Virus record (IMG/VR): IMGVR_UViG_2925939204_000001
Strand: one strand, 5' to 3'
Length of the DNA: 64,000 nt
Source of the DNA: a virus
Taxonomy: Duplodnaviria; Heunggongvirae; Uroviricota; Caudoviricetes
Position 1 is the stretch's first letter. Every line of letters starts with the position of its first letter. This document shows positions 1 to 64,000 of the stretch, one piece after another. The position numbers and the translations under genes are program-made. A model generated the notes under the pieces. The model was not told the origin of the DNA and made no database searches. It saw nothing but the letters and a program-made list of their open reading frames with translations.

Positions 1-191
1 TGGTTATAGCAGAAAAATTGGCTATGCCTAATGACCGGCACAAGGTCATAGCCAGCCTCGATCTGGTGACAAACAGATACTGGGAAACAGAGGAACTACA
101 TGAGGCGGGAGTAATTCGTGACCTGATGGAGAATTCCGTTCCCCGCCGCTATCGTGCAGGGAACGGCATCTCCGTGGTTAAAGGTGTTTAA
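1..191 (+). CDS. 3' end of a gene truncated by the window edge, unknown function
   Basis: Open frame from window start to TAA at 189-191 (..RYRAGNGISVVKGV*); no recognisable motif. Confidence 0.3.
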   Translation, partial: VIAEKLAMPNDRHKVIASLDLVTNRYWETEELHEAGVIRDLMENSVPRRYRAGNGISVVKGV

Positions 192-580
192 AGCTCACCT
201 GCGCGCTGTTTTTCAAGCACAGATTTAACATTTGGCGCTTTCCCTTTAAAAGAATGGAAAGTGCCACATTTTTCTGTTTTAACCTCGCGCAGAGCTTCGC
301 CATCGGCGTTCTGCCATTGATGGGATAATGTCATATCACCGCGAGAAGGAACATCCAGCGAGTACAGCGTGTAAGTTCCCCCCATCTCCGCATACTCCTG
401 GAACACATAGCTCATTACGTCAGATTCAGTTTTTCGGTGTGCGTTATCAACCTTATTCCCATTCAGAAATATGGCATCTGGATAGATTTTTATATCAAAC
501 CTACCGCACTTAACTTGTAAATTTCCGGCGCTCGCGATCAAAGGGAAAGACGCCAGTAAAGCAATAGCCAATCTTTTCAA
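188..580 (-). CDS. small secreted/periplasmic protein, unknown function
   Basis: ORF track; N-terminal signal-peptide-like MKRLAIALLASFPLIASA, two Cys in mature part. Confidence 0.5.
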   Translation of the reverse strand: MKRLAIALLASFPLIASAGNLQVKCGRFDIKIYPDAIFLNGNKVDNAHRKTESDVMSYVFQEYAEMGGTYTLYSLDVPSRGDMTLSHQWQNADGEALREVKTEKCGTFHSFKGKAPNVKSVLEKQRAGEL

Positions 581-600
581 TTCTGCCTCCGCTGCGTAAC

Positions 601-1224
601 TTATTGCCCGTATTTTTTACACCATTGCTCTGCCATTTGTTTGGCTAAAGGCCCGGCTACTGCACTGTATTCTGCTGTTTTACTTTGCACACATGAAGCA
701 GATGGTTTTTTATTTCGCTGCTCGGTTAGTTTGCGCTCATAAGCCATCATGCTATCGAACCCGGCAATATCACTTTGGCGAAGCATTCCCTTTTTAACCA
801 AAAATTGCTGCCCCTCGGGCACCAGCGCAAGCATAAAAAGTGGTTGTAATAACTCACCTAATCCTTGCTGGCGATACACTTCGAATTGCTGCCATCCCTG
901 ACTTAATCTGGAAAGAGTATCTTTGGTTGAATAACCTGTTTTTGTTATAGCTTTGTCCGTCAGATATGCTGTATATGCAAAAACGCAAAAGTCAGTTTTA
1001 CCAATAAACTGAGTTCCAACAGGCCGTAATGGAATGCCCTCTCTCTTGCAAAAGTCCATAATTGCCGCTTGTGAATGATCCCCACCAGCGTTATTCATAA
1101 CCTGCTGCCCTGCCCTGAATTGTGCAGGTAACGCAGTTGCATTGGCTGTATTAACAGATACGCATCCCAACATAGCCGCGAGCGCGGTCCCTAAAACCCT
1201 TAACTTCACTACACCGTCCTTCAT
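601..1224 (-). CDS. secreted/periplasmic protein, unknown function
   Basis: ORF track; hydrophobic signal-like N-terminus (LRVLGTALAAMLGCVSVNTANA); co-directional with 188..580. Confidence 0.5.
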   Translation of the reverse strand: MKDGVVKLRVLGTALAAMLGCVSVNTANATALPAQFRAGQQVMNNAGGDHSQAAIMDFCKREGIPLRPVGTQFIGKTDFCVFAYTAYLTDKAITKTGYSTKDTLSRLSQGWQQFEVYRQQGLGELLQPLFMLALVPEGQQFLVKKGMLRQSDIAGFDSMMAYERKLTEQRNKKPSASCVQSKTAEYSAVAGPLAKQMAEQWCKKYGQ

Positions 1225-1439
1225 GTAAACAAAATGAAGTTTTATGTTACAAAAACAATCAACTACATCAACATGATTTAGGCCAAATTTCGGTCAAAAA
1301 ATAAAATCCACAAAAAGTGGTTGACACTATTTTGGAAATCACAAACTGCACATAATCCATCGCGCTAACGGCTCCCGTTGAAGGTTCTTTTGACGATTAA
1401 CTTTCAGCCGAAGCGCGGTAGGGAGTCATAACGCCAAAG

Positions 1440-1466
1440 CAGGCCGCCATGTGCGGCCTTTTTTTG
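1440..1466 (+). terminator. rho-independent terminator hairpin (GGCCGC-CATGT-GCGGCC then T7) about 26 nt before the next start codon
   Basis: Perfect 6-bp GC stem plus TTTTTTT read directly at 1442-1465. Confidence 0.55.
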
Positions 1467-1492
1467 TATCCGTCATCCGTGGAGGAAGGACA

Positions 1493-2146
1493 ATGGAAAA
1501 GATCGCAATATTCAGCCTGACCACCAGCAAGCCTCAAATGCTCACTGCAATACTGAAAGACGGTGCTCTCATTATTAACGAAGTAAAACCCCTTCCCGCG
1601 TCAGCATTGGAGCAAAAGCAAAAAATTCCTCCAGCCATAGCAGCCCTGCGGAAAAGCAAATTTAAGGTACTGGTAGACGAAATTACGCCAACGATCTCCG
1701 CTGGCACCGGAGCAAGCCAGGTGACTCTCAAGACCCGTCATGCCGATGGCAGAGCAGCAATCATCGTCGGGATGGAAAGATACAGAGAGTTAAAACTCCA
1801 GAAGCTATTATCCCTGCCGCAAAATAACAAAGGTGCTTTCGAAATCCCCGACTCTATCGTTGATACCGAATACAACGGTAACGGAGAAGAAGTCTACAGG
1901 GTGAACTGGCAGGATATCAGGCCGGAGCATATTCTGATGATCCTGTGTTGCTACGCGACCGTATACCACAACGTTGCCAGTGCGGATTACGTAGAGCAGA
2001 TGACCGGTACAGTCGATAAAGAGCAAAAAACAGGCATACTCGCTTCGTTCCTTTCCATTATTGGGCATGAAAAAGTTAAAGCAGGCACCTCCCAGCCAAA
2101 GTCACTGGCTGGGAAAGAAGTTGATGAAGATACCGTGATACTTTGA
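1493..2146 (+). CDS. hypothetical protein (about 217 aa)
   Basis: ATG at 1493 preceded by GGAGGAAGG; the ORF track start at 1451 is a GTG inside the terminator and is rejected. Confidence 0.55.
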   Translation: MEKIAIFSLTTSKPQMLTAILKDGALIINEVKPLPASALEQKQKIPPAIAALRKSKFKVLVDEITPTISAGTGASQVTLKTRHADGRAAIIVGMERYRELKLQKLLSLPQNNKGAFEIPDSIVDTEYNGNGEEVYRVNWQDIRPEHILMILCCYATVYHNVASADYVEQMTGTVDKEQKTGILASFLSIIGHEKVKAGTSQPKSLAGKEVDEDTVIL

Positions 2147-2474
2147 TCACATTAGTAGCTTTGTTAACTCCCTCAATACCAGGTAGAAGAGTAACAAAAA
2201 TATTGACGCGAGTATTTGAGTGGTCAATGAAGCGTTCATAAACAGATCAATTAGCATTAATAATTCGAAGATAACATCCATGTCATTCACTCCGTTTAAT
2301 TTTTAATCTAATGCCAGCAAATGAAGCTGGCCCCCGCATAAAGATTAATGAAAGTCACTTGTCACCAGTGAGGGGATTTATGAACCACATCCCCCTGAAC
2401 TGGTGGCCTGTCTGTTTCTCGCATTTCACACCCTGCATACAGTTTCCCCCAGGTTATGACTGAGAGGCTTTGTT

Positions 2475-2804
2475 ATGGGCTATAGCAGACTCGACGATAG
2501 GTACATTGAAGACGATATTTTTCGTGCGCTGTTTCACCAGGAAATGATTAAGCGGGTATCGGAGTATCACTCTGATAATTTCCAGTACACGATAAAGATT
2601 GATGAAGTATATCGTTCAGACCTTGCAGCCTACAGGGCGTATGGCAATGCAGATTTGCGCTGGGTATTCCGGGTGCTGGTGGGCCATGAGTCAGAAATGG
2701 AAGAAATGCCCGCCGGGACCACGTTAACTCTTCCTGATGTGGCATGGCTGAGGAACAAGATCCGTGATTACGCGAGCGCGGAACCGGAGATAGAAAATGC
2801 CTGA
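2475..2804 (+). CDS. hypothetical protein, translationally coupled to the next gene
   Basis: ORF track; ATGCCTGA overlap with the 2797 start. Confidence 0.5.
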   Translation: MGYSRLDDRYIEDDIFRALFHQEMIKRVSEYHSDNFQYTIKIDEVYRSDLAAYRAYGNADLRWVFRVLVGHESEMEEMPAGTTLTLPDVAWLRNKIRDYASAEPEIENA

Positions 2805-3990
2805 TTTCCTGAAAAACCAGGACGGGCGCTATATCACTGACGGCCTGTCCTCTAAGGACTTCACGCGTTTATTCGAGCTTATCAGGAAAGAACAAACCCG
2901 TAAGCGCCGACAAGCTCACCGGACGCTGACGCCAGGTAGACTGAGGAACAAATCCGCCGAAGATATTCTCAAGTTAGGGAAGAAAAAAGGCGGCACGTTC
3001 TTCACGCGAGACGACCTGAAAGGTTTCGAAAAGCTACGGAGTAAAACGCGCGAAAAATATGACAGCAAGACGGCTGGCATCACATACGCCCAGCTGGTGG
3101 CATCCAGCCAGGCAATCGATATTAAGCGTGCAAATAACGCCGTGGATGACGGATCTGGTATCAAAAGAGCTACACCCGTATCTCTTCGCCACAACGTGAT
3201 TAATATCCGCGTAGAAGCATCGGATATATCCGTCCACCAGCACCATATCGTCCGGATACGCTTTGAAGAATGGGATCAGATGGTCGATAACATCGCAGAA
3301 GACGATAAATCAGCTCTGAAAATCACTAAATCACTGTGCGCCGGGCGGGTGTCTTTCGATTGTGACTGTGGTCGTCATCAATACTGGTATCGTTACATCG
3401 CTACTGCGGGTAACTTTGCCCTGGCCCCGCCAAAAGAATACGCCTATCCAAAAGTTCGCAACCCGAAGCTGCAAGGCGTCGCCTGTAAACACGTGATCCA
3501 CTCAATGACGCGGTTACAGTCCGCCAGTTGGCAAATGAGTATTGCTCGTGCGCTACAAAAGGCTGCAACGCAAATTGCATTTGGTGACGATCGCCGCCGT
3601 ACAACCAAACACTTCTCAAAAGAAGACGAGAAGGAGTTTAATCGCAATCGTAGCAGTAAAACGAACGTTGAAGCCGCCAAACGCGAATGGAGGCTCTATC
3701 AGAAGCGCCAGGCAGCTTTAAGTACAAAACTGGCAAAGGACAACGGCAAGATCGACAAACTACGTGACCAATTGACCAAGGCCAGAAAGTTGTCAGATGC
3801 ACAGAAAAAACGGGCGGCAGCAAAAGAAGCGGCCTTGCAACGTGAGAAACAGAAAAACAAGGAGCTTCAGCAACGCCTTGCCGATCAGTTCGCACTGAAG
3901 AAGCAGGCGTTCATTGATGCGCTTGTCATGGCTGGAACACCACCAGCACAAGCTGAAAAAATGTTCATGGAGTATGTAAAAAAAGCATAA
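2797..3990 (+). CDS. SWIM-type zinc-finger protein with a highly charged coiled-coil C-terminus
   Basis: CxCx(n)CxH pattern FDCDCGRHQYW...GVACKHVIH; K/R/E-rich C-terminal 120 aa. Confidence 0.5.
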   Translation: MPDFLKNQDGRYITDGLSSKDFTRLFELIRKEQTRKRRQAHRTLTPGRLRNKSAEDILKLGKKKGGTFFTRDDLKGFEKLRSKTREKYDSKTAGITYAQLVASSQAIDIKRANNAVDDGSGIKRATPVSLRHNVINIRVEASDISVHQHHIVRIRFEEWDQMVDNIAEDDKSALKITKSLCAGRVSFDCDCGRHQYWYRYIATAGNFALAPPKEYAYPKVRNPKLQGVACKHVIHSMTRLQSASWQMSIARALQKAATQIAFGDDRRRTTKHFSKEDEKEFNRNRSSKTNVEAAKREWRLYQKRQAALSTKLAKDNGKIDKLRDQLTKARKLSDAQKKRAAAKEAALQREKQKNKELQQRLADQFALKKQAFIDALVMAGTPPAQAEKMFMEYVKKA

Positions 3991-3997
3991 ACCACAC

Positions 3998-4034
3998 ATA
4001 GCCTAGCTGCCTAGGCTAGGCTTTCATCTTTTTG
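3998..4034. terminator. hairpin AGCCTAG-ctgc-CTAGGCT followed by a T-tract, between convergent genes
   Basis: Inverted repeat at 4000-4017 then ...tttcatctttttg. Confidence 0.45.
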
Positions 4035-4752
4035 AAAAATCAATTTCCGTTTTATCAAATAAATTTGAAATATCAGCAACCAATTTATTAAAATCATGAT
4101 CGCCATTATAAAGCGAAGTCTTCTTTATTGCCATTACAAAATCATATAACTTTTCTGGGGAGTCAATACCAACCCCTCTACTTTTAAAAAGCTCAATGAT
4201 AACTCCAACATCATCATATAATAACTTTATTGCCGCCATAATCTCTTTTTGCTGCCTAAGCAATCTCTCAAGTTCATTTTTATTTTCATCCATAATTCTT
4301 TTGTTGAATTGTGTATCATTAATACTTTTTATTATTTCAGCCTCTTTTATTTGCAACGCCTTTCTTTTATTTTGATCCATGTCAGCATCCAAATACCTTA
4401 TCTCTGTGTATATTTTACTTGTTAGCTTTGATACGCAAAGAGTGACAATCGGAGCTGCAATTGATGCAATAATTCCAAAAATAAATGGCAAGAAAAAATG
4501 ATAAAACCAAGGAGACAAAACGCCTTCATAAACTAGAGGAATCTTACCTCCAACAAATGTTACAGATAAAGTATATAGGATATCATCCTTTGACTTCATC
4601 AATATTAGTATATCTTTCCAATTAATAATTAGAAAAGAAATTAATATATATGCAAACACTTTATTAAAAAGCTTGTCTTTTATGGCATCTCCAAAAGATA
4701 CTTTGATTAGATCATTTTCAGTCAATTTTTCTGTTGATGAATCTGTATTCAT
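4024..4752 (-). CDS. AT-rich membrane protein (two predicted TM helices) with cytoplasmic coiled-coil; candidate abortive-infection/exclusion effector
   Basis: Strongly AT-rich coding region versus neighbours; hydrophobic segments VFAYILISFLIINW and WFYHFFLPFIFGIIASIAAPIVTLCV; K/E-rich heptad C-terminus. Confidence 0.5.
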   Translation of the reverse strand: MNTDSSTEKLTENDLIKVSFGDAIKDKLFNKVFAYILISFLIINWKDILILMKSKDDILYTLSVTFVGGKIPLVYEGVLSPWFYHFFLPFIFGIIASIAAPIVTLCVSKLTSKIYTEIRYLDADMDQNKRKALQIKEAEIIKSINDTQFNKRIMDENKNELERLLRQQKEIMAAIKLLYDDVGVIIELFKSRGVGIDSPEKLYDFVMAIKKTSLYNGDHDFNKLVADISNLFDKTEIDFSKR

Positions 4753-4814
4753 ATAAACTACCGTGATTTCTAATATCTATTTTATGAAAATAGCTGTCAT
4801 CCAGACCGCCAAAC

Positions 4815-5174
4815 TCAAATACCAACCAAGCTTTCAAGAGGAATGCCAAACTGGGAATGTAAACGGCGAATCATAGGTAACGTCAAATTTCGTGTCCCAT
4901 TTAGCACTTCGTAAACACGATTTGACTTACCAATCGCCGGCTCCAGATCCTTCACGGTCAGCCCTTGCTGTTCCATACGGAATTTAATGGCCTCAATAGG
5001 TGATGGTGGCTCAATTGGGTAATGTTTTTTCTCGTACTCCTCAATGAGAAGACTCATAACCTCAAAGAAATCACCTTCCGGAGTATTCATTTCCGGTTCG
5101 TTATCGAACATCGGTTCGACCGCACGCAGTGCGGCCTCATAATCTTGTTCTGTACGGATAGGTTTAATGTTCAT
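4815..5174 (-). CDS. HigA-like HTH regulator/antitoxin (N-terminal domain plus C-terminal HTH, YgjM/COG5499 architecture), no cognate toxin adjacent
   Basis: C-terminal segment GLTVKDLEPAIGKSNRVYEVLNGTRNLTLPMIRRLHSQFGIPLESL matches the HigA C-terminal HTH pattern. Confidence 0.55.
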   Translation of the reverse strand: MNIKPIRTEQDYEAALRAVEPMFDNEPEMNTPEGDFFEVMSLLIEEYEKKHYPIEPPSPIEAIKFRMEQQGLTVKDLEPAIGKSNRVYEVLNGTRNLTLPMIRRLHSQFGIPLESLVGI

Positions 5175-5186
5175 TAATTACAAAGG

Positions 5187-5220
5187 AAAGCCCACTTGCT
5201 AAGTGGGCTTTTTGTATGTG
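5187..5220. terminator. palindromic hairpin AAAGCCCACTT-gcta-AGTGGGCTTT separating higBA from the downstream HTH gene
   Basis: Perfect 10-bp inverted repeat flanked by U-rich sequence on both strands. Confidence 0.5.
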
Positions 5221-5230
5221 TTTTACTATA

Positions 5231-5569
5231 TCAGGCTGCTTTTTTATTCAGGTTCCGCTGAGAAATAAATTTTTCAGCAGTATTGATACGACTTAACTCT
5301 TCCTGGACGCGCATATCATTTTCGACTTCCCACAGATCTACTGCGGTCTGAAGATTAATCCAAAAATCTACAGAAGTATCGAATGCTTTTGCCAGGCGAT
5401 ATGCCATATCCATCGTTAGCTTACGATTGTTATTAACAAGAGCGCTTACGGTGTTACGATGAACATGAAGTATTTCTGCTAACTCGTTGATCTTCAGCTC
5501 TAACGGCTCCAGGTATTCGTACAGCAGGATATCACCTACGGTCGTCGGTTTTCTGGTTGCCTGTTTCAT
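5231..5569 (-). CDS. higA: HigA-family antitoxin (XRE HTH, COG3093-type)
   Basis: HTH region LAEILHVHRNTVSALVNNNRKLTMDMAYRLAKAFDTSVDFWINLQ; directly downstream of the HigB-like toxin. Confidence 0.75.
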   Translation of the reverse strand: MKQATRKPTTVGDILLYEYLEPLELKINELAEILHVHRNTVSALVNNNRKLTMDMAYRLAKAFDTSVDFWINLQTAVDLWEVENDMRVQEELSRINTAEKFISQRNLNKKAA

Positions 5570-5639
5570 TTTTTGCCCTTACTAGCGTGCGTATTAAGTG
5601 GACTCTGGTCAGAACCCGGTCCGTAACCGGGTATCTGTT

Positions 5640-5942
5640 TTAGTATTTGTGAGGGTCGAGATACAAGTCCTCGGCCTTTCCGTTAACCCACTTAAAAATT
5701 AACCTATATTGCTTATTCACCCTTACTGATGAATAGCCATTTAGCTTCCCTGACAGTTCCTCATACCGATTACCTGGTGGTGATCTTAAATCCTTACAGG
5801 TAGTTGCGGCATTGATAATGTCCAACTTCCGTGACAATGTCATATGAATATCAGGAGGTATCTTTCTATGTGGTGTTGAAAATTCAAAAAAATCATCAAG
5901 CCACGCATCCCTGAAATCCTTTATGTTAATTTTTTTGGTCAT
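5640..5942 (-). CDS. higB: HigB toxin (RelE/ParE fold, plasmid maintenance killer family)
   Basis: C-terminal pattern NRYEELSGKLNGYSSVRVNKQYRLIFKWVNGKAEDLYLDPHKY typical of HigB; toxin-upstream-of-antitoxin order. Confidence 0.8.
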   Translation of the reverse strand: MTKKINIKDFRDAWLDDFFEFSTPHRKIPPDIHMTLSRKLDIINAATTCKDLRSPPGNRYEELSGKLNGYSSVRVNKQYRLIFKWVNGKAEDLYLDPHKY

Positions 5943-6104
5943 TAGTCATTTGATCCTCCGTGATGATTACCGAATGCCATAACTATAGCGCACCGTTGCA
6001 CTGTGCGCAAGTGCATTTTATGAATTCCCCCTCCTTCATCCAAAATCACAATCTCCCGAAAATCTTCCTTTCGATACCTGACAGATCGACCTTTGAGGAT
6101 GCTT

Positions 6105-6896
6105 ATGGGCCGTTTTGACGAATGGTTTGCTGACGATGCAAACCTGGCAAGTAAGGAGTCAGAACATGACAGCACGCAGAGAGAAACGCCAGCGCCGATT
6201 GAAGCGAATGCAGGAGGCGCGCCGGAACATGGCAATACCGGTTCGGATTCATTCAGCATTCTGGAAGAGCAACCCGCCGCCAAAGCTGATAGCCATGATA
6301 ATTTTGCTGATAGCAACGGTGGCCTTACTCCGGATGCTGGCGAATCAGATATAGCCATACTTCCATCTTCCCTGGCTGGCAGAGAACCGACTCCACAGTT
6401 AAAAGCACGCTATAACGGGCATAAAGCCTTTAACGACCAAATCCGCGCAGACTGGATGCTGATTATTGAATCCAGCCCAGACGCGTTTCAGGCTCTCTTA
6501 TATCGACCAGATGTTGGCACATATGGGGTAGTCAGCGACGAAACAGGAGAAGAGTCATTCACTGAACTGGATAACAACCAACGCGAACTGACTTACCAGG
6601 AACCTGAAATCGTTTATGTGCTGGATAACCCTGACGGGCGTGACTCTTTCCATGCGATTGACGCAGACGGTGAGCAGGATGGCTTAACCGATGATGTTCT
6701 GATTCTGCGTATTGCAGCAAATAACGTCCCCGTCGGCTCAATTCTTGAATGGAATGAAGAGATGGTAAACGGCGTAGCGCGCCGCTGGTGGTACGTGCAC
6801 CGTATTTTTAGCTACGGCACACAGCATGTTGGTTCGCTTTACTACTGCATACCTGCCAGGAATTTTGATACGACTCAAAACGGAGTGATCGAATGA
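6105..6896 (+). CDS. phage protein with acidic low-complexity N-terminal half
   Basis: ORF track (6093); ATG at 6105 has better GAGG spacing. Confidence 0.5.
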   Translation: MGRFDEWFADDANLASKESEHDSTQRETPAPIEANAGGAPEHGNTGSDSFSILEEQPAAKADSHDNFADSNGGLTPDAGESDIAILPSSLAGREPTPQLKARYNGHKAFNDQIRADWMLIIESSPDAFQALLYRPDVGTYGVVSDETGEESFTELDNNQRELTYQEPEIVYVLDNPDGRDSFHAIDADGEQDGLTDDVLILRIAANNVPVGSILEWNEEMVNGVARRWWYVHRIFSYGTQHVGSLYYCIPARNFDTTQNGVIE

Positions 6897-7660
6897 CTTC
6901 AAATAAAACCCTCCTGGCGCGAACAGGTGAATGGCAAACCTCACGTACAGGAAAATTCCAGACCACGGGCTTTGAAAACGTGGATAACGCGTTTGCGACG
7001 CTAATCAGCAACATTTTTTCTGATATCTTACTGGTGGCCCCCGCGCCGGAAGAAAAACGCTTTGCGTCATTCCTGAATCGTCCACCAGCAGAGCGTGTCT
7101 ATGTGGCCCGTTTCGACAATGCGATCGAGTTTCTTAAAGCAGTTCGTCGCGCAAATGCCGGGCAAGGGAGAAAACCTGAAAACCAGAACATTAACCGGGA
7201 TGCTCTCCCCCTGGTCAATATCTCACGCACTATGGATATCAATTATATCAACGATGATCAGCAGATTGACCGCAAAAAAGTAGCCAGTTTTTGCGAACCG
7301 GATACCGGAATGCCTTTAGCAGAACTGGAATACACCCAGGCCATTCTGACGTATGACGTTACGTTAATGGCAACTGATAAAGCGACCATGAGTCTGATGT
7401 GTAATTCGCTGGGCGCACGGCTTCGCCTGATGACAGGTACACAATTTGAAGCAACCACTCACCTTGTTCGTGTCCCGGTCCCGCTGATTTGCTCGATACA
7501 GGATGCCAAAGAAGTCGGCTTTACGGATGTTTCAGCACCAATTGGAGAAGAGCGTATTTATGCCACACAAGCGCCGATAAGTGTGATTGCAGACGTGATC
7601 ACAGCATGGGAGTTGGACGCAAAACGTATTATTACCGAAACCTCGATATCTATGGGGTGA
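6893..7660 (+). CDS. phage structural protein (baseplate candidate)
   Basis: ORF track; overlapping-stop coupling within the 6105-9294 operon. Confidence 0.4.
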   Translation: MTSNKTLLARTGEWQTSRTGKFQTTGFENVDNAFATLISNIFSDILLVAPAPEEKRFASFLNRPPAERVYVARFDNAIEFLKAVRRANAGQGRKPENQNINRDALPLVNISRTMDINYINDDQQIDRKKVASFCEPDTGMPLAELEYTQAILTYDVTLMATDKATMSLMCNSLGARLRLMTGTQFEATTHLVRVPVPLICSIQDAKEVGFTDVSAPIGEERIYATQAPISVIADVITAWELDAKRIITETSISMG

Positions 7661-7663
7661 TAA

Positions 7664-8644
7664 GTGGCCCAGGAGTTACAACAATATTTTCTACAGTCAG
7701 TGCTCATTAACGATAACAAAGTGCCACGAGACTGGATTTTTACCGCAGTATATGTAGAAAAAACCAGCCTCAAAGCCCCTTTGCTAAAACTGGAAATTCA
7801 TGACGCTACCGGCACCGTAATTGATGACTGGAAAGCCAAATACGGTGCATCGCTGGTGGCTGAAATGGGCGATCCAAACGGTAATGCAGGCACTTTTAAA
7901 ACAGATTTCTTTGTTACGTCTGCAATGCTGGCTGGTGATGTTGTTACCGTTATTGCTGTCAGTGAAGACGTGCGCAGGTTTAAGATCCCCTCCCCGCGCA
8001 CAAATTTACATACCAACAAAACACCAGACGCTATATTCAAGGCATATTCCGGCAAACTTAAAATTACCAGCAGCGTGCTAAAACGCGCAGTTACATATCA
8101 TCTGAATGCCGGTGACAAACCGTCAAAAATGCTTTCGGAGATAGCGCGAGACAAAGGTGCATTGTGTTGGGTATGTCGGGGGGAATTTAACTTTTACACC
8201 CTGGCTGATCTGATGAAGCAAACGCCATCATTTACCTACGAGGGGAATAACCCTAAAGCAGAATACACTTTGTCCAAAATGCGCCTACTCCAACAGGAAC
8301 ATGCGACAACAGCAAAGAATCAATATCGTTTTGTTGGGTATTCCATGACCGATGGCTACGTCGAATATGGCGATAGCTCACTCCCAGTGCGTTATATATC
8401 CGACTCTGATATGGAAACTCTTCGCAATATGCAGCTGTCTCTCGTCCCCAAAATGGATATAGAAGTCGCAGGCAATCCTGATATAAAACCGGGGATGGTA
8501 ATAGAGATTATCGTATACCGCTATGACCAGGAAAACCGCATTGATGAATCAATGCCCCGTAAGCTGATAGTAAAAAATGTTGCGCACTTTGAGGACCGCG
8601 TAGGCTACACAACACGAATGATATTGGGAGTGCCTAACAAATGA
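7664..8644 (+). CDS. phage structural protein (baseplate candidate)
   Basis: ORF track; operon context. Confidence 0.4.
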   Translation: MAQELQQYFLQSVLINDNKVPRDWIFTAVYVEKTSLKAPLLKLEIHDATGTVIDDWKAKYGASLVAEMGDPNGNAGTFKTDFFVTSAMLAGDVVTVIAVSEDVRRFKIPSPRTNLHTNKTPDAIFKAYSGKLKITSSVLKRAVTYHLNAGDKPSKMLSEIARDKGALCWVCRGEFNFYTLADLMKQTPSFTYEGNNPKAEYTLSKMRLLQQEHATTAKNQYRFVGYSMTDGYVEYGDSSLPVRYISDSDMETLRNMQLSLVPKMDIEVAGNPDIKPGMVIEIIVYRYDQENRIDESMPRKLIVKNVAHFEDRVGYTTRMILGVPNK

Positions 8645-9294
8645 AGCGTAGAGCGCAAATTGTTGGAACTGTGCACCCGGCAGGGCTTATGCGTGCTCAA
8701 GTCCGTGTTTTACCTGACTGGAATGGCGTTCCTGATGACGATCTACCCTGGGCGGAATACCAGTTACCCATCGGGAACGCTTTTGTACCTACAGTCAAAG
8801 GTGACCTGGTCTGGGTAGAGTTTCCTTATTTAGATGTTAACGGTCGAATAGACACCAGACGCCCAATGATAGTTGGTGCCGCTCAGGATGCACCGGGAGG
8901 AATTCCAAACGTTGCACCAGAAGCATCTGGTAAAGGCAACGGCTGGACGCCGCCGGAAGTAGATGGAGCACCTCCCCGCCCCCAAATCTCAGCAACGAAA
9001 GACTTCGTTATTCACCGCAACAATATTCTTGAAGTACGAACTGCTGGTGGCGGCTATGAAATTGCCAATACGGCAGCAGGCTCAAGGATTGGCATGAATG
9101 AGTCCGGGCAGATATATATCATTGGTCCGGCTGATGTAATCGTGAATGCAGGAGGGAGTGTTAACGTCAAATCAGCCAACAACATCAATGTTAATGGGGA
9201 AAATATAGCTGTCACCGCTAACGGAGACATAGCTTTCAAGGCAGGAGGAACCTTTCAGGCCACTGCTGGCAACTTCGATTTCAAGAAAGGATAG
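8641..9294 (+). CDS. baseplate central spike protein (gpV-like)
   Basis: N-terminal OB-fold-like region and C-terminal repeated beta-helix motifs (NVNGENIAVTANGDIAFKAGGTFQATAGNFDF). Confidence 0.6.
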   Translation: MKRRAQIVGTVHPAGLMRAQVRVLPDWNGVPDDDLPWAEYQLPIGNAFVPTVKGDLVWVEFPYLDVNGRIDTRRPMIVGAAQDAPGGIPNVAPEASGKGNGWTPPEVDGAPPRPQISATKDFVIHRNNILEVRTAGGGYEIANTAAGSRIGMNESGQIYIIGPADVIVNAGGSVNVKSANNINVNGENIAVTANGDIAFKAGGTFQATAGNFDFKKG

Positions 9295-9303
9295 AAAATG
9301 CAC

Positions 9304-9347
9304 CCATTTGTGTTAGATAATTAATATGTATTTTCTAACACAAATGG
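9304..9347. promoter_or_regulatory. perfect 14-bp inverted repeat CCATTTGTGTTAGA-N16-TCTAACACAAATGG just upstream of the rdgC-like gene; member of a dispersed TGTGTTAGAAAA motif family
   Basis: Read directly; same core recurs at seven or more other intergenic sites. Confidence 0.5.
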
Positions 9348-9353
9348 TGAGAC

Positions 9354-10259
9354 ATGAGATCAGTCGCTTTCAAAAATATCTTCATCTATCGTCTTTCACG
9401 CGAAGTTAGCTGGGATACTGCAGAAGTAAATGCAGCCCTTAGCAAGTTTGTGTTTACCCCATGCGGTTCTCAGGATATGGCTAAAGCTGGTTGGACCTCC
9501 GTTCTTGGTGACAACCTCACCCATGAATACCAGGGTTTTCTTCTGATACAGCATAAACGAGAGGAAAAAATCCTACCTTCTCAAGTGCTCAAAGAAGAGT
9601 TACAGAAAAAAATCCTGACACTTGAAGAAGAGCAAGACAGAAAGCTGAAGAAGACCGAAAAAGATTCGCTGAAGGATGAAGTGCTTCACTCTCTTCTTCC
9701 TCGTGCTTTCACGAGAAAATCACTCGCCAAAATCCTGATCGACCGCAGCAACCATCTGGTATTCGTTGAGGCAAGCAGCGCCAAAAAGGCAGAGGACCAG
9801 CTGGCTTTATTGCGAAAATCGCTCGGCAGCCTGCCTGTCATTCCATTCACACCACGCGAACCGCTGGAAATTACAATGACCGAGTGGTTTAAAAACGGCT
9901 TCCCTGCCGGATTTACAGCAGGTGAAGACGCCACATTAAAGGGTCTGCTCGATAATGGTGGTGCCGTTCGCTGCAACAAAGTTGATCTACAGTCCGACGA
10001 GATTATGTCTCACATTGAGGCGGGGAAAGTAGCTACGACCGTTGCAATTAACTGGATGGACCGCGCGTCGTTCAGAGTCAACGATGATATGAGTATCAAA
10101 GCCCTGACATTCTGTGATGATCTCTATGACCAGAACGACGATATCGACCGGGAGGATGTAGCACAACGATTTGATGCTGATTTCGTGCTCTTTACGGGCG
10201 AATTATCTGCACTGTTTAACGCGCTGGTGGAGGCCATTGGCGGTGAAGCAGAACGTTAA
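9354..10259 (+). CDS. rdgC: recombination-associated protein RdgC homologue (P1 HrdC-like)
   Basis: Near colinear similarity to E. coli RdgC as recalled ([34 protein letters not shown], [15 protein letters not shown]). Confidence 0.85.
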
Positions 10260-12399
10260 CCTTCGATATGGTTCAGTTTGCAGTGGAATTGAAGCCGCGA
10301 GCATTGCCTGGGAACCGTTGGGTATGCGTCCGGCGTGGTTTGCTGAAATTGAGCCTTTTCCATCTGCCGTTCTTGCGCACCGCTGGCCTCATATCGCCAA
10401 CCTTGGCGATATGACAAAACTTGCCAAAAAAGTCCTGGCTGGGGAAATCGAATCCCCTGATGTGCTCGTCGGGGGAACACCTTGTCAGGCATTCAGTATC
10501 GCGGGATTACGTGGTGGGCTTGATGATGAGCGCGGCGCGCTAACTTTGAAGTATGTGGAGCTTGCAAATGCAATTGACGACAAACGGTCTGAGTCCTTCC
10601 TCAAACCGACAGTTATCGTCTGGGAAAATGTCCCAGGAGTCCTGTCATCGGCAGATAACGCCTTCGGATGTTTCCTTGCCGGATTGGCTGGAGAAGATGC
10701 ACCATTTGAACCAGGTGATCGACCTGAATCAGGAAAAAGTAACGCGTTCTGGCGGTGGGATGGCAAAACCGGTTGCCATGCTCCAAAGTGGCCGCAGTGT
10801 GGTTGTATTTATGGACCGCAGCGAAAGGTGGCCTGGAGAATACTTGATGCCCAATACTTCGGAGTGGCACAACGACGCCGACGCGTGTTTGTTGTCGCAA
10901 GTGCTCGAACAGACCTCGATCCCGCAACGGTACTTTTTGAGTTCGAAGGCGTGCGCCGGGATATTGCGCCGAGCAGAGGCGAGGGGAAGGAAGTTGCCGG
11001 AAATGTTGGAAATGGCATTAAAAGCGGGAGCCATTGGGATAACCCTGTAAATCCTCACCCGACACTTGCCCGATCGCACAATACCGGCGGGACGGGTGCA
11101 AGCAACCAGGAGATTTTTTCACAGCGCGGAAGTGGGCTTGTCGGTGCTTACCGGATGGTAGCATTTGGTGAGTATGCGGATGATGAGGCGGCTTCCACGG
11201 TCAAGGCCAGAGATTTTAAGGATGCAACCGACCTGGCTGTTTTTGACAGTGCGAACGTCGGAGTGGCAGTACGTCGCTTAACGCCTGTCGAGTGCGAACG
11301 CCTGCAGGGCTTTCCTGACGGGCACACGTTGATCCCTACGGAAAAGCGTAAAAAAGTTTCTTCAGATGAACTGGCATACCTTCGCAATCACTATCCAGAT
11401 TTAAGCGAAGAAGAGGCCGCGATGCTTGCAGCTGACGGACCGCGTTACAAAGCGATCGGCAACAGCATGGCAGTTCCTGTTATGCAATGGATAGGGTGTC
11501 GCATTCTTGCGACCGTAGCGGATAAACAGCAAAAAACAATAAATACCATTACCTACACAAGAAAACTCCGGACTCCGGATGAATATGAACGCCCAATATT
11601 CAAATGGGTAGGCGGTAAATTCTCAGAGTTGCCTACAGTGCTTGAGCATCTACCACACGGCAAGCGGTTAATAGAACCATTCGTTGGTGGCGGTTCCGTA
11701 TTTACGAATGCAGGATTTCGCCACAACCTGCTTAATGATATTAACGGTGACCTGATTAACTTCTATCAGACATTGCAGCGAGAGGGACATTCGCTCGTCA
11801 CGCTGGCATATAGTTTTTTCAAAAATTACAACAACGCTGACGCTTACCTCGAAGTGCGCGAGGCATTTAACAGAGGAAAGTATGACCAGCTACATCATGC
11901 TGCCGCCTTTTTGTACCTTAATCGGCACTGTTTTAATGGCGTAACGCGGTACAACCAAAATGGCGAGTTCAACGTGGGGTATGGCAAATACAAAGCGCCC
12001 TACTTCCCACATGCAGAGATGGAGGCATTTTTGGCTGATGACGTACTCAAAAACACGTCCTTTGTATCAGGTGACTTTGCTGGCGTCATCGAGGCGGCTG
12101 GTGAAGGCGATGTGATTTTTTGCGATCCGCCGTATGAACCGCTGCCGGATACAGAAGGGTTTACCAGTTATTCAGGAAATAGCTTCCGTTTCGACGAACA
12201 GAAACGGCTGGTATCTCTATTGGTGGAAGCCCACCAGCGCGGCGCTAAGGTAGTGATAACAAATAGTGGTGCGCCAAACATCCGTGAACTATATGAACGA
12301 AACGGGTTTAAAGTACATCATATGGCAGCCAGACGGTCGGTGTCCTGCAAGGCGTCAACACGTGTAGTTGCTAACGATATAATTGCAATAATGAAGTAA
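10243..12399 (+). CDS. bifunctional DNA methyltransferase: N-terminal C5-cytosine MTase fused to C-terminal Dam-type N6-adenine MTase (P1 Dmt-like)
   Basis: C5 motifs [30 protein letters not shown]; Dam motifs KWVGGK and DPPY; GTG at 10243 after GGAGG is the likely start (ORF opens at 10171). Confidence 0.85.
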
Positions 12400-12431
12400 A
12401 AAACGCCGCAGTAGCGGCGTTTACTTTTTTA
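12398..12431. terminator. bidirectional rho-independent terminator (ACGCCGC-agta-GCGGCGT flanked by A/T tracts) between dmt and glnS
   Basis: Read directly at 12403-12420 with T-tract 12421-12430 and A-tract upstream. Confidence 0.6.
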
Positions 12432-12447
12432 TGTGGCGAAATACCTA

Positions 12448-14109
12448 TTAACCTAACTTCGCCCAGGTATCACGCAGCCCAACGGTGCGGTTAAATACCG
12501 GTTTTTCCGCCGTAGAATGGCGGCTGTCGAGGCAGAAATAACCTTCACGCTCAAACTGGAATGCTTTACCCGCTACCGCTTCTTTCAGCGACGGTTCAGC
12601 AAAACCCTGTTTGATCACCAGCGATTCCGGGTTAATCACCGACAGGAAATCATCCGCAGCACCTGGGTTCGGCACGCTGAACAGACGATCGTACAGGCGG
12701 ATTTCAACCGGCAGCGCATGTGCCGCGCTCACCCAGTGAATAACGCCTTTCACTTTACGACCATCTGCCGGATCTTTGCTTAAGGTGTCGGCGTCATAAG
12801 TACAGAAGATGGTGGTGATATTGCCTTCGGCATCTTTCTCCACGCGTTCAGCCTTAATGACGTAAGCATTACGCAGACGCACTTCTTTACCCAGCACCAG
12901 ACGTTTGTACTGCTTGTTAGCTTCTTCGCGGAAATCGGCGCGGTCGATCCAAATCTCACCGCTAAACGGCACCTGACGGCTACCCATTTCCGGTTTGTTT
13001 GGATGGTTCGGCATGGTGACCATTTCGCCTTCGCCCTGGTAGTTTTCGATAACCAGTTTCACCGGATCGATAACCGCCATTGCGCGCGGCGCATTTTCGT
13101 TGAGATCTTCACGGATGCAGGATTCCAGCGACGCCATCTCAATGGTGTTGTCCTGCTTGGTCACGCCGATGCGTTTGCAGAACTCACGAATAGAAGCCGC
13201 AGTGTAACCACGACGACGCAGACCGGAAATGGTCGGCATACGCGGGTCATCCCAGCCTTCAACGTGCTTGTCGGTCACCAGCAGGTTCAGCTTACGCTTG
13301 GACATCACAGTGTATTCCAGATTCAGGCGCGAAAATTCGTACTGGCGCGGGTGAACAGGAATGGTGATGTTGTCCAGTACCCAGTCATACAGACGACGGT
13401 TGTCCTGGAACTCAAGCGTACACAGAGAGTGCGTAATACCTTCCAGCGCATCGCTGATGCAGTGGGTGAAGTCGTACATCGGGTAGATGCACCACTTGTT
13501 GCCAGTCTGGTGATGTTCAGCAAACTTAATGCGGTACAGCACCGGGTCGCGCATCACGATAAACGGCGAAGCCATGTCGATTTTCGCACGCAGGCAGGCT
13601 TTACCTTCTTCAAAACCACCGGCACGCATTTTTTCGAACAGCGCCAGGTTCTCTTCAACGCTGCGGTCGCGGTACGGGCTGTTTTTACCCGGCTGCGTCA
13701 GGGTGCCGCGGTATTCGCGGATCTGTTCCGGCGTCAGTTCGTCAACATACGCCAGGCCTTTGTTGATCAGTTCAACAGCATAGGCATGGAGTTTGTCAAA
13801 ATAATCGGAGGAGTAACGGATGTTGCCAGACCAGTGAAAACCTAACCATTCAACGTCGTTTTTAATCGACTCGACGTACTCGATATCTTCTTTTACCGGG
13901 TTAGTGTCGTCGAAACGCAGGTTGCACTGGCCTTTATAGTCCTGGGCGATCCCGAAGTTCAGGCAGATAGATTTCGCATGACCAATATGCAGATAGCCAT
14001 TCGGTTCCGGCGGGAAACGGGTATGTACTGTGGTGTGCTTACCACTGGCCAGATCTTCATCGATGATCTGACGAATAAAGTTAGTCGGGCGGGCTTCTGC
14101 CTCACTCAT
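12448..14109 (-). CDS. glnS: glutaminyl-tRNA synthetase
   Basis: Full-length 553-aa product nearly identical to enterobacterial GlnRS as recalled; HIGH motif ([12 protein letters not shown]) and KMSKS-like VMSKR. Confidence 0.95.
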
Positions 14110-14261
14110 TGTGGATTCCTCAAAGCGTAAACAACGTATAACAGCGTATGATCTTATAAGCCGAATAGGCTGACAACCACTAGTTGATTAGAAATTACTT
14201 TCTATCGTTATTTCAATAATGAGCTTTTTCATGAAGCCCACTTTTGCGCATAAGTAAATTA

Positions 14262-14340
14262 ATGACAAATGGTACACAATTGGAACCAAAAAGGATGTAA
14301 AGGTGCACCAAATTAGTGGTGTATTGGTGCACCTTTGGTT
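14262..14340. repeat. cluster of degenerate TGGTGCACCA-like palindromic half-sites including a perfect 13-bp inverted repeat; candidate centromere/operator
   Basis: aaaggtgcaccaa-N12-ttggtgcaccttt at 14299-14337; tggtacaca, ttggaacca, tggttcaag nearby. Confidence 0.4.
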
Positions 14341-14377
14341 CAAGACTTTTTAAGTTCTAAAACCAACCTGAAAGACT

Positions 14378-14665
14378 TTATTTTGCTTCCTCAGACTCCG
14401 CTAACATGAGGATAGCATGGCGGATCATATTCAATTTGCTGCGATTATGCTTTTTGCTCAACGCATCAAGTACCTGGTACTCGTATTCATTGAAACCAAC
14501 ACGAATAGATTTAAAATCACGTGGAGCGTCCTTATCGAGCACTTTGTTGTCTTCTGGTTGCTCACCCGGCACCAAATCAGCCTTACTTGCAAAATCCTCA
14601 ATTCGGCGTTCAAGATCGGGGTCTTTTACTTCGGGGGCTTTTACCGATTTACGAGGCTTAATCAC
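14378..14665 (-). CDS. ParG-like ribbon-helix-helix partition/centromere-binding protein
   Basis: Small protein directly downstream of and overlapping the ParA-like gene; C-terminal RHH-like SIRVGFNEYEYQVLDALSKKHNRSKLNMIRHAILML. Confidence 0.6.
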   Translation of the reverse strand: MIKPRKSVKAPEVKDPDLERRIEDFASKADLVPGEQPEDNKVLDKDAPRDFKSIRVGFNEYEYQVLDALSKKHNRSKLNMIRHAILMLAESEEAK

Positions 14666-15299
14666 TTAATAACTCCTTAACCAACATCTGGATTTCACCT
14701 TTAGCTTTCCCGTTGTCCATCTCAACAACGCCCTTCCCTTCAGCCATGCAATCGCGGTAAACCTTACGATCACGAATGATGGTTTTCAGCAACTTCAGTT
14801 GCGGATATTCAGCCAGGTACTCTTTGGCCTCATTGGTTTCATTCACAACCGGATTGGATGGGGCCATTGTTAAGACTGCGAACGCCTTAATGCTAGGATT
14901 AGGCATCAGGTCCAAAGCCTCTTCAAACACTTCAACAAAGTGTGCCAGCGTGTCTAAATCTGGTTGAGATGGTCTGAATGGGACCAACACAATATCTGCA
15001 GCGGTTATGCCTGTACGCATCTCTTTGCTATCGCGCCCGGCTGTATCAACAACAACAAATTCATAACGCTTATCCAGATCGAGAAGTGTTTCTCGAATAT
15101 TACCAAACTTCTGGACACAATGAATTACAGGAGAAACCTCTGCCGTGTTACGGTCAGCTGCCCAGCGGGCAGCTGTTCCTTGCTTGTCTGCATCTAGTAA
15201 CACTACATCCTTATTTGCGCGGGCAAGCTCCGCACAGATGTTTACGCTTGTGGTTGATTTTCCACAGCCACCTTTTTGGCTGACTACCAATATAATCAT
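14658..15299 (-). CDS. parA: ParA/ParF-type partition ATPase (small type Ib Walker ATPase)
   Basis: Deviant Walker A KGGCGKST; ATG at 15299 with GAGGAA RBS (ORF track opens at 15329). Confidence 0.85.
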   Translation of the reverse strand: MIILVVSQKGGCGKSTTSVNICAELARANKDVVLLDADKQGTAARWAADRNTAEVSPVIHCVQKFGNIRETLLDLDKRYEFVVVDTAGRDSKEMRTGITAADIVLVPFRPSQPDLDTLAHFVEVFEEALDLMPNPSIKAFAVLTMAPSNPVVNETNEAKEYLAEYPQLKLLKTIIRDRKVYRDCMAEGKGVVEMDNGKAKGEIQMLVKELLSD

Positions 15300-15460
15300 A
15301 TCCGTTCCTCGGTGTGATTTTGGTATCAAAACGGTTCCAGATAAGAGCCTTTTTGATGCGGGACAGGCTCTATAATGGAGTCATGAATGTTTGGCAAAGT
15401 ATAACATCAATCAGACCAAATACACCTTATATTGCATCCTATTTAACACGAAATCAGCCC

Positions 15461-15512
15461 TAAATTGGAACCAGATACAAAATTGCACCATAACAGCACC
15501 TAAATGGTGCCA
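15461..15512. repeat. three tandem AAATTGGAACCA-like repeats upstream of the ParA-like gene; candidate centromere/operator
   Basis: taaattggaacca, aaaattgcacca, taaatggtgcca at about 18-bp spacing. Confidence 0.4.
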
Positions 15513-15586
15513 GTTCAACACTAATTAGACACCATTAAGGCACAAAAAGGGCTGCAATTTGCAGCCTTAAACCAGCACATCTTCTG

Positions 15587-15931
15587 TCAATCAGGTAGAG
15601 AGTCAGCCAGATTGCGCGCCGACGCGCTTTTGGCAACAACTTGCTCCTTCACTGGCTCAATGGAGGCAGGGCGCTCCTCAACCGCAGCTGGTAGTTCCAG
15701 GAAGGATGCCAGCATTTTTCGGATCAGCTCCGGGTTATTGTCTTCGGTCAGCAGGGAAGCCAGTAATCCTGGAAGCCTGCTATCGACTTCTCCCAGCGCA
15801 AGCCCTGCCAACAATGCAGTTCTTGCCATATCGCTATGTTTTTTTATCTTCTCGCTCGCCGCCTTTTCATTGGCATAAGCCTCTGGGCGAAGATAAATCA
15901 TCACTTTCTTACGTTCCTGAGACATGGACAT
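15587..15931 (-). CDS. parR: ParR/StbB-like centromere-binding protein of a type II partition system
   Basis: Directly downstream of parM; ALLAGLAL motif region resembles R1 ParR. Confidence 0.7.
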   Translation of the reverse strand: MSMSQERKKVMIYLRPEAYANEKAASEKIKKHSDMARTALLAGLALGEVDSRLPGLLASLLTEDNNPELIRKMLASFLELPAAVEERPASIEPVKEQVVAKSASARNLADSLPD

Positions 15932-15937
15932 ACCTCG

Positions 15938-16894
15938 TTAACCGATTGCTTTCAGGCCATGAACAAGAGCAAGTTGCGGGTCATCCGCCACGAAGAAACG
16001 GTCATCACGAATATTAACTTGCTCGCGAATTGCATCTGCCACCAGCGGTGCGCCACCACCGATCACCATGACATGCGTATATCCTTTAAAGTCGCCAATC
16101 ACATCAAGAACGCGGGTACGCAGACGGTCAATGCTTGCGGCAATGGCCTTTTTCACATCACCAATCGCTGATGGGTCATTGATATTGTCGTTCAGATAAT
16201 CTTCATCGTGGCGGTTAATAATGAGCTGATCAACATTGTAATTTGACGTTTCGGTATTGGCTCTGGCAAGTGCTTGCCTTACTTCCCTGGTAACCAGAGA
16301 GACGCCAAGATTCGAATCGCCAAAAACACGGGAAACTGCCGTCATTTGCCCGGCGACCATTGAAACATCAAGGGTAGTTCCACCCAAATCGACGATAAGA
16401 ATAGAATGGGCAGGGTTCAGATTGTCGCACAGGCCAATTCCTGCCGGAATAGACTCCGGTCGTACCGTAACTTTCTTAATCGTGAACACATTGCCTTTAT
16501 TCAGCGTGACGGGGCGCATAAGGCTGGCTTTCTTGCGCTCGATGTTATCGAGATTGTATTGCGCGTCGTCGTCGTAAAACTCCGCCAGAGGCAGCGTGAC
16601 CACAATTTCTACTTCCTGCGGCTCAATGCCACTTGTCAGCAGGGCATGGTGAACAGCCAGGACGTTAAGCGGGCTGTATTGCCATTCCACGTTATTCGTC
16701 GGCAGAACATCTGGCGAGATCAAATCATACGAATACTTTTCGTCGTCAATGACATAGTTAAACGGCTTGCCAGCACCAAATGTTGCTGACCATCCGCGCT
16801 TAAAGCTGTTAGGGCTGATGTGAGTGCGAGTTTCCCCGTCGTGCTCCCACAGCATTTTGATATTGGTTGAACCATCATCGATAAAAATGCGCAT
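15938..16894 (-). CDS. parM: ParM/StbA actin-like partition ATPase
   Basis: Strong similarity to R1 StbA as recalled (FIDDGSTNIK, ISPNSFKR, VDLGGTTLD, HVMVIGGGA); start at MRIFIDDG. Confidence 0.9.
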   Translation of the reverse strand: MRIFIDDGSTNIKMLWEHDGETRTHISPNSFKRGWSATFGAGKPFNYVIDDEKYSYDLISPDVLPTNNVEWQYSPLNVLAVHHALLTSGIEPQEVEIVVTLPLAEFYDDDAQYNLDNIERKKASLMRPVTLNKGNVFTIKKVTVRPESIPAGIGLCDNLNPAHSILIVDLGGTTLDVSMVAGQMTAVSRVFGDSNLGVSLVTREVRQALARANTETSNYNVDQLIINRHDEDYLNDNINDPSAIGDVKKAIAASIDRLRTRVLDVIGDFKGYTHVMVIGGGAPLVADAIREQVNIRDDRFFVADDPQLALVHGLKAIG

Positions 16895-16920
16895 CTTCTT
16901 GCTCCACTTCTGAGACACAT

Positions 16921-17074
16921 TTGAGAATCAAAATGTAATTTTAAAAGAGAAGCACCCAAAAATCCACACCAAACGAGATAAAGAAGAGCGATTGTTGAGT
17001 TTATTTTGAGAATATCTTGATCACCCACCGAATGATGGTCTGACAGTGAGATTTATTTGAGAACGAATTGAGAA
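16921..17074. repeat. candidate parC-like centromere: five copies of TTGAG(A/T)(A/T) upstream of parM
   Basis: TTGAGAA at 16921, 17006, 17057, 17068 and TTGAGTT at 16994. Confidence 0.4.
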
Positions 17075-17160
17075 TGCAAAAATATTCCGAAATTTAACTC
17101 TCCGTTTGAATGACGAAATAACAAAGTGATGACAATAGGAGGATAACCAGGAGGTGAAGA

Positions 17161-17445
17161 ATGAGCGCAATAGCCACCAGCGACACCCTTTGTTCTGGTC
17201 ACGGAGGATTTCCGCCGCGACTGGTAGCTGAAACCGTTCCCTGGTTCACCGTTAACGGTAAGCCAGTTGTTGTAGATGGTGCCATGTTTCCCAGTCACAC
17301 TGACGGTAACAGTGCACATCCAGGGGCAGCTGTATCGACGCGAGTATGGTTTTCGATAGGTGGAAAGGGAGTTGTCTGTGTAGGCGATCCGCTTTCTTGT
17401 GGTTCTGTTATCGCCAACGGCGAGGATATTTTTCAGGTTGCATAA
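17161..17445 (+). CDS. PAAR-domain spike-tip protein
   Basis: About 94 aa with CSGHGGFP and INGKP-like repeats typical of PAAR; strong RBS AGGAGG. Confidence 0.6.
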   Translation: MSAIATSDTLCSGHGGFPPRLVAETVPWFTVNGKPVVVDGAMFPSHTDGNSAHPGAAVSTRVWFSIGGKGVVCVGDPLSCGSVIANGEDIFQVA

Positions 17446-18251
17446 TGCTTGATTCAATAGGTGAAGTTAAAGCCTTCAAAATTCTGTCAGATGCCGGTAT
17501 CTCTACACCAGAATCTATAACCATAAGCCGGGCAGCTTCTGTAAAAGCCTCATCGCTCGCCAGCGCCATACAGGGAATAGTTCACGCCGATAAAACCTAT
17601 CCTGATTCTGTTTCGGCCTGGACTACTCAATTGCTTGGCTTTTCTGAACAGCTCAATGAGGCCAGCAAAGCGTCTTCATCACTGGCTGATTCTCTTTCCC
17701 CATACACCAAGCCATCAGAGCTGTTACAGATGAAGATTGGCTGGGAATGCTACGCAAAAGGTAACGAGCTGACCCCCATACCTGCTTTCGCCCTTGTTGA
17801 GGGAATGGGGAATGTTTCCATTCCGCAATCTCTAACGGACGCATTGACGGCGCTAAAACTTGATGCTCTGAAAACCGCCATGAACGCCATTAACGCAAAA
17901 ATTGAAGCTGCCGGAAGTGCTGGTGGTGGTGATAGCAATGGTGGACAGGGTGGTGCTGGGGGCGCTCAGGCTCCAGTCATTACTCAGGATGAAATTGATG
18001 CTTTACGGGAAGCAGTGACAGCCGCCGAAGCTTTACTCTCCGAAATTAACTCAGCAAGTGAGAGTGTCGTAGCCCTTACAGGTCGCATTAAAACGTCAAC
18101 CACTCAGGCAACCAAAGGTTTAGAGAACGCTGTCGCCATCACGTTAACTGGTTCTCTACTGGATGATGCAGTAATGAGTCCGGCACTCAGTTTAATCATG
18201 CCACAAGGCGTTATCGATGCGCTCCAAAAGAACACCAAAAAGGAACCATAG
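17445..18251 (+). CDS. hypothetical protein with Gly-rich linker, coupled to the PAAR gene (TAATG overlap)
   Basis: ORF track; ATG at 17445. Confidence 0.45.
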   Translation: MLDSIGEVKAFKILSDAGISTPESITISRAASVKASSLASAIQGIVHADKTYPDSVSAWTTQLLGFSEQLNEASKASSSLADSLSPYTKPSELLQMKIGWECYAKGNELTPIPAFALVEGMGNVSIPQSLTDALTALKLDALKTAMNAINAKIEAAGSAGGGDSNGGQGGAGGAQAPVITQDEIDALREAVTAAEALLSEINSASESVVALTGRIKTSTTQATKGLENAVAITLTGSLLDDAVMSPALSLIMPQGVIDALQKNTKKEP

Positions 18252-18306
18252 CAACACCACTTAGGCACACAAAAGGATGTAAATTGGCACATGTTTAACA
18301 CCAAAA

Positions 18307-18780
18307 ATGAACCTGAAGAGGATGGTTTTGAAAAAGATAATTTTGATTGTAATTGCGCTTTTAGCCATTTCTGGAATTTACCGAACAACGACGGCAGTTA
18401 TCGAACACATCAGGTATGTCCGATCGCTTGAAGACTCAAAATCACAACTGGAAAGCACGAACAACACGCTTTCTGCCGCATTACAGTTAAGTGAGAACGC
18501 TCGCTCAGCCATGCTGACCGAAAACGAAAGAATTAAAGCACTGGAAAAGGAGTACCAGCGCAAAACAGCAGAACTGAATGCCAACCTAATCAAACAACGA
18601 GAGGAAAGCCAGAATGAAATCACTCGCCTTGAAAATGCGTTACGCCGTGCTGGGATTAACGATGTGCGTGTGCCTGATGACGTTATCAGGATGCAGCGGG
18701 AACGGGCAAAAGCCATCAACCAGCGTGCCAGTGAAAATTACCGTAGAAGCCACCAGCAAGCCGCAGGCAAATCTGATTGA
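18307..18780 (+). CDS. i-spanin-like protein (N-terminal TM plus periplasmic coiled-coil)
   Basis: TM segment IILIVIALLAISGIY followed by charged heptad region. Confidence 0.5.
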   Translation: MNLKRMVLKKIILIVIALLAISGIYRTTTAVIEHIRYVRSLEDSKSQLESTNNTLSAALQLSENARSAMLTENERIKALEKEYQRKTAELNANLIKQREESQNEITRLENALRRAGINDVRVPDDVIRMQRERAKAINQRASENYRRSHQQAAGKSD

Positions 18781-18940
18781 TTACTCCCCTTGTTTAGTGC
18801 CAGAGGACACGCCAGTGCTGTTAAACAAGTATCCGACATACGCTGAACAGTTATTCAGCACGATCGACGAATGCAACCAACGAAACGCACTGAATAACCA
18901 AAGAAACAGGGAGATTTGGGAAGGGAAGGGGCGGCAGTGA
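18614..18940 (+). CDS. o-spanin-like outer-membrane lipoprotein, overlapping the i-spanin in another frame
   Basis: Lipobox LTLSGC after a signal sequence; overlapped Rz/Rz1-type architecture. Confidence 0.45.
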   Translation: MKSLALKMRYAVLGLTMCVCLMTLSGCSGNGQKPSTSVPVKITVEATSKPQANLIDYSPCLVPEDTPVLLNKYPTYAEQLFSTIDECNQRNALNNQRNREIWEGKGRQ

Positions 18941-18966
18941 GCTTCACAAAATCTATATAGCTATTT

Positions 18967-19000
18967 TATGTTAGAAAAATAATTTGAATTTTCGAACATA
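18967..19000. promoter_or_regulatory. operator-like inverted repeat TATGTTAGAAAA-N10-TTTTCGAACATA upstream of the immunity module 1 promoter
   Basis: Read directly; member of the TGTGTTAGAAAA family. Confidence 0.45.
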
Positions 19001-19031
19001 AACAATAAAATAAATCATCAAAAATTTGATG

Positions 19032-19060
19032 TTGATCTTCCATGTTTTCAGGCTTATATT
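19032..19060 (+). promoter_or_regulatory. sigma70-type promoter of immunity module 1 (TTGATC, 17-bp spacer, TATATT)
   Basis: Hexamers and spacing read directly; identical promoter at 52682-52710. Confidence 0.55.
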
Positions 19061-19139
19061 CACGCCGTTGCAGCAAATTCTGCGACCGGGTTTAGCAGCC
19101 TGAATGTACATGCGGACAACCGCAGATATCCGATATTGC

Positions 19140-19258
19140 GGTATTTTTGTGTCCGTAAAACCATGTTACGCCCGAATTATGGTGGGGCGTGATGGGGAGG
19201 CTTCGGCCTGCTGGTTTCATGTACGCCAGTCTGCTAACCCCGTCACGTCCTGCCACCC
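19140..19258 (+). ncRNA. c4: c4-like antisense regulatory RNA of an immI-like operon (module 1)
   Basis: RNA elements b' (catgtac, 19218-19224) and a' (ctgctaac, 19231-19238) are complementary to a1/b1 (19090-19112) and to a2/b2 (19259-19296) overlapping the icd RBS, as in the P1 c4 system. Confidence 0.55.
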
Positions 19259-19307
19259 GTTTAGCAGCGGGTAGCAGGTTGTTAAACCTGTACATGAGGC
19301 CGTAACT

Positions 19308-19523
19308 ATGGTTAATGCCAATCCTTGCGCACGCCCGGAATTTATCTGGCGCTTTTATTCCTGCACAAAACACACCTACATCAGCGTAATGGCAGCTACT
19401 GAGGCTGAAGCGCGTTCATTTCTTCCTACAGATCCATGCATTTTTGCCGCTCGCTTTAAACTCGATGCTCTGGACGTTTTGACCTACTGGAACCGCCCAA
19501 TGAACTGCGTGGAGGTGCATTAA
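19308..19523 (+). CDS. icd: Icd-like small protein (host cell division inhibitor family)
   Basis: N-terminal RPEFIWRF motif; position between c4-like RNA and ant; RBS overlapped by the b2 antisense target. Confidence 0.6.
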   Translation: MVNANPCARPEFIWRFYSCTKHTYISVMAATEAEARSFLPTDPCIFAARFKLDALDVLTYWNRPMNCVEVH

Positions 19524-20521
19524 TGGACGCAGTAACTATCAATAACAAACCATTCCCGACTCTCGAATATAAAAATCAGCGTGTAGTGACCTTTGAGATG
19601 ATTGATGAGGTGCACGAACGTGTTGATGGGGCAGCCAGGGGAACATTTAAGCGAAACAGAAGTCGTTTCATTGAAGGGGTGGATACTTATGTTATTGATT
19701 ATTCTGAAAAGGGCTTTTTAAGCCCATTTGGAATTGATGTCCCCCCGCGCGGTTTGCGCGTGTTCACTGAGTCCGGCTATCTGATGATTGTTAAGTCATT
19801 CAATGACGATCTGGCCTGGCAAGTGCAACGTGAGCTGGTAAACAGCTATTTTCGTATTAAGCAATTAATACCGGAGCACTCACCGCTAAAATCAAAAGCC
19901 GAAATCCTGGCCGAAATGGCGCAAATGCATCTTGAGCATGAACGCCGGATCAACGCCGTAAATGCCCAGGTAGCCGAGGTATCAGCACAAGTATCGATGG
20001 TCGCTGAAACACTCGAGCAAATCAAGAAAGGCAATATTCCGGAAGGCTACATTGGCTACCGCCAGCTGGCGGCGAAATGTGGCCTGACTGAAGCAAAATG
20101 TCGCAACCTGGTCAACGCTTACCGGATTCCCACCGATACGCATGAGTTTTTAACTCCCGATGGTTTGCTTGCGCGACGCTCCATTGTGGCCCTGGCCCCC
20201 TTCCGGAAAGCCTTTAAGCAGGTGATGTCGGAGGCAGAACCACGCAATAAACGCTGGTATCATCCAAAGATGGGGATGTTTCAGGCAATCCACCATCCTG
20301 TGCCTGAAAGCCCAAAGGATAATCTGTCACTACATACCGTCAGAGAGAAGATCAGGACTGGATACGCAACAGTGTGTCGTCGTTCTTCCTGGCCTGAAGG
20401 TATATGGGTGTGGCCCGAAGGTGGATCACGAAAGCACTGGCGCACTATCCGGGACGGGAAAATCCATGCTATTGATTTAGCGCCAGAGGATATTGTTGCT
20501 ACGGACTGGATTGTTAGTTAA
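19523..20521 (+). CDS. ant: antirepressor Ant with C-terminal DUF2829 (Tad2-like) domain
   Basis: TAATG-coupled to icd; central region identical to the module 2 Ant (IKKGNIPEGYIGYRQLAAKCGLTEAKCRNLVNAYRIPTDTHEFLTP); last ~65 aa homologous to the free-standing ORF 53885..54085. Confidence 0.7.
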   Translation: MDAVTINNKPFPTLEYKNQRVVTFEMIDEVHERVDGAARGTFKRNRSRFIEGVDTYVIDYSEKGFLSPFGIDVPPRGLRVFTESGYLMIVKSFNDDLAWQVQRELVNSYFRIKQLIPEHSPLKSKAEILAEMAQMHLEHERRINAVNAQVAEVSAQVSMVAETLEQIKKGNIPEGYIGYRQLAAKCGLTEAKCRNLVNAYRIPTDTHEFLTPDGLLARRSIVALAPFRKAFKQVMSEAEPRNKRWYHPKMGMFQAIHHPVPESPKDNLSLHTVREKIRTGYATVCRRSSWPEGIWVWPEGGSRKHWRTIRDGKIHAIDLAPEDIVATDWIVS

Positions 20522-20529
20522 TTACTGTT

Positions 20530-20556
20530 GCCCCGGCCTGTCCGGGGCTTTCGTGA
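20530..20556 (+). terminator. rho-independent terminator GCCCCGGCC-tgt-CCGGGGC then T-rich
   Basis: Read directly after the ant stop; near-identical terminator at 54089-54116. Confidence 0.55.
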
Positions 20557-20961
20557 CTAAAAATCTGTTCGCTGTCGCCATGCGTTTTTTAACTCAGGAA
20601 TATCCGCCATTTCAATTAACTTGCGAAGTCCAGCACTGACTTTCCCATTGCCAACCATAGCAAGCCAATCTCTTACTGCTTTCGGCATGTAGAGCGTTGC
20701 AGTTACCGGCTCTTCAACCCTGGCAGGACATCCGCATACAGGCCATTTAACTGATTCCATAACTTCGGATGCCGGGGTGAGGGCGGGGACATTGAGTATA
20801 TCTCTACCAGAAAACTGGATAACGATCCGTTCAGCGAGCGAGAGTATCTCACTTTCGGCAAGAATTGATGCCAACTGCGCCTCAACAAGAAAGCGACTTG
20901 TTGTGTTCAGAGAGTGGCTCTTAGCGCCATTTTTATACGAAACAAAGATTCGATACGCCAT
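20557..20961 (-). CDS. hypothetical protein, possible regulator
   Basis: ORF track; operator-like motif TGTGTTAGAAAA (20975-20986) lies in its upstream region. Confidence 0.4.
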   Translation of the reverse strand: MAYRIFVSYKNGAKSHSLNTTSRFLVEAQLASILAESEILSLAERIVIQFSGRDILNVPALTPASEVMESVKWPVCGCPARVEEPVTATLYMPKAVRDWLAMVGNGKVSAGLRKLIEMADIPELKNAWRQRTDF

Positions 20962-21119
20962 AACTCTAATGATTTGTGTTAGAAAACTAAAATTAAATCA
21001 CATAACAACATGCGTGTTAATAGATTTTATTTTACTAAACCTATTGACTAAATCACAAAGTAGGTATTGTTAGCCCGTCAAAAGAACCTTCACGCCGCGC
21101 CCGAATTTAGGGCTTAACC

Positions 21120-22817
21120 GTGAATAAAAACATTCAGCCAGCTCGTGATCGCGAGCGCGAGATTATGAATCGGGCGGCAAGCGTCATGGCTATGACCGTC
21201 GATCCGACCACCGATGCAGCAGGCAACATGATTGCTGACCAGGCAGTAATGATGGAAAACCTGGATAAAGCAATCCAGAAAGTGCCTATGTTTGAAGGCG
21301 TAAATCCAGAGGTCGCTCGTCAGATCACTGGTGGGTGGGCTATGTCTCTGCATGAGTATAAACGTCAACATGGTCATTACCCGGCAAGTGACATCCTGGC
21401 GAACGCACACATGGCTCTTGAGCGCCTGATGACTGAATGTGCCAGTGATACCCATGAAGGCACGGGTAAGGCAATGTTTGAGTCTGTCGCGCAATCAATG
21501 CGTAGCTCTGACGGCGTAATGAAAGTTGCTCAATATGCTGCTCTAATTCTGCCTGCCTCTCTGGGCGCTGCTACCAGTGATGCCTGTACTTTTGTTCCTT
21601 GTGATCGTGACGAGTCAAATATTTATGAACTGGTCAACGTAGCAGGCACAAAATTCGGCACCTTCAAACAAGGTGACGAACTGAATATGCAGTCAGCTGG
21701 TGTTTATTCTCAAATGAAGCGCCTGTATACCCTTTCCACTAAAGGGGATGGCAGCACCAAAACCTTCCAGTTCGACATCCAAAATTTTGAGGGACAATCC
21801 TGCCCGCTTCGCGCTGGTTATAACAAACTGCTGATCAACCGCAAACCGTCCAAAGTTGACGACGGCGATGGCAACCTTTATTTCAATGCTAAAGACAGCA
21901 AAGGTAATGCTTTCTCAGCGACTGCCAAAGTTGCCTATGACACTGGTGTCATTGACATTACATTTACCCAGGCTCCGCCAGTAGGTACTGAAATTGCTGT
22001 TCAGGTCGAAATTAACATCGAGCGCAATCCAAGCCTGATTCCGGTGATCAACCAGGCTATGCGTAAGTACGAAGTTCGTCCGTCCCAGTACGTACTTGCT
22101 TCCGAACACACGGTAATGTCCGCATCCGATTTAAGCCGTGAGCACGGCCTTGAATTAGCGGCACTTCAGTTCTCCGCGATGCGTAACTGGATCTCCCATG
22201 AAACCGACATCATGCGTCTGCGCACCCTGGTATTCCATACCGTTTATGGTCGTGAATTTGATGTGGCTCTGCCGGAAGCTCAAAACTATGAGTCCTGGGT
22301 CGGCCTCCTGCGTCACGCAGTAAACGCTCTGTCTCAAGAAATGGCAAATCGTACCCTGACAACGGGTATTCGTGGCGGCTTTGCTGGTAGTGACGCCGCG
22401 AACTTCCTGCGCTCTCTGCCTCCACAGCACTTCCAGATCGCACCAGGTTACGTTCAGTCGCCGTATGTACAGTACATCGGCACCCTGTTTGGCACGATTC
22501 GTATTTACGAAGTGCCGCAACCTGTCTGTGAGCAATTCCTGGCACAGGGATATGACTTCGGGCTGGATGACATCTTCTTCTATGGGCGTGGCGAAGGCAT
22601 CGGTAAAGCCGGTCTGATTGCTGGTGATGCAGTCCCAGCAATCCCTTACGTTCACGAAACCAATCCGTCTCTCGTTAACCGTACCACTCTCTGGGGCAGT
22701 GCCATCAACGAAGTACATCCTCGCAACGGTGAAAACTACTTCACCCGCCTGCGTCTGACTCGTGCCAAAGAAGGTGCTATCGACATGCTGACAGGCAAGG
22801 TTAACGAAAAAAAGTGA
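21120..22817 (+). CDS. major virion structural protein (major capsid candidate)
   Basis: 565-aa ORF followed by an Ig-like (Big_2) domain gene; assignment by size and context only. Confidence 0.45.
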   Translation: MNKNIQPARDREREIMNRAASVMAMTVDPTTDAAGNMIADQAVMMENLDKAIQKVPMFEGVNPEVARQITGGWAMSLHEYKRQHGHYPASDILANAHMALERLMTECASDTHEGTGKAMFESVAQSMRSSDGVMKVAQYAALILPASLGAATSDACTFVPCDRDESNIYELVNVAGTKFGTFKQGDELNMQSAGVYSQMKRLYTLSTKGDGSTKTFQFDIQNFEGQSCPLRAGYNKLLINRKPSKVDDGDGNLYFNAKDSKGNAFSATAKVAYDTGVIDITFTQAPPVGTEIAVQVEINIERNPSLIPVINQAMRKYEVRPSQYVLASEHTVMSASDLSREHGLELAALQFSAMRNWISHETDIMRLRTLVFHTVYGREFDVALPEAQNYESWVGLLRHAVNALSQEMANRTLTTGIRGGFAGSDAANFLRSLPPQHFQIAPGYVQSPYVQYIGTLFGTIRIYEVPQPVCEQFLAQGYDFGLDDIFFYGRGEGIGKAGLIAGDAVPAIPYVHETNPSLVNRTTLWGSAINEVHPRNGENYFTRLRLTRAKEGAIDMLTGKVNEKK

Positions 22818-22964
22818 TGGTGGCGAACGTGTCGGTATCACCAACGTCACTTGACGTAGATGAAGGTGAAACTATCGCCGCGAACACTTCAAAGGCACAG
22901 AAAAAAACAAAGCAGAAGTAAGGCAAAAACACGCCCCTGATTAAGGGGCGGTAAGGAGAAAAAA

Positions 22965-23243
22965 ATGGCAAACATTCAAGTAACTATCACGCCACCTGAC
23001 GCAACAGACAAATCTTTCACTGTTGAGTCAGATCACCCTGATATTGTCCAGGTTGATGGCACTACATGTACCGCTCTTAAGGCCGGGCAGGCAGTGCTGA
23101 CAATCAAAACAAATGACGGCAATAAAACCGCACAGTGCACAGTCACTGTTAGGGAGGCACATAAAAGCGTAAGCACCGTCAGTGTTGAACCAACTACGAA
23201 AGAAGTAACTGTAGGCGATAACTTCACGGTAAGCGAATCCTGA
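22965..23243 (+). CDS. Ig-like (Big_2) domain protein, candidate capsid decoration protein
   Basis: Beta-rich pattern IQVTITPPDATDKSFTVESDHPDIVQVDGTTCTALKAGQAVLTIKTNDGNKTAQCTVTV; strong RBS TAAGGAG. Confidence 0.55.
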   Translation: MANIQVTITPPDATDKSFTVESDHPDIVQVDGTTCTALKAGQAVLTIKTNDGNKTAQCTVTVREAHKSVSTVSVEPTTKEVTVGDNFTVSES

Positions 23244-23310
23244 TCAGAGGCTGCCCATTAACCGTGGGCAGCCTTGCCTCGTTCTCTCGCTTTAGAGGAT
23301 AAGAACCAGC

Positions 23311-24969
23311 ATGAATAAGATTAGTTTTTCGGTAGGGCAGGCAGCTGGCGTTGCTGTAATGTCAGTAAATGCTGACGCTAACCTCACCAATACCAGCGGT
23401 GGCGCATCCGTCTTTGCTGGGCTTGTAATATCGCGTCGTGGCGCACCGGGTAAGGTACTGAAAGTTGACGATACGACTTATCAAAGCGTATTAGGTTCAC
23501 CGATTCACCCTCGCCTGGGCGCGGCATTTGAACCATATCGCCACGTGGAGCGTGCAGTAAAAGGCGGCTCTGGATATGTCGTTCGAGTTTGCGCTAAAGA
23601 CATGAAGGTGCCGGGTATTTCTGTTTCCGTTGTGGGCAAAGCAAAAGCGGCAAAGGCGAGCAAAGAACTTTCCGTTGAACCTACTGAAACCACAGCAAAT
23701 CTAGGTGACACATTAAGCGTTGGTGTTGCTCCAACTGCAACGACTCAATCAGTGACCTTCACACCCAAAGAGACGCCCCAGATTAAAGGTGGAGAGAAGG
23801 CATTATTCTTCATCAAAGATGGTGATGCATCTCAAAATCGCACGTTATCACTAACTCGCGATGATGAAGAAAGCAAACTCTTTACGCTGACGCTGAAAGA
23901 AAAACAAACCGATGGGTCCATTGAGGTGCTGGAAAGCCACCAAGTGTCTTTCAATCCAGAAGGCACCAACGACATGGGCCAACCAGCATGGATTCCGACA
24001 CTGCTTGAAAGCCAGTCCGCTCGCATTGGTGCCGTACTGGCAGATAATGCAGAAGCATCCGCTGCTCAACTCATTTTTGAGGATGTGGCTTTTGAAGGTG
24101 GTACTGATGGAAATCTGTCCGAAATTGCCGCTGCAGACTATCTGGAAGCATTAAAGGTTCTCGAAGCTTCAGAGGTTAATTACACCGCATTGCTGTCATT
24201 GGGTTGTTATGACGCATCCGCCTTAGCCGCAATCAAAAAGCTGGCTGAAGATGTTCGCGTAGACATGTTCTATGACCTGAAGGGCAACCAGACACCTGAA
24301 AACGCTATTTCAGAAGCGAAAAGCCATAGTTTTGGCGGCTCACATCAACCAAGCCGTTACTACTTCCCGCTCTCCTGCCGAGATACTTTCACTGGAATGA
24401 ATGTCGTCTATGGCATTAGCTGCGACGCATTCGTAGCGAAGGCAAAAGGAGTGGCGCTGGTACCGGATGTTGGTGGTTGGCATTACGCACCGGCAGGTAT
24501 ATCACGCGCGATTATTGATCGACAGAACATTGCCCGAATTCCAAATATCGGTGCAGTTGATCGTGAAGCGTTCGTTCTTGCGCGCATTAATCCAGTTTCA
24601 GTTGCTGCTGACGGGTCCGTTTACATTGACGACTCTTTAACAACTTACAGCAAAAACAACTATCTGCGATTCCAGCATGTGTCTTCCTTGATGAACGCCA
24701 TCGCCAGAGATTTCTATGAAGTAGCTCAGGCGATTAAGCACGAACCGGATGGCATTACCAAAGAAGCGCTAATGAAAGCAATGACTGAATTGCTTGACCG
24801 TTACGTTGCAGCCGGTGCGCTGGTTACTCCACGTGACAAGTCCCAGGGTGAAGATCCATATGTTGTTCAGGTTGTCCAAAAGGACATCGATCTGTGGGAA
24901 GTGCCCTGGTCTGTTTGTCCGACCGGTACAGCTCGCCGAATCGCCGGTAAGCCAATTCTGATGCGCTGA
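23311..24969 (+). CDS. phage structural protein (tail sheath candidate)
   Basis: 552 aa; C-terminal region loosely resembles sheath C-terminal domains; followed by a tube-sized gene. Confidence 0.4.
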   Translation: MNKISFSVGQAAGVAVMSVNADANLTNTSGGASVFAGLVISRRGAPGKVLKVDDTTYQSVLGSPIHPRLGAAFEPYRHVERAVKGGSGYVVRVCAKDMKVPGISVSVVGKAKAAKASKELSVEPTETTANLGDTLSVGVAPTATTQSVTFTPKETPQIKGGEKALFFIKDGDASQNRTLSLTRDDEESKLFTLTLKEKQTDGSIEVLESHQVSFNPEGTNDMGQPAWIPTLLESQSARIGAVLADNAEASAAQLIFEDVAFEGGTDGNLSEIAAADYLEALKVLEASEVNYTALLSLGCYDASALAAIKKLAEDVRVDMFYDLKGNQTPENAISEAKSHSFGGSHQPSRYYFPLSCRDTFTGMNVVYGISCDAFVAKAKGVALVPDVGGWHYAPAGISRAIIDRQNIARIPNIGAVDREAFVLARINPVSVAADGSVYIDDSLTTYSKNNYLRFQHVSSLMNAIARDFYEVAQAIKHEPDGITKEALMKAMTELLDRYVAAGALVTPRDKSQGEDPYVVQVVQKDIDLWEVPWSVCPTGTARRIAGKPILMR

Positions 24970-25012
24970 TTTATAACCCCCGCTAAATGATGCGGGGGAG
25001 AGAGGTTTGAAT

Positions 25013-25747
25013 ATGAAAAATTATACTGCTGATCCGTTTATGCGTGCGATTTTCGGTTCTGGCTGCTTTGAAAGCGGTGATAAATCCACTCAGGACAATA
25101 ATGATAACGCCATGCTGGAAAGCGCAGGACAGAAAGGAAAGGACACTCAACCAAAGCCCAAAGACGACATTGAAACCGCGATGATGGAAGCGGTTGAATC
25201 CCGTGCACAAGGTGATATGCGCAGCCTGGCAGCGTCCATGCTTGCTGGTTGGGTTGAAGATGGTGATCCGGAGGCTGACTCATTTGATGCATTAGCAATC
25301 ACTATGGCTGGCCTGGCTGATATCGATGAAGGCACCGATTTCACCGATGAACAAATCGATGCTTATAACGATGCTCTCGCAGCTCTTGCTGATGCAGCTG
25401 TTGCGCTTGGCGCTGATCAGGACGATGTAACCGAAATGATCGACGATGAAGATGACTCAGCTGCCGAACGTGTTTATGACGCTCTTTCCGAAAGCGACAC
25501 CGACATGATGGAAACAGCTATTGCCATTTACACCGTTGCTGGTGGTGATAGCGCAATGCTGGAAGCGGTACGTAAAAAAGTGGTTCGTGATGGCAAGGTT
25601 ACCATCATCCGTAAACGCCCGCGTCCTCGCCGCATGACGTCATTGCAAAAACAGGCGCTGAAAAAAGCACGCCGCAAAGCACATACATCCGTAGCGAATA
25701 TCAACCGCAAAAAATCAATGCGCATTCGCAAAAAACGCGGTTTGTAA
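25013..25747 (+). CDS. acidic protein with basic C-terminal tail (scaffold/internal protein candidate)
   Basis: ATG at 25013 after GGGGGAGAGAGG; D/E-rich body, KR-rich C-terminus. Confidence 0.45.
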   Translation: MKNYTADPFMRAIFGSGCFESGDKSTQDNNDNAMLESAGQKGKDTQPKPKDDIETAMMEAVESRAQGDMRSLAASMLAGWVEDGDPEADSFDALAITMAGLADIDEGTDFTDEQIDAYNDALAALADAAVALGADQDDVTEMIDDEDDSAAERVYDALSESDTDMMETAIAIYTVAGGDSAMLEAVRKKVVRDGKVTIIRKRPRPRRMTSLQKQALKKARRKAHTSVANINRKKSMRIRKKRGL

Positions 25748-25795
25748 GTGACATAGGCCGCCTGCAAAGGTGGCCTCTACCTGGGAGAAATAGCT

Positions 25796-26392
25796 GTGTA
25801 TTGCGGAGCAAGTTTAGCTGATGGCATAAGCCCTTTTTTAAAGGTTTATATTATAAACGAGTCCAATACAGATATGGTGGTCGGCTATATTGGAGAAGGT
25901 TCGTCGGCGGAATTAGCATCACTATGGCAATCCCCATTTGAAGATAAAGCTATGGGAAGTTTGTTAGGCTCAATTAGTGAAGCAGCGTCATCATTTGCCA
26001 GCATAGTTCAAAATTTAAGTGGACTGACAAGCAAAAGCCGATTCAATTCCACGTTAATCTGGGAAGGACAACAGCCACCAGAGTTCAATCTTGTGCTGGA
26101 TTTCTTAGCAACATCCAATGCAAAAATTGAAGTTAATGACGCAATTACAACCTTATTGAAAATGGCCTCTCCAGAGTTAAATGACGTTGCGCCAATGGGA
26201 AGGATTCCTGAAACAGTCACAATTAATATTGGCAGAAACGTCCTGCTAACTGGCGTTGTTATCAAAAGCGTGAGTTACCAACTGGACGCCCCGCGCACAC
26301 CAGAAGGCTATTTCACTCATAACACGGTAACCCTGCAATGCAGCGGTAATACATCGATCAACCGTAGCAATATCTCATCTGTTTTTGTGTAG
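25796..26392 (+). CDS. hypothetical phage structural protein
   Basis: ORF track; start codon uncertain. Confidence 0.4.
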   Translation: MYCGASLADGISPFLKVYIINESNTDMVVGYIGEGSSAELASLWQSPFEDKAMGSLLGSISEAASSFASIVQNLSGLTSKSRFNSTLIWEGQQPPEFNLVLDFLATSNAKIEVNDAITTLLKMASPELNDVAPMGRIPETVTINIGRNVLLTGVVIKSVSYQLDAPRTPEGYFTHNTVTLQCSGNTSINRSNISSVFV

Positions 26393-26400
26393 GAGTATTT

Positions 26401-26892
26401 ATGTCCGGTTTTGCAAATACAAAAGCCGATATGGCCTTTCTAAAATCCCGGTTTAATAAAAACCTGGCTGCAGGCGAAAAACTTATTGGTTCTGAATATT
26501 GGATGACCATTAAGGGTTACGAACATCTGTCTGTACTTGTTCGTTCCACTCAGTTACCAGAAATGACACGCGAAGATGTGGAGGATTACGCCCCTGGCGG
26601 CATGAAATTCAACCAGCACGGACCATTACGCAACTCTGGTGAATTTCAGGTCACATGCGCGGAAACTATCGAAGGCGCAGTTCTCGCCGCTGTAAAACAG
26701 ATGGTATACGGAAAAGAATATCTGGAAATTACCTTACAGGCGGCGGCTGAATCGAATAGCGGTAACCATAAAGGTCTGATCCGCACATATTCTCATTGCA
26801 AAGTGTATTCCGACGCCGTGGACTTCTCATCCGAAGACGTAACGGCGGTCGTTAAACCTTCCCTGCGCATTGTTTACAACTGGGCGGAATAA
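26401..26892 (+). CDS. phage tail tube candidate
   Basis: 163 aa, position after sheath candidate; no decisive motif. Confidence 0.35.
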   Translation: MSGFANTKADMAFLKSRFNKNLAAGEKLIGSEYWMTIKGYEHLSVLVRSTQLPEMTREDVEDYAPGGMKFNQHGPLRNSGEFQVTCAETIEGAVLAAVKQMVYGKEYLEITLQAAAESNSGNHKGLIRTYSHCKVYSDAVDFSSEDVTAVVKPSLRIVYNWAE

Positions 26893-26946
26893 TCCCTATC
26901 CCGCCCTTGTGGCGGGAACATCCTTGTTATTGAGTTGTAGGCAACA

Positions 26947-27498
26947 ATGACACCAATTGAATTATTAGAAAGCGTTAAAGAGCGATTTAATCCGCTGCTT
27001 GTGCGTGAAGAAGAAACGTTGAAAGCATTCCTGATCAAAGCTCTGACCACGTATCAGGACAGGGCAGGGGTAGTGAAAACGTTAAAACTTGAAAAAGCTG
27101 GTGGTACTGCAATCCCGTTGCCAGAAGATTATCTCTCTTTGGTTCATGTTACCGACAACAACGGCTTGTTGGTCTATTCGGATGAATTATCCGGATTTAT
27201 TGAATTAGAACTAACAGGTTCAGAACGCTGGCCTTTTCGAATGCTGTATCTGGTTAATCTACGCGACAGAGAGCTGGATGAATGGCAAGTGCCTCCTGCA
27301 ATCATTGGAATGCTGGAGGAATATCTGGAGGCGCTTATCAATGTAAGAAATGTCGCCCGGCAGCGTAGAGCGTCCATCGACGGGAAATTTGACTACTCCG
27401 ATCTGCCCGATGAAGCCACGCTATATGCCCGCGTGCAGGAGATTGAGGAAAAAATGTCCTCAAACCGGGCCATTATTCCGGGGGCTACCATTTTTTAA
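26947..27498 (+). CDS. hypothetical phage protein
   Basis: ORF track. Confidence 0.45.
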   Translation: MTPIELLESVKERFNPLLVREEETLKAFLIKALTTYQDRAGVVKTLKLEKAGGTAIPLPEDYLSLVHVTDNNGLLVYSDELSGFIELELTGSERWPFRMLYLVNLRDRELDEWQVPPAIIGMLEEYLEALINVRNVARQRRASIDGKFDYSDLPDEATLYARVQEIEEKMSSNRAIIPGATIF

Positions 27499-27513
27499 CG
27501 CTGGAGGCGCAGA

Positions 27514-28221
27514 GTGAGTATTTTCAGCAGCGTTGGTAGAACGTTGACCACCGCATTGTCATTTAACACGAAATCATTCACCAGCAACCTCATTAGCGAC
27601 ATTCTTGATAAAGCCATATCAGGCGGCGGGGTAAGCGGGAATTACAGTAGCGATATTGCCTACGGGAAAAATATTGTTGCTGCCGCTATGCGTATCCGTT
27701 ACGCCCAGGGGTGGCAGTGGACCGTTGAAGTGGATGGTCTGAACGGCTTCGATATGTTCGTGAAGGATATCACCTACAGCAGTGGGAACATCGAGACAGA
27801 AAGCAAGGTGATCGGCAGCGTAGAATTCAGCAAGCCAACCTATGTTAGCGCCGGACCGGTCACTATGACCGTGAGGGATACCGAAGATGGCAAGATCATG
27901 GACTGGTTCAAAGAGCGTCGTTCTCGTGTAACAAATCCTGATGGAACAATAAACCTTCCTCCGGAATATCTGATGAAAATCCGTGTCTACCGGGTAACTC
28001 AGGACGGCGGAAAAGAACTGGAAGAAGAAATGCGCGTATTTCCTACTCAACTTGGGGAAATCACCCGCTCACGTGATCAGGTGTCAGAGTTCTTGTCATA
28101 CCCAATCACTTTCCAGAAATACACATCCGCAGGCTCAGGTGTTTCTGCTTTGGTCAACGGTGCCGCTGGCATGGCTACAAGTGCGTTAAAGGGGGCTGTG
28201 AGTGGAGTGATCAAATTCTGA
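27514..28221 (+). CDS. hypothetical phage protein
   Basis: GTG start after GGAGG; ORF track. Confidence 0.45.
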   Translation: MSIFSSVGRTLTTALSFNTKSFTSNLISDILDKAISGGGVSGNYSSDIAYGKNIVAAAMRIRYAQGWQWTVEVDGLNGFDMFVKDITYSSGNIETESKVIGSVEFSKPTYVSAGPVTMTVRDTEDGKIMDWFKERRSRVTNPDGTINLPPEYLMKIRVYRVTQDGGKELEEEMRVFPTQLGEITRSRDQVSEFLSYPITFQKYTSAGSGVSALVNGAAGMATSALKGAVSGVIKF

Positions 28222-28310
28222 ATAGCTTTAATTATGTGTGCTGGAGGGTTGCTCATTTCCCGTCAGCACCCACGACCTCAACGATAGCGGGTAGGGAAGG
28301 TAGCGCAATG

Positions 28311-28607
28311 TTGAGGGCATTTTTTACATCATCAATCCATCAGCAATGAAGGCATTCTTTACATATTTCAATAATATCAATCAGTTAACACAGTGAATGA
28401 TAATAAAAAAGCGCAATAAGAATGCACGATACGCACGATATTGGTTGAGGGCGATTTTTACATAATCCTTACATATCAATATGTTATATAAAAACACAAC
28501 TTGCTAATAACGAGATACATGCAATTAAGATGTAAAAATTGCCCTCAATTGCCGATCGTTAAGGGCAAATTCTACACCTTGAGAGGGGTGTAAAAATTGC
28601 CCTTAAG
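28311..28607. repeat. iteron cluster downstream of repA (copy-control locus candidate): five or more copies of the ~19-bp TGAGGGCAA-T-TTACA(CC) iteron in both orientations
   Basis: Copies at about 28311, 28445, 28529 (inverted), 28558, 28588 (inverted). Confidence 0.6.
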
Positions 28608-29391
28608 ACTGCTGATAGGTAAATTTTATCCTGGTAACTTTGCCGCCTTCCGTCACCTCTGAGAAGACTATTTTCATTTTTGTATTTTTTTCAATCTCTG
28701 CTACAGCCTTCGTTAAAAAACTTCTCTTAAATTCGGCATACCGCTGATAGCTTTTTGGTAACCCATAACGCTCCCGCATCCATTCGACGCCAAGTATGGC
28801 AAAGCCGCTTCCATCATCCTTCCTGTACTGGCATAAGGACTCATAAAGCCGCATAGAATAAGGATTTGTAAGGCGAGATACTTCGGTAAAATTCAGCCTT
28901 GTGAATCTCTTATCAAGCAGAGTAAAAAACGGCATGAGATATGGATTAAGATGAATAATGTAAGTCCCGCGCCGTGGTGAATAGGCATCCTTAATCATCC
29001 AGGGATAAGACTCATAACTGTCTTCTGATTCGGTCGATTCATCAGGGTTATATATCGTAACTTTCTTCTCGCTAAGACCTGAAATGGCCTTACGAATATC
29101 CTTGCTGGCTTCAGCAGAGGGCAAATTATACATCTCTGCATATTCGTTGACCGTCAACTCACAGGCACCTGAACCAAGAACGCCATCCTTAGAAGCATAG
29201 CGAAGTCTTCCCACCACAATAAACAACAGTCGCTTTTGGTCGCGAGTCAGGTGATAAGCAGCCTCCGTGATCTCATTGGCTTGTGCCAGACTACGACTAA
29301 TAGGTGTCGCTGACTCAATCAGGCTGACGGCTTTTGCTGTTAATTCCGCTCTGTTCATAACCCTGTGTGATCCTTCAAATGGTGAGGGCAA
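28603..29391 (-). CDS. repA: plasmid replication initiator, Rep_3 family (F RepE-like)
   Basis: Similarity to F RepE as recalled (EAAYxLxRDQKR, SAEASKDIR, YESxPW, NPYxMRLYESLCQYRK, DGSG, LPxSYQR); probable true start is the internal ATG at 29358. Confidence 0.85.
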   Translation of the reverse strand: MPSPFEGSHRVMNRAELTAKAVSLIESATPISRSLAQANEITEAAYHLTRDQKRLLFIVVGRLRYASKDGVLGSGACELTVNEYAEMYNLPSAEASKDIRKAISGLSEKKVTIYNPDESTESEDSYESYPWMIKDAYSPRRGTYIIHLNPYLMPFFTLLDKRFTRLNFTEVSRLTNPYSMRLYESLCQYRKDDGSGFAILGVEWMRERYGLPKSYQRYAEFKRSFLTKAVAEIEKNTKMKIVFSEVTEGGKVTRIKFTYQQS

Positions 29392-29500
29392 TTTTTACAC
29401 CACTTTGAGGGCAATTACTACACCTTTTGAGGGCAAATCTTACACCTTCTGAGGGCAAATCTTACACCGATCGTATTTAATTGAGGGCAAATCTTACACC
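29383..29500. repeat. five direct 19-bp iterons TGAGGGCAA(A/T)T(C/T)TTACACC at 22-24 bp spacing upstream of repA (origin)
   Basis: Copies at 29383, 29406, 29428, 29450, 29482; inverted copy at 29623. Confidence 0.75.
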
Positions 29501-29660
29501 AGCCTCCTCTACAGCCCGCGCCACTACTGGCCCCAGCGACGCCTAAAAAGGATCTAAAAAGGATTAAAAATGGAAAAAGGTTTATAAAAATACTCTGTGG
29601 ATATGTGAGTAGCGTCACTTAAGGTGTAAAAATCACCCTCAATAATCGCTTCTCGACCGG
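29500..29660. other. AT-rich origin-like region with A-tract heptamer repeats, GATC sites and a DnaA-box-like TGTGGATAT
   Basis: aaaaaggatctaaaaaggattaaaaatggaaaaagg at 29545-29580; tgtggatat at 29596-29604. Confidence 0.45.
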
Positions 29661-29746
29661 CAAAGATCTTCATTCAATCCCCATCGCAAATCACACACTC
29701 CCTATCCTCTGGAAAATGAACAGATACCTGCTTTTCGGAGGAATAA

Positions 29747-30568
29747 TTGAACATTCCAAAATTCCCATTGCCTTCCCGTCCTGAGACAGAAATTCAGTTC
29801 CACGCCCCTACCGTGAAGGATGCGCTGAAATATTCTGACCTGAACCCGGCAGAAGATGAGGCAACGACTACAGAGTACCTTAACTCTATGCAGGATGGTG
29901 AAATTAACGACAGTGCTAACTGGACAGTTCAGGACCGCAGAACTGCTCTTTGGTGGATATTTGTTAATTCGCGCCCCGATGCAGTAATGACCTACTCCTA
30001 TGAGTGCAGTCACTGCGGTAATACGCATCATGCAGATATTAACCTGAGCGACCTGGCCCAAACAGTAGAAATACTCACTGTACCTCCTTACGTGAAAACC
30101 AACGTACCAGTAAATGGAGTACCAACTGACTGGATACTTAAACCATTAACCGGGAAAGGCGCGGAACTCCTTGAACGAATGCGAGCGTCACTTCCTGATA
30201 TGAAAACTCCCGAATACAGTGCTGGCGTAGCACGGATGCGAATTGCTGAACTCGCTTTATGCACGGCGCTTGAAGACGATCCGGAGGACTTCACGCAGGC
30301 CGCTAACCGACGCTTTGACATCATTGAAAGCATGGCGCTTGAAACCGAATTTACCCCGCTTGTGGCTCGCATACAGCTTATGCAAAAAGACCTACGCCAC
30401 GGCCTGAAAATGTCTATTGAGAGAGGCTCAAGCCGACTGATCCTGCCTCCGCAACATTGCAAAAACGCTAAGGAGGGTGCAGATGTGACAACCACACTGT
30501 ACGTCCCCTTTCTCAATAGAGAGTTTATCCCATCAATTAGATCTGAATGGATGGCTAACCATTATTAA
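29747..30568 (+). CDS. hypothetical protein
   Basis: ORF track. Confidence 0.45.
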   Translation: MNIPKFPLPSRPETEIQFHAPTVKDALKYSDLNPAEDEATTTEYLNSMQDGEINDSANWTVQDRRTALWWIFVNSRPDAVMTYSYECSHCGNTHHADINLSDLAQTVEILTVPPYVKTNVPVNGVPTDWILKPLTGKGAELLERMRASLPDMKTPEYSAGVARMRIAELALCTALEDDPEDFTQAANRRFDIIESMALETEFTPLVARIQLMQKDLRHGLKMSIERGSSRLILPPQHCKNAKEGADVTTTLYVPFLNREFIPSIRSEWMANHY

Positions 30569-30622
30569 CAACCTGACTCTGTATGGATATCAGCCCGTTA
30601 GTGACGTTGAACAATTGCCACA

Positions 30623-33600
30623 ATGGCGAGCACTCCATATGTCAAAAGCCCTGGAAGAAAAATACAAAGCTCAAGCCGGGAAACGTTGATCGCCGCTGGC
30701 AAAAGAGAGGTTATTTTGAAAGAGAATAAAGACCGTATCGCAATAATTGACGCTATTCAGGGGGCGAGCACAAACGAACTTAACGCTCTTGCTGAGATCA
30801 AAGACGCCATTCTCTCTGGTAGAGGGTCTATAACTCAACTTGGTGAAAATCAAGGTAATGTAAGTCAAAGACTATCCCGTAGACTCATAGCAAGCGAACC
30901 CTATGTCTCTGATGATGCCAAGAATACCCAAGCTAACCCATATATAAAACGCCTTCCGATGAAAAAAGGGAGGACGCAGATCAACAACGGAGAAGAACGT
31001 CTCATTGTTGCAACCAACACATCAGAGCGCGTTCATTTTGCGTCATCACGCCAGTCAGCCCAAAAGTTGAAAGGTTCTGTGCCAGTAGCCGCTAATTCTG
31101 CTCCTCTTGAACCACAATCCCCCCAAAGCCAAAAAGGACCGCTTCGGGATAGTAACGGACGCTTTGTATCCCAGAAAAACAACGAAGATATAGCCAGAAA
31201 AAAAGAATGGCAGAAAGCACGTAAGGCTGACGCCAAACTACAAGAAGGCTTCCTCCGAAAATTAGGCTCCATTATAGGGGTAGATGGCAATCAGTCTTCC
31301 AGTGAAGAGTCTTTAACAGATGCCGCAGGTGTTGGCGCTGGTGGTCCGTTGTGGATGGCTGCTCGCGGCATGTACGACATTACTAAAGAGATCACAGGTA
31401 AAGCAGAATCTCTTAAAGAATGGGTAGAAAAGGGGAAAGGTGAGGCTTCACCTTCGAAAGCGACATCTCCAGCTATCACTTATCCGGCGGTGGTGAACAC
31501 TCAAAAAGCAACCTCTGCAACAGCATTTAATACTGCTGTTGAGACAAAATCAGCACAAGCAGTAGAAGAGCAAACAAAAATTCTTCAGACCAATGACAAC
31601 AAAATCATTGATGGTCTGGAAAATGTCTCCGACGAAGTAGTTAAGCTACGCAAATCAGTATCTTCTGGGGATAAGTTCGGCTTAAGTGATCTCTGGAAAA
31701 ATCGAGCAAGCAGAAGAAATAAAATCAATATTGGCGATCAGGCTGGTAAAAATAAACGGAACAAACCGAAAAGGAAAGGTCGCAATCTGGGGAAAAAAGC
31801 CCTTTCTGTTGGTGAAAAAGCCGCTGCCGGAACCGCTGCTGCTGGAGCTGGTGCCGGAGCTGCAAAGGCTGTTAAAACAAAGGTTAGTAAAGCCAAAGAC
31901 ATCAGCACCACAAGCGACGCATCTAAGGGTATTGCTAAAGAAACAAAAAACACAACAAAGGCAGTTAAGCCAGCAGGTGTTGTTGCCGAAGAGGCCACAA
32001 TTAAAACAGGTGAAACTGTTGCAAAGAAAAAAACCGAATCCTTAGCCCTCAAAAGTGCTGCAAAAATAGGTGTTAAATCAGCTGCTTCTACAGCTGCAAG
32101 AGCTATCCCGATCATCGGCTCGGTGGCTATGGCGGGATATGACGCTATAGATGGTTACACTGATACAGATGCGCAAAAGGCAGCCTTTGGATTAAGTGAC
32201 GATGATGCTGTATCCGAACAGCAAAAAACGGCTTACGCAACAGCTAATGTGCTCGATATGGGGGGCTTGGTGTCGGGCGCAACTAACTTGATAGGGAAAG
32301 GAATTTCTGCGCTAGGATTTGAAAGAGCAGGTGAAAAACTTCAGGATTTTGATACCGGAGATATTGCTCGTGGTGTTAACGGCGCGGTAGATATCACCAA
32401 ATCTGTTTTTGGTAGCCTTAAGGATACATTTTTATCCACTGACGAAAACACGAAACAAGTAAAAAAAGCTGTTGAAGACGGCACCAAAAAAACTGTCGAT
32501 GCGATTCATTCTCTAGGTGAACAATTACAAGGTGGGCGTAATGGCGAGGATGGAGTTGGTGAGCACGGGTATACTTCTCCAACTGAATTTAGTGCACCTG
32601 CCAACAACACCATTGCAGCGGATCTGAATATTGGTGGCAGCAACGCTAAAAACCGCAATTACCGAAATAATAATCTCGGCAATCTTGTTTTTGCCAACCA
32701 GGAAGGGGCGATACTGGAATCGCCAAATGCAAAAGGTGAACAACGTTTTGCGCGATTTAACACACCTGAAGAAGGGATCAGGGCACTGGCAAACCAGGTT
32801 TCCAGCTATTACAACGGCACCAGTGCCGCAGCGGGATATCAGAAGTTGCAGACGGTATCCAGCATCATTTCAAAATGGGCACCGCCAAATGAGAACAATA
32901 CTAACCAATACATTGATAACGTCAGTAAATATCTTGGTGTATCGCCTAATGAAAAAATAGATGTCAGCAAACCAGAGGTTATGACGCAATTAGTTCGTGC
33001 AATTGCGACGAAAGAAGGCGGAAATCCGGCAGTTAATAATGAGTTCATTAAGAACGCACTTGGAGCATTTAACACAAACACTGGTCGATGGGAGGGACAA
33101 TTCTCTGACGAAACATTGGCGCGGATTAATAAAATTCAGAAAGAAAATGGTGGTCAGCTAATTGCCCGCGATTCGCAATATAGTGTTGGTCGTAAGGTAA
33201 AATATGCTAATGGAAAATCTCCAGCTCAACCAGTTTTGAATGCCGTTCCGACAGCAACACAACAGCCAATTGAGGTTGCACAACATGCCCAGGCAGTCAA
33301 AAAGCCACAAAAAACAGGCAACCAACCACAACCGATTAATCCAGAGAGCGCTGATGTTAATACCGGCTCTCCATCGAGTTTGCTTGAGCGGTTAATCGCA
33401 ATAAATGAAAGCGGAATCAGTGGTGCAAGTAATTTATTTGGCGGCGCGGCTACCAGCCTTGCTGGAACAAGTCTGGACCTGGTAAAGGATTTTGCGTTGG
33501 CTACTTCGTTTGGTTCTATATCTTCGCTTTCCGAAAAAGCGAAAGGAATGGATCAGGCTCTTACTGAAAAGATATCCGGCTTAACCGGTAAATCTTTTGG

Positions 33601-34828
33601 ATTTAAAAAAGCTTCTCAAGTGGCTGATATCGCAACAGCCATACAACAAAAACGCACTGTTAATCACGATACAGAAATCATTGATCTACTTCCGGGAGAT
33701 CAAGTATCCCCTTTTACTCCGAAAACCCCACAGCAGGAGCAGGCTCTAGCAATCAGCCAGGCTATGGAGGGCTTTTCGTCTGCAGCGCCAGCACCGAAAA
33801 CCCCACAGCAGGAGCAGGCTCTAGCAATCAGCCAGGCTATGGAGGGCTTTTCATCTGCAGCGCCAGCACCGAAAACCCCACAGCAGGAGCAGGCTCTAGC
33901 AATCAGCCAGGCTATGGCGGGCTTTTCATCTGCAGCACCAGCACCGAAAACCCCACAGCAGGAGCAGGCTCTAGCAATCAACCAGGCTATGGCGGGCTTT
34001 TCGTCTGCAGCGCCAGCACCGAAAACCCCACAGCAGGAGCAGGCTCTAGCAATCAGCCAGGCTATGGCGGGCTTTTCATCTGCAGCACCAGCACCGAAAA
34101 CCCCACAGCAGGAGCAGGCTCTAGCAATCAACCAGGCTATGGCGGGAGCTGCGCCAGTAGTTACCTCTGGAAAACGAACTGTCACGGCACCAAGTGATGT
34201 GCAGATTTATGACAACGGCTACAAGGTGGTTACAGGTGAGGATAAGAGCTTCTTTGGTTCGCTATTTGATTCCACGGTGTCAGGGCTTAAACAGGCAGGG
34301 ACCGCAGTAATTCCTGCCGTTGGCGATAACCTTTCACGACTTGTTGGGGGGATTGATAGTACAGGGATATTGAACGATCTTGTAATGCAGTCTACTGGGC
34401 AGAATAGTGCGATTGCGCGAGCTATTAGCCCATTAACAAGAAATGTTGGAGACTGGCTGAATGGAGGGATTCAACAAACCGCTAATAGCATTAGGGGAAT
34501 AGCAACTGGTGCCAATAACGCCATATTTGGCTCTGCTTCAGCTGTGCAAGAACCTTTTCTTGCTATGCCGCCACAACTCCCTACTGTAACCGATCTCGCA
34601 CGAAGCGGAATAAGACAACCATTAACTACTGACACTATAAATAACGATCCTGCTATGTTGAAGGCGCTGGATAACATCTGCTCTATCCTGAACGATCTGC
34701 TGAATGTGAACAAGAACAATACAAAAGGCGATCCGGATAATGTTGTCAAAACATCGCAGCCGCAGCCGCGACCACGTGCGAGCACAACTATTAATGACCA
34801 GTCGCTGGATGCTCTGCTTGAGGATTAA
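30623..34828 (+). CDS. tape-measure-like protein with internal tandem repeats
   Basis: 1401 aa; Ala/Lys-rich segments; six 25-aa tandem repeats; position upstream of baseplate/tail-fibre genes. Confidence 0.55.
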   Translation: MASTPYVKSPGRKIQSSSRETLIAAGKREVILKENKDRIAIIDAIQGASTNELNALAEIKDAILSGRGSITQLGENQGNVSQRLSRRLIASEPYVSDDAKNTQANPYIKRLPMKKGRTQINNGEERLIVATNTSERVHFASSRQSAQKLKGSVPVAANSAPLEPQSPQSQKGPLRDSNGRFVSQKNNEDIARKKEWQKARKADAKLQEGFLRKLGSIIGVDGNQSSSEESLTDAAGVGAGGPLWMAARGMYDITKEITGKAESLKEWVEKGKGEASPSKATSPAITYPAVVNTQKATSATAFNTAVETKSAQAVEEQTKILQTNDNKIIDGLENVSDEVVKLRKSVSSGDKFGLSDLWKNRASRRNKINIGDQAGKNKRNKPKRKGRNLGKKALSVGEKAAAGTAAAGAGAGAAKAVKTKVSKAKDISTTSDASKGIAKETKNTTKAVKPAGVVAEEATIKTGETVAKKKTESLALKSAAKIGVKSAASTAARAIPIIGSVAMAGYDAIDGYTDTDAQKAAFGLSDDDAVSEQQKTAYATANVLDMGGLVSGATNLIGKGISALGFERAGEKLQDFDTGDIARGVNGAVDITKSVFGSLKDTFLSTDENTKQVKKAVEDGTKKTVDAIHSLGEQLQGGRNGEDGVGEHGYTSPTEFSAPANNTIAADLNIGGSNAKNRNYRNNNLGNLVFANQEGAILESPNAKGEQRFARFNTPEEGIRALANQVSSYYNGTSAAAGYQKLQTVSSIISKWAPPNENNTNQYIDNVSKYLGVSPNEKIDVSKPEVMTQLVRAIATKEGGNPAVNNEFIKNALGAFNTNTGRWEGQFSDETLARINKIQKENGGQLIARDSQYSVGRKVKYANGKSPAQPVLNAVPTATQQPIEVAQHAQAVKKPQKTGNQPQPINPESADVNTGSPSSLLERLIAINESGISGASNLFGGAATSLAGTSLDLVKDFALATSFGSISSLSEKAKGMDQALTEKISGLTGKSFGFKKASQVADIATAIQQKRTVNHDTEIIDLLPGDQVSPFTPKTPQQEQALAISQAMEGFSSAAPAPKTPQQEQALAISQAMEGFSSAAPAPKTPQQEQALAISQAMAGFSSAAPAPKTPQQEQALAINQAMAGFSSAAPAPKTPQQEQALAISQAMAGFSSAAPAPKTPQQEQALAINQAMAGAAPVVTSGKRTVTAPSDVQIYDNGYKVVTGEDKSFFGSLFDSTVSGLKQAGTAVIPAVGDNLSRLVGGIDSTGILNDLVMQSTGQNSAIARAISPLTRNVGDWLNGGIQQTANSIRGIATGANNAIFGSASAVQEPFLAMPPQLPTVTDLARSGIRQPLTTDTINNDPAMLKALDNICSILNDLLNVNKNNTKGDPDNVVKTSQPQPRPRASTTINDQSLDALLED
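33719..34143 (+). repeat. 5.7 tandem copies of a 75-bp coding repeat (PKTPQQEQALAI(S/N)QAM(E/A)GFSSAAPA) inside the tape-measure-like gene
   Basis: Exact 75-bp periodicity with a few substitutions. Confidence 0.9.
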
Positions 34829-34833
34829 TACTG

Positions 34834-35208
34834 ATGCTTTACGAAATAGACGCAAGACTTCAAACGAATGAGAGCGGTGTCATTATTGCAGAAGGAAGTA
34901 CCGCAGCATGGATGGCCCGACTTGACGAGTGGCTACGAACCCCTGAAGGGAGTGTTTATGGTTTACCCTCTTGGGGGAGTCCAATGGAAGAATTTAAGCA
35001 CGAACCATTCGGTTCTGAAACTTCGCATATAGTTGAAGTGGCTATCGAAGGGAGAATGATGACAAAACTACGACAAGACCTACCCGGTTTAGATGTTCAG
35101 GGGATTCGCTGTACATCCATTTCTGAAGATTCTTTATTAATCAGTTTTTATGCGAAAGGTGGGAGCATGGATATTGTTATGCAGAAATCAAGCGAGGTGG
35201 GTGCGTGA
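34834..35208 (+). CDS. baseplate protein candidate (gpW/gp25-like size)
   Basis: ORF track; operon position. Confidence 0.35.
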   Translation: MLYEIDARLQTNESGVIIAEGSTAAWMARLDEWLRTPEGSVYGLPSWGSPMEEFKHEPFGSETSHIVEVAIEGRMMTKLRQDLPGLDVQGIRCTSISEDSLLISFYAKGGSMDIVMQKSSEVGA

Positions 35209-36635
35209 CGATTACCGAATTACTCGACAAATTTAATACCAAGCTGAATGAAAATCCCTGGTGGTCACGGTTTGTAAACAGTCAGTTTGTACAGATGCAG
35301 GCGGTGTTCGGTGCGCAGGTGATTTATATTGCACGCACATTTGCAAGTCGTGCTCTGACCGAGGGATTTATTTCAACTGCCACACGGAGAGCAAGCATTT
35401 TAGCGGGAGCTGAAGACCGCAGTTACGTCGGGAGATTTGTGAGTGCTTCATACGGCACAACTTCGATAACGAATAAAACAGATCGGGATATAACGTTGCC
35501 TGCGGGAGCTGAGTTGCTTGCCAGCGACCAAACGCCACTTGCAATTATTAACAGTGTTGTTGTTCCAGCCGGGGGGGCTGTACACGGTGTCGAAACCAAA
35601 CAGCATGAAGCTGTGAGCGTGACATTTGATGTTGAAAAAGAAACCCCCTTTCTTACGCTGTTGCTTTCCAGGGAACTGACAAAAGAAGTGTCCAGCCTCG
35701 ATGTTACTGTGATTATTAATGGTGCAGAAGAGAAATGGACCTACAACCCATTATTTCGAATGTCAAGGGACAAGAGCAAACACTATGTATTGGCATATAA
35801 GCCAACGGAACAACTTGGCGTTAAATTTGGCGATGGTTCTATGGGTATGATGCCGCCAGCTGGGTGCCAGGTGCGAATTGATGTAATGGCAAGCCTCGGT
35901 GACTACACTTTGGCTGAAGGTCAAAAGTTAGAACCTGCTGGAAATATTGCGCAATATGTGGAGTCACTGGAATTTAAAACCGATTCGATTATTACCGGAG
36001 GCGGTGGAATGGAAACCACAGAAGAAACCCGAAACCGTGCACAGTATTATGTTGCCTACGATGAACAAGTCGTATGGGGAGGTGATTATCGTCAATTCAT
36101 TCAGAACGCGGTACACGGTACGTCATGGCTTAACGTTTGGGGTGAAGCGTTACAAGAAAAAATAACCGGATTTGATGTGCGCAACATCAATAAGATTTTC
36201 TTTTGTGGGCATAAGCCGGGCGTAAGCCAGGAACAATTAAAGTCAGAAATACTTAAATCCCTGGAGAATGTGCCAAATGAATTGAACAAGCGGTTCGAAT
36301 ATGTGGACACAAATGAACAGCCATTTACTATAAATTTCACAGGTATTGCACGTAAAAACGTTCTGATAGATGACGCCAAAAACGCCATTAAAAAGGCGTT
36401 AGAGGATAATTTTGGTCGTGATTCATCTTCATTTAGTTTGTTGTTACAGAGTGATGATGATTCCCAGCAATGCTATGCGCAGGTAAAAGTTAAAGATATT
36501 TGGCGTGTTATAGAATCACTGGATATGTTTCTCTCTTACGATATTACAACACAGAATATGAAGGATGCTGTTTACTTCAATGACTTTATTTATCTTGACG
36601 TAAATTCATCTGCATTCAATATTTCCTATCCGTAA
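35205..36635 (+). CDS. baseplate protein candidate (gpJ-like size)
   Basis: ORF track; overlapping-stop coupling. Confidence 0.35.
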   Translation: MTITELLDKFNTKLNENPWWSRFVNSQFVQMQAVFGAQVIYIARTFASRALTEGFISTATRRASILAGAEDRSYVGRFVSASYGTTSITNKTDRDITLPAGAELLASDQTPLAIINSVVVPAGGAVHGVETKQHEAVSVTFDVEKETPFLTLLLSRELTKEVSSLDVTVIINGAEEKWTYNPLFRMSRDKSKHYVLAYKPTEQLGVKFGDGSMGMMPPAGCQVRIDVMASLGDYTLAEGQKLEPAGNIAQYVESLEFKTDSIITGGGGMETTEETRNRAQYYVAYDEQVVWGGDYRQFIQNAVHGTSWLNVWGEALQEKITGFDVRNINKIFFCGHKPGVSQEQLKSEILKSLENVPNELNKRFEYVDTNEQPFTINFTGIARKNVLIDDAKNAIKKALEDNFGRDSSSFSLLLQSDDDSQQCYAQVKVKDIWRVIESLDMFLSYDITTQNMKDAVYFNDFIYLDVNSSAFNISYP

Positions 36636-36645
36636 TGAGGCTGAA

Positions 36646-37491
36646 ATGAAAGAGAATTGGTTTAAGGAGCGGTTAACTAAAGCAAAACAGGATTCTAAGC
36701 TCTGGAGCGCCTTTATAGGCGCTTTACATGAAGTCTGGGATGAAGCTGTAGAACCAATATTAACAAGAATAAGTAACAGAAAATCCTTCTTCACTATGGA
36801 CAGTGAGGATATGGATGCCCGCATTGCTGAATACGGGCGTTTTTTCGTTATCACTGAAAAAGATAAGGCCCGTAGGCCAATGCTTCTGGCACAACGTTTA
36901 GATGAAGTGCACTTTAAAGGCACTATCCTGCCTATTGAGCAGACATTCTGGCGTGAATTCGGTTGTATTCCTGTAAGTTGGGAACCGCTGTATGCTCCTG
37001 TAAATATAGAAAAACACCCCTATGGTTCATATTTTGCGACCGAAATAGAGATACCAACTGCACAGTCTCAATTCGGTGAGTTCTTCCTGACATCAAGGGG
37101 GCTGGTCGTTGTTGATCAGAACAAGCTATATCGCTCATATGGAGAGCAGGATCGAGAAGCTGCTGTGCAGAAATTGTTATCTGACTTCGAAACAGTAATA
37201 GCCCCATTGTTGCCATTGCATATTATTTTTGATGGCGTCTCGTTTCGGCTTAGTGCAGTATTCCCTGAAGTGGCAGAAATACTAAATTGCTTGTCTACGG
37301 ATATTTCGGTAATTGAAGGTGTTTATGTTACTGAGAGTATGGCTGATATGCTATCCCATAGTGATACCTCCTGCCAGGCAGACAATATTTCTCTTAACGC
37401 CATACCGAACCGAACGGCAGAAAAGCAATTACATCTTGATGTAACCCCACTCGATGCGTGGCCTTTGGATTACCACCTTCAACCTGTTTAA
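36646..37491 (+). CDS. baseplate/tail protein candidate
   Basis: ORF track. Confidence 0.35.
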   Translation: MKENWFKERLTKAKQDSKLWSAFIGALHEVWDEAVEPILTRISNRKSFFTMDSEDMDARIAEYGRFFVITEKDKARRPMLLAQRLDEVHFKGTILPIEQTFWREFGCIPVSWEPLYAPVNIEKHPYGSYFATEIEIPTAQSQFGEFFLTSRGLVVVDQNKLYRSYGEQDREAAVQKLLSDFETVIAPLLPLHIIFDGVSFRLSAVFPEVAEILNCLSTDISVIEGVYVTESMADMLSHSDTSCQADNISLNAIPNRTAEKQLHLDVTPLDAWPLDYHLQPV

Positions 37492-37582
37492 TAATTCTTC
37501 CCCCGCATTTGGGGGAACAACGGAAATCACAAACTGAGCATACTCTCCTTTGGTTCATTGCTTATGAAGGGGCTATGTTCGT

Positions 37583-38029
37583 ATGGCTGAAAATTTAAAG
37601 GCAAGAGATGGTAACCGCCTGTATAAGGCGCAATTGCTTTCCTACTATTATTCACGCCGCGCTGAGTCGGCGATCGGCAAAGGTGCGCGTTTTGTTATCT
37701 CTAAGGCGTATTGGTGCAAATCTAGTCTGGTAACTGCTAATGGTGCAGGAGGCTGGAATATAGCGGACATTCCACTCGATTTTAAATTGAGTAAAGCTCA
37801 ACAGTTTGCTGTGTCCGATCTGATATTGTCCAGTGTGGATGGGATTATCACTATCAATGCAGCCTTCCCTCAAGAAAGAATGCCGGATAACACGCCTTAC
37901 GACTTTAACACGCTTGTGCTTGTTGATGCTGAGGAACAGGCTTTTGCTGTGCTTTGCACCCAGCAAGACACCCTCTATAAAGGTAAACGTTACAGTATTC
38001 TCATGACAATCGAGCAAGTTGAGGGTTGA
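37583..38029 (+). CDS. hypothetical tail protein
   Basis: ORF track; stop overlaps the tail-fibre start. Confidence 0.35.
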   Translation: MAENLKARDGNRLYKAQLLSYYYSRRAESAIGKGARFVISKAYWCKSSLVTANGAGGWNIADIPLDFKLSKAQQFAVSDLILSSVDGIITINAAFPQERMPDNTPYDFNTLVLVDAEEQAFAVLCTQQDTLYKGKRYSILMTIEQVEG

Positions 38030-41016
38030 TTATGAATGCTGATAAAACGAACAACATAATGACACTATCCTCTGGTGTCTCACAGCCGTTGCTTGCTGAT
38101 GTTCAATATTTCGAACTCTATAGTAGTCTGGCTCTTAACAGAAAACTAAAAAATATTGTTTTGCCTGGCTTTTACTGTGGATTTGAACCGGTTCCCGGCA
38201 CAGGGTTGAGTGTCCGTATAACTTCTGAAAACTCAGAAGGTAAAGGGGCTGCTTCAGTAGATGTAAATAATGTTCAGATATCCGTTCAGCAAATAGAAGA
38301 TGTGACTGTCTCGGTAAAGGCAGGGGCTACCAACATTATTGTGCTGGAAGCCAATTTTGAACATGGTGTAAAAACGACACAGGTAGATAGCGCATCTTTT
38401 GTCAGTGCTGCAAGAATTTACGCGCGTACGGACAATACTATTGGGCAGAATCAAATTGAATTATGTCGAGTTATCGTGCCTAGCGGCGCAACGGCTGTGA
38501 CTAAAGAAATGATTGTGCTTAAATACCGGGTTAACCGTGCTGTTGGTGTCGAATTCTCTAATGAAATAAGCAGTACAGAAGAAAGAAAAGCGGCTACACC
38601 TCTGGCTGTCAAAACTCTCCATGATTTGGTTGATACAAAAGCCCCGATCAACAGCCCGAATCTGACAGGAACGCCAACAACACCAACAGCGACACAGGGG
38701 ACTAATAATACCCAGATCGCAAGCACGGCTTTCGTTATGGCCGCGATTGCCGCACTTGTAGATTCGTCACCTGATGCACTTAACACTCTGAACGAACTGG
38801 CCGCCGCGCTTGGTAATGATCCGAACTTTTCCGCGACAGTGACTCGCCTGATTGGGGAAAAAGTTGCCAAAGATGGCGACACCATGGAAGGTAAACTTAA
38901 TCTGCCGCAGACCTCTGCATTCGGCATCAATACCGACAACAGACTGGGGGGGAACTCTCTGACGCTGGGCGATCACGATACCGGAATTAAACAGGAAGGA
39001 GACGGCGTATTGTCCGTGTTCGCCAACGGCCAGCGTGTGTTCCTTTTCACGGAAAGAAGTATTACCTCATTAAAAGAGCTTCTGATAGGTGATGCACGTT
39101 ATAGCACCGGTGGTGATGTGTATGGCAGTCAGTGGGGAGACGGTTGGTTGAGTTCCTGGTTAAGTGCCCGCTTTGCAGAGTGTGCCAACGCCAGCCATAA
39201 CCACCCTTGGAGCCAGATTACCGACGTACCAGCAGCCAGCCTCACTCAGAGCGGCATTGTACAACTTAGTAGTGCCACCAACAGCACTTCTGAAACATTA
39301 GCTGCAACGCCAAAAGCGGTTAAAGCTGCATACGATCTAGCAGCCGGAAAGGCACCATCCAGTCATACACATCCCTGGAATCAGATCACCGGTGTGCCAA
39401 CAGCTTCATTGACAGCGAAAGGCATCACTCAGCTCAGTAGTGCCACTAACAGCACGTCCGAAGTGCTGGCCGCCACACCGAAAGCTGTCAAGGCCGCATA
39501 TGACCTGGCTAACGGGAAGTATACGGCCCAGGATGCAACCACGACACAAAAAGGGATAGTTCAGCTCAGTAGCGACACCAACAGCACTTCTGAAACATTA
39601 GCTGCAACGCCAAAAGCGGTTAAAGCTGCATACGATCTAGCAGCCGGAAAGGCACCATCCAGTCATACACATCCCTGGAATCAGATCACCGGTGTGCCAA
39701 CAGCTTCATTGACAGCGAAAGGCATCACTCAGCTCAGTAGTGCCACTAACAGCACGTCCGAAGTGCTGGCCGCCACACCGAAAGCTGTCAAGGCCGCATA
39801 TGACCTGGCTAACGGGAAGTATACGGCCCAGGATGCAACCACGACACAAAAAGGGATAGTTCAGCTCAGTAGCGACACCAACAGCACTTCTGAAACATTA
39901 GCTGCAACGCCAAAAGCGGTTAAAGCTGCATACGATCTAGCAGCCGGAAAGGCACCATCCAGTCATACACATCCCTGGAATCAGATCACTAGTGTGCCAA
40001 CAGCTTCATTGACAGCGAAAGGCATCACTCAGCTCAGTAGCGACACCAACAGCACGTCCGAAGTGCTGGCCGCCACACCGAAAGCTGTCAAGGCCGCATA
40101 TGACCTGGCTAACGGGAAGTATACGGCCCAGGATGCAACCACGACACAAAAAGGGATAGTTCAGCTCAGTAGCGACACCAACAGCACTTCTGAAACATTA
40201 GCTGCAACGCCAAAAGCGGTTAAAGCTGCATACGATCTAGCAGCCGGAAAGGCACCATCCAGTCATACACATCCCTGGAATCAGATCACTAGTGTGCCAA
40301 CAGCTTCATTGACAGCGAAAGGCATCACTCAGCTCAGTAGCGACACCAACAGCACGTCCGAAGTGCTGGCCGCCACACCGAAAGCTGTCAAGGCTGCATA
40401 TGATTTGGCTAATGGAAAGCAAGCGGCAGACACTACGCTCACTGCTCTAGCGGCACTAGCTACAGCAGCAGATAAACTCCCTTATTTCACAGGGGTTGAT
40501 CGTGCCGCGTTAACTGCATTGACAAGTGTTGGACGCGCCATTCTTGGTAAGACCAGTATTCAGAGCGTTCTTGATTACCTTCAATTGGGAGAAGCGGCAA
40601 AAAGGGGCGTGGGCACCGGTAGCAATCAACTCCCTGACATGTCCGCATTTGGTATGTCGCGAAACGGACAAACTGCCTGGGATATTCTCCCAAATGGTAT
40701 GATTCGACAGGCTGGCACTGTGACACTGACACCAGTTGGTAACTTCAACGCGCAGGTGCTTGGTGGGGTGACGTACTACACCCATTACTACAGGATTAAT
40801 TTCCCCAGACAATTCCCAAATGCACAAATAGCAACGCTGGCTACACTAGCGAGTTACGCCTATTCGAACCAGGCAACAATGGCTGGAAAATCACTGGCAA
40901 CGCATCGCGATACTGATTCTGGCACTGACGTATCAAGAACGCGATTCACTGTGGCGTATACGACACCCAATCTCGGCGAAATACCGACAGTGCATTTTGA
41001 ATCAATAGGGTACTAA
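38026..41016 (+). CDS. tail fibre protein with tandem tail-fibre repeats
   Basis: 996 aa; repeated ATPKAVKAAYDLA and HTHPW motifs typical of enterobacterial phage tail-fibre repeats. Confidence 0.8.
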   Translation: MIMNADKTNNIMTLSSGVSQPLLADVQYFELYSSLALNRKLKNIVLPGFYCGFEPVPGTGLSVRITSENSEGKGAASVDVNNVQISVQQIEDVTVSVKAGATNIIVLEANFEHGVKTTQVDSASFVSAARIYARTDNTIGQNQIELCRVIVPSGATAVTKEMIVLKYRVNRAVGVEFSNEISSTEERKAATPLAVKTLHDLVDTKAPINSPNLTGTPTTPTATQGTNNTQIASTAFVMAAIAALVDSSPDALNTLNELAAALGNDPNFSATVTRLIGEKVAKDGDTMEGKLNLPQTSAFGINTDNRLGGNSLTLGDHDTGIKQEGDGVLSVFANGQRVFLFTERSITSLKELLIGDARYSTGGDVYGSQWGDGWLSSWLSARFAECANASHNHPWSQITDVPAASLTQSGIVQLSSATNSTSETLAATPKAVKAAYDLAAGKAPSSHTHPWNQITGVPTASLTAKGITQLSSATNSTSEVLAATPKAVKAAYDLANGKYTAQDATTTQKGIVQLSSDTNSTSETLAATPKAVKAAYDLAAGKAPSSHTHPWNQITGVPTASLTAKGITQLSSATNSTSEVLAATPKAVKAAYDLANGKYTAQDATTTQKGIVQLSSDTNSTSETLAATPKAVKAAYDLAAGKAPSSHTHPWNQITSVPTASLTAKGITQLSSDTNSTSEVLAATPKAVKAAYDLANGKYTAQDATTTQKGIVQLSSDTNSTSETLAATPKAVKAAYDLAAGKAPSSHTHPWNQITSVPTASLTAKGITQLSSDTNSTSEVLAATPKAVKAAYDLANGKQAADTTLTALAALATAADKLPYFTGVDRAALTALTSVGRAILGKTSIQSVLDYLQLGEAAKRGVGTGSNQLPDMSAFGMSRNGQTAWDILPNGMIRQAGTVTLTPVGNFNAQVLGGVTYYTHYYRINFPRQFPNAQIATLATLASYAYSNQATMAGKSLATHRDTDSGTDVSRTRFTVAYTTPNLGEIPTVHFESIGY
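39250..40430 (+). repeat. about four near-identical tandem 300-bp repeats within the tail-fibre gene
   Basis: Identical 60-nt lines recur at 39541, 39841 and 40141. Confidence 0.9.
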
Positions 41017-41018
41017 AT

Positions 41019-41252
41019 ATGGAGAATATCTATTTCAGCCCAACGACCGTTGGTTTTTATGTTTCTGAACAAGAGCGACCTGATGATGCGGTTGAAGTCT
41101 CGCCAGAGGTGGAGGCATTTTTGAGGGAGTGTGTTATCTGGGGAGCGGATACATTTAACGTAGAGCGAGATGCAGCAACGGTGACATATCCAACAGAACT
41201 GCTTGAATATGTCACCACCTACAACGCCCCCGTTAAATATCCTGCGGATTGA
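41019..41252 (+). CDS. short ORF with tail-fibre-assembly-like N-terminus ([14 protein letters not shown]...PDDAVEV) lacking the conserved Tfa C-terminal domain
   Basis: N-terminal motif resembles Tfa chaperones; ends 77 aa in, overlapping the convergent Tfa pseudogene. Confidence 0.4.
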
Positions 41253-41643
41253 CAGGCCATACGGGTTTTGCTGTATCAACGCGCATCAGCAAGACCCGGT
41301 ATTTTTTCCATTCAGATAACGCGGCGGTTTCTTCTGCCGTCGCGATTTCCGCATCAAAAGCATCCTGTCTCTAGGCTATTTCCTTATCAGCCATAGAACG
41401 CAATACCGTTCTTTTCTGTTCAGCCTGAATAATCTGTTGTTCAGCGGAGAGTGGCGGGATATCAATCCACGCAGGATTACCATTTTTATCAGCCCCCAGC
41501 GTTTTGCCTTGTGGCGCTACGCCTGTGTAAATTGCCATTGTTTCATCATCAACATCAACGCCATTTTCAGGCCATGAACCGGCGCTGATATATACCTCTT
41601 TTAGTGCTTTCGGATAGAAAGAGCCTTTATAAAATTTATTCAT
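41233..41643 (-). pseudogene. tail fibre assembly (Tfa) gene interrupted by an in-frame TAG (41371-41373)
   Basis: N-terminal 90 codons then TAG then 45 codons in the same frame ending with the conserved Tfa C-terminus [36 protein letters not shown]. Confidence 0.55.
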
Positions 41644-41835
41644 TCTTAATACCCCAGCGCGATAAAACAACAATCTTTGGTGCCCTCTCCGGATGGCGAC
41701 CAGTTCTGAATACTGATATGCGTTCTGCTGGCAATACGCACATTCATCGCGGCATTGTAGCCAGATGTTCCACGGTTTCCGGTCGCAAATAAGCCTGCAT
41801 AGGGAAAAGCAAATGGTAAGCCGCTCTAACTGCTA

Positions 41836-42012
41836 TACGACCAAGGCTTCATCTCTGGAAAACATACGCAGAACCTTTTTTAACCCTTGGCGTTTAGCCT
41901 TTTTGCCACTCGCTTTGCCCTCAAAAATTAGCTCACATCCTGCGCTTTCAAGGGGGCGTTGCAAAGCGGTGTTTTGGTCATTTGTTGATATGCGAATGTA
42001 TCTAATAAGCAT
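41836..42012 (-). pseudogene. N-terminal fragment of a Cin/Gin/Hin-type serine DNA invertase, stopped by TAG where Trp is expected and degenerate thereafter
   Basis: MLIRYIRISTNDQNTALQRPLESAGCELIFEGKASGKKAKRQGLKKVLRMFSRDEALVV* aligns with invertase N-termini including the catalytic Ser; next codons QLERL match the expected W-KLDRL. Confidence 0.6.
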
Positions 42013-42117
42013 ATGTCTCCCCTTGTATGTTAAGGAAGGAGATTTTAGAAGATGTCCTGTAAGGAAATAACAAACTGACTAAGGTAGTGGCGCATTAGAT
42101 GTTATTTCTGGAGGGGT

Positions 42118-42444
42118 ATGTTTGCAGATTATGAAAATCTGGCTGTAGTAGTCATAACATCCCTACTAAGTGGAACCGGCGTATTCCTTCTCGGAGTTAG
42201 AGACGGGCGCATTTCTGCGTCCCTGCTCAATCTTGCGAGTGAATTGTTTACTGCGGTAACAGCCGGGCTTGCGGGGTATGGGGTGGCGGTTAGCCAAGAA
42301 TGGCCTGAAGGTATCATTTTCTGCGTTGTTCTGATTGCCAGTAACAACGGTAGTGAAATTTTACAGGGCTTGAAGTCCAGAGCTAGTAACGTCTTGAATC
42401 TCTTAAGCGTAATAGCGAATGGGGGAAAAGGTGGAGAGAAATAA
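42118..42444 (+). CDS. holin-like small membrane protein (three predicted TM segments)
   Basis: 108 aa with three hydrophobic stretches and charged C-terminus. Confidence 0.4.
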   Translation: MFADYENLAVVVITSLLSGTGVFLLGVRDGRISASLLNLASELFTAVTAGLAGYGVAVSQEWPEGIIFCVVLIASNNGSEILQGLKSRASNVLNLLSVIANGGKGGEK

Positions 42445-42890
42445 TGGGTAACTTTGGAAATTATTTCATTTTTATCATGGCATTTGTTGCCATCATTGAC
42501 CGTTTCATTTTTCGTCGCAAGAGTGTTGAGATTTTGAGTATTGGTGACGCTGTAGTGAAAGAATCCGCTATAGCATTTCCTGTTTCGCTACGTGTTAAGC
42601 GAAGCTGGTTCAGCAATGCTCAAATCGAATATTGGTTGCAAGACCTGAAAAATCCATCTGTGGTTATTTCAGGGAAAACGCGACCAGTTGACGCTTCAAA
42701 ACGCGGTGAGAGAGAAGAGTATTTGCTCATCGATACGAAATATCTTGAGCCAACGAAGTGGGATCTGAAAGTCACATTGACTAACGGTAACTGCCGACTG
42801 AATCCGCTTTATCGCATTTTCCCTATCAATGACTGCATAGAGCGCCAGTTTACGATCGAAAAGCGTGAAGGAGACTGGGATGTCAAATAA
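42444..42890 (+). CDS. membrane-anchored protein (antiholin/lysis-associated candidate)
   Basis: N-terminal TM FIFIMAFVAIIDRFIF; coupled start (TAATG). Confidence 0.3.
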   Translation: MGNFGNYFIFIMAFVAIIDRFIFRRKSVEILSIGDAVVKESAIAFPVSLRVKRSWFSNAQIEYWLQDLKNPSVVISGKTRPVDASKRGEREEYLLIDTKYLEPTKWDLKVTLTNGNCRLNPLYRIFPINDCIERQFTIEKREGDWDVK

Positions 42891-43500
42891 GAATAATTAT
42901 GTTCTTCTTAATTATGATGAGTTAAACGAAAAGGGGCTGGCAAAACTCGTCAAAGAAATCAGCAAAGGTGGTTACAAGATAGCGAGGGTGATCCCTGCAA
43001 GTAATGGCAGGAAGAAAGATGGGATCATGACGCGCACGTTTACCCTTATTGGTATTGATGAACAGACAATGGAAGTTCAGGTTAACGATACCGGTGATAT
43101 ATCTGGGATCAAACTGAATGGTAAAACAGTACCGTTCAAGCCAGTAAAAACAATGTCGTCTTTGGGGCAATCTCTTGCGGCTTTATTTAATCGTGGAGCA
43201 ACTTCTTTCCAGAAGTCATTAGCTCGAAAACTTGCTCGTGCAGCAAAAAATATTGACGACGGAAATAAGAAGCGGCAGGGAGTTAAATCTAGCGCTCAGA
43301 AATTAGCTGAAGCGAAAGAATCACGTGATGCACTCCGTGAAGATATCGCTAATGCTAACGACAAACTGTCTAAACTCCAGAGCAAGTCAGACAAAGTAAT
43401 GCAAGATACGGGTAATGTTAAAGCTGCCTTGTCTCAGGAAGTAGCTAAGACACGTGCTCTTAAAGAAGAAATCGCGCGCCTGGAGGATGAGCATGATTAA
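42880..43500 (+). CDS. coiled-coil protein, candidate Hdf-like component of a Dar-type anti-restriction operon
   Basis: ATG at 42880 after GGAG; size and order relative to the following large gene. Confidence 0.3.
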   Translation: MSNKNNYVLLNYDELNEKGLAKLVKEISKGGYKIARVIPASNGRKKDGIMTRTFTLIGIDEQTMEVQVNDTGDISGIKLNGKTVPFKPVKTMSSLGQSLAALFNRGATSFQKSLARKLARAAKNIDDGNKKRQGVKSSAQKLAEAKESRDALREDIANANDKLSKLQSKSDKVMQDTGNVKAALSQEVAKTRALKEEIARLEDEHD

Positions 43501-45430
43501 CAATCCTTTACGAATTAATATTCAGTCTACTTTTGCTGATACGATCCCCGGCTATATGCCAAGTCGCTGGTCTTCAGAAGAATTAAGCGAAGATGACCTG
43601 ATTTTTGAGGCGGCGACCTTAGAAGATATTGAGCTTGCCTATATGGGCAATGAAATTCTGGTTGTGTCTGACGAAGCTATGTTTGAGTCCATAACTACAA
43701 CCAGAATTCGGTTAGCTCAAACAATGCGAGCTTTCGTCCGTGCGCTGAATCGTGGCCTGAATGGTACGAATATTATGGCAGGGACTGATGAAGCTGGGAC
43801 CGATGAAAATGGACGTAATTGTATTGGTGGTGCGATTATCGGTCGTGTACGTCGGGTAGCTAATATCCCTGTTTTGACCGCGCAGATACCGCTTACTGAC
43901 GGGCAGAGTACAAGCATAATTTTCCACTCTCCAACAGCTGACGGGGCAAAAATAAAGAGTAACGACGAGCTTGTTGCATTTCAGTTTTTACTTAATAAGC
44001 GTAACGTAACTCACGTTGTCGCCCCGATTGGTGGGAGAGATGTTTCTTTAAGCCAGGTATGCCAGGCGCTATCTAATTTGATTGAGCGTAACAGCGAAAA
44101 ATTTAAGAAAGCAAAAGAGCGCCAGGATAAAATGAAGGCAGATATTGAGAGTTATCTCAATGAAGCAGATAAACTGGCAGAAGAACGGTCAATAATGATT
44201 GATCAGGTGGACGTTGCGCAACGTGGGCTGACTGAAAAGCGTGCTGCTCTTACGGAGATGCAAAAAAAACTTGATGCCCAGAAAGCCATCAACGAGGAAT
44301 TACAAGAAAAACGCGATAAATTGTTGTCTGCTAAAGGTGAAAAAACGAAGGAACGAGCGTTTAGTGACCAGCTGCGACATGTAAAACATAATCTTGCCAT
44401 TGACGGAAAAACAGTGCTGGATAATGGCGCTGAAGTTAATTATATCACGTCCGGCAGTGACAATTTCGTTACGATAATAGCACCTGAAGGTAAATTCAGT
44501 ATTGATGCCAGTGCTGTCAAAGGAGGCAGTTTGGCAGATGCTGCAACCAAATTACTTAAAGCCTACCGAGAGCATAACGCAGATAAATATAAAGTTGATG
44601 TGTTACCAGGCCAGCAGGAAGACCCCGAACCACCACAGACAGACCCCGAGACGAACCCAGTATCACAACCAGAGAGCCAGGATGTAGGTAAATACCACTA
44701 TGCACTTCAATCTCGCCCGGCTGGTGTTGGTGCTGTGCCGGATGGAAATAAAGCCGTGCTTGATCGTCCTGACCAGGCTGATCAGTATTACGAATATGCT
44801 CGTCACGGTATCATTACGTATGACCGTAAACTGACAGATGAAGAAGTCAGCCAGTACGAGTTGCTCTATCTTCCTGATGAAGATGAGCTGAAAGATTTTG
44901 CAGACCAATTGGTTGCGTCCAGCATGTCGAAACATATTGATGGCTATGTGGACCTGTTTGGCAGTGACCTGAAAACATTCAAGGCGCAAGTGAAAATTCT
45001 TTTCCGCAAAGAGTTTCCGAACGTGGCTTATCCGCTTGGTGATGGGGAGAACCTTTTCATTATGGACGTATATAACGCCCTTCAAAATCATTCAAACGAA
45101 GCAACGCCAGAGCCTGAATTAGCACCTGTAGTTGAGCCAGAATCCCACCCACAAACAGAACCAGAGCAACAGCCAACGCCGGAAGACGCTGGAGAAGCGG
45201 CAACTGAAGCAGATCAGGAAGCAGATAAAGCGTTGGAGTACCTTAAATCCGTCCCGGTGCAGTTTACATCCCGCGATCTGACGGTAATCAGTGCCGAACT
45301 TGACCATGTGCAGGAAGCTGCAAACGCTCTTATCAGTGCTGGTCGATACGACGAGAACGAATCAACGGTTGGCGCAGCAGTTGACTACCTGATCAACATC
45401 CTGGCTGAAATTCAGCAGGGAGGTGCTTAA
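43493..45430 (+). CDS. large acidic coiled-coil protein, candidate DarA-like packaged anti-restriction protein
   Basis: About 646 aa; operon order after lysis-like genes as in the P1 dar operon; no sequence-level confirmation. Confidence 0.3.
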   Translation: MINNPLRINIQSTFADTIPGYMPSRWSSEELSEDDLIFEAATLEDIELAYMGNEILVVSDEAMFESITTTRIRLAQTMRAFVRALNRGLNGTNIMAGTDEAGTDENGRNCIGGAIIGRVRRVANIPVLTAQIPLTDGQSTSIIFHSPTADGAKIKSNDELVAFQFLLNKRNVTHVVAPIGGRDVSLSQVCQALSNLIERNSEKFKKAKERQDKMKADIESYLNEADKLAEERSIMIDQVDVAQRGLTEKRAALTEMQKKLDAQKAINEELQEKRDKLLSAKGEKTKERAFSDQLRHVKHNLAIDGKTVLDNGAEVNYITSGSDNFVTIIAPEGKFSIDASAVKGGSLADAATKLLKAYREHNADKYKVDVLPGQQEDPEPPQTDPETNPVSQPESQDVGKYHYALQSRPAGVGAVPDGNKAVLDRPDQADQYYEYARHGIITYDRKLTDEEVSQYELLYLPDEDELKDFADQLVASSMSKHIDGYVDLFGSDLKTFKAQVKILFRKEFPNVAYPLGDGENLFIMDVYNALQNHSNEATPEPELAPVVEPESHPQTEPEQQPTPEDAGEAATEADQEADKALEYLKSVPVQFTSRDLTVISAELDHVQEAANALISAGRYDENESTVGAAVDYLINILAEIQQGGA

Positions 45431-45804
45431 TGACTATCTCTGTTTTAGACCGTCTGAAATTGGGTAAAGAGCTATCAGATTTAATGCAGGCGCAGAAAAC
45501 CGCGCCAGTATTACAACGCGTCGCAATTGGTAAGCAGATTGTTGATCTGATGCTTAAGCTGGGGCTGGGTGCTGCCGCTCAACCGATATCGGAACCGCAA
45601 CCGCACCCACAGTCTGATCCTGTTGCAGATGAAGTTCCTAAGATAGTGACTGACTTCCTGGGCGGTGTGTTCACAAAGTCCACACAAATGGAATTTATTG
45701 ATGCGCTGCGTGGGATCTCAAACTATGTTGGCGAGTTCCTTACGTTGGAGCAGGCTAAAGAGCAGACCATCGGTTGGGTTAAAGCCAACGGATATGCCGG
45801 ATAA
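45430..45804 (+). CDS. hypothetical protein (DdrA-like by position)
   Basis: ORF track; TAATG coupling with the upstream gene. Confidence 0.35.
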   Translation: MTISVLDRLKLGKELSDLMQAQKTAPVLQRVAIGKQIVDLMLKLGLGAAAQPISEPQPHPQSDPVADEVPKIVTDFLGGVFTKSTQMEFIDALRGISNYVGEFLTLEQAKEQTIGWVKANGYAG

Positions 45805-45834
45805 TCCAAAGGGGCTGAAATACCCCTTTCACTT

Positions 45835-47225
45835 ATCCAGTGCGCCATAAAACCCCGTCCTTCAGGGCGGGGATATAAGGCGCGGTTTTCCACCTAAATT
45901 TTTTTGTTTAAAATAGCGGGATGAAACGACTACAGGCATTTAAATTCCGGTTAAGACCAGATGGTCAACAGGAGCGAGAAATGAGGCGCTTCGCGGGAGC
46001 TTGTCGTTTCGTTTTCAATCGTGCTCTGGCGCTTCAGAATGAGAATCATGAAGCCGGGAACAAATATATTCCTTACACAAAAATGGCTTCCTGGCTGATT
46101 GAGTGGAAAAATGCCTCTGAAACGCAATGGCTTAAAGATTCTCCCTCACAGCCATTGCAGCAATCACTGAAAGACCTTGAGCGGGCCTACAAAAATTTCT
46201 TCCAGAAGCGTGCGGCTTTCCCCCGATTCAAAAAGCGGGGACAGAATGATGCATTCCGCTACCCGCAGGGCGTTAAGCTCGATCAGGAAAACAGCCGTAT
46301 TTTTCTGCCGAAACTGGGCTGGATGCGCTACCGGAACAGCCGTCAGGTCACGGGTGTTGTGAAAAATGTCACTGTCAGCCAGTCCTGCGGTAAGTGGTAC
46401 ATCAGTATTCAGACAGAAAGTGAAGTATCAACTCCGGTTCACCCTTCAGCATCAATGGTCGGGCTGGATGCTGGCGTGGCTAAACTCGCCACGCTGTCAG
46501 ATGGCACAGTCTTTGAGCCTGTAAACAGTTTTCAGAAAAACCAGAAGAAGCTGGCGAGACTTCAGCGACAGTTAAGCCGCAAGGTCAAATTCAGCAACAA
46601 CTGGCAGAAGCAGAAACGCAAAATACAGCGACTGCATTCCTGTATCGCAAATATCCGCAGGGACTACCTTCACAAAGTCACAACGACCGTCAGCAAAAAC
46701 CACGCAATGATAGTCATTGAGGATTTGAAGGTCAGCAACATGTCAAAGTCAGCAGCGGGTACGGTCAGCCAGCCGGGGCGCAATGTCCGGGCAAAATCAG
46801 GTTTAAACCGTTCGATACTGGATCAGGGCTGGTATGAAATGCGCCGCCAGCTTGAGTACAAGCAGCTCTGGCGTGGCGGTCAGGTGCTTGCTGTTCCGCC
46901 AGCGTACACAAGCCAGCGTTGCGCGTACTGTGGTCATACAGCGAAAGAAAATCGCCTGTCACAAAGTAAATTCGAGTGCCGGGCATGTGGATATACAGCG
47001 AACGCCGATATAAACGGCGCTCGTAACATTTTAGCGGCGGGACACGCCGTTCTTGCCTGTGGAGGGATGGTGCAGTCAGGCCGCCCGTTGAAGCAGGAAC
47101 CCACCGAAATGATTCAGGCAACAGCCTGAGCGTAGCAGGAATCCATGTTCTTGAGGGCGTGGAGGATGTCAACTGTTCTCACATAAATCACACACTTTTT
47201 ACACTTCCAGCTTTCTCTATAGGGG
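45835..47225 (+). mobile_element. IS200/IS605-family element carrying only tnpB, with subterminal hairpins; boundaries approximate
   Basis: TnpB ORF flanked by imperfect hairpins (AACCCCGTCC-ttca-GGGCGGGG at 45851-45874) and no TnpA gene. Confidence 0.55.
45921..47129 (+). CDS. tnpB: TnpB (OrfB) RNA-guided endonuclease, apparently intact
   Basis: RuvC-like residues in GLDAGV, IVIEDLK and [10 protein letters not shown]; C-terminal zinc finger CAYCGH...CRACG. Confidence 0.85.
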
Positions 47226-47235
47226 GGAGTGTATT

Positions 47236-48621
47236 TTGAACAAGTCAGTTACTTCTGCGCTTTCCGAGGCCGCAGATATTAACAGCGTCATTGCTCTGGT
47301 TTCTTCATTAGAGAGGAAAGAAACACGCCTTGGGCGAAGTAGCTACGTAGTCACCAGCAAAGGTGCAGAGGTAAAGACGGCTTTTAAGGTCGTTGATGCC
47401 AGCAGTCTGATCATTTCGAACAACCTTGACGGTACGATTAACCTGGCCTTCCCGGAAGAACTCCAACCACGAGATCGTACCCGGCTATCCAGCAAACTCC
47501 AGGTTAACCGTATTGCCTCCAATTTACGCCCGGCACAATTAACGGATTCCGGTATGAGCAGCCACGGAGCGCCGATAGTTGGTCCGGACAACGTTGTAGA
47601 ATCCGGCAACGGAAGGAGTATGGGTATCTGGCGTGCCTATGAGCAAGGACAGGCGGATGAGTATCGCCAGTACCTGATCGACCATGCGAAAGAGTTTGGT
47701 CTGAATCCTGACGAAATTTCGCAAATGTCTATGCCCGTACTGGTGCGAGAAAGACTCACAGATGTAGACCGCGCTCAATTTGCCCGCGATTCAAACATTA
47801 GCGATCTGCAAGAGATGGCAGCAAGTGAAAAAGCGTATGCGGATGCGCAATTTCTCACTGAGAGCGTCATGGCGCTATTTAATCCTTCAGATGATGGAAA
47901 TCTGCTGGCGCGGTCCAATGATGCGTTTATTCGTGCGTTTTTGCGCGAAATTGGCGATACAGCGACGGCAGGCTTGCTTACTGCCGATGGGCGTCCCACG
48001 AAACAGCTTATCGATCGCATCCAGAATGCAATTTTTGCCAAAGCGTACAAGGATGAAAGGCTTGTTCGGCTGGTGTCGGAAGAGCCAGATCCGGAAATGC
48101 GTAATATCCTGACCGCATTAAATACGGCAGCCAGCGATTTTGCGCAAATGCAGTCGCTGTCTGGCGACGCTCACCATGACGCAGTAACAGGCTTAGTGGA
48201 CGGTATAGAGCAGGTTAATGGCCTGGATACACAGGCGATAGCAGCACTCCAGGAAGCAATTAATCTTGTACGTGAAGCCAAAGACAACGGTCAGGCCGTT
48301 GAAGAAGTGATCGCCCAAAGGGGGTTATTCGGCGACAGTACACCGGAAGCTGAGGCATTGGCGCTATTCATCGTAGCAAATAATCGCAGTGCGAAGCGTA
48401 TGGGGGCCGCATTCAAAAAAATGGCGCAAAAAATCAACGACGAGCTGACTCATAAACAACAGGCATTGGGCGATATGTTCGGCGGTGGCGATGTTGATCT
48501 GCGTCGTATTTTGTCTGCTGTATCTGATGAAATTGAGGGTGAATTTGGCGAAGGGAAAGGTCTGAACTTTGCTATGCTTGAAAATTCTACAGATCTAAAT
48601 AATTGCAGTATGGAAAACTAA
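47236..48621 (+). CDS. hypothetical phage protein (DdrB-like by position)
   Basis: TTG start after GGGGGGAG; ORF track. Confidence 0.4.
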   Translation: MNKSVTSALSEAADINSVIALVSSLERKETRLGRSSYVVTSKGAEVKTAFKVVDASSLIISNNLDGTINLAFPEELQPRDRTRLSSKLQVNRIASNLRPAQLTDSGMSSHGAPIVGPDNVVESGNGRSMGIWRAYEQGQADEYRQYLIDHAKEFGLNPDEISQMSMPVLVRERLTDVDRAQFARDSNISDLQEMAASEKAYADAQFLTESVMALFNPSDDGNLLARSNDAFIRAFLREIGDTATAGLLTADGRPTKQLIDRIQNAIFAKAYKDERLVRLVSEEPDPEMRNILTALNTAASDFAQMQSLSGDAHHDAVTGLVDGIEQVNGLDTQAIAALQEAINLVREAKDNGQAVEEVIAQRGLFGDSTPEAEALALFIVANNRSAKRMGAAFKKMAQKINDELTHKQQALGDMFGGGDVDLRRILSAVSDEIEGEFGEGKGLNFAMLENSTDLNNCSMEN

Positions 48622-48685
48622 ACCAACCGCTGAAATCACATACTGATTATGCTGCCGCAAAACTGGAAACAATTTGCGGTGATTC

Positions 48686-50368
48686 ATGGCAACGAAAGAC
48701 AAAAACAAAGGCTTTCTGTCAGCATTGAAGAAAGCCTTCAACGGTGGTGATGTTACGCCCGCCGATCCGGTCGTTTTTACGAGCGGGCATAGTGTCGTTG
48801 CTCGTTCCGGCCTGTCTGCTTTACGTCCAGGTATACTGGGGAGCAACAGCGATGGCATGACGAGTGCAGCAGATTCAATTTCTTTATCCGCTGAACTGCC
48901 CGGCGAGCGCCTGCAAAAGTACAACATCCTGGAAACGATGGCTAAAAGCCCGACTATCTCGACGGCTTTAAACATTCACATTGCACATGCGCTTGCGCCT
49001 TCAAAAAAAACCGGACAAGCATTCATCCTTTCGCCAAAGGATGGTTCCGATGCCGAGGCAGTAAGTAGATGTGAAGAGTTAACCGCTGATTTGGGGGCGA
49101 TGATTAATGACGGACTTCCTTCATGGGCCATGATTATGGCTATCTTTGGGGTGTCTTATGTCCGACCTTATGCTGAACAGGGCAGGGGGATAACAGGCAT
49201 TGAGTCCAGTTATTACACTCTGCCACACTTCGTCCAGGAGTTTTATCGTGGTAGCCAGCTGGTAGGTTTCAGTGGTGATTACATTCTGGATACGCATAGT
49301 TTGCGCAGAGTAATAACCGAACCGTGGAATCTGGTTTCCATGAAAAATCCCTATTGGACGCCACAGCATAAAGTTATTCCGGTTAGCTACGGCACAAAAG
49401 GGTACTCACTGTTAAGTGATCAGGCTGATAAGCCGTTAATGGAGACGCAGAATTACGGAACTTCATTCCTGGAATACAGCTATGAACCTTACCTTAATTT
49501 ATGTGCTTCGCTCGCCGCGCTGAAATCAACGCGAAATAATGCAGCCAAAATTGACCGCCTGATTGCTCTTACGACGAACACACTGGACCCGGTTAATGCG
49601 GCGAACTATACGCGTGGCGTCAGCCAGGCATTGAAGCGTCATAGTGACCTGGTGGCGCAAAGGTCGATTAATGCCAACGCTATTCCGACTGTGCTTAACC
49701 ATCTGATACCTGTTATGGGAGACGGGAAGAACGGCATCACCATTGATACGCAATCCATACCCGCAGATATCAGTGGTATCGAAGACGTTATGTTTCACCT
49801 CCGGCAGCTTGCTGCAAGCCTCGGCATTGACGCAACAATGCTTGGCTGGGCTGATCAGATGAGCGGAGGGCTTGGAGAAGGCGGCTGGCAGCAAACTGCT
49901 ATCCAGGCTGCATTGCGTGCGAACTGGATCAGACAGGCCGCCCAGCGAACTATTTATCGGCTTCTGGACATTCACCTCGCTTATAAATACGGCAAGGTTT
50001 ACACCGAAACAAACCGCCCTTATGACGTGCAATTCAACTCAATGAACACTGCTATCCAGGAAGAGGAAAACCGAGAACTGGATGCACGCGCCAACTTTGT
50101 TGCTGTCATCTCCCAAATTATGGACCAGATCCAGAACAACCCGAAACTGGCTGGTAGTGACGCGTTTATGCGTTATCTGTTCACCGAGCAGTTGCACATC
50201 GACGATGACACTCTCAACACCATGATCAAAGAGTTTAAGGCGAATGAATCAGAGCAAAACAGCGAGCATGGTATGTACGAATCCGCGCCGTTGTCGTCCG
50301 GTGACGATCCGGAAAACTGGACGCCAGAACAGTTAATAAACTTTGCAAAATTTGTGATGAGCAATTAA
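48686..50368 (+). CDS. phage morphogenesis protein (portal candidate)
   Basis: 560 aa; followed by a 332-aa gene; assignment by size and order only. Confidence 0.35.
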   Translation: MATKDKNKGFLSALKKAFNGGDVTPADPVVFTSGHSVVARSGLSALRPGILGSNSDGMTSAADSISLSAELPGERLQKYNILETMAKSPTISTALNIHIAHALAPSKKTGQAFILSPKDGSDAEAVSRCEELTADLGAMINDGLPSWAMIMAIFGVSYVRPYAEQGRGITGIESSYYTLPHFVQEFYRGSQLVGFSGDYILDTHSLRRVITEPWNLVSMKNPYWTPQHKVIPVSYGTKGYSLLSDQADKPLMETQNYGTSFLEYSYEPYLNLCASLAALKSTRNNAAKIDRLIALTTNTLDPVNAANYTRGVSQALKRHSDLVAQRSINANAIPTVLNHLIPVMGDGKNGITIDTQSIPADISGIEDVMFHLRQLAASLGIDATMLGWADQMSGGLGEGGWQQTAIQAALRANWIRQAAQRTIYRLLDIHLAYKYGKVYTETNRPYDVQFNSMNTAIQEEENRELDARANFVAVISQIMDQIQNNPKLAGSDAFMRYLFTEQLHIDDDTLNTMIKEFKANESEQNSEHGMYESAPLSSGDDPENWTPEQLINFAKFVMSN

Positions 50369-50381
50369 CCGGAGGGAAATA

Positions 50382-51380
50382 ATGCAATCACTGAATACTG
50401 TTACGGATCGCTTCTCCCTGGTAGAGAAAATCCGCAAACACACACCGCAGAACAACCGAAATTACGTCATTCAGTCGGTACGAGACACATTCAACTCGCC
50501 AGAAACAAAAGAGCGTATCGCGCTGGGTGAGATGTATGGTTATTACGGTCATGGTCGCCGGGCGATGCACTATAACAAAACGAAAAGCCTGAACTTGCCG
50601 GAAGTCTCTGTTGTGATGGTAGATGGGAAGCCTGTTGTATTGGAGAACGTGCCGTCAAACAGGACTATCAACATTTCGATTGACGACAACGGCATTGTTA
50701 CTCATACGCAGGAAATACTGGATACAGACACCGGGCGTATTGTTCAGGGCATGATTAATTCTGGTGCTGGTGGTTGGTCGTGGGCTACATCTGGCCCAGA
50801 TTCATCGGTATCCCTGGTAAAGTCTTTCCACGGCTTTGATTACGTAACTGTGCCTAACTATATCAGCCTCGACAAGAAAAGCCTGATGCTTGAATCAGCA
50901 GAAGAGCGCGATGCGGCTATTCATGCAGCACTTATCGAACAAGGTTTTACCGATAACGCTGCTACGGATCTGGTTCACCACTTTTCAGCAATGAAAAATC
51001 AGCAAGCCATGCTCGAATCTGCACATCGTGAAGCCCTGGAATCAGAATTGATGCTCCTTGAAGTGGAAAACATACAGCTTCGAGATAAGCTGCGCGCTCA
51101 AACAGCGATGATGGAAAGCCAGGGGGAAAATGCAAAGCAATGCCGCCGGATTTTGCGTGACGCTATCCAGGAAATGCCTGTTTTTATCAGCGCAGAACAG
51201 CGCCGGGCGCTCTGCCGTATGCAGTCTGAAGATGATGCCCGCATAGTGGCTGCGATGCTTGAATCTCTTGGGGCAAATGCTACTTATGGCTTACCGGTAT
51301 CAGGCAAGAAAGAACCAGAGTTATCACCGAAGGAGAACAAAAACACCACCCCGTTACTCTTCGTTTCCAGAAGGGGGTGA
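50382..51380 (+). CDS. phage morphogenesis protein (head protease/scaffold candidate)
   Basis: ORF track. Confidence 0.3.
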   Translation: MQSLNTVTDRFSLVEKIRKHTPQNNRNYVIQSVRDTFNSPETKERIALGEMYGYYGHGRRAMHYNKTKSLNLPEVSVVMVDGKPVVLENVPSNRTINISIDDNGIVTHTQEILDTDTGRIVQGMINSGAGGWSWATSGPDSSVSLVKSFHGFDYVTVPNYISLDKKSLMLESAEERDAAIHAALIEQGFTDNAATDLVHHFSAMKNQQAMLESAHREALESELMLLEVENIQLRDKLRAQTAMMESQGENAKQCRRILRDAIQEMPVFISAEQRRALCRMQSEDDARIVAAMLESLGANATYGLPVSGKKEPELSPKENKNTTPLLFVSRRG

Positions 51381-51486
51381 TCGCCTCGTTAAGTTAAATT
51401 TCTAACATAGTGTATTTATATACACTGTTGATCCTGGTGGATGGGATCGAGTAGGATCGCGGTCACTGCTCCGGTAGCGACTGCCA

Positions 51487-51521
51487 AAAAAGCAAAAGCC
51501 GCTGAGAAGCGGCTTTTTGGG
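51487..51521 (+). terminator. rho-independent terminator AAGCCGCT-gaga-AGCGGCTT then TTTTGGG
   Basis: Read directly. Confidence 0.55.
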
Positions 51522-51580
51522 TGTATAAATCCACTGCCATAGATTTATACGGTAGATAGATTTTTTCACGGAACTATCTG

Positions 51581-52543
51581 GTGAGTATTTTAAATTCAGT
51601 TTCAGTAACTTTCAACACTTCTGAGTATAAAAACAACACTGAATACCACAAAAAAATCAAAGGTCATCAGTTGAGTTTTTTTGCTCGTCATAGCGGTCTT
51701 CTTTCCCCTTCACATAGCGCCATTATTGCCGAGTTCGCCAACCTGGCAGGGGCTACCGATGAATACATGATCCGTCGCTCATATGCTGATATGTCCGAGA
51801 TTACAGGACGCAGTATTTCTACTGTGCGCCGGGCATTTGCTGAAGCGACGAAGTGCGGAATGCTTGTTAAGCAACATCAGGTAGCGAATAACAATGCCCA
51901 GGTGTGTAACGTATATCGGTTTACGACACAATTTCTCCACTTCATTCATGTAGCAATGGAGATAGGGGGTAAGCAGGGCATCAAATTTGCCAACGCCACA
52001 AAACTGGTTAAGCAGTTGATTTCAAAGGTTCGTTATTTTTTTGAAACTGGGAACCCCCTGTTCAAATTGAACAAGTCCCCCCATGTTCAAAATGAACAGC
52101 CAATAGAAAATAAGAGTCACTCTATAGCCAAAAGAAGAGAAAGATCATGCGCGGTTCAGCCAAAGGCTTCACCAGCAGATAGTTCTCAAGCGGATAATGG
52201 GGGACTGGATAAAAAACCAGTAATCAGGGAAGAACATACCAACCACTGCCTGGCGGCGGCAAAAGCGAGAGCTGCAAAGCGTCGTTCAGACGAGGGTCAC
52301 GCAAAACGGCAGGCTCTGTATCGTACCGCTGAAAAGCTGGCAAAAAAATTTGCATGGATACGTAGTGCAGCTACCGCAGTGAATAAGCCTAAACAATCCA
52401 GTGCCCTGGATTTCTCAATGGATTATTCTGGCTCCCAGGGGTGTGCAACCATTGGTGAAGCCTTTGACCTGATGAAACAGCGTGGCTATCGGTCTGAATT
52501 TGACCGTGAGGATTGGTCAATCCCGGCTGGCTTTAGGGGATGA
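51581..52543 (+). CDS. HTH-containing protein, candidate replication/regulatory protein (RepL-like by position upstream of immunity module 2)
   Basis: HTH-like ITGRSISTVRRAFAEATKCGMLV; start codon uncertain; inverted repeats GTATAAATC/GATTTATAC upstream. Confidence 0.35.
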   Translation: MSILNSVSVTFNTSEYKNNTEYHKKIKGHQLSFFARHSGLLSPSHSAIIAEFANLAGATDEYMIRRSYADMSEITGRSISTVRRAFAEATKCGMLVKQHQVANNNAQVCNVYRFTTQFLHFIHVAMEIGGKQGIKFANATKLVKQLISKVRYFFETGNPLFKLNKSPHVQNEQPIENKSHSIAKRRERSCAVQPKASPADSSQADNGGLDKKPVIREEHTNHCLAAAKARAAKRRSDEGHAKRQALYRTAEKLAKKFAWIRSAATAVNKPKQSSALDFSMDYSGSQGCATIGEAFDLMKQRGYRSEFDREDWSIPAGFRG

Positions 52544-52595
52544 CCTGTGCGTCTACAAAACATCCCAATGATCGGAAAATGCTCGCTCGATAATT

Positions 52596-52630
52596 TGTGT
52601 TAGAAAATTAATTTGCTGTTTCTAAATCGG
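52596..52630. promoter_or_regulatory. operator-like site TGTGTTAGAAAA-N-TTTCTAA upstream of the immunity module 2 promoter
   Basis: Read directly. Confidence 0.45.
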
Positions 52631-52681
52631 AATGTATGATCTGCATCATCGACTGAAGTCATCCATTGCTGAAATTTTTAG

Positions 52682-52710
52682 TTGATCTTCCATGTTTTCA
52701 GGCTTATATT
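52682..52710 (+). promoter_or_regulatory. sigma70-type promoter of immunity module 2 (TTGATC, 17-bp spacer, TATATT)
   Basis: Identical to the module 1 promoter. Confidence 0.55.
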
Positions 52711-52789
52711 CATGCCGTCGTAGCAAATTCTGCGACCAGGTTTGACAGCCTGAATGTTAGTGCGGACAACCGCAGATTTCCGATATTGC

Positions 52790-52907
52790 GGTATTTTTGT
52801 GTCCGTAAACCGCGTTACGCCCGAATTATGGTGGGGCGTGATGGGGAGGCTTCGGCCTGCTGGTTTCACTAACGCCAGTCTGTCAACCCTGTCACGTCCT
52901 GCCACCT
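52790..52907 (+). ncRNA. c4: c4-like antisense regulatory RNA, module 2, with altered specificity
   Basis: b' cactaac (52867-52873) and a' ctgtcaac (52880-52887) complementary to a1/b1 (52740-52762) and a2/b2 (52908-52945); compensatory changes relative to module 1. Confidence 0.55.
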
Positions 52908-52956
52908 GTTTGACAGCGGGTAGCAGGTTGTTAAACCTGTTAGTGAGGCCGTAACT

Positions 52957-53181
52957 ATGGTTAATGCCAATCCTTGCTCACGTCCAGAATTCATCTGGCG
53001 TTTCCACTCCCTGCAAAAACACTGCGATCACTTCGCAATTGCCGCAACCGAAAAAGAAGCCCGTTCTCTGATCCCTGATCAGTATGGTGTTCTTACTGGT
53101 CGTTTCTCTACTTCCCCACAACCAAACACTAATCCCTGGTATCGCAATATTACCAATCCCGGAATTGCGGAGGCACACTGA
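52957..53181 (+). CDS. icd: Icd-like small protein, module 2
   Basis: MVNANPCSRPEFIWRF N-terminus; paralogue of 19308..19523. Confidence 0.6.
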   Translation: MVNANPCSRPEFIWRFHSLQKHCDHFAIAATEKEARSLIPDQYGVLTGRFSTSPQPNTNPWYRNITNPGIAEAH

Positions 53182-53888
53182 TGGAAATCTGCATTCTTGA
53201 AAAGCCATCAATGACCAGCATTGAGATCGCTGAGCTGGTGGGAAGTCGCCCTGATAACGTTAAACGCACTATTGAACGCTTGAGTAAATCAGGTGTTATT
53301 CCACTTCCTCCAATGGAGGTTTCCGAAAATATCAATAACTTAGGATTTAAAGTTAAAAATTCACACTACGTCTTCGAAGGCGAGCAAGGCAAGCGTGACA
53401 GTATCATTGTCGTTGCGCAGCTTTCTCCCGAATTTACCGCCCGGCTGGTGGACCGCTGGCGCGAACTGGAAGAACAAGCACGCCAGCCGTTGACCGAAAT
53501 AGAGATGATCGCCGCAATGGCTGCAAATGCAGTTCAGCAGCAAAAGCGGCTTCATGTTGTTGAGTCAAAGGTTAGCCAGGTGGTAGAAACCGTTGAGCAA
53601 ATCAAGAAAGGCAATATGCCGGAAGGCTACATTGGCTACCGCCAGCTGGCGGCGAAATGTGGCCTGACTGAAGCCAAATGCCGTAACCTTGTCAACGCTT
53701 ACCGGATTCCCACCGATACGCATGAGTTTTTAACTCCAGAGGGGGTATTGTCGCGTCGTTCCATCGTGGCCTTATCTCCCTTCATGAATGCTTTTAACCG
53801 GATGATGTCGGAGGCTGAACACCGAGGAAAACGCTGGTATCACCCCAAAATGGGGCAATTCCAGGTGATCGGTTGGGGAGGTGAGTGA
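53181..53888 (+). CDS. ant: antirepressor Ant with Rha-like N-terminal domain and shared Ant core
   Basis: N-terminal SIEIAELVGSRPDNVKRTIERL (Rha-like HTH); central region identical to module 1 Ant. Confidence 0.7.
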   Translation: MEICILEKPSMTSIEIAELVGSRPDNVKRTIERLSKSGVIPLPPMEVSENINNLGFKVKNSHYVFEGEQGKRDSIIVVAQLSPEFTARLVDRWRELEEQARQPLTEIEMIAAMAANAVQQQKRLHVVESKVSQVVETVEQIKKGNMPEGYIGYRQLAAKCGLTEAKCRNLVNAYRIPTDTHEFLTPEGVLSRRSIVALSPFMNAFNRMMSEAEHRGKRWYHPKMGQFQVIGWGGE

Positions 53889-54085
53889 TGGACATCATGC
53901 AGGCGGTAAAAAAAATCAGGGAAGGACAGGCTGAAGTGTGCCGCCGTAAAGCATGGAGTATTGATGTATGGGCCTGGCCTGATAATTACTCTACTACCGG
54001 ATGGTTTTGTATTAATGGACTCAAGATCCGGGAAGTTTATTTATCGACGGCTGATATAGTCGGTAATGATTGGATCGTGACTTGA
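53885..54085 (+). CDS. DUF2829-like small protein (candidate Tad2-type anti-defence sponge), coupled to ant
   Basis: 66 aa with N-terminal AxxKIReGxxVCRRKAW and C-terminal ADIVGNDWIV pattern; homologous to the C-terminal 65 aa of the module 1 Ant. Confidence 0.45.
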   Translation: MMDIMQAVKKIREGQAEVCRRKAWSIDVWAWPDNYSTTGWFCINGLKIREVYLSTADIVGNDWIVT

Positions 54086-54088
54086 AGC

Positions 54089-54116
54089 GTGATGCCCCGG
54101 CCTGGCCGGGGCTTTT
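54089..54116 (+). terminator. rho-independent terminator GCCCCGGCC-tgg-CCGGGGC then TTTTTTC
   Basis: Read directly. Confidence 0.6.
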
Positions 54117-54117
54117 T

Positions 54118-54603
54118 TCATGCCTCATTAGTTGAGGTTGCTGCGTCTCCGACTGGTAACAGAGCGGTATTGCGTGGTTCGCCAGCAGGCCAGCGATAGC
54201 CAGACACTCTTGATGTTGGGAATGCGCGAATATTAACCGCATCCCCCTGGTTCCCACCCAGGACAAGCAGATCGCCATTGGCGCGGCGTCCGACAACGAA
54301 GCCTACGTGCCCACCGCCTACGCGGGTAAATACAACGATACATCCGTATGCCGGTGTATCTAATTTCTCGCCCCAATCCAGATAGGATTTTGCCGACTCA
54401 AATCTTGTTGAGCGGATGCCTACACGTTCCAGCATTGCACCGACAAATGCTGCGCACCACGGCGTTTCATCGTCTTTAATTCCGCCGCGCTTGATGTCGC
54501 GCCAGAACTGAACGATTTCAGGGTTGTGTTTAGCGCCTTTTATTTCAGTCAGGCCAATGTGCTTACGGGCTTCAATTAGCCAGCGAGGTTCAATGTTTGC
54601 CAT
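54118..54603 (-). CDS. putative cell-wall peptidase (NlpC/P60-CHAP-like phage protein)
   Basis: Candidate catalytic Cys in TPWCAAFVGAM; strong RBS; family assignment from memory. Confidence 0.45.
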   Translation of the reverse strand: MANIEPRWLIEARKHIGLTEIKGAKHNPEIVQFWRDIKRGGIKDDETPWCAAFVGAMLERVGIRSTRFESAKSYLDWGEKLDTPAYGCIVVFTRVGGGHVGFVVGRRANGDLLVLGGNQGDAVNIRAFPTSRVSGYRWPAGEPRNTALLPVGDAATSTNEA

Positions 54604-54678
54604 ATTTTTCTCCCGGTCATGGGTTAATAAGTAGGCAAACTATGGGGAGTATGTGATTTTGACGGTAGTATCGTCCCC

Positions 54679-57600
54679 GTGAAAATAACATTCTCCATAC
54701 CCTCTCAACCGTACCGCATAGCGGAATTTTTACGGTTTAGAGGGGGAAATCCTTTGGACAAACTACTTCATTCAATCAGTGAAGCCTCCAGCTTAGGCGA
54801 ACTGATTGAAATTGTTAGTCGGTTGCATAAATTACGAGCTGTTGCGACCTTTGGCGTCAGGAAAGCCGATGGCGTCAGTATTCAGAAAACACGCCGGGCA
54901 GCAAACAATGCCGCAGTAAATCTTCTTAATTCCCTTCCGCCCGGCTTCGATGGGGCGAAATTAACTGACGAACAACGTCAGATTCTTGCCGGGTATACCG
55001 GTGAAGGCGGCCTGACAGATGGTGAGGGCAGCCAATACGAATACTACACGCCACAGTTTATGGCTGAAGGTATATGGGATCTGTTTGCTGACTACGGTAT
55101 TGATGGCGGGCACGTACTGGAACCATCAGCGGGCACAGGTATTTTCCAGGAGACAAAACGACAGGGCATGATAATGACCAGCGCCGAACTGTCTCCGATT
55201 TCCGGTCGAATAAACCAGCTTTTGCACCCGGAAGACGATGTGAATATCGGGGCGTTTGAGGCGCTGGCGGCGAAAGACGCAATGTATGATCACGCTGTTG
55301 GTAACGTACCGTTTGGTGAAGGGCGTTCCGGTGTCGCCGGGCTTGATCCGGCATATGCAAACGAGAAGAACGTTGGCAATTACTTTGTGCTGCGCACGAT
55401 CGACAAGGTTAAGCCTGGTGGGCTTATCGTATTGGTGGTGCCGAATGGCATGACCGATGGTGCGAAATATAAAAAATTGCGCGATAAAGTCAGCCGTAAA
55501 GCGGAATTTTTGGGCGCGCATCGTATGCCTTCCGGTACGTTCAGTGAATCAGGTACAGATACCGTGGTGGACGTATGGGTATTGCGTAAACACCCGGAAG
55601 CCTTCCTGGAGATGATCCCCGATACGGATGATTCGACGCTCAAATCGGCAAACGTCCTTTGGGATACCTTCCTCAAAGGAAAATGGTTTACAACCGAAGG
55701 GAAGCGATTTGTTTACGGCGACATGGAACGTACCAGCTTCCGCAATACCCTGGTGGTGAAAAAAGACGGTCGTGTATCCAATGAGTCGATGAAAACCGCG
55801 CTATCTCGTCGCTTTGATAGTCGCATCAATTGGGATTTGCTCGGCGTAACTACTCAGGCATGGCAGGGCGCGAAAGTGGGCGATAAACGCCTTGTAGGCG
55901 GTATCTGGCATGAGTTTGATGGTCTGAAATGGGTTAAGGACACGACAACCAAATCCTCCGCGCTTGATGTAAGTCGATATGGTGTTTCGACGTTTGGCGA
56001 TCTGCAGATCGCGTTTCAGTCAACAAATGGCATTCTGGCTTTGTCATGGGACCAGATATCGGCGATCGCGTCTGACTACCCATCGGTTGTCAGTGATGAA
56101 GTGGCAGCAATGATTCGCTTTGCTGGCAAGCAGCGAGAAAAAGACAGGGAGCGCGTTATGCGCGGTGCACTGATAGGTCAGTTGATCAACAAGGCACTTG
56201 ATTTGCGTAACCTGGGGGTGAACGTTGATGACAAACTGGCAGATGCATCCCGCCTGGCGGCAGCAGAAGTTGCGAAGTATGGACCACCGCACGCGATTAA
56301 GCTGAATGGGCTTGCTGAAGCTGGCGCTAAAAACTGGATGACGTTCACTGGCAATGTGAAACAGGATGGTTCCACTTCTGACCTTCTGGCAGGGCGACTT
56401 GATGTAACGGATGGTGCTGCCGGTATTGACTTTACGCGTCCTGAACAAGTGATAGCACATCTTTTTAGTGATGTAGCCCTTAATCCTATAACGCTTGGCG
56501 ACTTTCGTGAGGCGTTTGCTGGTGAACTGCCAGAGGACGACGACGCGGCCCTTGAATACCTGGCGAAATTTGATGATATCGCTATTGATGGGTATGGCTG
56601 TCTGCTGCCGATGGACCGCGCCACCAGCGGCGATGTTGCAACCAAAACAGCACTGCTGGTGGGCTGGCGTGATGCGTCAACAGGTGAGCAGAAAGCGAAC
56701 TTTGAGCGTCAGTTGGCGAAAATCGAAGAGAAACGCATTTTCACGCCACTAAATAAAGTCACCGTTAATCTGAATGCCCGCTGGCTGGATCGCCGCTTGA
56801 TAAAAGAGTTCCTGGCAGAGCAGGGCTATGACGAGTTTAAGTACACTGAACCTGATCTGAAGGTCGTCGATGGCATTCTGGTATCTCCGGACGATTACGA
56901 AGGTAAGGACGGTGTATTTACCGGCTACCAGCTACGAACCGTAAACGGCAAAAACGGGAATGAGTTCAAGAAGGCCAACAATAAAGACGGCTTCCTGAAC
57001 CAGTTAGAAAACTACCTGAACGGTGTTAAACCGCGTGGGCAGAATGCTAACGAGTACCTGGATAAAATTGCTCAACTGGAAGTTAGCTTTAACGACTGGT
57101 TACGCACCCACCCGCAGGCGGATCAGATAGCCCGTGACTATAACGACGCATTCAATGGTTTCATTCCGTTCACACATTCTGACGCACCGCTAGGCCTGGA
57201 AGGGATTAGTGGAAAGCGCATTCCTCTGACTTATCAGAATGAAGAAGTTCGCCGCTTGTCAGAAGATGGGCGTGGCATCATGGGATTTGGTACCGGGCTG
57301 GGTAAAACCACGACCGCGCTTGCGCTTGAGGCGTATAACTTCGAAACAGGTCGCACTAAACGCACGTGTATTGTTGTTCCGAAGGCGGTTTATCAGAACT
57401 GGTATCACGAGGCACAGAGTTTCTACAGTGCTGATGCCTTCGCCAATATGATGTTTATCGGTTTGGATGAAGTTCGTGATGACGGCGGAAATATTCTTAC
57501 CGCGCCAGTGCTTGATGAAAATGGCGAACCACGCCTCGACAGTAACGGGCAGCCTCTTACCAGAAATGTTGTGAAAGAGTCCGCCAGCGCCGTTATCGTT

Positions 57601-60600
57601 CAGCGCATGAACATGATCCCGTCGTCAAATTGGCGAACGGTCATCATGACAAAAGAACAATTCGCGTCTATCCCGCTACGAGAAAAAACCATCGAGGAGA
57701 ACTCACAGCAAGCTGTCTTTAATGCTGTGGAAATGGGGCGTCTTGACCTGGCCTCCGGTAAACACCGTGATGCGCAGAAGAAGAACAAGATTAAGGATCA
57801 GGCCGCGAATACCGGTACAACGAAGAAGCAGAATATCCCGTACTTTGAGGATATGAACTTCGATAGCGTGATTGCCGACGAGGGGCATAACTACCGCAAC
57901 TCCTTTAATGCCGGGCGTGAAGCGGGACAACTGGCATATTTGCCTAACCCGGCAGTATCCAAGATGGCCCGCGACATGGCTGTAAAAGCTGCGTACATGA
58001 TGAAACGCAACAACGGGCGTGGTGTAGTCATGCTGACGGCAACTCCGCTGGTGAACAGTCCGATTGATGCCTTCAACATGCTGTCTACTGTCATTCCGCA
58101 GGAAGAGTGGATGCGCATGGGTATTGTTACGCCGGATGATTTCGTTCGCGTGTTCGGCAAAACAGCCACAGTTCAGGTTCAGAAAATTTCCGGTGAGGTG
58201 GAAGAGAAGCAGGGGCTGGTGGGCTTCCAGAACCTTGATGGTCTGCGTGGTATTTTCCACCGTTGGACCACTCTGAAGACTGCCGCAGATGTCGGAGCGA
58301 CGGTTAAAATTCCCGATATCATCGAGAACACCTTGCAGATCCCGATGACAGGGGAGCAGGAGGCTGCTTATGAAGAGCTTCGTAAGCGTGCTCAGGAGTT
58401 AAGTCGCAATGATGAGCTGACAGTCGATGAAAACGGGCATATCACTAACGACAAACCGGATGATTTCATCTTCTCCATCATCCGCGACATGGATAAGGTT
58501 GCTATAGATCCGGATCTGTATGCCAGTGCGATTACATTCCAGTTCCCCGTTGAGCTTGCAGACAAGGTAAAAGCTATTGCTGATGCCCTGCCAAAAGTCG
58601 CAGGCGGTAAAGTGGCAGATGATGCAGACGAGGCCGAAGAAGACGGCGCTGGTGGACTGGTCAGTACGCGTACCAGCAAGGTAGTGAAGACCACCTTTAG
58701 TGCACATCCGGCGCATGTTGAAATACGCGCCAGCATTGAACTGGAAGCTGAAATACTGAAGGCCATTGCTGCCGCCGGGATTGATCTGCAGCAGGTATCA
58801 CACCCCATCCCACCGAAGTATGCCGCGCTGATCGAAAACCTTCGTGAAGGTCTGAAGAACGGTAAACAAATTGTCTTCATTGATGAAAAAGCCCAGCACC
58901 AGAAGCTGCGCCGTATTATCGCCAGTGCACTGCAAATGCCGGAGCAGGAGATAGGCATTATCAATGCGACGACCGTTAGCCAAGCTGGCGGCATCAAGCT
59001 GAAGAAGGTGAATAAACCGACTGAACCTACTCCGAATAAAAACGGTGAATACAAAGAAGGGGCATGGGAAACCTACTACAGCAAACTTGCCCAATATGAG
59101 GATTATCTCTCAGCTAAAAATGATGCTGGCCTTGAGGGCATGGAAGGTATTGCCGCCGACTATAACGAAGGTCGCACGCGCATCATAATCTGTAACAAGA
59201 AGGCTGAAGTAGGTATTAACCTGCACATCGGGACAACCGATATCCACCACCTGACACTACCCTGGACACCAGCCAGTATCGACCAACGAAATGGTCGCGG
59301 TGCGCGCGTAGGGTCACCGCAAGAGAAGGTCAATGTTCACTACTATTGTGGCAAAGGCACATTCGATGACTTCCGTCTGGATACGCTTAAACGTAAGAAA
59401 GACTGGATCAAGATGGTGATGACCTCCGACATGTCAGAGATCGCCAATGGTGATGCGGATGATGCTGATGAACGCGCCATTATGCTGGCGGCAAACCCGG
59501 AAGAACGCCGCGCAATCATGGCTCGCCAGGCGCAAGAGCGTGAAGAACGTCTGAAACTGAAAGCACAGCGCGAGGCCAACAATGCTCTCGATATCTACCT
59601 GAAAGCGGCAAACGCCGCCGGAAAAGATATCGGCATGATGGAGACAGAACTGAAAAGCGCGATGGAACAGATAGAGTATTACCAGCGAAATCTTGACGAC
59701 CTGATAAAAGCGGGTACGAACAGGAATGGGCAAAAATACGCACTTGAGCAGTTGAGTAGCTACAGAAAACGTGCGCGGGTGCTGCGGTTTGCGATCACCA
59801 GGGCAAAAGACGCGGATACCATAATGAAACGCTCTCGTGGTGATGTGGAGCGCGCTATTAAGTCTGGTGTGCTGGATATCAGTATCGATGTTATTCAGAA
59901 CCCACAGGAGTATATGCGCACTGACAAGAATATCCTGTTGCATAAAGGTAGTTATTACCGTGCAGTCATTGATGATCGCGAAACAACAGCGATTGTCCGG
60001 GTGGAAAAAATTGACGGTGAAAAAGCACAATACCTCTGCCGTATCGCCTGGCTGGATAGAGCAAGTCGTTACGCTCGAGCACCGGGGTCAATCGTTACAT
60101 TGCCGTTTGACTCTGTGATTGAAGCGGTAACTTTTGAAGAGGGGGTAGCTGAATCGCGCGCAACGGCTGCGCGAGGTGTTCAGTGCCACCAGCTATCAAC
60201 AATACTTACTCGCGATCAGTTCTATGATGCTATTCGCAATGGGGTAATGAATGTTATTGCTGGTAAACCTGGTAATGCATGGGGCGGTGGGTCAGCTATT
60301 AAATACTGGGCATATCGCACAGATGATGGTCAGATCGCGCTGTCATCGGCCTATGATGGCGTGATAGGCCAAAAAATCGGGCGAGCATCGGATATAGCAC
60401 CTGAGCGATGGATATATCCTGATGGCAACGACGAGGCGCTGAAGCGTGAAGTAGCAAAAATACAAGCCAGTGATAACCCGCTGAATATCGTGGACGGCGA
60501 GGGATTCCTCCAGGCATTGTATGGGTATGATTACATCCAGGGAATGCAGGCATGGGGCGCACAGGCAACGATGGATGATGTTGCCCAGGAGTTCGAAAAC

Positions 60601-61590
60601 TGGATGGCTGGGCGTGGTCTGTCAGGTCGTTCGCTTAATAAAGTCACTTCTGAAGATATTCTTAGCTTGTTCCGCAAACCGTCCGGAGAAGGTCTGGAAT
60701 CATTCTGGAGGACCGTGCTGGCATACCGTTTATTCCAGGGCAGGATGAAAGCCTTTAGCAATATCGATGATATTGAACGGATGTTTAATCAGGTCAAGAT
60801 CGCGAAAATTAAGGCGAAGATCGAAAAAACACGTTCTGCGCTGGTGGCCTGGCGCGATGCATTGTTTGAGCAATATAAATCACTCAGTGATGCAGATGGA
60901 TGGGCGGCATTGGAACAGCTGGCGAATAATGGGGTAGATGGAGCTAAACTCGCCATTGTTCAGGCTGATAACCCCCTGGAATCACCGGCAGCACAGTGGA
61001 TTAAGGTGGGGGCTGTCATCAATGCATTTGATGAAAAACACATTAGTAAGGACGATTTTGCTGATGCTGTTTCTGTTAATCGCCTGGTAGAAATGGCTAC
61101 CCGCCGCGCCCGTGAGTTGAAAGACGGCGACTATGTGAATGAGTTGCCGGATACGCTCAAATCGGCAACGTGGCAGGACTATGTATCGCTGAAAAACGGC
61201 GGGGCCACTGAATCAGAGATCGCGGAAAGGCTTGAGCAGGCTGAAAGCAAAAGAGAAGAGCAGGCGGCAGTGGCTGAAGCCAGAGCTGATGAAGCGGCGA
61301 ATGATGACTATATCATTGTGGTTAATGATAAGCCGATTCGCGCTAAGGCGCGTGTTCGCGGGCGCTGGTGGAGCGTCAGCGAGGACGTTGGCGCGGTTTA
61401 TCTCATTGCCGACCAACCAGGTTCCTCGACAATACGGAACGCCAAAGACGCGATTAAGAAGATTGGCGGGCGTTTCTGGAATTTTGAAGCAAACCCGGTT
61501 GCTGATGTGAACTTTGACCGTCCTGCATGGATGGTATCTACGCGTTACTCGGTAGATGAACTGCGTAAAATAATCGCCGATGCGGCCTAA
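54679..61590 (+). CDS. darB: giant DarB-like methyltransferase-helicase (candidate packaged anti-restriction protein)
   Basis: N-terminal MTase motifs VLEPSAGTGIF and GNVPFG; helicase motifs GFGTGLGKTT, DEGHNYRN, LTATPLVNSP, QRNGRGAR; start may be the TTG at about 54754 after AGAGGGGGA. Confidence 0.7.
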   Translation: MKITFSIPSQPYRIAEFLRFRGGNPLDKLLHSISEASSLGELIEIVSRLHKLRAVATFGVRKADGVSIQKTRRAANNAAVNLLNSLPPGFDGAKLTDEQRQILAGYTGEGGLTDGEGSQYEYYTPQFMAEGIWDLFADYGIDGGHVLEPSAGTGIFQETKRQGMIMTSAELSPISGRINQLLHPEDDVNIGAFEALAAKDAMYDHAVGNVPFGEGRSGVAGLDPAYANEKNVGNYFVLRTIDKVKPGGLIVLVVPNGMTDGAKYKKLRDKVSRKAEFLGAHRMPSGTFSESGTDTVVDVWVLRKHPEAFLEMIPDTDDSTLKSANVLWDTFLKGKWFTTEGKRFVYGDMERTSFRNTLVVKKDGRVSNESMKTALSRRFDSRINWDLLGVTTQAWQGAKVGDKRLVGGIWHEFDGLKWVKDTTTKSSALDVSRYGVSTFGDLQIAFQSTNGILALSWDQISAIASDYPSVVSDEVAAMIRFAGKQREKDRERVMRGALIGQLINKALDLRNLGVNVDDKLADASRLAAAEVAKYGPPHAIKLNGLAEAGAKNWMTFTGNVKQDGSTSDLLAGRLDVTDGAAGIDFTRPEQVIAHLFSDVALNPITLGDFREAFAGELPEDDDAALEYLAKFDDIAIDGYGCLLPMDRATSGDVATKTALLVGWRDASTGEQKANFERQLAKIEEKRIFTPLNKVTVNLNARWLDRRLIKEFLAEQGYDEFKYTEPDLKVVDGILVSPDDYEGKDGVFTGYQLRTVNGKNGNEFKKANNKDGFLNQLENYLNGVKPRGQNANEYLDKIAQLEVSFNDWLRTHPQADQIARDYNDAFNGFIPFTHSDAPLGLEGISGKRIPLTYQNEEVRRLSEDGRGIMGFGTGLGKTTTALALEAYNFETGRTKRTCIVVPKAVYQNWYHEAQSFYSADAFANMMFIGLDEVRDDGGNILTAPVLDENGEPRLDSNGQPLTRNVVKESASAVIVQRMNMIPSSNWRTVIMTKEQFASIPLREKTIEENSQQAVFNAVEMGRLDLASGKHRDAQKKNKIKDQAANTGTTKKQNIPYFEDMNFDSVIADEGHNYRNSFNAGREAGQLAYLPNPAVSKMARDMAVKAAYMMKRNNGRGVVMLTATPLVNSPIDAFNMLSTVIPQEEWMRMGIVTPDDFVRVFGKTATVQVQKISGEVEEKQGLVGFQNLDGLRGIFHRWTTLKTAADVGATVKIPDIIENTLQIPMTGEQEAAYEELRKRAQELSRNDELTVDENGHITNDKPDDFIFSIIRDMDKVAIDPDLYASAITFQFPVELADKVKAIADALPKVAGGKVADDADEAEEDGAGGLVSTRTSKVVKTTFSAHPAHVEIRASIELEAEILKAIAAAGIDLQQVSHPIPPKYAALIENLREGLKNGKQIVFIDEKAQHQKLRRIIASALQMPEQEIGIINATTVSQAGGIKLKKVNKPTEPTPNKNGEYKEGAWETYYSKLAQYEDYLSAKNDAGLEGMEGIAADYNEGRTRIIICNKKAEVGINLHIGTTDIHHLTLPWTPASIDQRNGRGARVGSPQEKVNVHYYCGKGTFDDFRLDTLKRKKDWIKMVMTSDMSEIANGDADDADERAIMLAANPEERRAIMARQAQEREERLKLKAQREANNALDIYLKAANAAGKDIGMMETELKSAMEQIEYYQRNLDDLIKAGTNRNGQKYALEQLSSYRKRARVLRFAITRAKDADTIMKRSRGDVERAIKSGVLDISIDVIQNPQEYMRTDKNILLHKGSYYRAVIDDRETTAIVRVEKIDGEKAQYLCRIAWLDRASRYARAPGSIVTLPFDSVIEAVTFEEGVAESRATAARGVQCHQLSTILTRDQFYDAIRNGVMNVIAGKPGNAWGGGSAIKYWAYRTDDGQIALSSAYDGVIGQKIGRASDIAPERWIYPDGNDEALKREVAKIQASDNPLNIVDGEGFLQALYGYDYIQGMQAWGAQATMDDVAQEFENWMAGRGLSGRSLNKVTSEDILSLFRKPSGEGLESFWRTVLAYRLFQGRMKAFSNIDDIERMFNQVKIAKIKAKIEKTRSALVAWRDALFEQYKSLSDADGWAALEQLANNGVDGAKLAIVQADNPLESPAAQWIKVGAVINAFDEKHISKDDFADAVSVNRLVEMATRRARELKDGDYVNELPDTLKSATWQDYVSLKNGGATESEIAERLEQAESKREEQAAVAEARADEAANDDYIIVVNDKPIRAKARVRGRWWSVSEDVGAVYLIADQPGSSTIRNAKDAIKKIGGRFWNFEANPVADVNFDRPAWMVSTRYSVDELRKIIADAA

Positions 61591-61626
61591 CAGATAAGGA
61601 GCGGCCCCAACTGGGGCCGAATTTGA

Positions 61627-62061
61627 ATGACGACATTAATTGACACTGTAAAACAGACGGAATCCTACCTTGAGGACATTTTGCCGCAGGCGCTCAATGG
61701 CAGGAGTGAAGAGGCGTTTCTGGATGCATATCTGAAAGGCATGGTGGAAAGGCTGAAACGAGATCCACAGCTTTATCACCTTTATGGGCCGTGGTGGCCT
61801 GCGCTTAAAACGTTATTGCTGGAGCGCGGCGACATATCATTTGGACAAGTTGTAGATAGTGATGTGGCAGAGATCTACAAAATGAGTCGCCCGGCGCTTA
61901 CGGTTTTGGCTGGGCATCTGTATTCGAGCGATCGCCTGGAAAATGACGCGGTATACAATCCTGTTCATGCTCTGGAAGTCGCACCTTATGCCGATGATAC
62001 AGAGCCATACGTGTACACAAGTTACGACGAGTCTATAGAGAAATATCGAATTATGGGGTAG
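61627..62061 (+). CDS. hypothetical protein
   Basis: ORF track. Confidence 0.45.
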   Translation: MTTLIDTVKQTESYLEDILPQALNGRSEEAFLDAYLKGMVERLKRDPQLYHLYGPWWPALKTLLLERGDISFGQVVDSDVAEIYKMSRPALTVLAGHLYSSDRLENDAVYNPVHALEVAPYADDTEPYVYTSYDESIEKYRIMG

Positions 62062-62063
62062 CC

Positions 62064-62324
62064 ATGCGAAAGAATCGTAGGTTTACGGTCGAAGACCTAA
62101 AGGAATATTCCATATCGAAGGGGTATATCCTTGAGTTCCACCGATACAAGAAGGTTTTTACGCTGCGAAAAGCAGAAAACCCTGCGAACTGGAGCTGGAT
62201 ATACTTTCCTCACACCGATGATAAGTTGGTAGAACTTGTTGATGATTTAACCTATGAAGGTTGGTTGATCGCAATCGACAAGACAATCAAAGAATTATCC
62301 GAACAGGATAAAATAACCCTTTAA
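62064..62324 (+). CDS. hypothetical protein
   Basis: ORF track. Confidence 0.45.
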   Translation: MRKNRRFTVEDLKEYSISKGYILEFHRYKKVFTLRKAENPANWSWIYFPHTDDKLVELVDDLTYEGWLIAIDKTIKELSEQDKITL

Positions 62325-62327
62325 AAA

Positions 62328-62367
62328 TAACAGGTTGGGTAAATGCCATGCGATTTACCCAACCTGT
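62328..62367. terminator. perfect 16-bp-stem hairpin AACAGGTTGGGTAAAT-N8-ATTTACCCAACCTGTT
   Basis: Read directly; U-rich flank on the minus strand. Confidence 0.4.
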
Positions 62368-62460
62368 TGATTAAGGTCACTCTTTACTCTAAAAGCAAAT
62401 CCGACCTGTTGCATATAGACCATCCTTGAGTAGTATCTCTCTTGTTTTACAAATCTAACG

Positions 62461-62955
62461 TTGTTGTTATTATTTCGCATATTTACTATCAATGTGTGTG
62501 TTAGAAAAATAGCGCGAAAGAGAAGGCGTCGCAGTGAATATTCTGAAACATCCCCACATGCCGCAGCTCTTAGAGAACTGGAGAAAAACCCAGATCTAAT
62601 CAAAAGGAACCATGAGCATTACGAGCAGGTTCGCGTCCTGGACTGGATGTATCGCAATATGCGTTATGTGTATGAGCATACTCACGCCACTCCAAACGGT
62701 GGCCTGCGAGGCATAAGGACGGCAATAAAAATGGTGGCAGAGGGCCAAAAGAAGGGATATCCCGATCTTTCTATAGACCTTGCTTGTGGGGGATACCACG
62801 GAATGCGCATTGAGATGAAACATGGGAGAAATCGCCTGACTCCCGAACAACTCGTCTGGATGACTCGCCTCACAGAAGCCGGTTACTACTGCTTTGAGGC
62901 GCGCAGTGCCGCTGAAGCCATAAAAGCTATCACGGAGTATGTTTGTCTTGATTAA
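62461..62955 (+). CDS. VRR-NUC domain nuclease (PD-(D/E)xK); true start likely internal
   Basis: GYPDLSIDL...GMRIEMKHG motif pattern; operator-like TGTGTTAGAAAA at 62497-62508 upstream. Confidence 0.5.
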   Translation: MLLLFRIFTINVCVRKIARKRRRRSEYSETSPHAAALRELEKNPDLIKRNHEHYEQVRVLDWMYRNMRYVYEHTHATPNGGLRGIRTAIKMVAEGQKKGYPDLSIDLACGGYHGMRIEMKHGRNRLTPEQLVWMTRLTEAGYYCFEARSAAEAIKAITEYVCLD

Positions 62956-62969
62956 ACGGAGAAATCGTT

Positions 62970-63170
62970 TTGCGTTTACTTAACGTGGCAGAACTTATCC
63001 CTGCAGGAACTAATGCTATCGCTCGTCGTCGCTCATGGCAGCAGGCTCTATGTATTGAGATCTCGAAACGTATCAATGGAAGTTTTGAAGCTCGCAATAT
63101 TGTTACTGGCGATAAGGTTCACATAACCCCGGAAAGTGCAAGCGCTGATGATTGGGAGTTTGTACATTGA
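62970..63170 (+). CDS. hypothetical small protein
   Basis: ORF track. Confidence 0.4.
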   Translation: MRLLNVAELIPAGTNAIARRRSWQQALCIEISKRINGSFEARNIVTGDKVHITPESASADDWEFVH

Positions 63171-63466
63171 GCAAAAAATATTATGTGAGTCTGGCGTTCG
63201 CTGACGATGCGGGGAGGACGCGGAGTATCACGTTGAGCACACCGGTTAAGGCTGTGACAGCACCGTTAATCCGTGAAGCTCTCAGAGAGCTGGAATTGGG
63301 GGAAAACTCGGCACTGTTGTCGGTTAGTTGGTTCGGGAAAATGTCAGAGAAACAATACGTGGATGGAGTTACCCCAATAACAGTAATGAGGCTACTTTCA
63401 TTGCTGCAATGGGCCATCGTACCTGTATTTATCGCGTATCTTATTTATCAGGCTGCAACACAGTAA
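63152..63466 (+). CDS. small protein with C-terminal TM segment; start codon uncertain
   Basis: ORF track; hydrophobic C-terminus LLSLLQWAIVPVFIAYLIY. Confidence 0.35.
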   Translation: MGVCTLSKKYYVSLAFADDAGRTRSITLSTPVKAVTAPLIREALRELELGENSALLSVSWFGKMSEKQYVDGVTPITVMRLLSLLQWAIVPVFIAYLIYQAATQ

Positions 63467-63471
63467 TTGCA

Positions 63472-63500
63472 TAAAAACCCGCCAATTAGCGGGTTTTTTG
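63472..63500 (+). terminator. rho-independent terminator AAACCCGC-caatta-GCGGGTTT then TTTTG
   Basis: Read directly. Confidence 0.6.
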
Positions 63501-63579
63501 TTTATTGCATCTTCCGATACTGTCATCAAACTAATAAAATATGTTAGAAAACTAATTTAACAAAGTAACGGGAATAGCA

Positions 63580-64000
63580 ATGAGTCAACACACTGATACT
63601 TCTAATCTGGAAATTATCTCGACAGCAATTGAAACGCTGCGCACACAAATCGCTCTTATACAGAAACGGAATCCGGGTGATGACCTGTCAAAGCGACTGC
63701 ACGAGAGTGTCATTGCCACTACAGATAACCTGGTGGCGGAAATCAACAAGCTGCTTGATGATGGGGCAGTTGATTACAATAAGCTGGTGGATCAGTTTGA
63801 GGAATACCAACAAGCCGTTAATGATGGCTTGATCCGTTTTTCACAAGTCACAGGCGTATCAGCGACAGTTGAAAGCCTGGGTGATGCAGTTAATCAATTT
63901 GCCGCGAATATGCGTAATGAGATCGGCAATCTGGAAGCGCGTCTTGAACAGGCAAATACACTGCGTAAATCTGCCGAAGCCGATTTGAACCGTTACAAAA
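63580..64000 (+). CDS. coiled-coil protein, 5' part (runs off the window end)
   Basis: ATG at 63580, open to the window end; not in the ORF track because no stop is reached; preceded by an ATGTTAGAAAA motif. Confidence 0.45.
   Translation, partial: MSQHTDTSNLEIISTAIETLRTQIALIQKRNPGDDLSKRLHESVIATTDNLVAEINKLLDDGAVDYNKLVDQFEEYQQAVNDGLIRFSQVTGVSATVESLGDAVNQFAANMRNEIGNLEARLEQANTLRKSAEADLNRYK

Follow-up and report, generated by a model that had tools for sequence, protein, structure and literature searches.

A gene pair resembling an accessory cassette is the head of the P1-type tail operon in a D6-like phage genome

Two plus-strand genes of the viral sequence IMGVR_UViG_2925939204_000001 are D6-type orthologs of late genes 26 and 25 of phage P1 and open the conserved morphogenesis operon 26-25-7-24-6-5 as its first two cistrons. 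ORF1 (positions 2475 to 2804, 109 amino acids [aa]) and ORF2 (positions 2797 to 3990, 397 aa) were correctly delimited in a first-pass annotation of the window, by which we mean the whole 64,000-nucleotide stretch of DNA that was analyzed. That annotation took them for an accessory cassette of no evident function, a description overturned by their match to P1 tail genes 26 and 25. The gene identities were already known, as these are two annotated genes of a sequenced phage-plasmid that were rediscovered here. New here are the size of the gp25 family (697 clusters), its uniformly very basic character, a divergent SWIM-type metal site that is predicted from the sequences, and the lack of a solved structural relative.

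Identity of the two genes

Between positions 2300 and 4100 the window is 99.4% identical in DNA sequence to the phage-plasmid D6, the record of which identifies both genes (orf75 for ORF1 and orf74 for ORF2) as counterparts of late genes 26 and 25 of P1 by homology, with orf75 described as “similar to P1 gene 26.” ORF1 falls into phrog_1269, “baseplate wedge subunit” (2e-36), and its residues 4 to 99 matched “Gp26” of PDB 9ay5_S/9vzk in a phmmer search of the PDB (E value of 1e-16). In the P1 virion, gp26 is a six-copy baseplate “plug,” related to T4 gp53, that bridges wedge and hub (PMC12810830; bioRxiv 10.1101/2025.07.21.665459). ORF1 is the counterpart of this small tail protein, which lies in six copies between the wedges of the baseplate and its central hub, and it thus shows clear homology to a known structural family, that of the solved P1 gp26, which the first-pass annotation had named as grounds for refuting its reading.

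ORF2 is 57% identical to P1 gp25 (AAQ14053) over residues 1 to 334, and its residues 2 to 396 match phrog_1722 at 2.3e-196. The PHROG family matches (2e-36 for ORF1 and 2e-196 for ORF2) and the 301 database homologs of ORF2, which are about 400 aa long, mark both open reading frames as real genes. Since P1 gp25 is a genetically defined tail-morphogenesis gene product, ORF2 largely shares the fate of ORF1 as a member of a known family. The statement that function is not evident no longer holds for ORF1, given the baseplate role of P1 gp26, and it stands for the molecular function of the 397-aa protein, as that of P1 gp25 itself is not known (PMC9024508).

Junction and expression signals

The two genes overlap by 8 nt (...GAAAATGCCTGA...), with the ORF2 ATG (2797 to 2799) lying within the final ORF1 codons and the ORF1 TGA at 2802 to 2804. 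A GGAG (2786 to 2789) stands 7 nt 5' of the ORF2 ATG, so that the whole junction spans positions 2786 to 2804 of the plus strand, and the translational coupling previously proposed for the pair is upheld by this arrangement. A Shine-Dalgarno-like GAGAGG (2462 to 2467, plus strand), read off the sequence, is found 7 nt 5' of the ORF1 ATG.

Further upstream, at positions 2356 to 2383 of the plus strand, is a candidate late-promoter element composed of an inverted repeat, CACT-N7-AGTG (2356 to 2370), followed by TTTATGAA. A pattern search found three matches to elements of this type in the window versus 0.68 expected, and two of the three (at 2356 and 5999) each precede one half of the split operon described below. 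The element may be the late promoter of ORF1, an assignment that we make tentatively because it does not resemble annotated P1 LP26: the LP26 boxes as annotated in AF234172 (−22 box AAATGACTA and −10 box TAGAAT) have no counterpart upstream of ORF1. Directly 3' of the ORF2 stop codon, a terminator scan identified a bidirectional terminator-like hairpin (4000 to 4022) with a 9-bp stem containing 5 GC pairs on the plus strand and an 8-bp stem on the minus strand.

A core operon split by an island

In the P1 record, the late promoter LP26 is followed by genes 26-25-7-24-6-5. The corresponding continuation of the operon in the window occupies positions 6093 to 9294 on the plus strand, as identified by D6 annotation, PHROG matches, and synteny, and encodes homologs of gp7 (6093 to 6896; match to PDB 9ums_B at 6e-43), gp24 (6893 to 7660), gp6 (7664 to 8644), and gp5 (8641 to 9294). 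In P1 these proteins are the stopper, tail terminator, hub, and spike, respectively (PMC12810830). The gp7 homolog lies beyond a 2.1-kb insertion that begins after gene 25, with the terminator-like hairpin at its boundary. This island carries a HigBA pair and a gene encoding a PD-Lambda-2_B-like helix-turn-helix (HTH) protein, a membrane/coiled-coil gene is also near, and the GC content of the island is low (0.29 to 0.44 versus 0.45 to 0.50 for the operon genes).

Synteny was surveyed in 42 clades with less than 75% identity between clades, the locus search having been re-seeded with distant clades after a first round that gave close relatives only. The gene order across these divergent clades is Mat-26-25-7-24-6-5. 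gp26 is directly upstream of gp25 in 32 of the 42 clades and no more than 6 ORFs away in 37, and gp7 is directly downstream in 33 and no more than 7 ORFs away in 38. Where gp26 and gp25 are adjacent, the stop-to-start distance ranges from −8 to +12 nt in 30 of 32 clades; the remaining two values (−40 and −17) probably reflect overextended starts. At 71 of 103 distinct junctions gp25 and gp7 are contiguous and the island is absent, while the 26-25 arrangement is constant. In the ABMM1 and Rb1 clades, the gene after gp25 belongs to phrog_4597, which gave no BLASTP match to gp7 and a weak hhalign match (E value of 0.02 over 106 columns).

These data show that, in the D6 lineage, a foreign low-GC island split the operon after gene 25. 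The placement of the pair in the accessory part of the window does not survive the 42-clade synteny and the operon-like GC content: the pair looked accessory because of the low-GC island inserted after gene 25, whereas it is the pair that is core and the variable island beside it that is accessory DNA. The value of this result is corrective, as an apparent accessory cassette proves to be the head of a core tail operon.

The gp25 protein

The most conserved block of ORF2 comprises residues 184 to 245 (positions 3346 to 3531, plus strand) and contains the Cys/His motif C189-D-C191...C230-K-H232 (a C-x-C pair followed by C-K-H; codons at 3361 to 3363, 3367 to 3369, 3484 to 3486, and 3490 to 3492). 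C189, C191, C230, and H232 are invariant in 32 close homologs (alignment A1) and, together with K231, in 49 sequences with a mean column identity of 24% (alignment A2); because the four residues are invariant in both sets, the motif is under selection rather than a product of chance. The block also holds the invariant loop residues E214, P218, N222, G227, and K231 (A1 and A2), and in a motif listing of the 49 members the invariant C-x-C ... E..PK..N....G..C-K-H block is present in ORF2. We infer that C189, C191, C230, and H232 form a putative zinc site.

The first-pass annotation had called this motif SWIM-like. The CxC...CxH signature is confirmed; the SWIM family label is less secure, being suggested by subthreshold PF04434 matches and by Foldseek. 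PF04434 is the sole Pfam family that recurs among the relatives (11 of 49; best E value of 0.0024, all below threshold, as with relative P0224 at 11.6 bits versus a gathering threshold of 19.6 bits), and these matches fall on the stretch corresponding to ORF2 residues 184 to 245. ORF2 itself has no PF04434 match even at E values of up to 5. Foldseek matches of the ORF2 model in BFVD include two phage proteins labeled “SWIM-type domain-containing” in UniProt (E values of 1.6e-3 and 2.9e-3). In the literature searched, no relevant account of SWIM fingers in tail or virion proteins of phages turned up.

The extremely charged coiled-coil tail noted previously is borne out. Residues 291 to 378 (positions 3667 to 3930, plus strand) are 40% K/R/D/E with a net charge of +13, and they follow a heptad register in which 63% of a/d positions are hydrophobic versus 29% elsewhere. 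In an AlphaFold2 model of ORF2 (pLDDT of 81.6 and pTM of 0.71) they form one long helix, assigned by DSSP as helices 291 to 314 and 316 to 378, and residues 277 to 403 of P1 gp25 are described in the P1 record as having myosin-like similarity. The protein ends in a helix-Gly-helix (positions 3931 to 3987, plus strand) in which G380 and A386 are invariant in A1 and residues 383 to 396 are helical in the model; F372, D374, and A375, just upstream, are nearly invariant in A1. We infer that this element is a candidate partner-binding tip.

ORF2 is very basic (net charge of +37), and this property extends to the family: gp25 has a net charge of +20 to +46 in 42 of 42 clades, gp7 ranges from −11 to −45, and the operon partners of the extremely basic gp25 are all acidic. 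The family corresponds to phrog_1722 and phrog_4315; its members occur, in strict synteny, in phages of Gammaproteobacteria, Betaproteobacteria, and Desulfobacterota, and no extra domains were found in the unusually long ones. Zinc binding, oligomerization, and partners of gp25 are predictions from sequence and structural modeling.

Neither Pfam nor NCBIfam yielded a usable match to ORF2. Sequence searches of the PDB with ORF2 alone or with a 49-sequence profile returned noise only (pectin lyase at an E value of 0.034 and coiled-coil proteins), and Foldseek searches of the PDB with the full model or with a core domain modeled on its own (residues 113 to 290, pLDDT of 68) found no match, the best E value of about 0.4 coming from kinase/proteasome false positives. 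P1 gp25 likewise has no HHpred match, and no sequence or fold relative of gp25 was found in the PDB although the P1 virion has been deposited. PADLOC-DB 2.0 gave no match for ORF1 and one marginal coiled-coil match for ORF2 (PDC-S66; E value of 0.007, no stretch passing), and a defense role was rejected. Judged by Pfam domain and gene neighborhood, ORF2 does not belong to the tail assembly chaperones of the gpG/GT or P2 E/E' type: it has no Pfam TAC match, one relative has a chance-level match to Phage_TAC_7 (E value of 0.027), and the downstream genes encode gp7, gp24, gp6, and gp5, with no tape measure.

A proposed late role in tail completion

Our preferred reading, to which we assign a probability of roughly 55%, is that gp25 acts as a low-copy or transient late factor in tail completion or head-tail joining rather than as a repeating structural unit of the virion. 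It is favored because mutants are classed as “tail stability,” like those of gp7 (stopper) and gp24 (terminator) and unlike the “baseplate” gene 26, and because gp25 is absent from two near-atomic models of the P1 virion. Under this hypothesis, gp25 would be made in step with gp26 via the conserved translational coupling and would consist of a helical N-terminal region, a small beta-sheet, and a zinc-stabilized SWIM-type module with a long conserved insert loop. A heptad helix of about 90 residues would come next, probably driving oligomerization, and end in the conserved C-terminal tip. The basic zinc module might then bind acidic components of the neck or tail end, or the DNA end located there, and gp25 would be needed for a completed, noncontracting tail that is able to attach, or remain attached, to a filled head. 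Charge covariation was considered as a sign of such an interaction, and gp25 charge did not correlate significantly with gp7 charge or length (Spearman rho of 0.12 and −0.20), a result that counts against the hypothesis.

The P1 data on gp25 come from several sources. Database annotation gives “tail stability” for P1 genes 25, 7, and 24 and “baseplate” for genes 26 and 5; the phenotype is therefore second-hand, which weakens the case for a late role. When P1 gene 25 was knocked down by CRISPRi, plating fell only about 10-fold and the gene was scored nonessential, which also sits uneasily with a late role, although gene 26 behaved alike. The tight coupling to gp26 would suit a baseplate-side role equally well. 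Only two gp25 peptides were found by virion mass spectrometry (MS), a level at which four of nine proteins are known to be nonstructural; these peptides could nonetheless mean that gp25 is a real low-copy virion component, contrary to a nonvirion reading. The protein lists of both P1 cryo-electron microscopy (cryo-EM) studies, which present near-atomic models, do not include gp25 (PMC12810830; bioRxiv 10.1101/2025.07.21.665459).

Alternative roles for gp25

It is possible, if somewhat unlikely, that gp25 and gp26 act together on the baseplate side. In this role gp25 would be a chaperone or a flexible substoichiometric lock that helps to fit the six plugs of gp26 into place between the wedges and the trimeric hub. 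In the absence of gp25, baseplates would nucleate tails but the wedge-hub joint would fire early, yielding contracted (“unstable”) tails. The adjacency of gp26 and gp25 and their overlapping or abutting stop and start are kept across very distant clades, and Acinetobacter phage ABMM1 keeps both genes, with no gene 24, 6, or 5 seen after gp25 within the examined portion of that genome. Upon contraction of P1, the peripheral baseplate including gp26, which “glues” the wedge to the hub, separates from the center (PMC12810830), and the fit of six gp26 copies on three gp6 copies is reported to be poorly resolved (bioRxiv 10.1101/2025.07.21.665459). However, the annotated phenotypes of genes 26 and 25 differ, gp25 stays beside gp7 where insertions part it from gp26 (loci L176, L178, and L179), and the gp25-like gene of Xanthomonas phage Rb1 has no gp26-like ORF directly upstream in a high-GC locus for which ORFs were called by hand. 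Nor is gp25 seen in baseplate maps.

A role drawn by analogy with T4 gp2 or Mu N, in which one or a few copies of gp25 would bind DNA, possibly the genome end at the portal or neck, and leave with it, strikes us as rather unlikely. T4 gp2 is a DNA end protector that is needed for heads competent to join tails, and SWIM-type fingers are widely predicted to bind DNA; the coiled coil of gp25 would dimerize two DNA-binding heads. The basic charge of gp25 (+20 to +46 in all 42 clades) sets it apart from each neighboring structural protein, its behavior in virion MS resembles that of the DNA-binding hitchhikers Cre and Dmt, and it is invisible to symmetric cryo-EM. The T4 cluster 3 (terminator)-2 (DNA end protector)-4 (head closure) beside 53-5 also parallels 24/7/25 beside 26 and 5. 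On the other hand, Chi sites in P1 and D6 are unusually dense toward the packaged ends, and capped ends are disfavored because this density is interpreted as RecBCD use at free ends for circularization; gene 25 is, moreover, called a tail gene and not a head gene.

We also put forward, at decidedly long odds, the idea that gp25, as a zinc-finger, coiled-coil dimer, accompanies P1-type DNA, binding the packaged end or ends at the neck and being ejected with the genome. Older P1 literature is said to describe abortively transduced DNA as protein-held, nonreplicating circles. If the idea were true, bridging of two DNA ends by gp25 could account for these circles, and a DNA-traveling gp25 would explain the failure of stable head-tail particles without it.

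A regulatory role is very improbable. In such a scheme gp25 would be a basic zinc-finger factor acting on RNA polymerase or mRNA, for example in antitermination or translational control of 7-24-6-5, and a phage lacking it would resemble one partly depleted of gp7 and gp24. The phenotype class that it has in common with the genes immediately downstream would fit a basic zinc-finger protein of this kind, P1 is suspected to encode unidentified antiterminators, and the Rb1 homolog was automatically annotated as “MvaT.” However, that label rests on coiled-coil composition and no Pfam regulator domain was found, the protein has about 400 aa with a long coiled coil and is weakly detected in purified virions, and in D6 a hairpin and an island part gene 25 from genes 7 to 5, which seem to have their own upstream element, while gp25 is still fully conserved.

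An accessory cassette serving defense, plasmid stability, or a similar purpose with the nearby toxin and membrane-protein genes is almost certainly the wrong reading, for although the pair adjoins HigBA, the PD-Lambda-2_B-like HTH gene, and the membrane/coiled-coil gene and no Pfam domain was found in it, it is orthologous to P1 late genes of which one has a solved tail role (gp26) and the other is genetically defined (gp25), keeps a conserved order with the neck, hub, and spike genes in 42 clades, has the GC content of the operon rather than that of the island, and is constant, unlike the variable island, which is missing from 71 of 103 junctions.

The late role in tail completion that we favor bears on a phage that is much used in genetics and whose virion has been almost completely solved, yet in which gp25 has no place. 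P1 gp25 is the founding member of a very large syntenic family, and its putative SWIM site and its basicity could turn “tail stability” into concrete experiments.

Comparison with known systems

With SWIM proteins, ORF2 has in common the CxC...CxH signature; in the model, a strand (residues 185 to 189) leads into the CxC and a helix (residues 231 to 239) starts at “C-K-H,” an arrangement that may correspond to that of SWIM proteins. It differs in its 38-residue CxC-CxH spacer, which is longer than the typical SWIM spacer and holds an extra helix and the invariant E..PK..N...G loop, and in its N-terminal domain and coiled coil, which have no counterpart in described SWIM proteins.

T4 gp2 is a low-copy basic protein, as is proposed for gp25, and both are encoded among genes for tail-terminator, head-closure, gp53-type, and spike proteins. 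It shows neither sequence nor profile similarity to gp25, however, and it lacks both a Cys/His motif and a long coiled coil. The likeness is speculative; an hhalign comparison with alignment A2 (probability of 0.1%, E value of 0.53) led us to reject homology and retain an analogy only.

The closest comparison is with P1 itself. ORF1 and P1 gp26 belong to a common PHROG (1269), and each is encoded at the start of the late operon with gene 25 next in line, whereas their lengths differ (109 versus 125 aa) and their sequence similarity is moderate; D6 gp26 would take the plug position by analogy with the P1 virion. ORF2 resembles P1 gp25 in length (397 versus 405 aa), operon position, coiled-coil C terminus, and all invariant Cys/His residues, and departs from it in the diverged C-terminal coiled coil, the tblastn alignment covering residues 1 to 334 only. 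The setting of the pair differs as well. D6 gene 26 comes after a mat homolog, whereas P1 gene 26 comes after the pmgL-pmgN region. P1 gene 25 starts 9 nt past the gene 26 stop codon and abuts gene 7, while in D6 genes 26 and 25 overlap by 8 nt, and the terminator-like hairpin and the 2.1-kb island come after gene 25.

The gene pair belongs to a P1-type late operon

Two plus-strand genes, ORF1 (2475-2804; 109 aa) and ORF2 (2797-3990; 397 aa), were confirmed from a list of ORFs and by reading the sequence directly. The ATG of ORF2 lies inside the final codons of ORF1 (ATGCCTGA), giving an overlap of 8 nt, with GGAG upstream of this ATG and GAGAGG upstream of ORF1. The first-pass annotation had presented the pair as a translationally coupled accessory cassette whose second protein has a Cys/His motif and a charged coiled-coil tail. 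That description was accurate, since the ORFs, the overlap, the Cys/His residues (C189-D-C191 and C230-K-H232), and the tail were all confirmed; residues 291-378 are 40% charged, and in one heptad register hydrophobic residues occupy 63% of the a/d positions versus 29% elsewhere. However, the accessory framing was wrong, and the cassette has been described before: it is annotated as orf75/orf74 of the P1-like phage-plasmid Escherichia phage D6 and as genes 26/25 of phage P1.

Positions 2300-4100 are 99.4% identical to D6, whose record calls ORF1 a "baseplate wedge subunit, similar to P1 gene 26" and gives ORF2 as a "tail protein, similar to P1 gene 25." Several independent lines agree with these labels: matches to phrog_1269 (ORF1, 2e-36) and phrog_1722 (ORF2, 2e-196), alignment of ORF1 with the solved P1 Gp26 chains 9ay5_S/9vzk (E 1e-16), 57% identity between ORF2 and P1 gp25, and the P1 record, in which late promoter LP26 is followed by genes 26, 25, 7, 24, 6, and 5. 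The identity of the two genes and their operon membership are established. The same record assigns 26 and 5 to "baseplate" and 25, 7, and 24 to "tail stability." In two recent cryo-EM studies of P1 (PMC12810830; bioRxiv 10.1101/2025.07.21.665459), gp26 is a six-copy "plug," a relative of T4 gp53, that ties wedges and hub together. The head-side stopper is identified there with gp7, the tail terminator with gp24, the hub with gp6, and the spike with gp5. Homology assigns the gp26 role to ORF1.

When 1.84 billion representative proteins were searched with a profile, 697 clusters proved to be related to ORF2 (175 with E<=1e-30), almost always 330 to 450 aa long. Locus searches seeded from three different clades yielded contigs mostly of 45 to 95 kb, and the genome scan placed the family in Enterobacterales, Vibrio, Shewanella, Psychrobacter, Moraxella, Nitrosomonas, Desulfosarcina, and Bilophila/Desulfovibrio, among others. 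After ORF calling and protein clustering, 42 clades with <75% mutual identity shared the order Mat-like, gp26, gp25, gp7, gp24, gp6, gp5. The gp26 gene lies directly 5' of gp25 in 32 of the 42 (within 6 ORFs in 37), and gp7 directly 3' in 33 (within 7 ORFs in 38). The distance from gp26 stop to gp25 start is -8 to +12 nt in 30/32 adjacent cases, and comparison of these junctions therefore indicates that the coupling is ancient; in the two exceptions (-40 and -17) the start was probably called too far upstream. Acinetobacter phage ABMM1 keeps the 26-25 pair, with genes 24, 6, and 5 absent after gp25 in the part of its genome examined. A phrog_4597 gene, possibly a relative of gp7 (E 0.02), lies 3' of gp25 both there and in Xanthomonas phage Rb1.

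Several features of these loci are recorded as separate observations. The P1 mat homologue ("maturation control," phrog_1837; 1451-2146, plus strand), with no Pfam domain detected, is directly 5' of gene 26 and occurs within 6 ORFs upstream of gp25 in 30/42 clades, and a terminase-like gene is also present in that stretch in 12 clades; in P1 itself mat is not within ~3.5 kb upstream of gene 26. Adjacent minus-strand ORFs at 188-580 and 601-1224, of one protein family and with signal-peptide-like N termini, correspond to a region (equivalent to about 314-1210) where the D6 record annotates a single 298-aa "simB-like superimmunity accessory" CDS; either the window copy differs from that of D6 through a frameshift or a stop codon, or the D6 record may be in error. 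The Rb1 gp25 homologue is misannotated as "transcriptional regulator MvaT," and the Rb1 portal (121-2403 of its locus, phrog_1497) has a C-terminal PBECR1 barnase/EndoU/RelE-like nuclease domain (PF18809, 8e-07). T4 gp4 (gene 4, "head closure"; 6886-7338 of the T4 locus) matches the TnsA-like endonuclease N-terminal domain (PF08722, 2e-21), an unexpected fold in a head-completion protein.

A minus-strand island separates genes 25 and 7

Four minus-strand genes (4024-5942) stand between ORF2 and the gp7 homologue at 6093. They encode a 242-aa membrane/coiled-coil protein (phrog_8191, GC 0.29), a 119-aa helix-turn-helix (HTH) protein that corresponds to only positions 1-119 of the 402 in PADLOC PD-Lambda-2_B (E 4e-43), a HigA-like HTH protein, and a HigB toxin (PF05015, 4e-35). 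Their GC content is 0.29 to 0.44, versus 0.45 to 0.50 in the operon genes, and terminator-like hairpins flank them. Public viral contigs supplied 103 distinct gp25-gp7 junctions: the two genes are contiguous at 71 of them, and at 31 they are separated by variable minus-strand cargo, which differs even between D6-like elements. Because of its low GC, its bounding hairpins, and this variability, the island is a moron-type insertion in a core operon, and it may act as a defense/addiction module. ORF1 and ORF2 are no part of it; in PADLOC, ORF1 had no match and ORF2 a single marginal one, on the coiled coil (E 0.007).

The junction is a cargo hotspot (contigs L004-L035, L047, L174, and L210; e.g., L024 11432-14110 and L019 11231-12752), with 0.9 to 2.9 kb of genes that are unlike between near-identical D6-like elements: alternative 209- to 263-aa proteins, with or without HigBA, or paired 119-aa HTH genes. 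CACT-N7-AGTG inverted repeats at 2356-2370 and 5999-6013, upstream of the two halves of the split operon, and at 14928-14942 (3 matches versus 0.68 expected) are each followed by TTTATGAA. Judged from sequence, these repeats could serve as late-promoter (Lpa-like) sites of the D6 type; they bear no resemblance to the annotated LP26 boxes of P1.

gp25 is a basic protein with a putative metal site

In 49 gp25-family sequences with a mean column identity of 24%, the only invariant residues were C189, C191, E214, P218, N222, G227, C230, K231, and H232, plus the start Met and one Gly. The AlphaFold2 model of ORF2 (pLDDT 81.6, pTM 0.71) comprises N-terminal helices, a three-stranded sheet, a CxC-bearing strand, and an inserted helix and loop, followed by a helix starting at C-K-H, two further helices, a ~90-residue helix, and a short C-terminal helix. 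Sequence, profile, and fold searches of the PDB found no relative. The SWIM-like character claimed for the motif stood in part: PF04434 (SWIM) was the sole recurrent Pfam family, aligning on the Cys/His motif in 11/49 members (best E 0.0024, all subthreshold), but ORF2 itself gave no hit. In Foldseek searches of viral predicted structures, small phage proteins matched the model (E 3e-5 to 3e-3), two of them labelled SWIM-type. Because of these weak but consistent signals, we regard the site as a divergent SWIM-type, putative metal site with a 38-residue insert.

Across the 42 clades gp25 is uniformly very basic (net charge +20 to +46, median +35), whereas the median charges of gp26, gp7, gp24, gp6, and gp5 are neutral to acidic, and gp7 is strongly acidic without exception (median -25.5). 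The gp7 proteins range from 158 to 302 aa and from -11 to -45 in charge. The N-terminal ~100 residues of the window homologue (6093-6400, plus strand) form a very acidic, low-complexity extension missing in many clades, and solved P1 Gp7 (9ums_B) aligns only to residues 101-260.

Possible roles of gp25

For P1 gp25, HHpred gave "None >50%." Virion LC-MS/MS detected two peptides (8.4% coverage), a signal shared by nine proteins, of which four are known to be nonstructural (Cre, Dmt, Ant1, and TciA). In both cryo-EM studies gp25 is missing from the lists of components, whether modelled or not. CRISPRi knock-down of gene 25 reduced plating ~10-fold, equal to gene 26, in an assay prone to polarity and incomplete repression.

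Our best inference is that gp25 works late and is either transient or present in few copies, because its annotated phenotype class is that of the stopper and terminator, unlike gp26, because it is absent from ordered density, and because its gene sits between those of gp26 and gp7. A zinc-stabilized basic head would bind the acidic neck/tail-end proteins, or the DNA end, the coiled coil would oligomerize, and without the protein the tail would not be finished, stable, and joined to the head. The conserved gp26/gp25 coupling would also suit a protein that helps or locks the gp26 plug on the baseplate side, a role that we find possible but doubtful. Less probable again is a DNA- or DNA-end-binding protein that departs with the genome; the extreme basicity favors it, and the argument that dense Chi sites deliberately expose P1/D6 ends to RecBCD speaks against it. 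That gp25 regulates the downstream genes is unlikely.

The interest that remains is modest and lies in a conserved, basic, SWIM-type protein, so far unplaced, in the core of a classic phage's tail operon; the signature of its family is now defined, and the hypotheses about it can be tested. T4 offers a comparison for DNA-end binding: its gp2 has no homology to gp25, which weakens the case, but the T4 record confirms a gene cluster, 3-2-4/53-5, that resembles the P1-type arrangement and, by analogy, would favor such a role.

What the first reader, a model, noticed from the sequence alone, without database searches (positions are those of the whole stretch)
4024..5174. Orphan HigA-like regulator next to an AT-rich membrane protein: candidate toxin/abortive-infection module
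The 4815..5174 protein has HigA-like architecture but no RelE-type partner; the adjacent higBA pair is a complete separate unit with its own terminator. Immediately downstream is a 242-aa protein with two TM helices and a coiled-coil tail, in by far the most AT-rich stretch of the window, pointing to foreign origin. The HTH gene has no Shine-Dalgarno and begins 11 nt after a strong hairpin.
Basis: inference. Interest (0 to 1): 0.6.

Follow-up and report, generated by a model that had tools for sequence, protein, structure and literature searches.

The report
Orphaned HigA antitoxin beside swappable membrane gene
The two genes are not a toxin/antitoxin pair: the regulator is an antitoxin left behind when its toxin gene was swapped out in this P1-like phage-plasmid, and the AT-rich membrane gene is a separate, frequently exchanged prophage add-on of unknown function.

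Summary
The window is phage-plasmid D6 (99.4% identity). The ORFs are real, the HTH protein is HigA-like, it has no Shine-Dalgarno and starts about 12 nt after a strong hairpin, and the membrane gene is the most AT-rich stretch (29% GC).

The proposed pairing does not hold. In sibling D6-like plasmids the same 119-aa protein (97-98% identical) lies 3 nt downstream of a PF09907 HigB toxin, behind twin TCCCA-N3-TGGGA palindromes. In D6 that toxin, its promoter and the ribosome-binding site were replaced by a different higBA cassette with a terminator. This explains the hairpin and the missing SD.

The orphan is decaying. Of 89 plasmids with the swap, 71 have lost the HTH domain. Other copies carry a nonsense or frameshift mutation.

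The membrane gene follows the old higBA terminator and exists as at least 6 alleles (35-60% identity) in about 98% identical backbones. It is absent from some siblings. It occurs alone in other prophage slots, plasmids and a chromosome.

It belongs to a small uncharacterised enterobacterial family with no Pfam, NCBIfam, PADLOC or fold match. A role in phage exclusion or defence is plausible but untested.

Interest is modest.

The parts
2797..3990 (+). Tail gene 25 homologue (D6 orf74); one flank of the accessory slot
   Evidence: phrog_1722 tail protein, E=2e-196. D6 annotation. In P1, gene 25 is followed 4 nt later by gene 7 with nothing between them.
3999..4022 (.). Inverted repeat between the convergent ends of gene 25 and the membrane gene (bidirectional terminator-like)
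   Evidence: Terminator scan on both strands.
4024..4752 (-). MEM: 242-aa two-TM plus coiled-coil protein (D6 orf73, phrog_8191). A hypervariable, self-contained accessory gene of an uncharacterised family
   Evidence: GC is 29.2%. At least 6 alleles of 35-60% identity occupy the same site.
4772..4800 (-). Promoter-like site (ATGACA, 17 nt spacer, GATATT) upstream of MEM, overlapping the 3' arm of the hairpin. Consensus match only
   Evidence: 9 of 12 matches. Not tested.
4791..4811 (-). Remnant of the terminator of the ancestral higB-higA operon (GGCGGTC N5 GACCGC[C] plus T-run). It is weakened by one mismatch in this window
   Evidence: Conserved in siblings. Folds with z=-1.9 to -2.8 in L003, L004 and L008, but z=-0.7 here. 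In MEM-less L005 it directly abuts the end of gene 25.
4815..5174 (-). Orphaned HigA antitoxin of the E. coli YgjM type (D6 orf72): N-terminal toxin-binding domain plus C-terminal HTH. It lacks its toxin, operator and Shine-Dalgarno here
5178..6043 (-). Swapped-in segment: promoter, PF05015 higB, TIGR02607 higA and hairpin. It replaces about 395 bp (promoter with twin palindromes plus PF09907 higB) found in sibling plasmids
   Evidence: Homology breakpoints in alignments A7 and A9.
5187..5211 (.). Strong hairpin ending the swapped-in higBA cassette, 12 nt before the orphan HigA start codon
   Evidence: -17.9 kcal/mol, z=-4.0.
5231..5569 (-). HigA antitoxin (TIGR02607 type, N-terminal HTH), cognate to the PF05015 HigB
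5640..5942 (-). HigB toxin (PF05015, RelE-like)
6093..6896 (+). Tail gene 7 homologue (D6 orf69); the other flank of the slot
   Evidence: phrog_1906, E=2e-116. D6 annotation.

Best explanation
Two independent modules lie side by side in an accessory slot cut into the P1-type tail operon, between genes 25 and 7, on the opposite strand.

(A) Gene 4815..5174 is a YgjM-type HigA antitoxin. Its ancestral operon survives in sibling D6-like plasmids. That operon has a promoter with two TCCCA-N3-TGGGA palindromes, then a PF09907 higB (PD-lambda-2A-like), then a 3-nt gap, then higA, then a terminator hairpin.

In the D6 lineage a recombination event replaced the promoter, the operators and higB. The incoming piece is an unrelated cassette: PF05015 higB, TIGR02607 higA and its own terminator hairpin. 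The right-hand junction falls about 4-8 nt upstream of the higA ATG.

That event removed the Shine-Dalgarno and placed the hairpin next to the start codon. The gene is therefore a relic without toxin, operator or translation signal, and it is being lost in the lineage. These steps are shown by comparison. That the palindromes are HigA operators is inferred.

(B) Gene 4024..4752 is a separate unit downstream of the old higBA terminator. It encodes an N-in/C-in two-TM inner-membrane protein. The membrane part is conserved (55% mean identity). The cytoplasmic coiled coil and C-terminal helices are hypervariable (23-27%).

Whole alleles are exchanged by recombination among prophage accessory slots. 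These are two P1-like slots, a lambdoid tail-fibre slot, plasmids and a chromosome.

Inferred only: it is expressed from the prophage and acts alone in exclusion or abortive defence against incoming phages or mobile elements. In that model the membrane hairpin is the effector or anchor and the variable cytoplasmic part sets specificity.
For: Identity of the element: 99.4% to phage D6.

Cognate toxin in siblings. L003-L007, L025-L027, L030 and L031 carry a PF09907 HigB directly before a 97-98% identical HigA. The Shine-Dalgarno GGAG lies in the 3' end of higB.

Swap breakpoints lie at about 6043 and about 5178.

The palindromes are present in all 10 PF09907 loci. They are absent from every PF05015 locus and from the whole D6 genome. 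D6 also has no PF09907-like HigB anywhere.

Decay of the orphan:
- Orphan copies show 23 nonsynonymous against 68 synonymous differences from the consensus. Partnered copies show 4 against 87.
- L024 has Q69* and L028 has a frameshift.
- A 66-aa HTH-less remnant is present in 71 of the 89 plasmids that carry the swap junction.

Independence of MEM:
- A terminator-like hairpin is conserved after higA, and it directly abuts gene 25 in MEM-less L005.
- MEM stands alone between genes 7 and 25 in L038 and L041.
- MEM stands alone in L009, L036, L049 and L052.
- Alleles are swapped in a second P1-like slot: 31% identity inside a 98% identical backbone.
- Regional conservation profile; GC 29%.
Against: No expression or phenotype data exist, so MEM function is inference from context only.

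MEM has no match in PADLOC, Pfam, NCBIfam, PDB or BFVD.

HigA and MEM are adjacent in three divergent versions: D6 type, L029 type, and a HigA fragment in L033. This leaves room for a functional link.

The orphan ORF in this window is intact, with only three conservative changes, so it may still be made and used.

All four HigA-inactivating events spare the N-terminal domain. This could be chance (about 0.06) or could hint at a residual role.

The surveyed loci are not phylogenetically independent. The common truncation is probably one event.
Confidence: 0.7

Rival explanations
1. The HTH protein is the dedicated regulator or antitoxin of the membrane protein, and the two form a two-gene toxin/abortive-infection module.
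For: The genes are adjacent and on the same strand, with a 62-nt spacer. The orphan ORF is intact in this window. An inverted repeat CTATTTTCATAAAATAG lies between the promoter-like hexamers upstream of MEM.
Against: MEM is intact in 71 plasmids whose HTH domain is deleted. MEM is also intact in loci where the HTH gene carries a stop or a frameshift.

MEM homologues have no HTH neighbour in L009, L036, L038, L041, L048, L049, L051 and L052.

HigBA exists without MEM.

HigA is 97-98% invariant while MEM alleles differ by 40-65%, so there is no co-variation.

The HigA-type palindrome is absent upstream of MEM.
Confidence: 0.06
2. HigB(PF09907)-HigA-MEM is, or was, a three-gene defence cassette comparable in logic to PD-lambda-2 (a HigB-like and a HigA-like component plus a third component needed for defence). 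On this reading the D6 window holds a broken version.
For: The trio occurs with two very different HigBA pairs: D6 siblings and L029, whose HigB proteins are 26% identical.

A HigA N-domain fragment travels with a MEM allele into a different slot in L033.

The sibling HigB hits PD-Lambda-2_A at 2.6e-42. HigA hits positions 1-119 of PD-Lambda-2_B at 4e-43. PD-lambda-2 needs its third gene for defence (PMC9519451).
Against: HigA here lacks the peptidase domain that defines PD-lambda-2B. MEM is unrelated to PD-lambda-2C and to every PADLOC model.

A terminator-like hairpin separates higA from MEM. Each part occurs without the other. MEM persists after loss of HigB and of the HigA HTH.

The L033 fragment is explained by an imprecise recombination tract.
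Confidence: 0.15
3. The orphan HigA is retained on purpose as an anti-addiction or anti-defence factor. It would neutralise the PF09907 HigB of competing sibling plasmids or of host HigB-based systems. This would let a D6-type plasmid displace them without post-segregational killing.
For: The orphan is 97-98% identical to the partnered antitoxin. It is intact in D6, L008 and L020-L023. Both plasmid types circulate in the same hosts. All inactivating events spare the toxin-binding N-terminal domain.
Against: The gene has no Shine-Dalgarno and no own promoter, and a strong hairpin lies directly upstream. Nonsynonymous change is elevated and there are several independent disruptions. The chromosomal E. 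coli HigA is only distantly related (E=8e-8), so cross-neutralisation of host HigB is unlikely.
Confidence: 0.12
4. MEM is a virion-assembly or lysis accessory of the phage, for example a holin-like or tail-associated membrane protein.
For: It sits inside the tail/baseplate gene block, and in several P1-like elements at the same place. It is a two-TM protein.
Against: It lies on the opposite strand to the late operon. It is absent from P1 and from D6-like L005 and truncated in L023 and L030. Homologues occur on non-phage plasmids and in a chromosome. It is AT-rich and of foreign composition. It has no Pfam or PHROG holin match.
Confidence: 0.04

Closest known systems
E. coli K-12 HigB/HigA (YgjN/YgjM; PDB 5IFG, 5YCL), the PF09907 HigB family with its HigA
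   Same: The 119-aa protein aligns over residues 6-112 with HigA (E=8e-8). It has the same layout: an N-terminal helical toxin-binding part and a C-terminal XRE HTH. In sibling plasmids it sits directly after a PF09907 HigB, behind palindromes in the promoter.
   Different: In this window the toxin, the promoter palindromes and the Shine-Dalgarno are gone. The protein is shorter (119 against 138 aa) and only distantly related in sequence.
PD-lambda-2 anti-phage system (Vassallo et al. 2022, PMC9519451)
   Same: The orphan protein matches the first 119 positions of the PD-Lambda-2_B model (E=4e-43). The sibling-plasmid HigB matches PD-Lambda-2_A over its full length (E=2.6e-42). Both are three-gene arrangements with a third gene downstream.
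   Different: There is no C-terminal peptidase domain (119 aa against a 402-position model). The third gene is a membrane protein unrelated to PD-lambda-2C. The PF05015 HigB of this window does not match PD-Lambda-2_A.
Plasmid Rts1-type HigB/HigA (PF05015 / TIGR02607)
   Same: The swapped-in pair 5640..5942 / 5231..5569 is a standard member. The literature treats it as a post-segregational killing system of D6-like plasmids (PMC6799933).
   Different: It is the cassette that displaced the orphan's own toxin.
Prophage 'morons' and superinfection-exclusion membrane proteins (e.g. T4 Imm, P22 SieA, HK97 gp15; recalled from general knowledge, not tested)
   Same: MEM is a small inner-membrane protein encoded by a prophage on the strand opposite to the late genes. 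It is AT-rich, dispensable, highly polymorphic, and placed next to tail genes.
   Different: There is no sequence or fold similarity to any described family. MEM has a long cytoplasmic coiled coil, and no phenotype is known.

Membership tests
YgjM-type HigA antitoxin (partner of PF09907 HigB) | C-terminal XRE-type helix-turn-helix | tested here: met
   Pfam HTH_3, residues 63-115, E=3.4e-5, 24.2 bits against a cut-off of 23.
YgjM-type HigA antitoxin (partner of PF09907 HigB) | Full-length homology, including the N-terminal toxin-binding domain, to solved HigA | tested here: met
   phmmer against PDB: 5IFG_B and 5YCL_A, E=8e-8, query residues 6-112. phrog_1373 over residues 1-117, E=4e-43.
YgjM-type HigA antitoxin (partner of PF09907 HigB) | Encoded immediately downstream of its HigB toxin in one operon | tested here: not met
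   Not met in this window: the upstream gene is another HigA plus a hairpin, and there is no PF09907-like HigB in the whole D6 genome. Met for the 97-98% identical protein in 10 sibling loci.
YgjM-type HigA antitoxin (partner of PF09907 HigB) | Palindromic operator(s) in its own promoter | tested here: not met
   TCCCA-N3-TGGGA occurs twice upstream of higB in the siblings (once in L025). It occurs nowhere in the window or in the D6 genome. That these palindromes are the operators is inferred.
YgjM-type HigA antitoxin (partner of PF09907 HigB) | Neutralises HigB toxicity | not testable with these tools
   Needs co-expression of the sibling HigB with orf72.
PD-lambda-2 defence system | Component B is a HigA-like HTH fused to a C-terminal peptidase | tested here: not met
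   The match covers only profile positions 1-119 of 402, and the protein ends at residue 119. Domain description from PMC9519451.
PD-lambda-2 defence system | Component A (HigB-like) is encoded upstream | tested here: not met
   The window's HigB (PF05015) has no PADLOC hit. Only the sibling PF09907 HigB matches PD-Lambda-2_A.
PD-lambda-2 defence system | Component C (P4-antitoxin-like) is encoded downstream | tested here: not met
   MEM has no PADLOC match.
Two-gene toxin/antitoxin (or Abi) module HTH + MEM | Conserved co-occurrence of both genes | tested here: not met
   MEM occurs without an intact HTH gene in 71 plasmids and in at least 8 other contexts. The HTH gene occurs without MEM in L005.
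Two-gene toxin/antitoxin (or Abi) module HTH + MEM | Operon organisation or coupling | tested here: not met
   A 62-nt spacer holds a conserved terminator-like hairpin and a promoter-like site.
Two-gene toxin/antitoxin (or Abi) module HTH + MEM | Toxicity of MEM and neutralisation by the HTH protein | not testable with these tools
   Needs inducible expression.
Known anti-phage defence, Abi or exclusion protein families | Sequence or fold match of MEM to a described family | tested here: not met
   PADLOC gave no hit for the window protein. Across 26 family members it gave only coiled-coil noise and one 2TM-effector hit (E=4e-4 across the 26; the L029 homologue scanned separately gave E=0.0012). 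Pfam and NCBIfam gave none. Foldseek against PDB and BFVD gave no hit below E=1.
Rts1-type HigBA (PF05015 + TIGR02607), the neighbouring pair | Toxin and antitoxin domains, gene order toxin then antitoxin, own terminator | tested here: met

The most novel reading that the evidence does not exclude
The membrane protein represents a new single-gene family. It is a membrane-anchored phage- or plasmid-exclusion (or abortive-infection) determinant. A conserved two-TM hairpin acts as effector and a hypervariable cytoplasmic coiled-coil/C-terminal part acts as sensor.

Whole alleles are shuffled among prophage accessory slots of enterobacterial P1-like and lambdoid phages and plasmids. D6-like phage-plasmids, which carry almost no recognised defence systems (bioRxiv 10.1101/2025.09.12.675607), would then carry an unrecognised one.
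Probability: 0.3. Interest if true: 0.55.

Novelty: new member of a known kind. Interest (0 to 1): 0.3.

Why it matters
The case is a clean example of how toxin-antitoxin cassettes replace one another on phage-plasmids. The replacement leaves an orphan antitoxin that then erodes. That erosion explains the odd local signals here, namely the missing ribosome-binding site and the hairpin at the start codon. These signals could be mistaken for a special regulatory design.

It also warns against reading 'orphan HTH next to a membrane protein' as a module without comparative data.

The membrane gene is the more interesting part. It belongs to a small, unnamed enterobacterial family: 48 representatives at 50% identity among 1.84 billion proteins. 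It shows the population signature typical of conflict genes, being AT-rich, dispensable, multi-allelic in near-identical backbones, and resident in prophage accessory slots.

If it proves to be an exclusion or defence gene, it would add a new single-gene system. It would also give a phenotype to a widespread clinical group of E. coli, Salmonella and Shigella phage-plasmids.

Tried and rejected
- Pfam, NCBIfam, PADLOC and PHROGs scans of MEM and of 26 family members gave only coiled-coil noise (SMC/JetC/LmuB, ZapB and similar) and PHROG families of unknown function.
- A profile search of PDB sequences gave only coiled coils. The best hit was EnvC at E=6e-4, over the long helix.
- AlphaFold2 with 7 sequences gave pLDDT 59, and with 30 sequences pLDDT 72. 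Foldseek of the better model against PDB and BFVD found nothing below E=1. The afdb50 library was unavailable.
- A weak PADLOC '2TM effector' hit came from the L029 homologue (E=0.0012 when scanned alone; E=4e-4 was the best of 26 members). I judged it compositional.
- I considered filing the locus as PD-lambda-2 because of the 4e-43 hit. I rejected this because only the HigA-like third of component B is present and components A and C do not match.
- I looked for HigA-type palindromes upstream of MEM and anywhere in D6, and found none.
- I looked for the P1 C1 operator consensus in the window, and found none.
- The first genome-contig scan with the wide alignment failed for lack of a conserved stretch. 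The narrower alignment found one chromosomal locus.
- The D6 genome paper is not in the held library. Papers that mention D6-like higBA treat it only as an addiction system.
Full report
**What the window is.** The region 3500-6500 is 99.4% identical to Escherichia phage D6, a P1-like phage-plasmid. It is 99.1-99.5% identical to four Salmonella/E. coli plasmids and 92-93% identical, in two pieces, to many more.

The neighbouring pair is orf71/orf70. All four genes lie on the strand opposite to the tail genes that flank them: gene 25 at 2797-3990 and gene 7 at 6093-6896. In P1 itself genes 25 and 7 are 4 nt apart with nothing between them. The four genes are therefore an insertion into the tail operon.

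**Checking the observation.**
- The ORFs exist as stated.
- The 119-aa protein has an HTH at residues 63-115. Its full length aligns to solved E. coli HigA (5IFG/5YCL, E=8e-8).
- The upstream pair is a complete PF05015 HigB plus TIGR02607 HigA.
- That pair ends in a strong hairpin at 5187-5211 (-17.9 kcal/mol, z=-4.0).
- The orphan's ATG lies 12 nt after the stem and has no purine-rich Shine-Dalgarno.
- The 242-aa protein has hydrophobic segments at 32-52 and 83-107 and a predicted long helix from 81 to 193.
- Its gene has 29.2% GC. The lowest 729-bp window in the 64 kb falls on it (28.9%), and the next lowest elsewhere is 37.6%.

**Where the HTH gene comes from.** Homologues of the membrane protein led to sibling D6-like elements. 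In L003-L007, L025-L027, L030 and L031 the same slot holds a 100-aa PF09907 HigB. It is followed after 3 nt by a 119-aa protein that is 97-98% identical to the window's HTH protein.

In those loci the Shine-Dalgarno GGAG for higA lies in the last codons of higB. Two TCCCA-N3-TGGGA palindromes lie 30-75 nt upstream of higB (one in L025). They occur in all ten such loci and in no locus of the D6 type.

The sibling HigB matches PD-Lambda-2_A (2.6e-42). The HTH protein matches only the first 119 of the 402 positions of PD-Lambda-2_B. The remaining positions of that model are the peptidase domain that defines the component (PMC9519451).

Alignments place the breakpoints between the two arrangements at about 6043 and at about 5178. 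The second breakpoint is about 4-8 nt before the higA ATG.

In the D6 lineage the promoter, palindromes and PF09907 higB (about 395 bp) were therefore replaced. The incoming segment is about 865 bp and carries a different promoter, PF05015 higB, TIGR02607 higA and a hairpin.

The complete D6 genome has no PF09907-like HigB and no copy of the palindrome.

**The orphan is eroding.** I compared each copy with the consensus. Partnered copies carry 4 nonsynonymous changes, all the same A107S, against 87 synonymous changes. Orphan copies carry 23 against 68.

L024 has a stop at codon 69. L028 is frameshifted.

The commonest D6-like variant has lost the whole HTH domain. It leaves a 66-aa ORF made of residues 1-59 plus 7 new ones. 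In the plasmid collection, 89 records carry the D6-type junction and 71 carry the HTH-deleting junction. About 21 records keep the PF09907 arrangement.

These counts are not phylogenetically independent. The deletion is probably one event that spread. The copy in this window is intact, with three conservative changes.

**The membrane gene is a separate unit.** A hairpin GGCGGTC-N5-GACCGC(C) followed by a T-run lies directly after higA. It is conserved across alleles and folds better than shuffled sequence in siblings (z=-1.9 to -2.8). In this window it is weakened by one mismatch.

In L005, which has higBA but no membrane gene, this hairpin abuts the end of gene 25. It is therefore the higBA terminator, and MEM lies beyond it. 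A promoter-like site overlaps its 3' arm, but this is a consensus match only.

At this slot MEM exists as at least six alleles of 35-60% identity, inside flanks that are 96-100% identical. It is truncated in L023 and L030 and absent in L005.

The membrane part (residues 26-112) keeps 55% mean pairwise identity. The coiled coil and C-terminal part keep 23-27%.

**MEM elsewhere.** The family is small. It has 48 representatives at 50% identity among 1.84 billion proteins, essentially all enterobacterial. Homologues occur in these settings:
- alone between genes 7 and 25 of Enterobacter P1-like elements (L038, L041);
- beside lambdoid tail-tip and tail-fibre genes in Kluyvera (L049);
- in an H-NS/DUF4942 accessory region (L036);
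- near umuC/SRAP genes (L052);
- between asr and a carboxypeptidase gene in an Enterobacter chromosome (L009);
- in a second P1-like slot (bplB/pmgC) after a TacAT pair in Citrobacter-type phage-plasmids (L033, L048, L051).

In that last slot the alleles are again swapped. They are 31% identical inside a 98% identical backbone.

One allele (L033) brought with it a 68-aa fragment of a HigA N-terminal domain. The fragment is 41% identical to the L029-type HigA. I read this as debris from an imprecise recombination tract.

L029 is a more distant P1-like phage. It has a divergent HigB (26% identical), a 139-aa YgjM-like HigA, and MEM in the gene 7/25 slot.

The HTH protein is not a dedicated partner of MEM. 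Each gene occurs without the other. MEM survives repeated loss of the HTH domain. HigA is nearly invariant while MEM alleles diverge strongly. A terminator lies between them. No HigA-type palindrome precedes MEM.

The recurrent adjacency of YgjM-type HigA and MEM keeps a three-gene-cassette rival alive at roughly 0.15. A second rival holds that the orphan is kept as an anti-addiction factor against sibling plasmids. That rival is possible but is weakened by the absence of translation signals and by the decay.

**Function of MEM.** No described family matches by sequence or fold. The AlphaFold model (pLDDT 72 with 30 sequences) shows a helical membrane hairpin that continues into a helix of about 110 residues, followed by two short C-terminal helices.

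My proposal of an exclusion or abortive-defence role rests on context only:
- prophage accessory slots on the non-late strand;
- AT-rich composition;
- dispensability;
- multi-allelism, with variation concentrated in the cytoplasmic part.

I put this at about 0.3. A 2025 survey found almost no recognised defence systems in D6-like phage-plasmids, so an unrecognised one would be of some interest.

**Verdict.** The orphan status and the foreign origin are right. The two-gene module is not.

The HTH gene is an ordinary antitoxin orphaned by TA-cassette replacement. The membrane gene is an uncharacterised, swappable prophage add-on. Overall interest is 0.3, and novelty is 'new member of a known kind'.

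Noticed in passing
window 5997-6015: Inverted repeat TGCACTGTGCGCAAGTGCA lies in the promoter region of the swapped-in PF05015 higBA, just upstream of a TATAGT -10-like hexamer. It is probably the operator of the TIGR02607 HigA.
   Followed up: no
window 5942-6358 (minus strand): A 138-aa ORF overlaps the higB promoter and the start of tail gene 7 on the opposite strand. It is Ala/Ser-rich and is not annotated in D6, so it is probably spurious.
   Followed up: no
L003 4246-4289 and the same place in 9 other loci: Twin palindromes TCCCA-N3-TGGGA, 31 nt apart, lie in the promoter of the PF09907 higB-higA operon of D6-like plasmids (only one copy in L025). They are candidate HigA operators and are absent from all D6-type loci.
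   Followed up: partly
L033 3710-3916: A 68-aa ORF encodes only a HigA N-terminal domain (41% identical to the L029 HigA, residues 23-80). It sits between a TacAT pair and a MEM allele in a Citrobacter-type P1-like phage-plasmid. Sister backbones L048 and L051 lack it.
   Followed up: partly
L024, L028, L002, L033: All four independent disruptions of the orphan HigA remove the HTH domain and leave the N-terminal domain ORF open. They are Q69*, a frameshift near codons 52-62, a deletion after codon 59, and the L033 fragment. This could be chance (about 0.06) or could hint at a residual role for the N-domain.
   Followed up: partly
L038 and L041 (Enterobacter): These are degenerate P1/D6-like elements carried on large plasmids. 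In L038 tail gene 25 is broken and an IS lies nearby. In L041 the gene 7 N-terminus is fused to methyltransferase-like sequence. Both still keep an intact MEM homologue in the 7/25 slot.
   Followed up: no
L003 5001-5828 (protein P0004): This is called as a 275-aa protein in the source. The conserved start MSTDSS at 5049 gives about 259 aa, so the longer call is probably an upstream mis-start.
   Followed up: no
window about 36137-36865 and about 28339-29067: These are the next most AT-rich 729-bp stretches of the window (37.6% and 38.3% GC). They may be further acquired accessory genes.
   Followed up: no

What the first reader, a model, noticed from the sequence alone, without database searches (positions are those of the whole stretch)
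9304..9347. Dispersed operator-like motif TGTGTTAGAAAA at eight or more promoter-proximal sites
The core (T/A)TGTTAGAAAA, often as an inverted repeat with TTTTCTAACA, recurs in intergenic regions. Sites: 1245 (variant), 9304-9347 (perfect 14-bp palindrome arms), 18967-19000, 20975-20986, 51400-51409 (inverted), 52596-52630, 62497-62508, 63541-63552. Both immunity-module promoters carry it, resembling a single master repressor controlling many operons as P1 C1 does, but with a different sequence. The cognate repressor is not identified in this window.
Basis: seen in the sequence. Interest (0 to 1): 0.6.

Follow-up and report, generated by a model that had tools for sequence, protein, structure and literature searches.

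The report
D6-type C1 repressor operator sites
The repeated TGTTAGAAAA motif is real and is most likely the set of binding sites through which the master repressor of a D6-like (P1-related) plasmid prophage keeps its early and immunity genes silent, so this is an expected kind of control system with its own recognition sequence.

Summary
The window is a D6-like, P1-family plasmid prophage of E. coli. TGTTAGAAAA occurs 6 times exactly, against 0.21 expected. A weight matrix finds nine strong half-sites at seven loci, all between genes or at a gene's 5' edge. The 1245 variant scores at noise level. Several sites are inverted pairs with a fixed 12-10-12 geometry.

The motif precedes hrdC, both c4-icd-ant immunity modules, pmgM and pmgS. 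In complete D6 it also precedes c1, lpa and ref. In P1, most of these operons carry C1 operators.

D6 orf1 is a distant C1 homologue: 21% identical to P1 C1, in the same PHROG, and its relatives hit Pfam PF27008. In the closest sequenced plasmid it lies about 9 kb beyond the window. A TGTTAGAAAA site sits just upstream of c1 in seven lineages whose C1 is 44-100% identical to D6 C1. The site is a conserved island among diverged flanks. The P1 operator sequence is absent.

The main rival, Lpa-dependent late promoters, is excluded. A different motif, AAATCACAnAC-N4-yAnnnT, marks nine late operons.

This is a new member of a known kind. C1 binding is inferred, not shown. I could not read the D6 genome paper to check for a prior description.

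The parts
9304..9347 (.). Divalent operator immediately upstream of hrdC (RdgC-family; ATG at 9354). Half-sites are 9309-9320 (+) TGTGTTAGATAA and 9331-9342 (-) TGTGTTAGAAAA, with a 10-bp spacer.
   Evidence: 29.0 and 26.3 bits. In the near-identical plasmid the arms are unchanged while the spacer differs. RdgC domain.
18965..19002 (.). Divalent operator upstream of the second immI-like module (c4-a1b1 19054-19106, C4 RNA 19175-19260, icd, ORF6N antirepressor). Half-sites are 18967-18978 (+) and 18989-19000 (-).
   Evidence: 14-nt arms, 93% complementary; 30.1 and 20.1 bits.
20975..20986 (+). Single site in the divergent gap between an orf52-like gene (20557-20961, minus strand) and capsid gene 23. 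Late-promoter boxes follow it at 20996 and 21050.
   Evidence: 29.8 bits. No partner arm.
51398..51409 (-). Weaker single site (TATGTTAGAAAT) in the pro/repL gap. It abuts the palindrome 51409-51426 and lies upstream of a terminator-like hairpin at 51496-51518. Its target is uncertain.
   Evidence: 18.5 bits. The D6 copy is more degenerate.
52596..52629 (.). Operator upstream of the first immI-like module (c4-a1b1 52704-52756, C4 RNA 52824-52909, icd 52957, Rha-type antirepressor 53181). The left arm 52596-52607 is the best site in the window. The right arm 52618-52629 is degenerate (4 of 12 mismatches).
   Evidence: 34.5 bits.
62497..62508 (+). Single site at the 5' end of pmgM (VRR-NUC). It lies downstream of a good sigma-70-like pair, TTTACA-16-TATTAT (62446-62473).
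   Evidence: 21.7 bits. It is an island of conservation among diverged flanks.
63540..63551 (+). Single site 28 bp upstream of the pmgS start codon (ATG 63580).
   Evidence: 28.7 bits.
1243..1254 (+). Doubtful variant (TATGTTACAAAA) upstream of mat.
   Evidence: 9.0 bits, which is at noise level. It is kept only because P1 has Omat at the corresponding place and D6 has a similar variant.

Best explanation
The motif is the operator of the D6-type C1 repressor, the distant homologue of P1 C1. That gene is encoded about 9 kb beyond this window on the same kind of replicon.

The recognised unit is an asymmetric half-site, (T/A)(G/A)TGTTAGAAAA, usually followed by N-TAAttT. It occurs singly or as an inverted pair with exactly 10 bp between the 12-mers, which is 22 bp centre to centre, or about two helical turns.

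In the lysogen, C1 bound at these sites would shut off many dispersed transcription units at once. These are the two c4-icd-ant antirepressor modules, hrdC-methylase, pmgM and pmgS, and possibly repL and mat. Outside the window they include lpa, ref and c1 itself. Silencing lpa in turn keeps all late operons off.

What is shown: enrichment, intergenic placement, conservation, the spacing rule, synteny with P1 operators, and linkage to c1.

What is inferred: that C1 is the binding protein, that binding represses, and where the controlled promoters start.
For: Enrichment and placement:
- The motif is enriched and intergenic.

Link to the repressor:
- D6 orf1 and P1 C1 both match phrog_1678 (E 3e-170 and 3e-140).
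- They align at 21% identity (E 2e-8).
- Relatives of D6 orf1 carry PF27008 Phage_P7_repressor_C1.
- A TGTTAGAAAA site lies a few tens of bp or less upstream of the c1 start codon in seven lineages whose C1 is 100, 90, 81, 70, 68, 51 and 44% identical to D6 C1.
- This includes a chimeric S. Typhi plasmid that keeps little of the phage beyond the cre-c1 segment.

Correspondence with P1:
- Sites precede the same operons as annotated P1 C1 operators, at similar distances.
- Site to lpa ATG: 77 bp in D6 against 71 bp in P1.
- Site to c4-a1 leader: 108 bp in the window against 115 bp in P1.
- P1 C1 is documented to bind 22 dispersed asymmetric 17-bp operators and to control repL and lpa (PMC8546580).
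- The P1-type operator is absent from the window.

Selection and geometry:
- In alignments of diverged plasmids the motif is a conserved island in otherwise diverged intergenic DNA.
- Of 21 partner arms with at most 4 mismatches, 16 sit at a gap of exactly 10 bp.
- At hrdC the spacer differs between two near-identical replicons (TAATATG against TAACGCG) while both arms are intact.

Rival excluded:
- Late operons carry a different motif.
Against: - No binding or expression data exist for this element, so the link to C1 rests on position, synteny and co-occurrence.
- c1 is not in the window.
- The sites have the same geometry as P1 late promoters (9-bp box, 4 bp, then a -10-like hexamer) and lack a recognisable -35. 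The motif may therefore double as a promoter core.
- One site precedes capsid gene 23, which has no C1 operator in P1.
- The 51398 site is separated from repL by a terminator-like hairpin.
- The frequent 12-10-12 symmetry differs from the mostly single asymmetric sites of P1.
Confidence: 0.8

Rival explanations
1. The motif is the -22 box of Lpa-dependent late promoters, the D6 version of P1's AAGTGACTT-N4-TANNNT.
For: The geometry is identical: TGTGTTAGA + 4 bp + TAAttT against a 9-bp box + 4 bp + -10 in all 11 P1 late promoters. No consistent -35 is present. D6 Lpa is only 31% identical to P1 Lpa, so a new box sequence is expected. Sites precede gene 23, mat, pmgM and pmgS.
Against: A distinct motif, AAATCACAnAC-N4-yAnnnT, has 9 matches against 0.47 expected. 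All nine are co-oriented just upstream of late operons: mat, gene 7, gene 23, pmgB-sit, R-S-U, lydA, orf24, prt-pro and the peptidoglycan hydrolase. This mirrors P1's LPmat, LP23, LPsit, LPs, LPdar, LPpro and LPlyz. The TGTTAGAAAA motif is missing from those operons. It precedes lpa, c1, ref and the immunity modules, which are not late genes.
Confidence: 0.03
2. It is a shared early-promoter core read by RNA polymerase or a host factor, with no dedicated repressor.
For: A -10-like hexamer follows at a fixed distance, and most sites point toward the downstream gene.
Against: Inverted pairs occur at a strict 10-bp gap. At hrdC the -10-like spacer is replaced in a near-identical plasmid while the arms are kept. 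The lpa site's best arm points away from lpa. At pmgM the site lies downstream of a better sigma-70 pair. P1 C1 operators are likewise mostly co-oriented and embed promoter hexamers.
Confidence: 0.08
3. It is bound by another DNA-binding protein of the element, such as the Rha/ORF6N-type antirepressors encoded downstream of two sites, or an unrecognised HTH protein.
For: The two antirepressors carry DNA-binding domains (ORF6N; HTH_24/Phage_pRha). Binding by C1 is untested.
Against: The two modules encode unrelated antirepressors yet share the same motif. In a Shigella plasmid no antirepressor gene is annotated in the 41-kb stretch examined, and a chimeric S. Typhi plasmid keeps only the cre-c1 segment, yet both keep the site upstream of c1. 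The motif tracks c1 across 44-100% identity.
Confidence: 0.07
4. It is a chance recurrence of an AT-rich word.
For: The word is AT-rich, and the 1243 variant is at noise level.
Against: 6 copies against 0.21 expected, with 0 of 100 shuffles reaching 6. 12 of 14 D6 sites lie in 10% of the genome (P = 9e-11). The motif is conserved at orthologous positions across diverged plasmids.
Confidence: 0.01

Closest known systems
Phage P1/P7 C1 repressor and its dispersed operators (Op/O sites; consensus ATTGCTCTAATAAATTT)
   Same: - A homologous repressor family (phrog_1678, PF27008).
- Many operators scattered over a ~90-kb plasmid prophage.
- The same target operons (c1, lpa, ref, c4-icd-ant, hrdC/dmt, pmgR/S, mat) at similar distances.
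- An asymmetric half-site, usually co-oriented with the gene.
- Both single and paired sites.
   Different: - The recognition sequence is different, with no P1-type operator within 3 mismatches.
- The repressor is only 21% identical and 62 residues longer.
- Paired sites are separated 12-10-12 inverted repeats, whereas P1's Oban pair overlaps.
- The co-repressor Lxc is reported missing from D6-like elements (PMC6799933).
- There are two immI modules instead of one.
P1 Lpa-dependent late promoters (-22 box AAGTGACTT, 4 bp, -10)
   Same: The box-spacer-hexamer geometry is the same, and there is no -35.
   Different: The gene set is different. The D6-type late promoters are a separate motif, AAATCACAnAC-N4-yAnnnT.
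Mycobacteriophage L5 gp71 'stoperators' (from my own knowledge, not checked here)
   Same: One repressor with many asymmetric sites spread through the genome and oriented with transcription. Some lie inside transcription units, where they would act as roadblocks, as the 62497 site might.
   Different: The protein family and host are unrelated, and those sites are 13 bp without paired 12-10-12 forms.

Membership tests
P1-type C1 repressor/operator regulon | The cognate repressor belongs to the C1 family | tested here: met
   D6 orf1 and P1 C1 both match phrog_1678 and align at 21% identity, E 2e-8. Relatives carry PF27008 Phage_P7_repressor_C1. The gene is outside the window. It is present in the closest replicon, NZ_CP020051, at 70880-71917.
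P1-type C1 repressor/operator regulon | Many operators dispersed over the genome, in intergenic control regions | tested here: met
   Nine strong half-sites at seven loci in the window. D6 has 14 sites with at most 1 mismatch, 12 of them intergenic.
P1-type C1 repressor/operator regulon | Operators precede c1 itself, lpa, the immI (c4-icd-ant) operon, ref, the dmt operon and pmgR/S | tested here: met
   Window sites lie at hrdC, both immI modules and pmgS. D6 sites lie at c1, lpa and ref. These were compared with the P1 annotation.
P1-type C1 repressor/operator regulon | Operator sequence matches ATTGCTCTAATAAATTT (P1/P7 immunity specificity) | tested here: not met
   0 matches with up to 3 mismatches. 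This is therefore a different specificity group, not a P1/P7-immune element.
P1-type C1 repressor/operator regulon | Asymmetric sites, each bound by a repressor monomer | tested here: inconclusive
   Single asymmetric sites exist (20975, 62497, 63540, and the one at c1). Five or six loci are 12-10-12 inverted pairs. Stoichiometry cannot be derived from sequence.
P1-type C1 repressor/operator regulon | C1 protein binds the sites and represses transcription | not testable with these tools
   Needs EMSA or footprinting and reporter assays.
P1-type Lpa-dependent late promoter | 9-bp box, 4-bp spacer, -10 hexamer, no -35 | tested here: met
   TGTGTTAGA-AAAN-TAAttT, compared with the P1 late promoters.
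P1-type Lpa-dependent late promoter | Located upstream of late morphogenesis, lysis and packaging operons, and not of regulatory or early genes | tested here: not met
   Late operons carry AAATCACAnAC-N4-yAnnnT instead. TGTTAGAAAA precedes c1, lpa, ref and immI.

The most novel reading that the evidence does not exclude
D6-type C1 may differ mechanistically from P1 C1. It would recognise a 10-12-bp half-site that is often arranged as a 12-10-12 inverted pair bracketing a -10-like hexamer. Two repressor molecules, or a dimer, would then clamp the promoter core on one face of the helix, and the operator itself would be a portable, repressible, -35-less promoter cassette. More broadly, C1-family operators in P1-like phage-plasmids may share a TTCTAA / TCTAA core whose lineage-specific flanks define immunity groups. 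Examples are P1 GCTCTAAT, D6 TTTTCTAACA, and tentatively Leclercia AGATTCTAAGG and Pantoea ACAnTTCTAAA.
Probability: 0.3. Interest if true: 0.45.

Novelty: new member of a known kind. Interest (0 to 1): 0.3.

Why it matters
D6-like plasmid prophages are common in E. coli, Salmonella and Shigella. A tblastn search with D6 C1 against PLSDB matched 148 plasmid records, 130 of them at 60% identity or more and the rest more distant relatives.

Knowing the operator word defines their immunity specificity. It predicts which elements are hetero-immune to P1/P7. It also lists the C1 regulon: two antirepressor modules, a recombination/methylation operon, lpa, ref and c1.

The motif gives a ready-made set of repressible control regions for reporters or engineering. 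Together with the separate late-promoter motif, it yields a near-complete transcription map of the element from sequence alone.

It does not reveal a new kind of regulation.

Tried and rejected
- Literature access: the D6 genome paper (Gilcrease & Casjens 2018; DOI, PMC5800970 and PMID) and the P1 genome paper (PMC523184) are not held. I could not check whether D6 operators or late promoters were already described. The GenBank record annotates none.
- Literature search: full-text search for the motif string returned only unrelated papers. Searches on D6 plus operator or repressor gave nothing on operators.
- P1-type late promoters: a scan for AAGTGACTT-N4-TANNNT found only one perfect copy in the window, at 2342-2360 on the minus strand. 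It does not explain the late operons.
- Sigma-70 scans: consensus scans around four sites gave only weak 9/12 matches, no more than in shuffles. The controlled promoters remain unmapped.
- Spacing in other viruses: a viral-contig scan for the palindrome with a variable gap returned one orthologous D6-like site (the ref operator, gap 10) in 7 contigs. The rest were unrelated palindromes, so it added no independent evidence on spacing.
- Distant C1 lineages: operator words derived for plasmids with about 30% C1 identity are post hoc and weak. Leclercia gave 4 against 1.4 expected (6 of 100 shuffles reach it). Pantoea gave 6 against 1.07.
- Structures: no solved structure exists for either C1. 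I did not predict one, because only 10 homologues were recovered.

Full report
WHAT THE WINDOW IS

Megablast places the window in phage D6 (MF356679), a P1-related plasmid prophage. The window's + strand equals the D6 minus strand. Window 1173-64000 corresponds to D6 72282 down to 9873, with several replaced segments.

The closest complete replicon found is the E. coli AR_0118 plasmid NZ_CP020051. It is 99.95% identical over window 11569-53863, 99.8% over 53864-64000, and 93-99% over 1173-10259.

The D6 genes annotated as prophage repressor c1 (orf1) and late activator lpa (orf4) both lie outside the window. In NZ_CP020051 they sit about 9.2 kb and 5.9 kb beyond the window's right end.

CHECKING THE OBSERVATION

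The sequence at 9304-9347 is as described. It is an 18-nt, 94%-complementary inverted repeat with perfect 14-nt arms.

TGTTAGAAAA occurs 6 times exactly against 0.21 expected. The 12-mer with at most one mismatch occurs 7 times against 0.39 expected.

I trained a weight matrix on non-redundant sites from the window and related replicons. It gives nine half-sites of 18-35 bits at seven loci:
- 9309/9331
- 18967/18989
- 20975
- 51398
- 52596
- 62497
- 63540

The '1245 variant' scores 9 bits, which is no better than shuffled sequence.

All strong sites are intergenic or at a gene's 5' edge. In D6, which has a complete annotation, 12 of 14 sites lie in the 10.2% of the genome that is non-coding (P = 9e-11).

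ANATOMY OF THE SITES

The conserved block is TGTGTTAGAAAA followed by N-TAAttT. Many sites have a second, inverted copy.

I scored partner arms at every offset from 0 to 30 bp in five replicons. Of 21 arms with at most 4 mismatches, 16 sit at a gap of exactly 10 bp. That is 22 bp centre to centre, or about two helical turns.

Paired sites precede hrdC, both immunity modules, ref, pdcB and lpa. Single sites precede c1, pmgS and pmgM, and one lies in the gap between orf52 and gene 23.

At hrdC the 10-bp spacer differs between the window (TTAATATGTA) and NZ_CP020051 (TTAACGCGTA), while both arms are identical. The arms, not the central -10-like hexamer, therefore appear to be the selected element.

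THE MAIN RIVAL: LATE PROMOTERS

P1 late promoters are a 9-bp box (AAGTGACTT), 4 bp, then a -10 hexamer. They lack a -35 and depend on Lpa (annotation read, sequences; PMC10695390).

TGTGTTAGA-AAAN-TAAttT has exactly this geometry, and D6 Lpa is only 31% identical to P1 Lpa. This rival therefore had to be taken seriously.

Reading the regions upstream of the late operons revealed a different shared motif, AAATCACAnAC-N4-yAnnnT. It has 9 matches in the window against 0.47 expected. Each is co-oriented and about 40-150 bp upstream of a late operon:
- mat (1336)
- gene 7 (6043)
- gene 23 (21050)
- pmgB-sit (29688)
- R-S-U (37524)
- lydA (42065)
- orf24 (47185)
- prt-pro (48633)
- the peptidoglycan hydrolase (54639, minus strand)

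Eight of these operons show the same motif in D6. The set mirrors P1's LPmat, LP23, LPsit, LPs, LPdar, LPpro and LPlyz.

The TGTTAGAAAA motif is absent from those positions. In D6 it instead precedes lpa, c1 and ref. The late-promoter reading is rejected.

LINK TO C1

- Homology: D6 orf1 (345 aa) gave no tblastn hit on P1 and no hit in the local Pfam copy. However, D6 orf1 and P1 C1 both match phrog_1678 at E 3e-170 and 3e-140. They align pairwise at 21% identity (E 2e-8). Database relatives of D6 orf1 carry PF27008 Phage_P7_repressor_C1.
- Shared targets: P1 C1 binds 22 dispersed, asymmetric 17-bp operators (ATTGCTCTAATAAATTT) and controls repL and lpa among others (PMC8546580). The P1 record annotates operators at ref, mat, ssb, c4, kilA-repL, rlf, the uhr-hrdC-dmt operon, ban, 26, ppp, pmgR, pmgT and lpa. 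The D6-type motif precedes hrdC, both c4-icd-ant modules, pmgS (next to pmgR), lpa, ref and c1. More weakly, it also precedes mat and sits in the repL gap.
- Similar distances: site to lpa ATG is 77 bp in D6 against 71 bp in P1. Site to the c4-a1 leader is 108 bp in the window against 115 bp in P1.
- P1 operator absent: it has no match within 3 mismatches.

CO-OCCURRENCE AND CONSERVATION

I fetched about 40 kb around c1 from plasmids whose C1 is 90, 81, 70 and 68% identical to D6 C1. I also fetched contigs with 51% and 44% alleles.

All keep TGTTAGAAAA a few tens of bp or less upstream of the c1 start codon, and most keep it at the lpa, ref, pdcB, pmgS and pmgM positions. TGTTAGAAA is among the most frequent 9-mers of those loci.

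A chimeric S. Typhi plasmid retains little of the phage beyond the cre-c1 segment, yet it still has the c1-proximal site.

Alignments show the motif as an invariant island in flanks that are otherwise diverged, and at ref and pmgM barely alignable.

Plasmids with about 30% C1 identity (Leclercia, Pantoea) lack the motif. They show other TTCTAA-core repeats in intergenic DNA, but statistical support for these is weak and post hoc.

HOW IT MOST LIKELY WORKS

In the lysogen, C1 occupies these sites. At paired sites, two recognition units clamp a 34-bp stretch that contains a -10-like hexamer. At hrdC this stretch ends 7 bp before the ATG. At pmgM the site lies downstream of a good TTTACA-16-TATTAT pair and could act as a roadblock.

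At the two immunity modules the site sits where P1 has Oc4/Op51. It lies upstream of a second, conserved promoter-like pair, TTGATC-17-TATATT (19032-19060 and 52682-52710). This resembles the P1 arrangement of a C1-controlled promoter followed by a second, downstream promoter (sigma-70 promoters P2c4 and P1c4).

Repression of lpa, outside the window, would keep the nine late promoters silent.

These mechanistic steps are inferred. Sigma-70 consensus scans gave nothing above background, and no transcript or binding data are available.

COMPARISON AND NOVELTY

This is the P1 C1 system in a diverged lineage. It has the same protein family, the same logic and largely the same targets. It differs in three ways: a new recognition sequence, a regular 12-10-12 paired form, and no Lxc co-repressor according to PMC6799933.

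It fails the P1/P7 operator-sequence test, so it is a separate immunity specificity rather than a P1-immune element.

I rate it a new member of a known kind. The D6 genome paper could not be read here. If that paper lists these sites, the finding is already known.

Interest is modest. A P1 specialist would expect D6 to have its own operators.

Noticed in passing
window 1336-1356, 6043-6063, 21050-21070, 29688-29708, 37524-37544, 42065-42085, 47185-47205, 48633-48653 (+) and 54639-54659 (-): A second dispersed motif, AAATCACAnAC-N4-yAnnnT, has 9 copies against 0.47 expected. Each lies just upstream of a late morphogenesis or lysis operon. It is most likely the D6-type Lpa-dependent late promoter, with a box sequence different from P1's AAGTGACTT.
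   Followed up: yes
window 2342-2360 (-): A single perfect P1-type late promoter (AAGTGACTT-TCAT-TAATCT) lies in the mat/gene 26 gap and points toward a tiny ORF (D6 orf77). It is odd given that the element's other late promoters use a different box.
   Followed up: partly
window 19054-19260 and 52704-52909: There are two complete immI-type modules (c4-a1b1 leader plus C4 antisense RNA, Rfam RF03163/RF01695). They are followed by icd and two unrelated antirepressors: ORF6N-type at 19523-20521 and Rha-type at 53181-53888.
   Followed up: yes
window 45921-47129 (+): A TnpB / IS605 OrfB-family gene (OrfB_IS605, Cas12f1-like TNB and HTH domains) lies in a stretch, about 45837-47173, that does not align to D6, in the region between ddrA and orf24.
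   Followed up: partly
window, whole: The Chi sequence GCTGGTGG occurs 30 times (19 on + and 11 on -) against about 2 expected. It is the top 9-mer in all related loci examined.
   Followed up: partly
window 29383-29500 and 28529-28605: Eight 19-bp iterons (TGAGGGCAAATCTTACACC and variants) flank the RepB-family replication initiator gene (28603-29391, minus strand). This is presumably the plasmid origin and its copy-control locus.
   Followed up: no
window 51409-51426, 51496-51518, 51523-51550: Three features lie upstream of repL. The first is a perfect palindrome, AGTGTAT-TTAT-ATACACT, abutting the weak operator. The second is a terminator-like hairpin. The third is another inverted repeat, GTATAAATC-N10-GATTTATAC, just before repL, which may be a separate control site for lytic replication.
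   Followed up: no
window 10171-12399 (+): The methyltransferase gene is a single 742-aa ORF. Its central part is 94-96% identical to P1/P7 dmt, whereas D6 has separate dcm- and dam-like genes here. This is a mosaic replacement between P1 and D6 lineages.
   Followed up: partly
window 33719-34146 and 39268-40419: Internal tandem repeats lie inside the sit (transglycosylase / tape-measure-like) gene, with a period of about 75 bp, and inside the tail-fibre S gene, with a period of about 300 bp. They appeared as staggered self-hits in BLAST.
   Followed up: no
L011 (Leclercia pE1_003) and L012 (Pantoea pPSP-26e): Plasmids whose C1 is only about 30% identical lack TGTTAGAAAA. They show other intergenic repeats built on a TTCTAA core (TAGATTCTAAGG; ACAnTTCTAAA). 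This hints that C1-family operators share a core with lineage-specific flanks. Statistical support is weak.
   Followed up: partly
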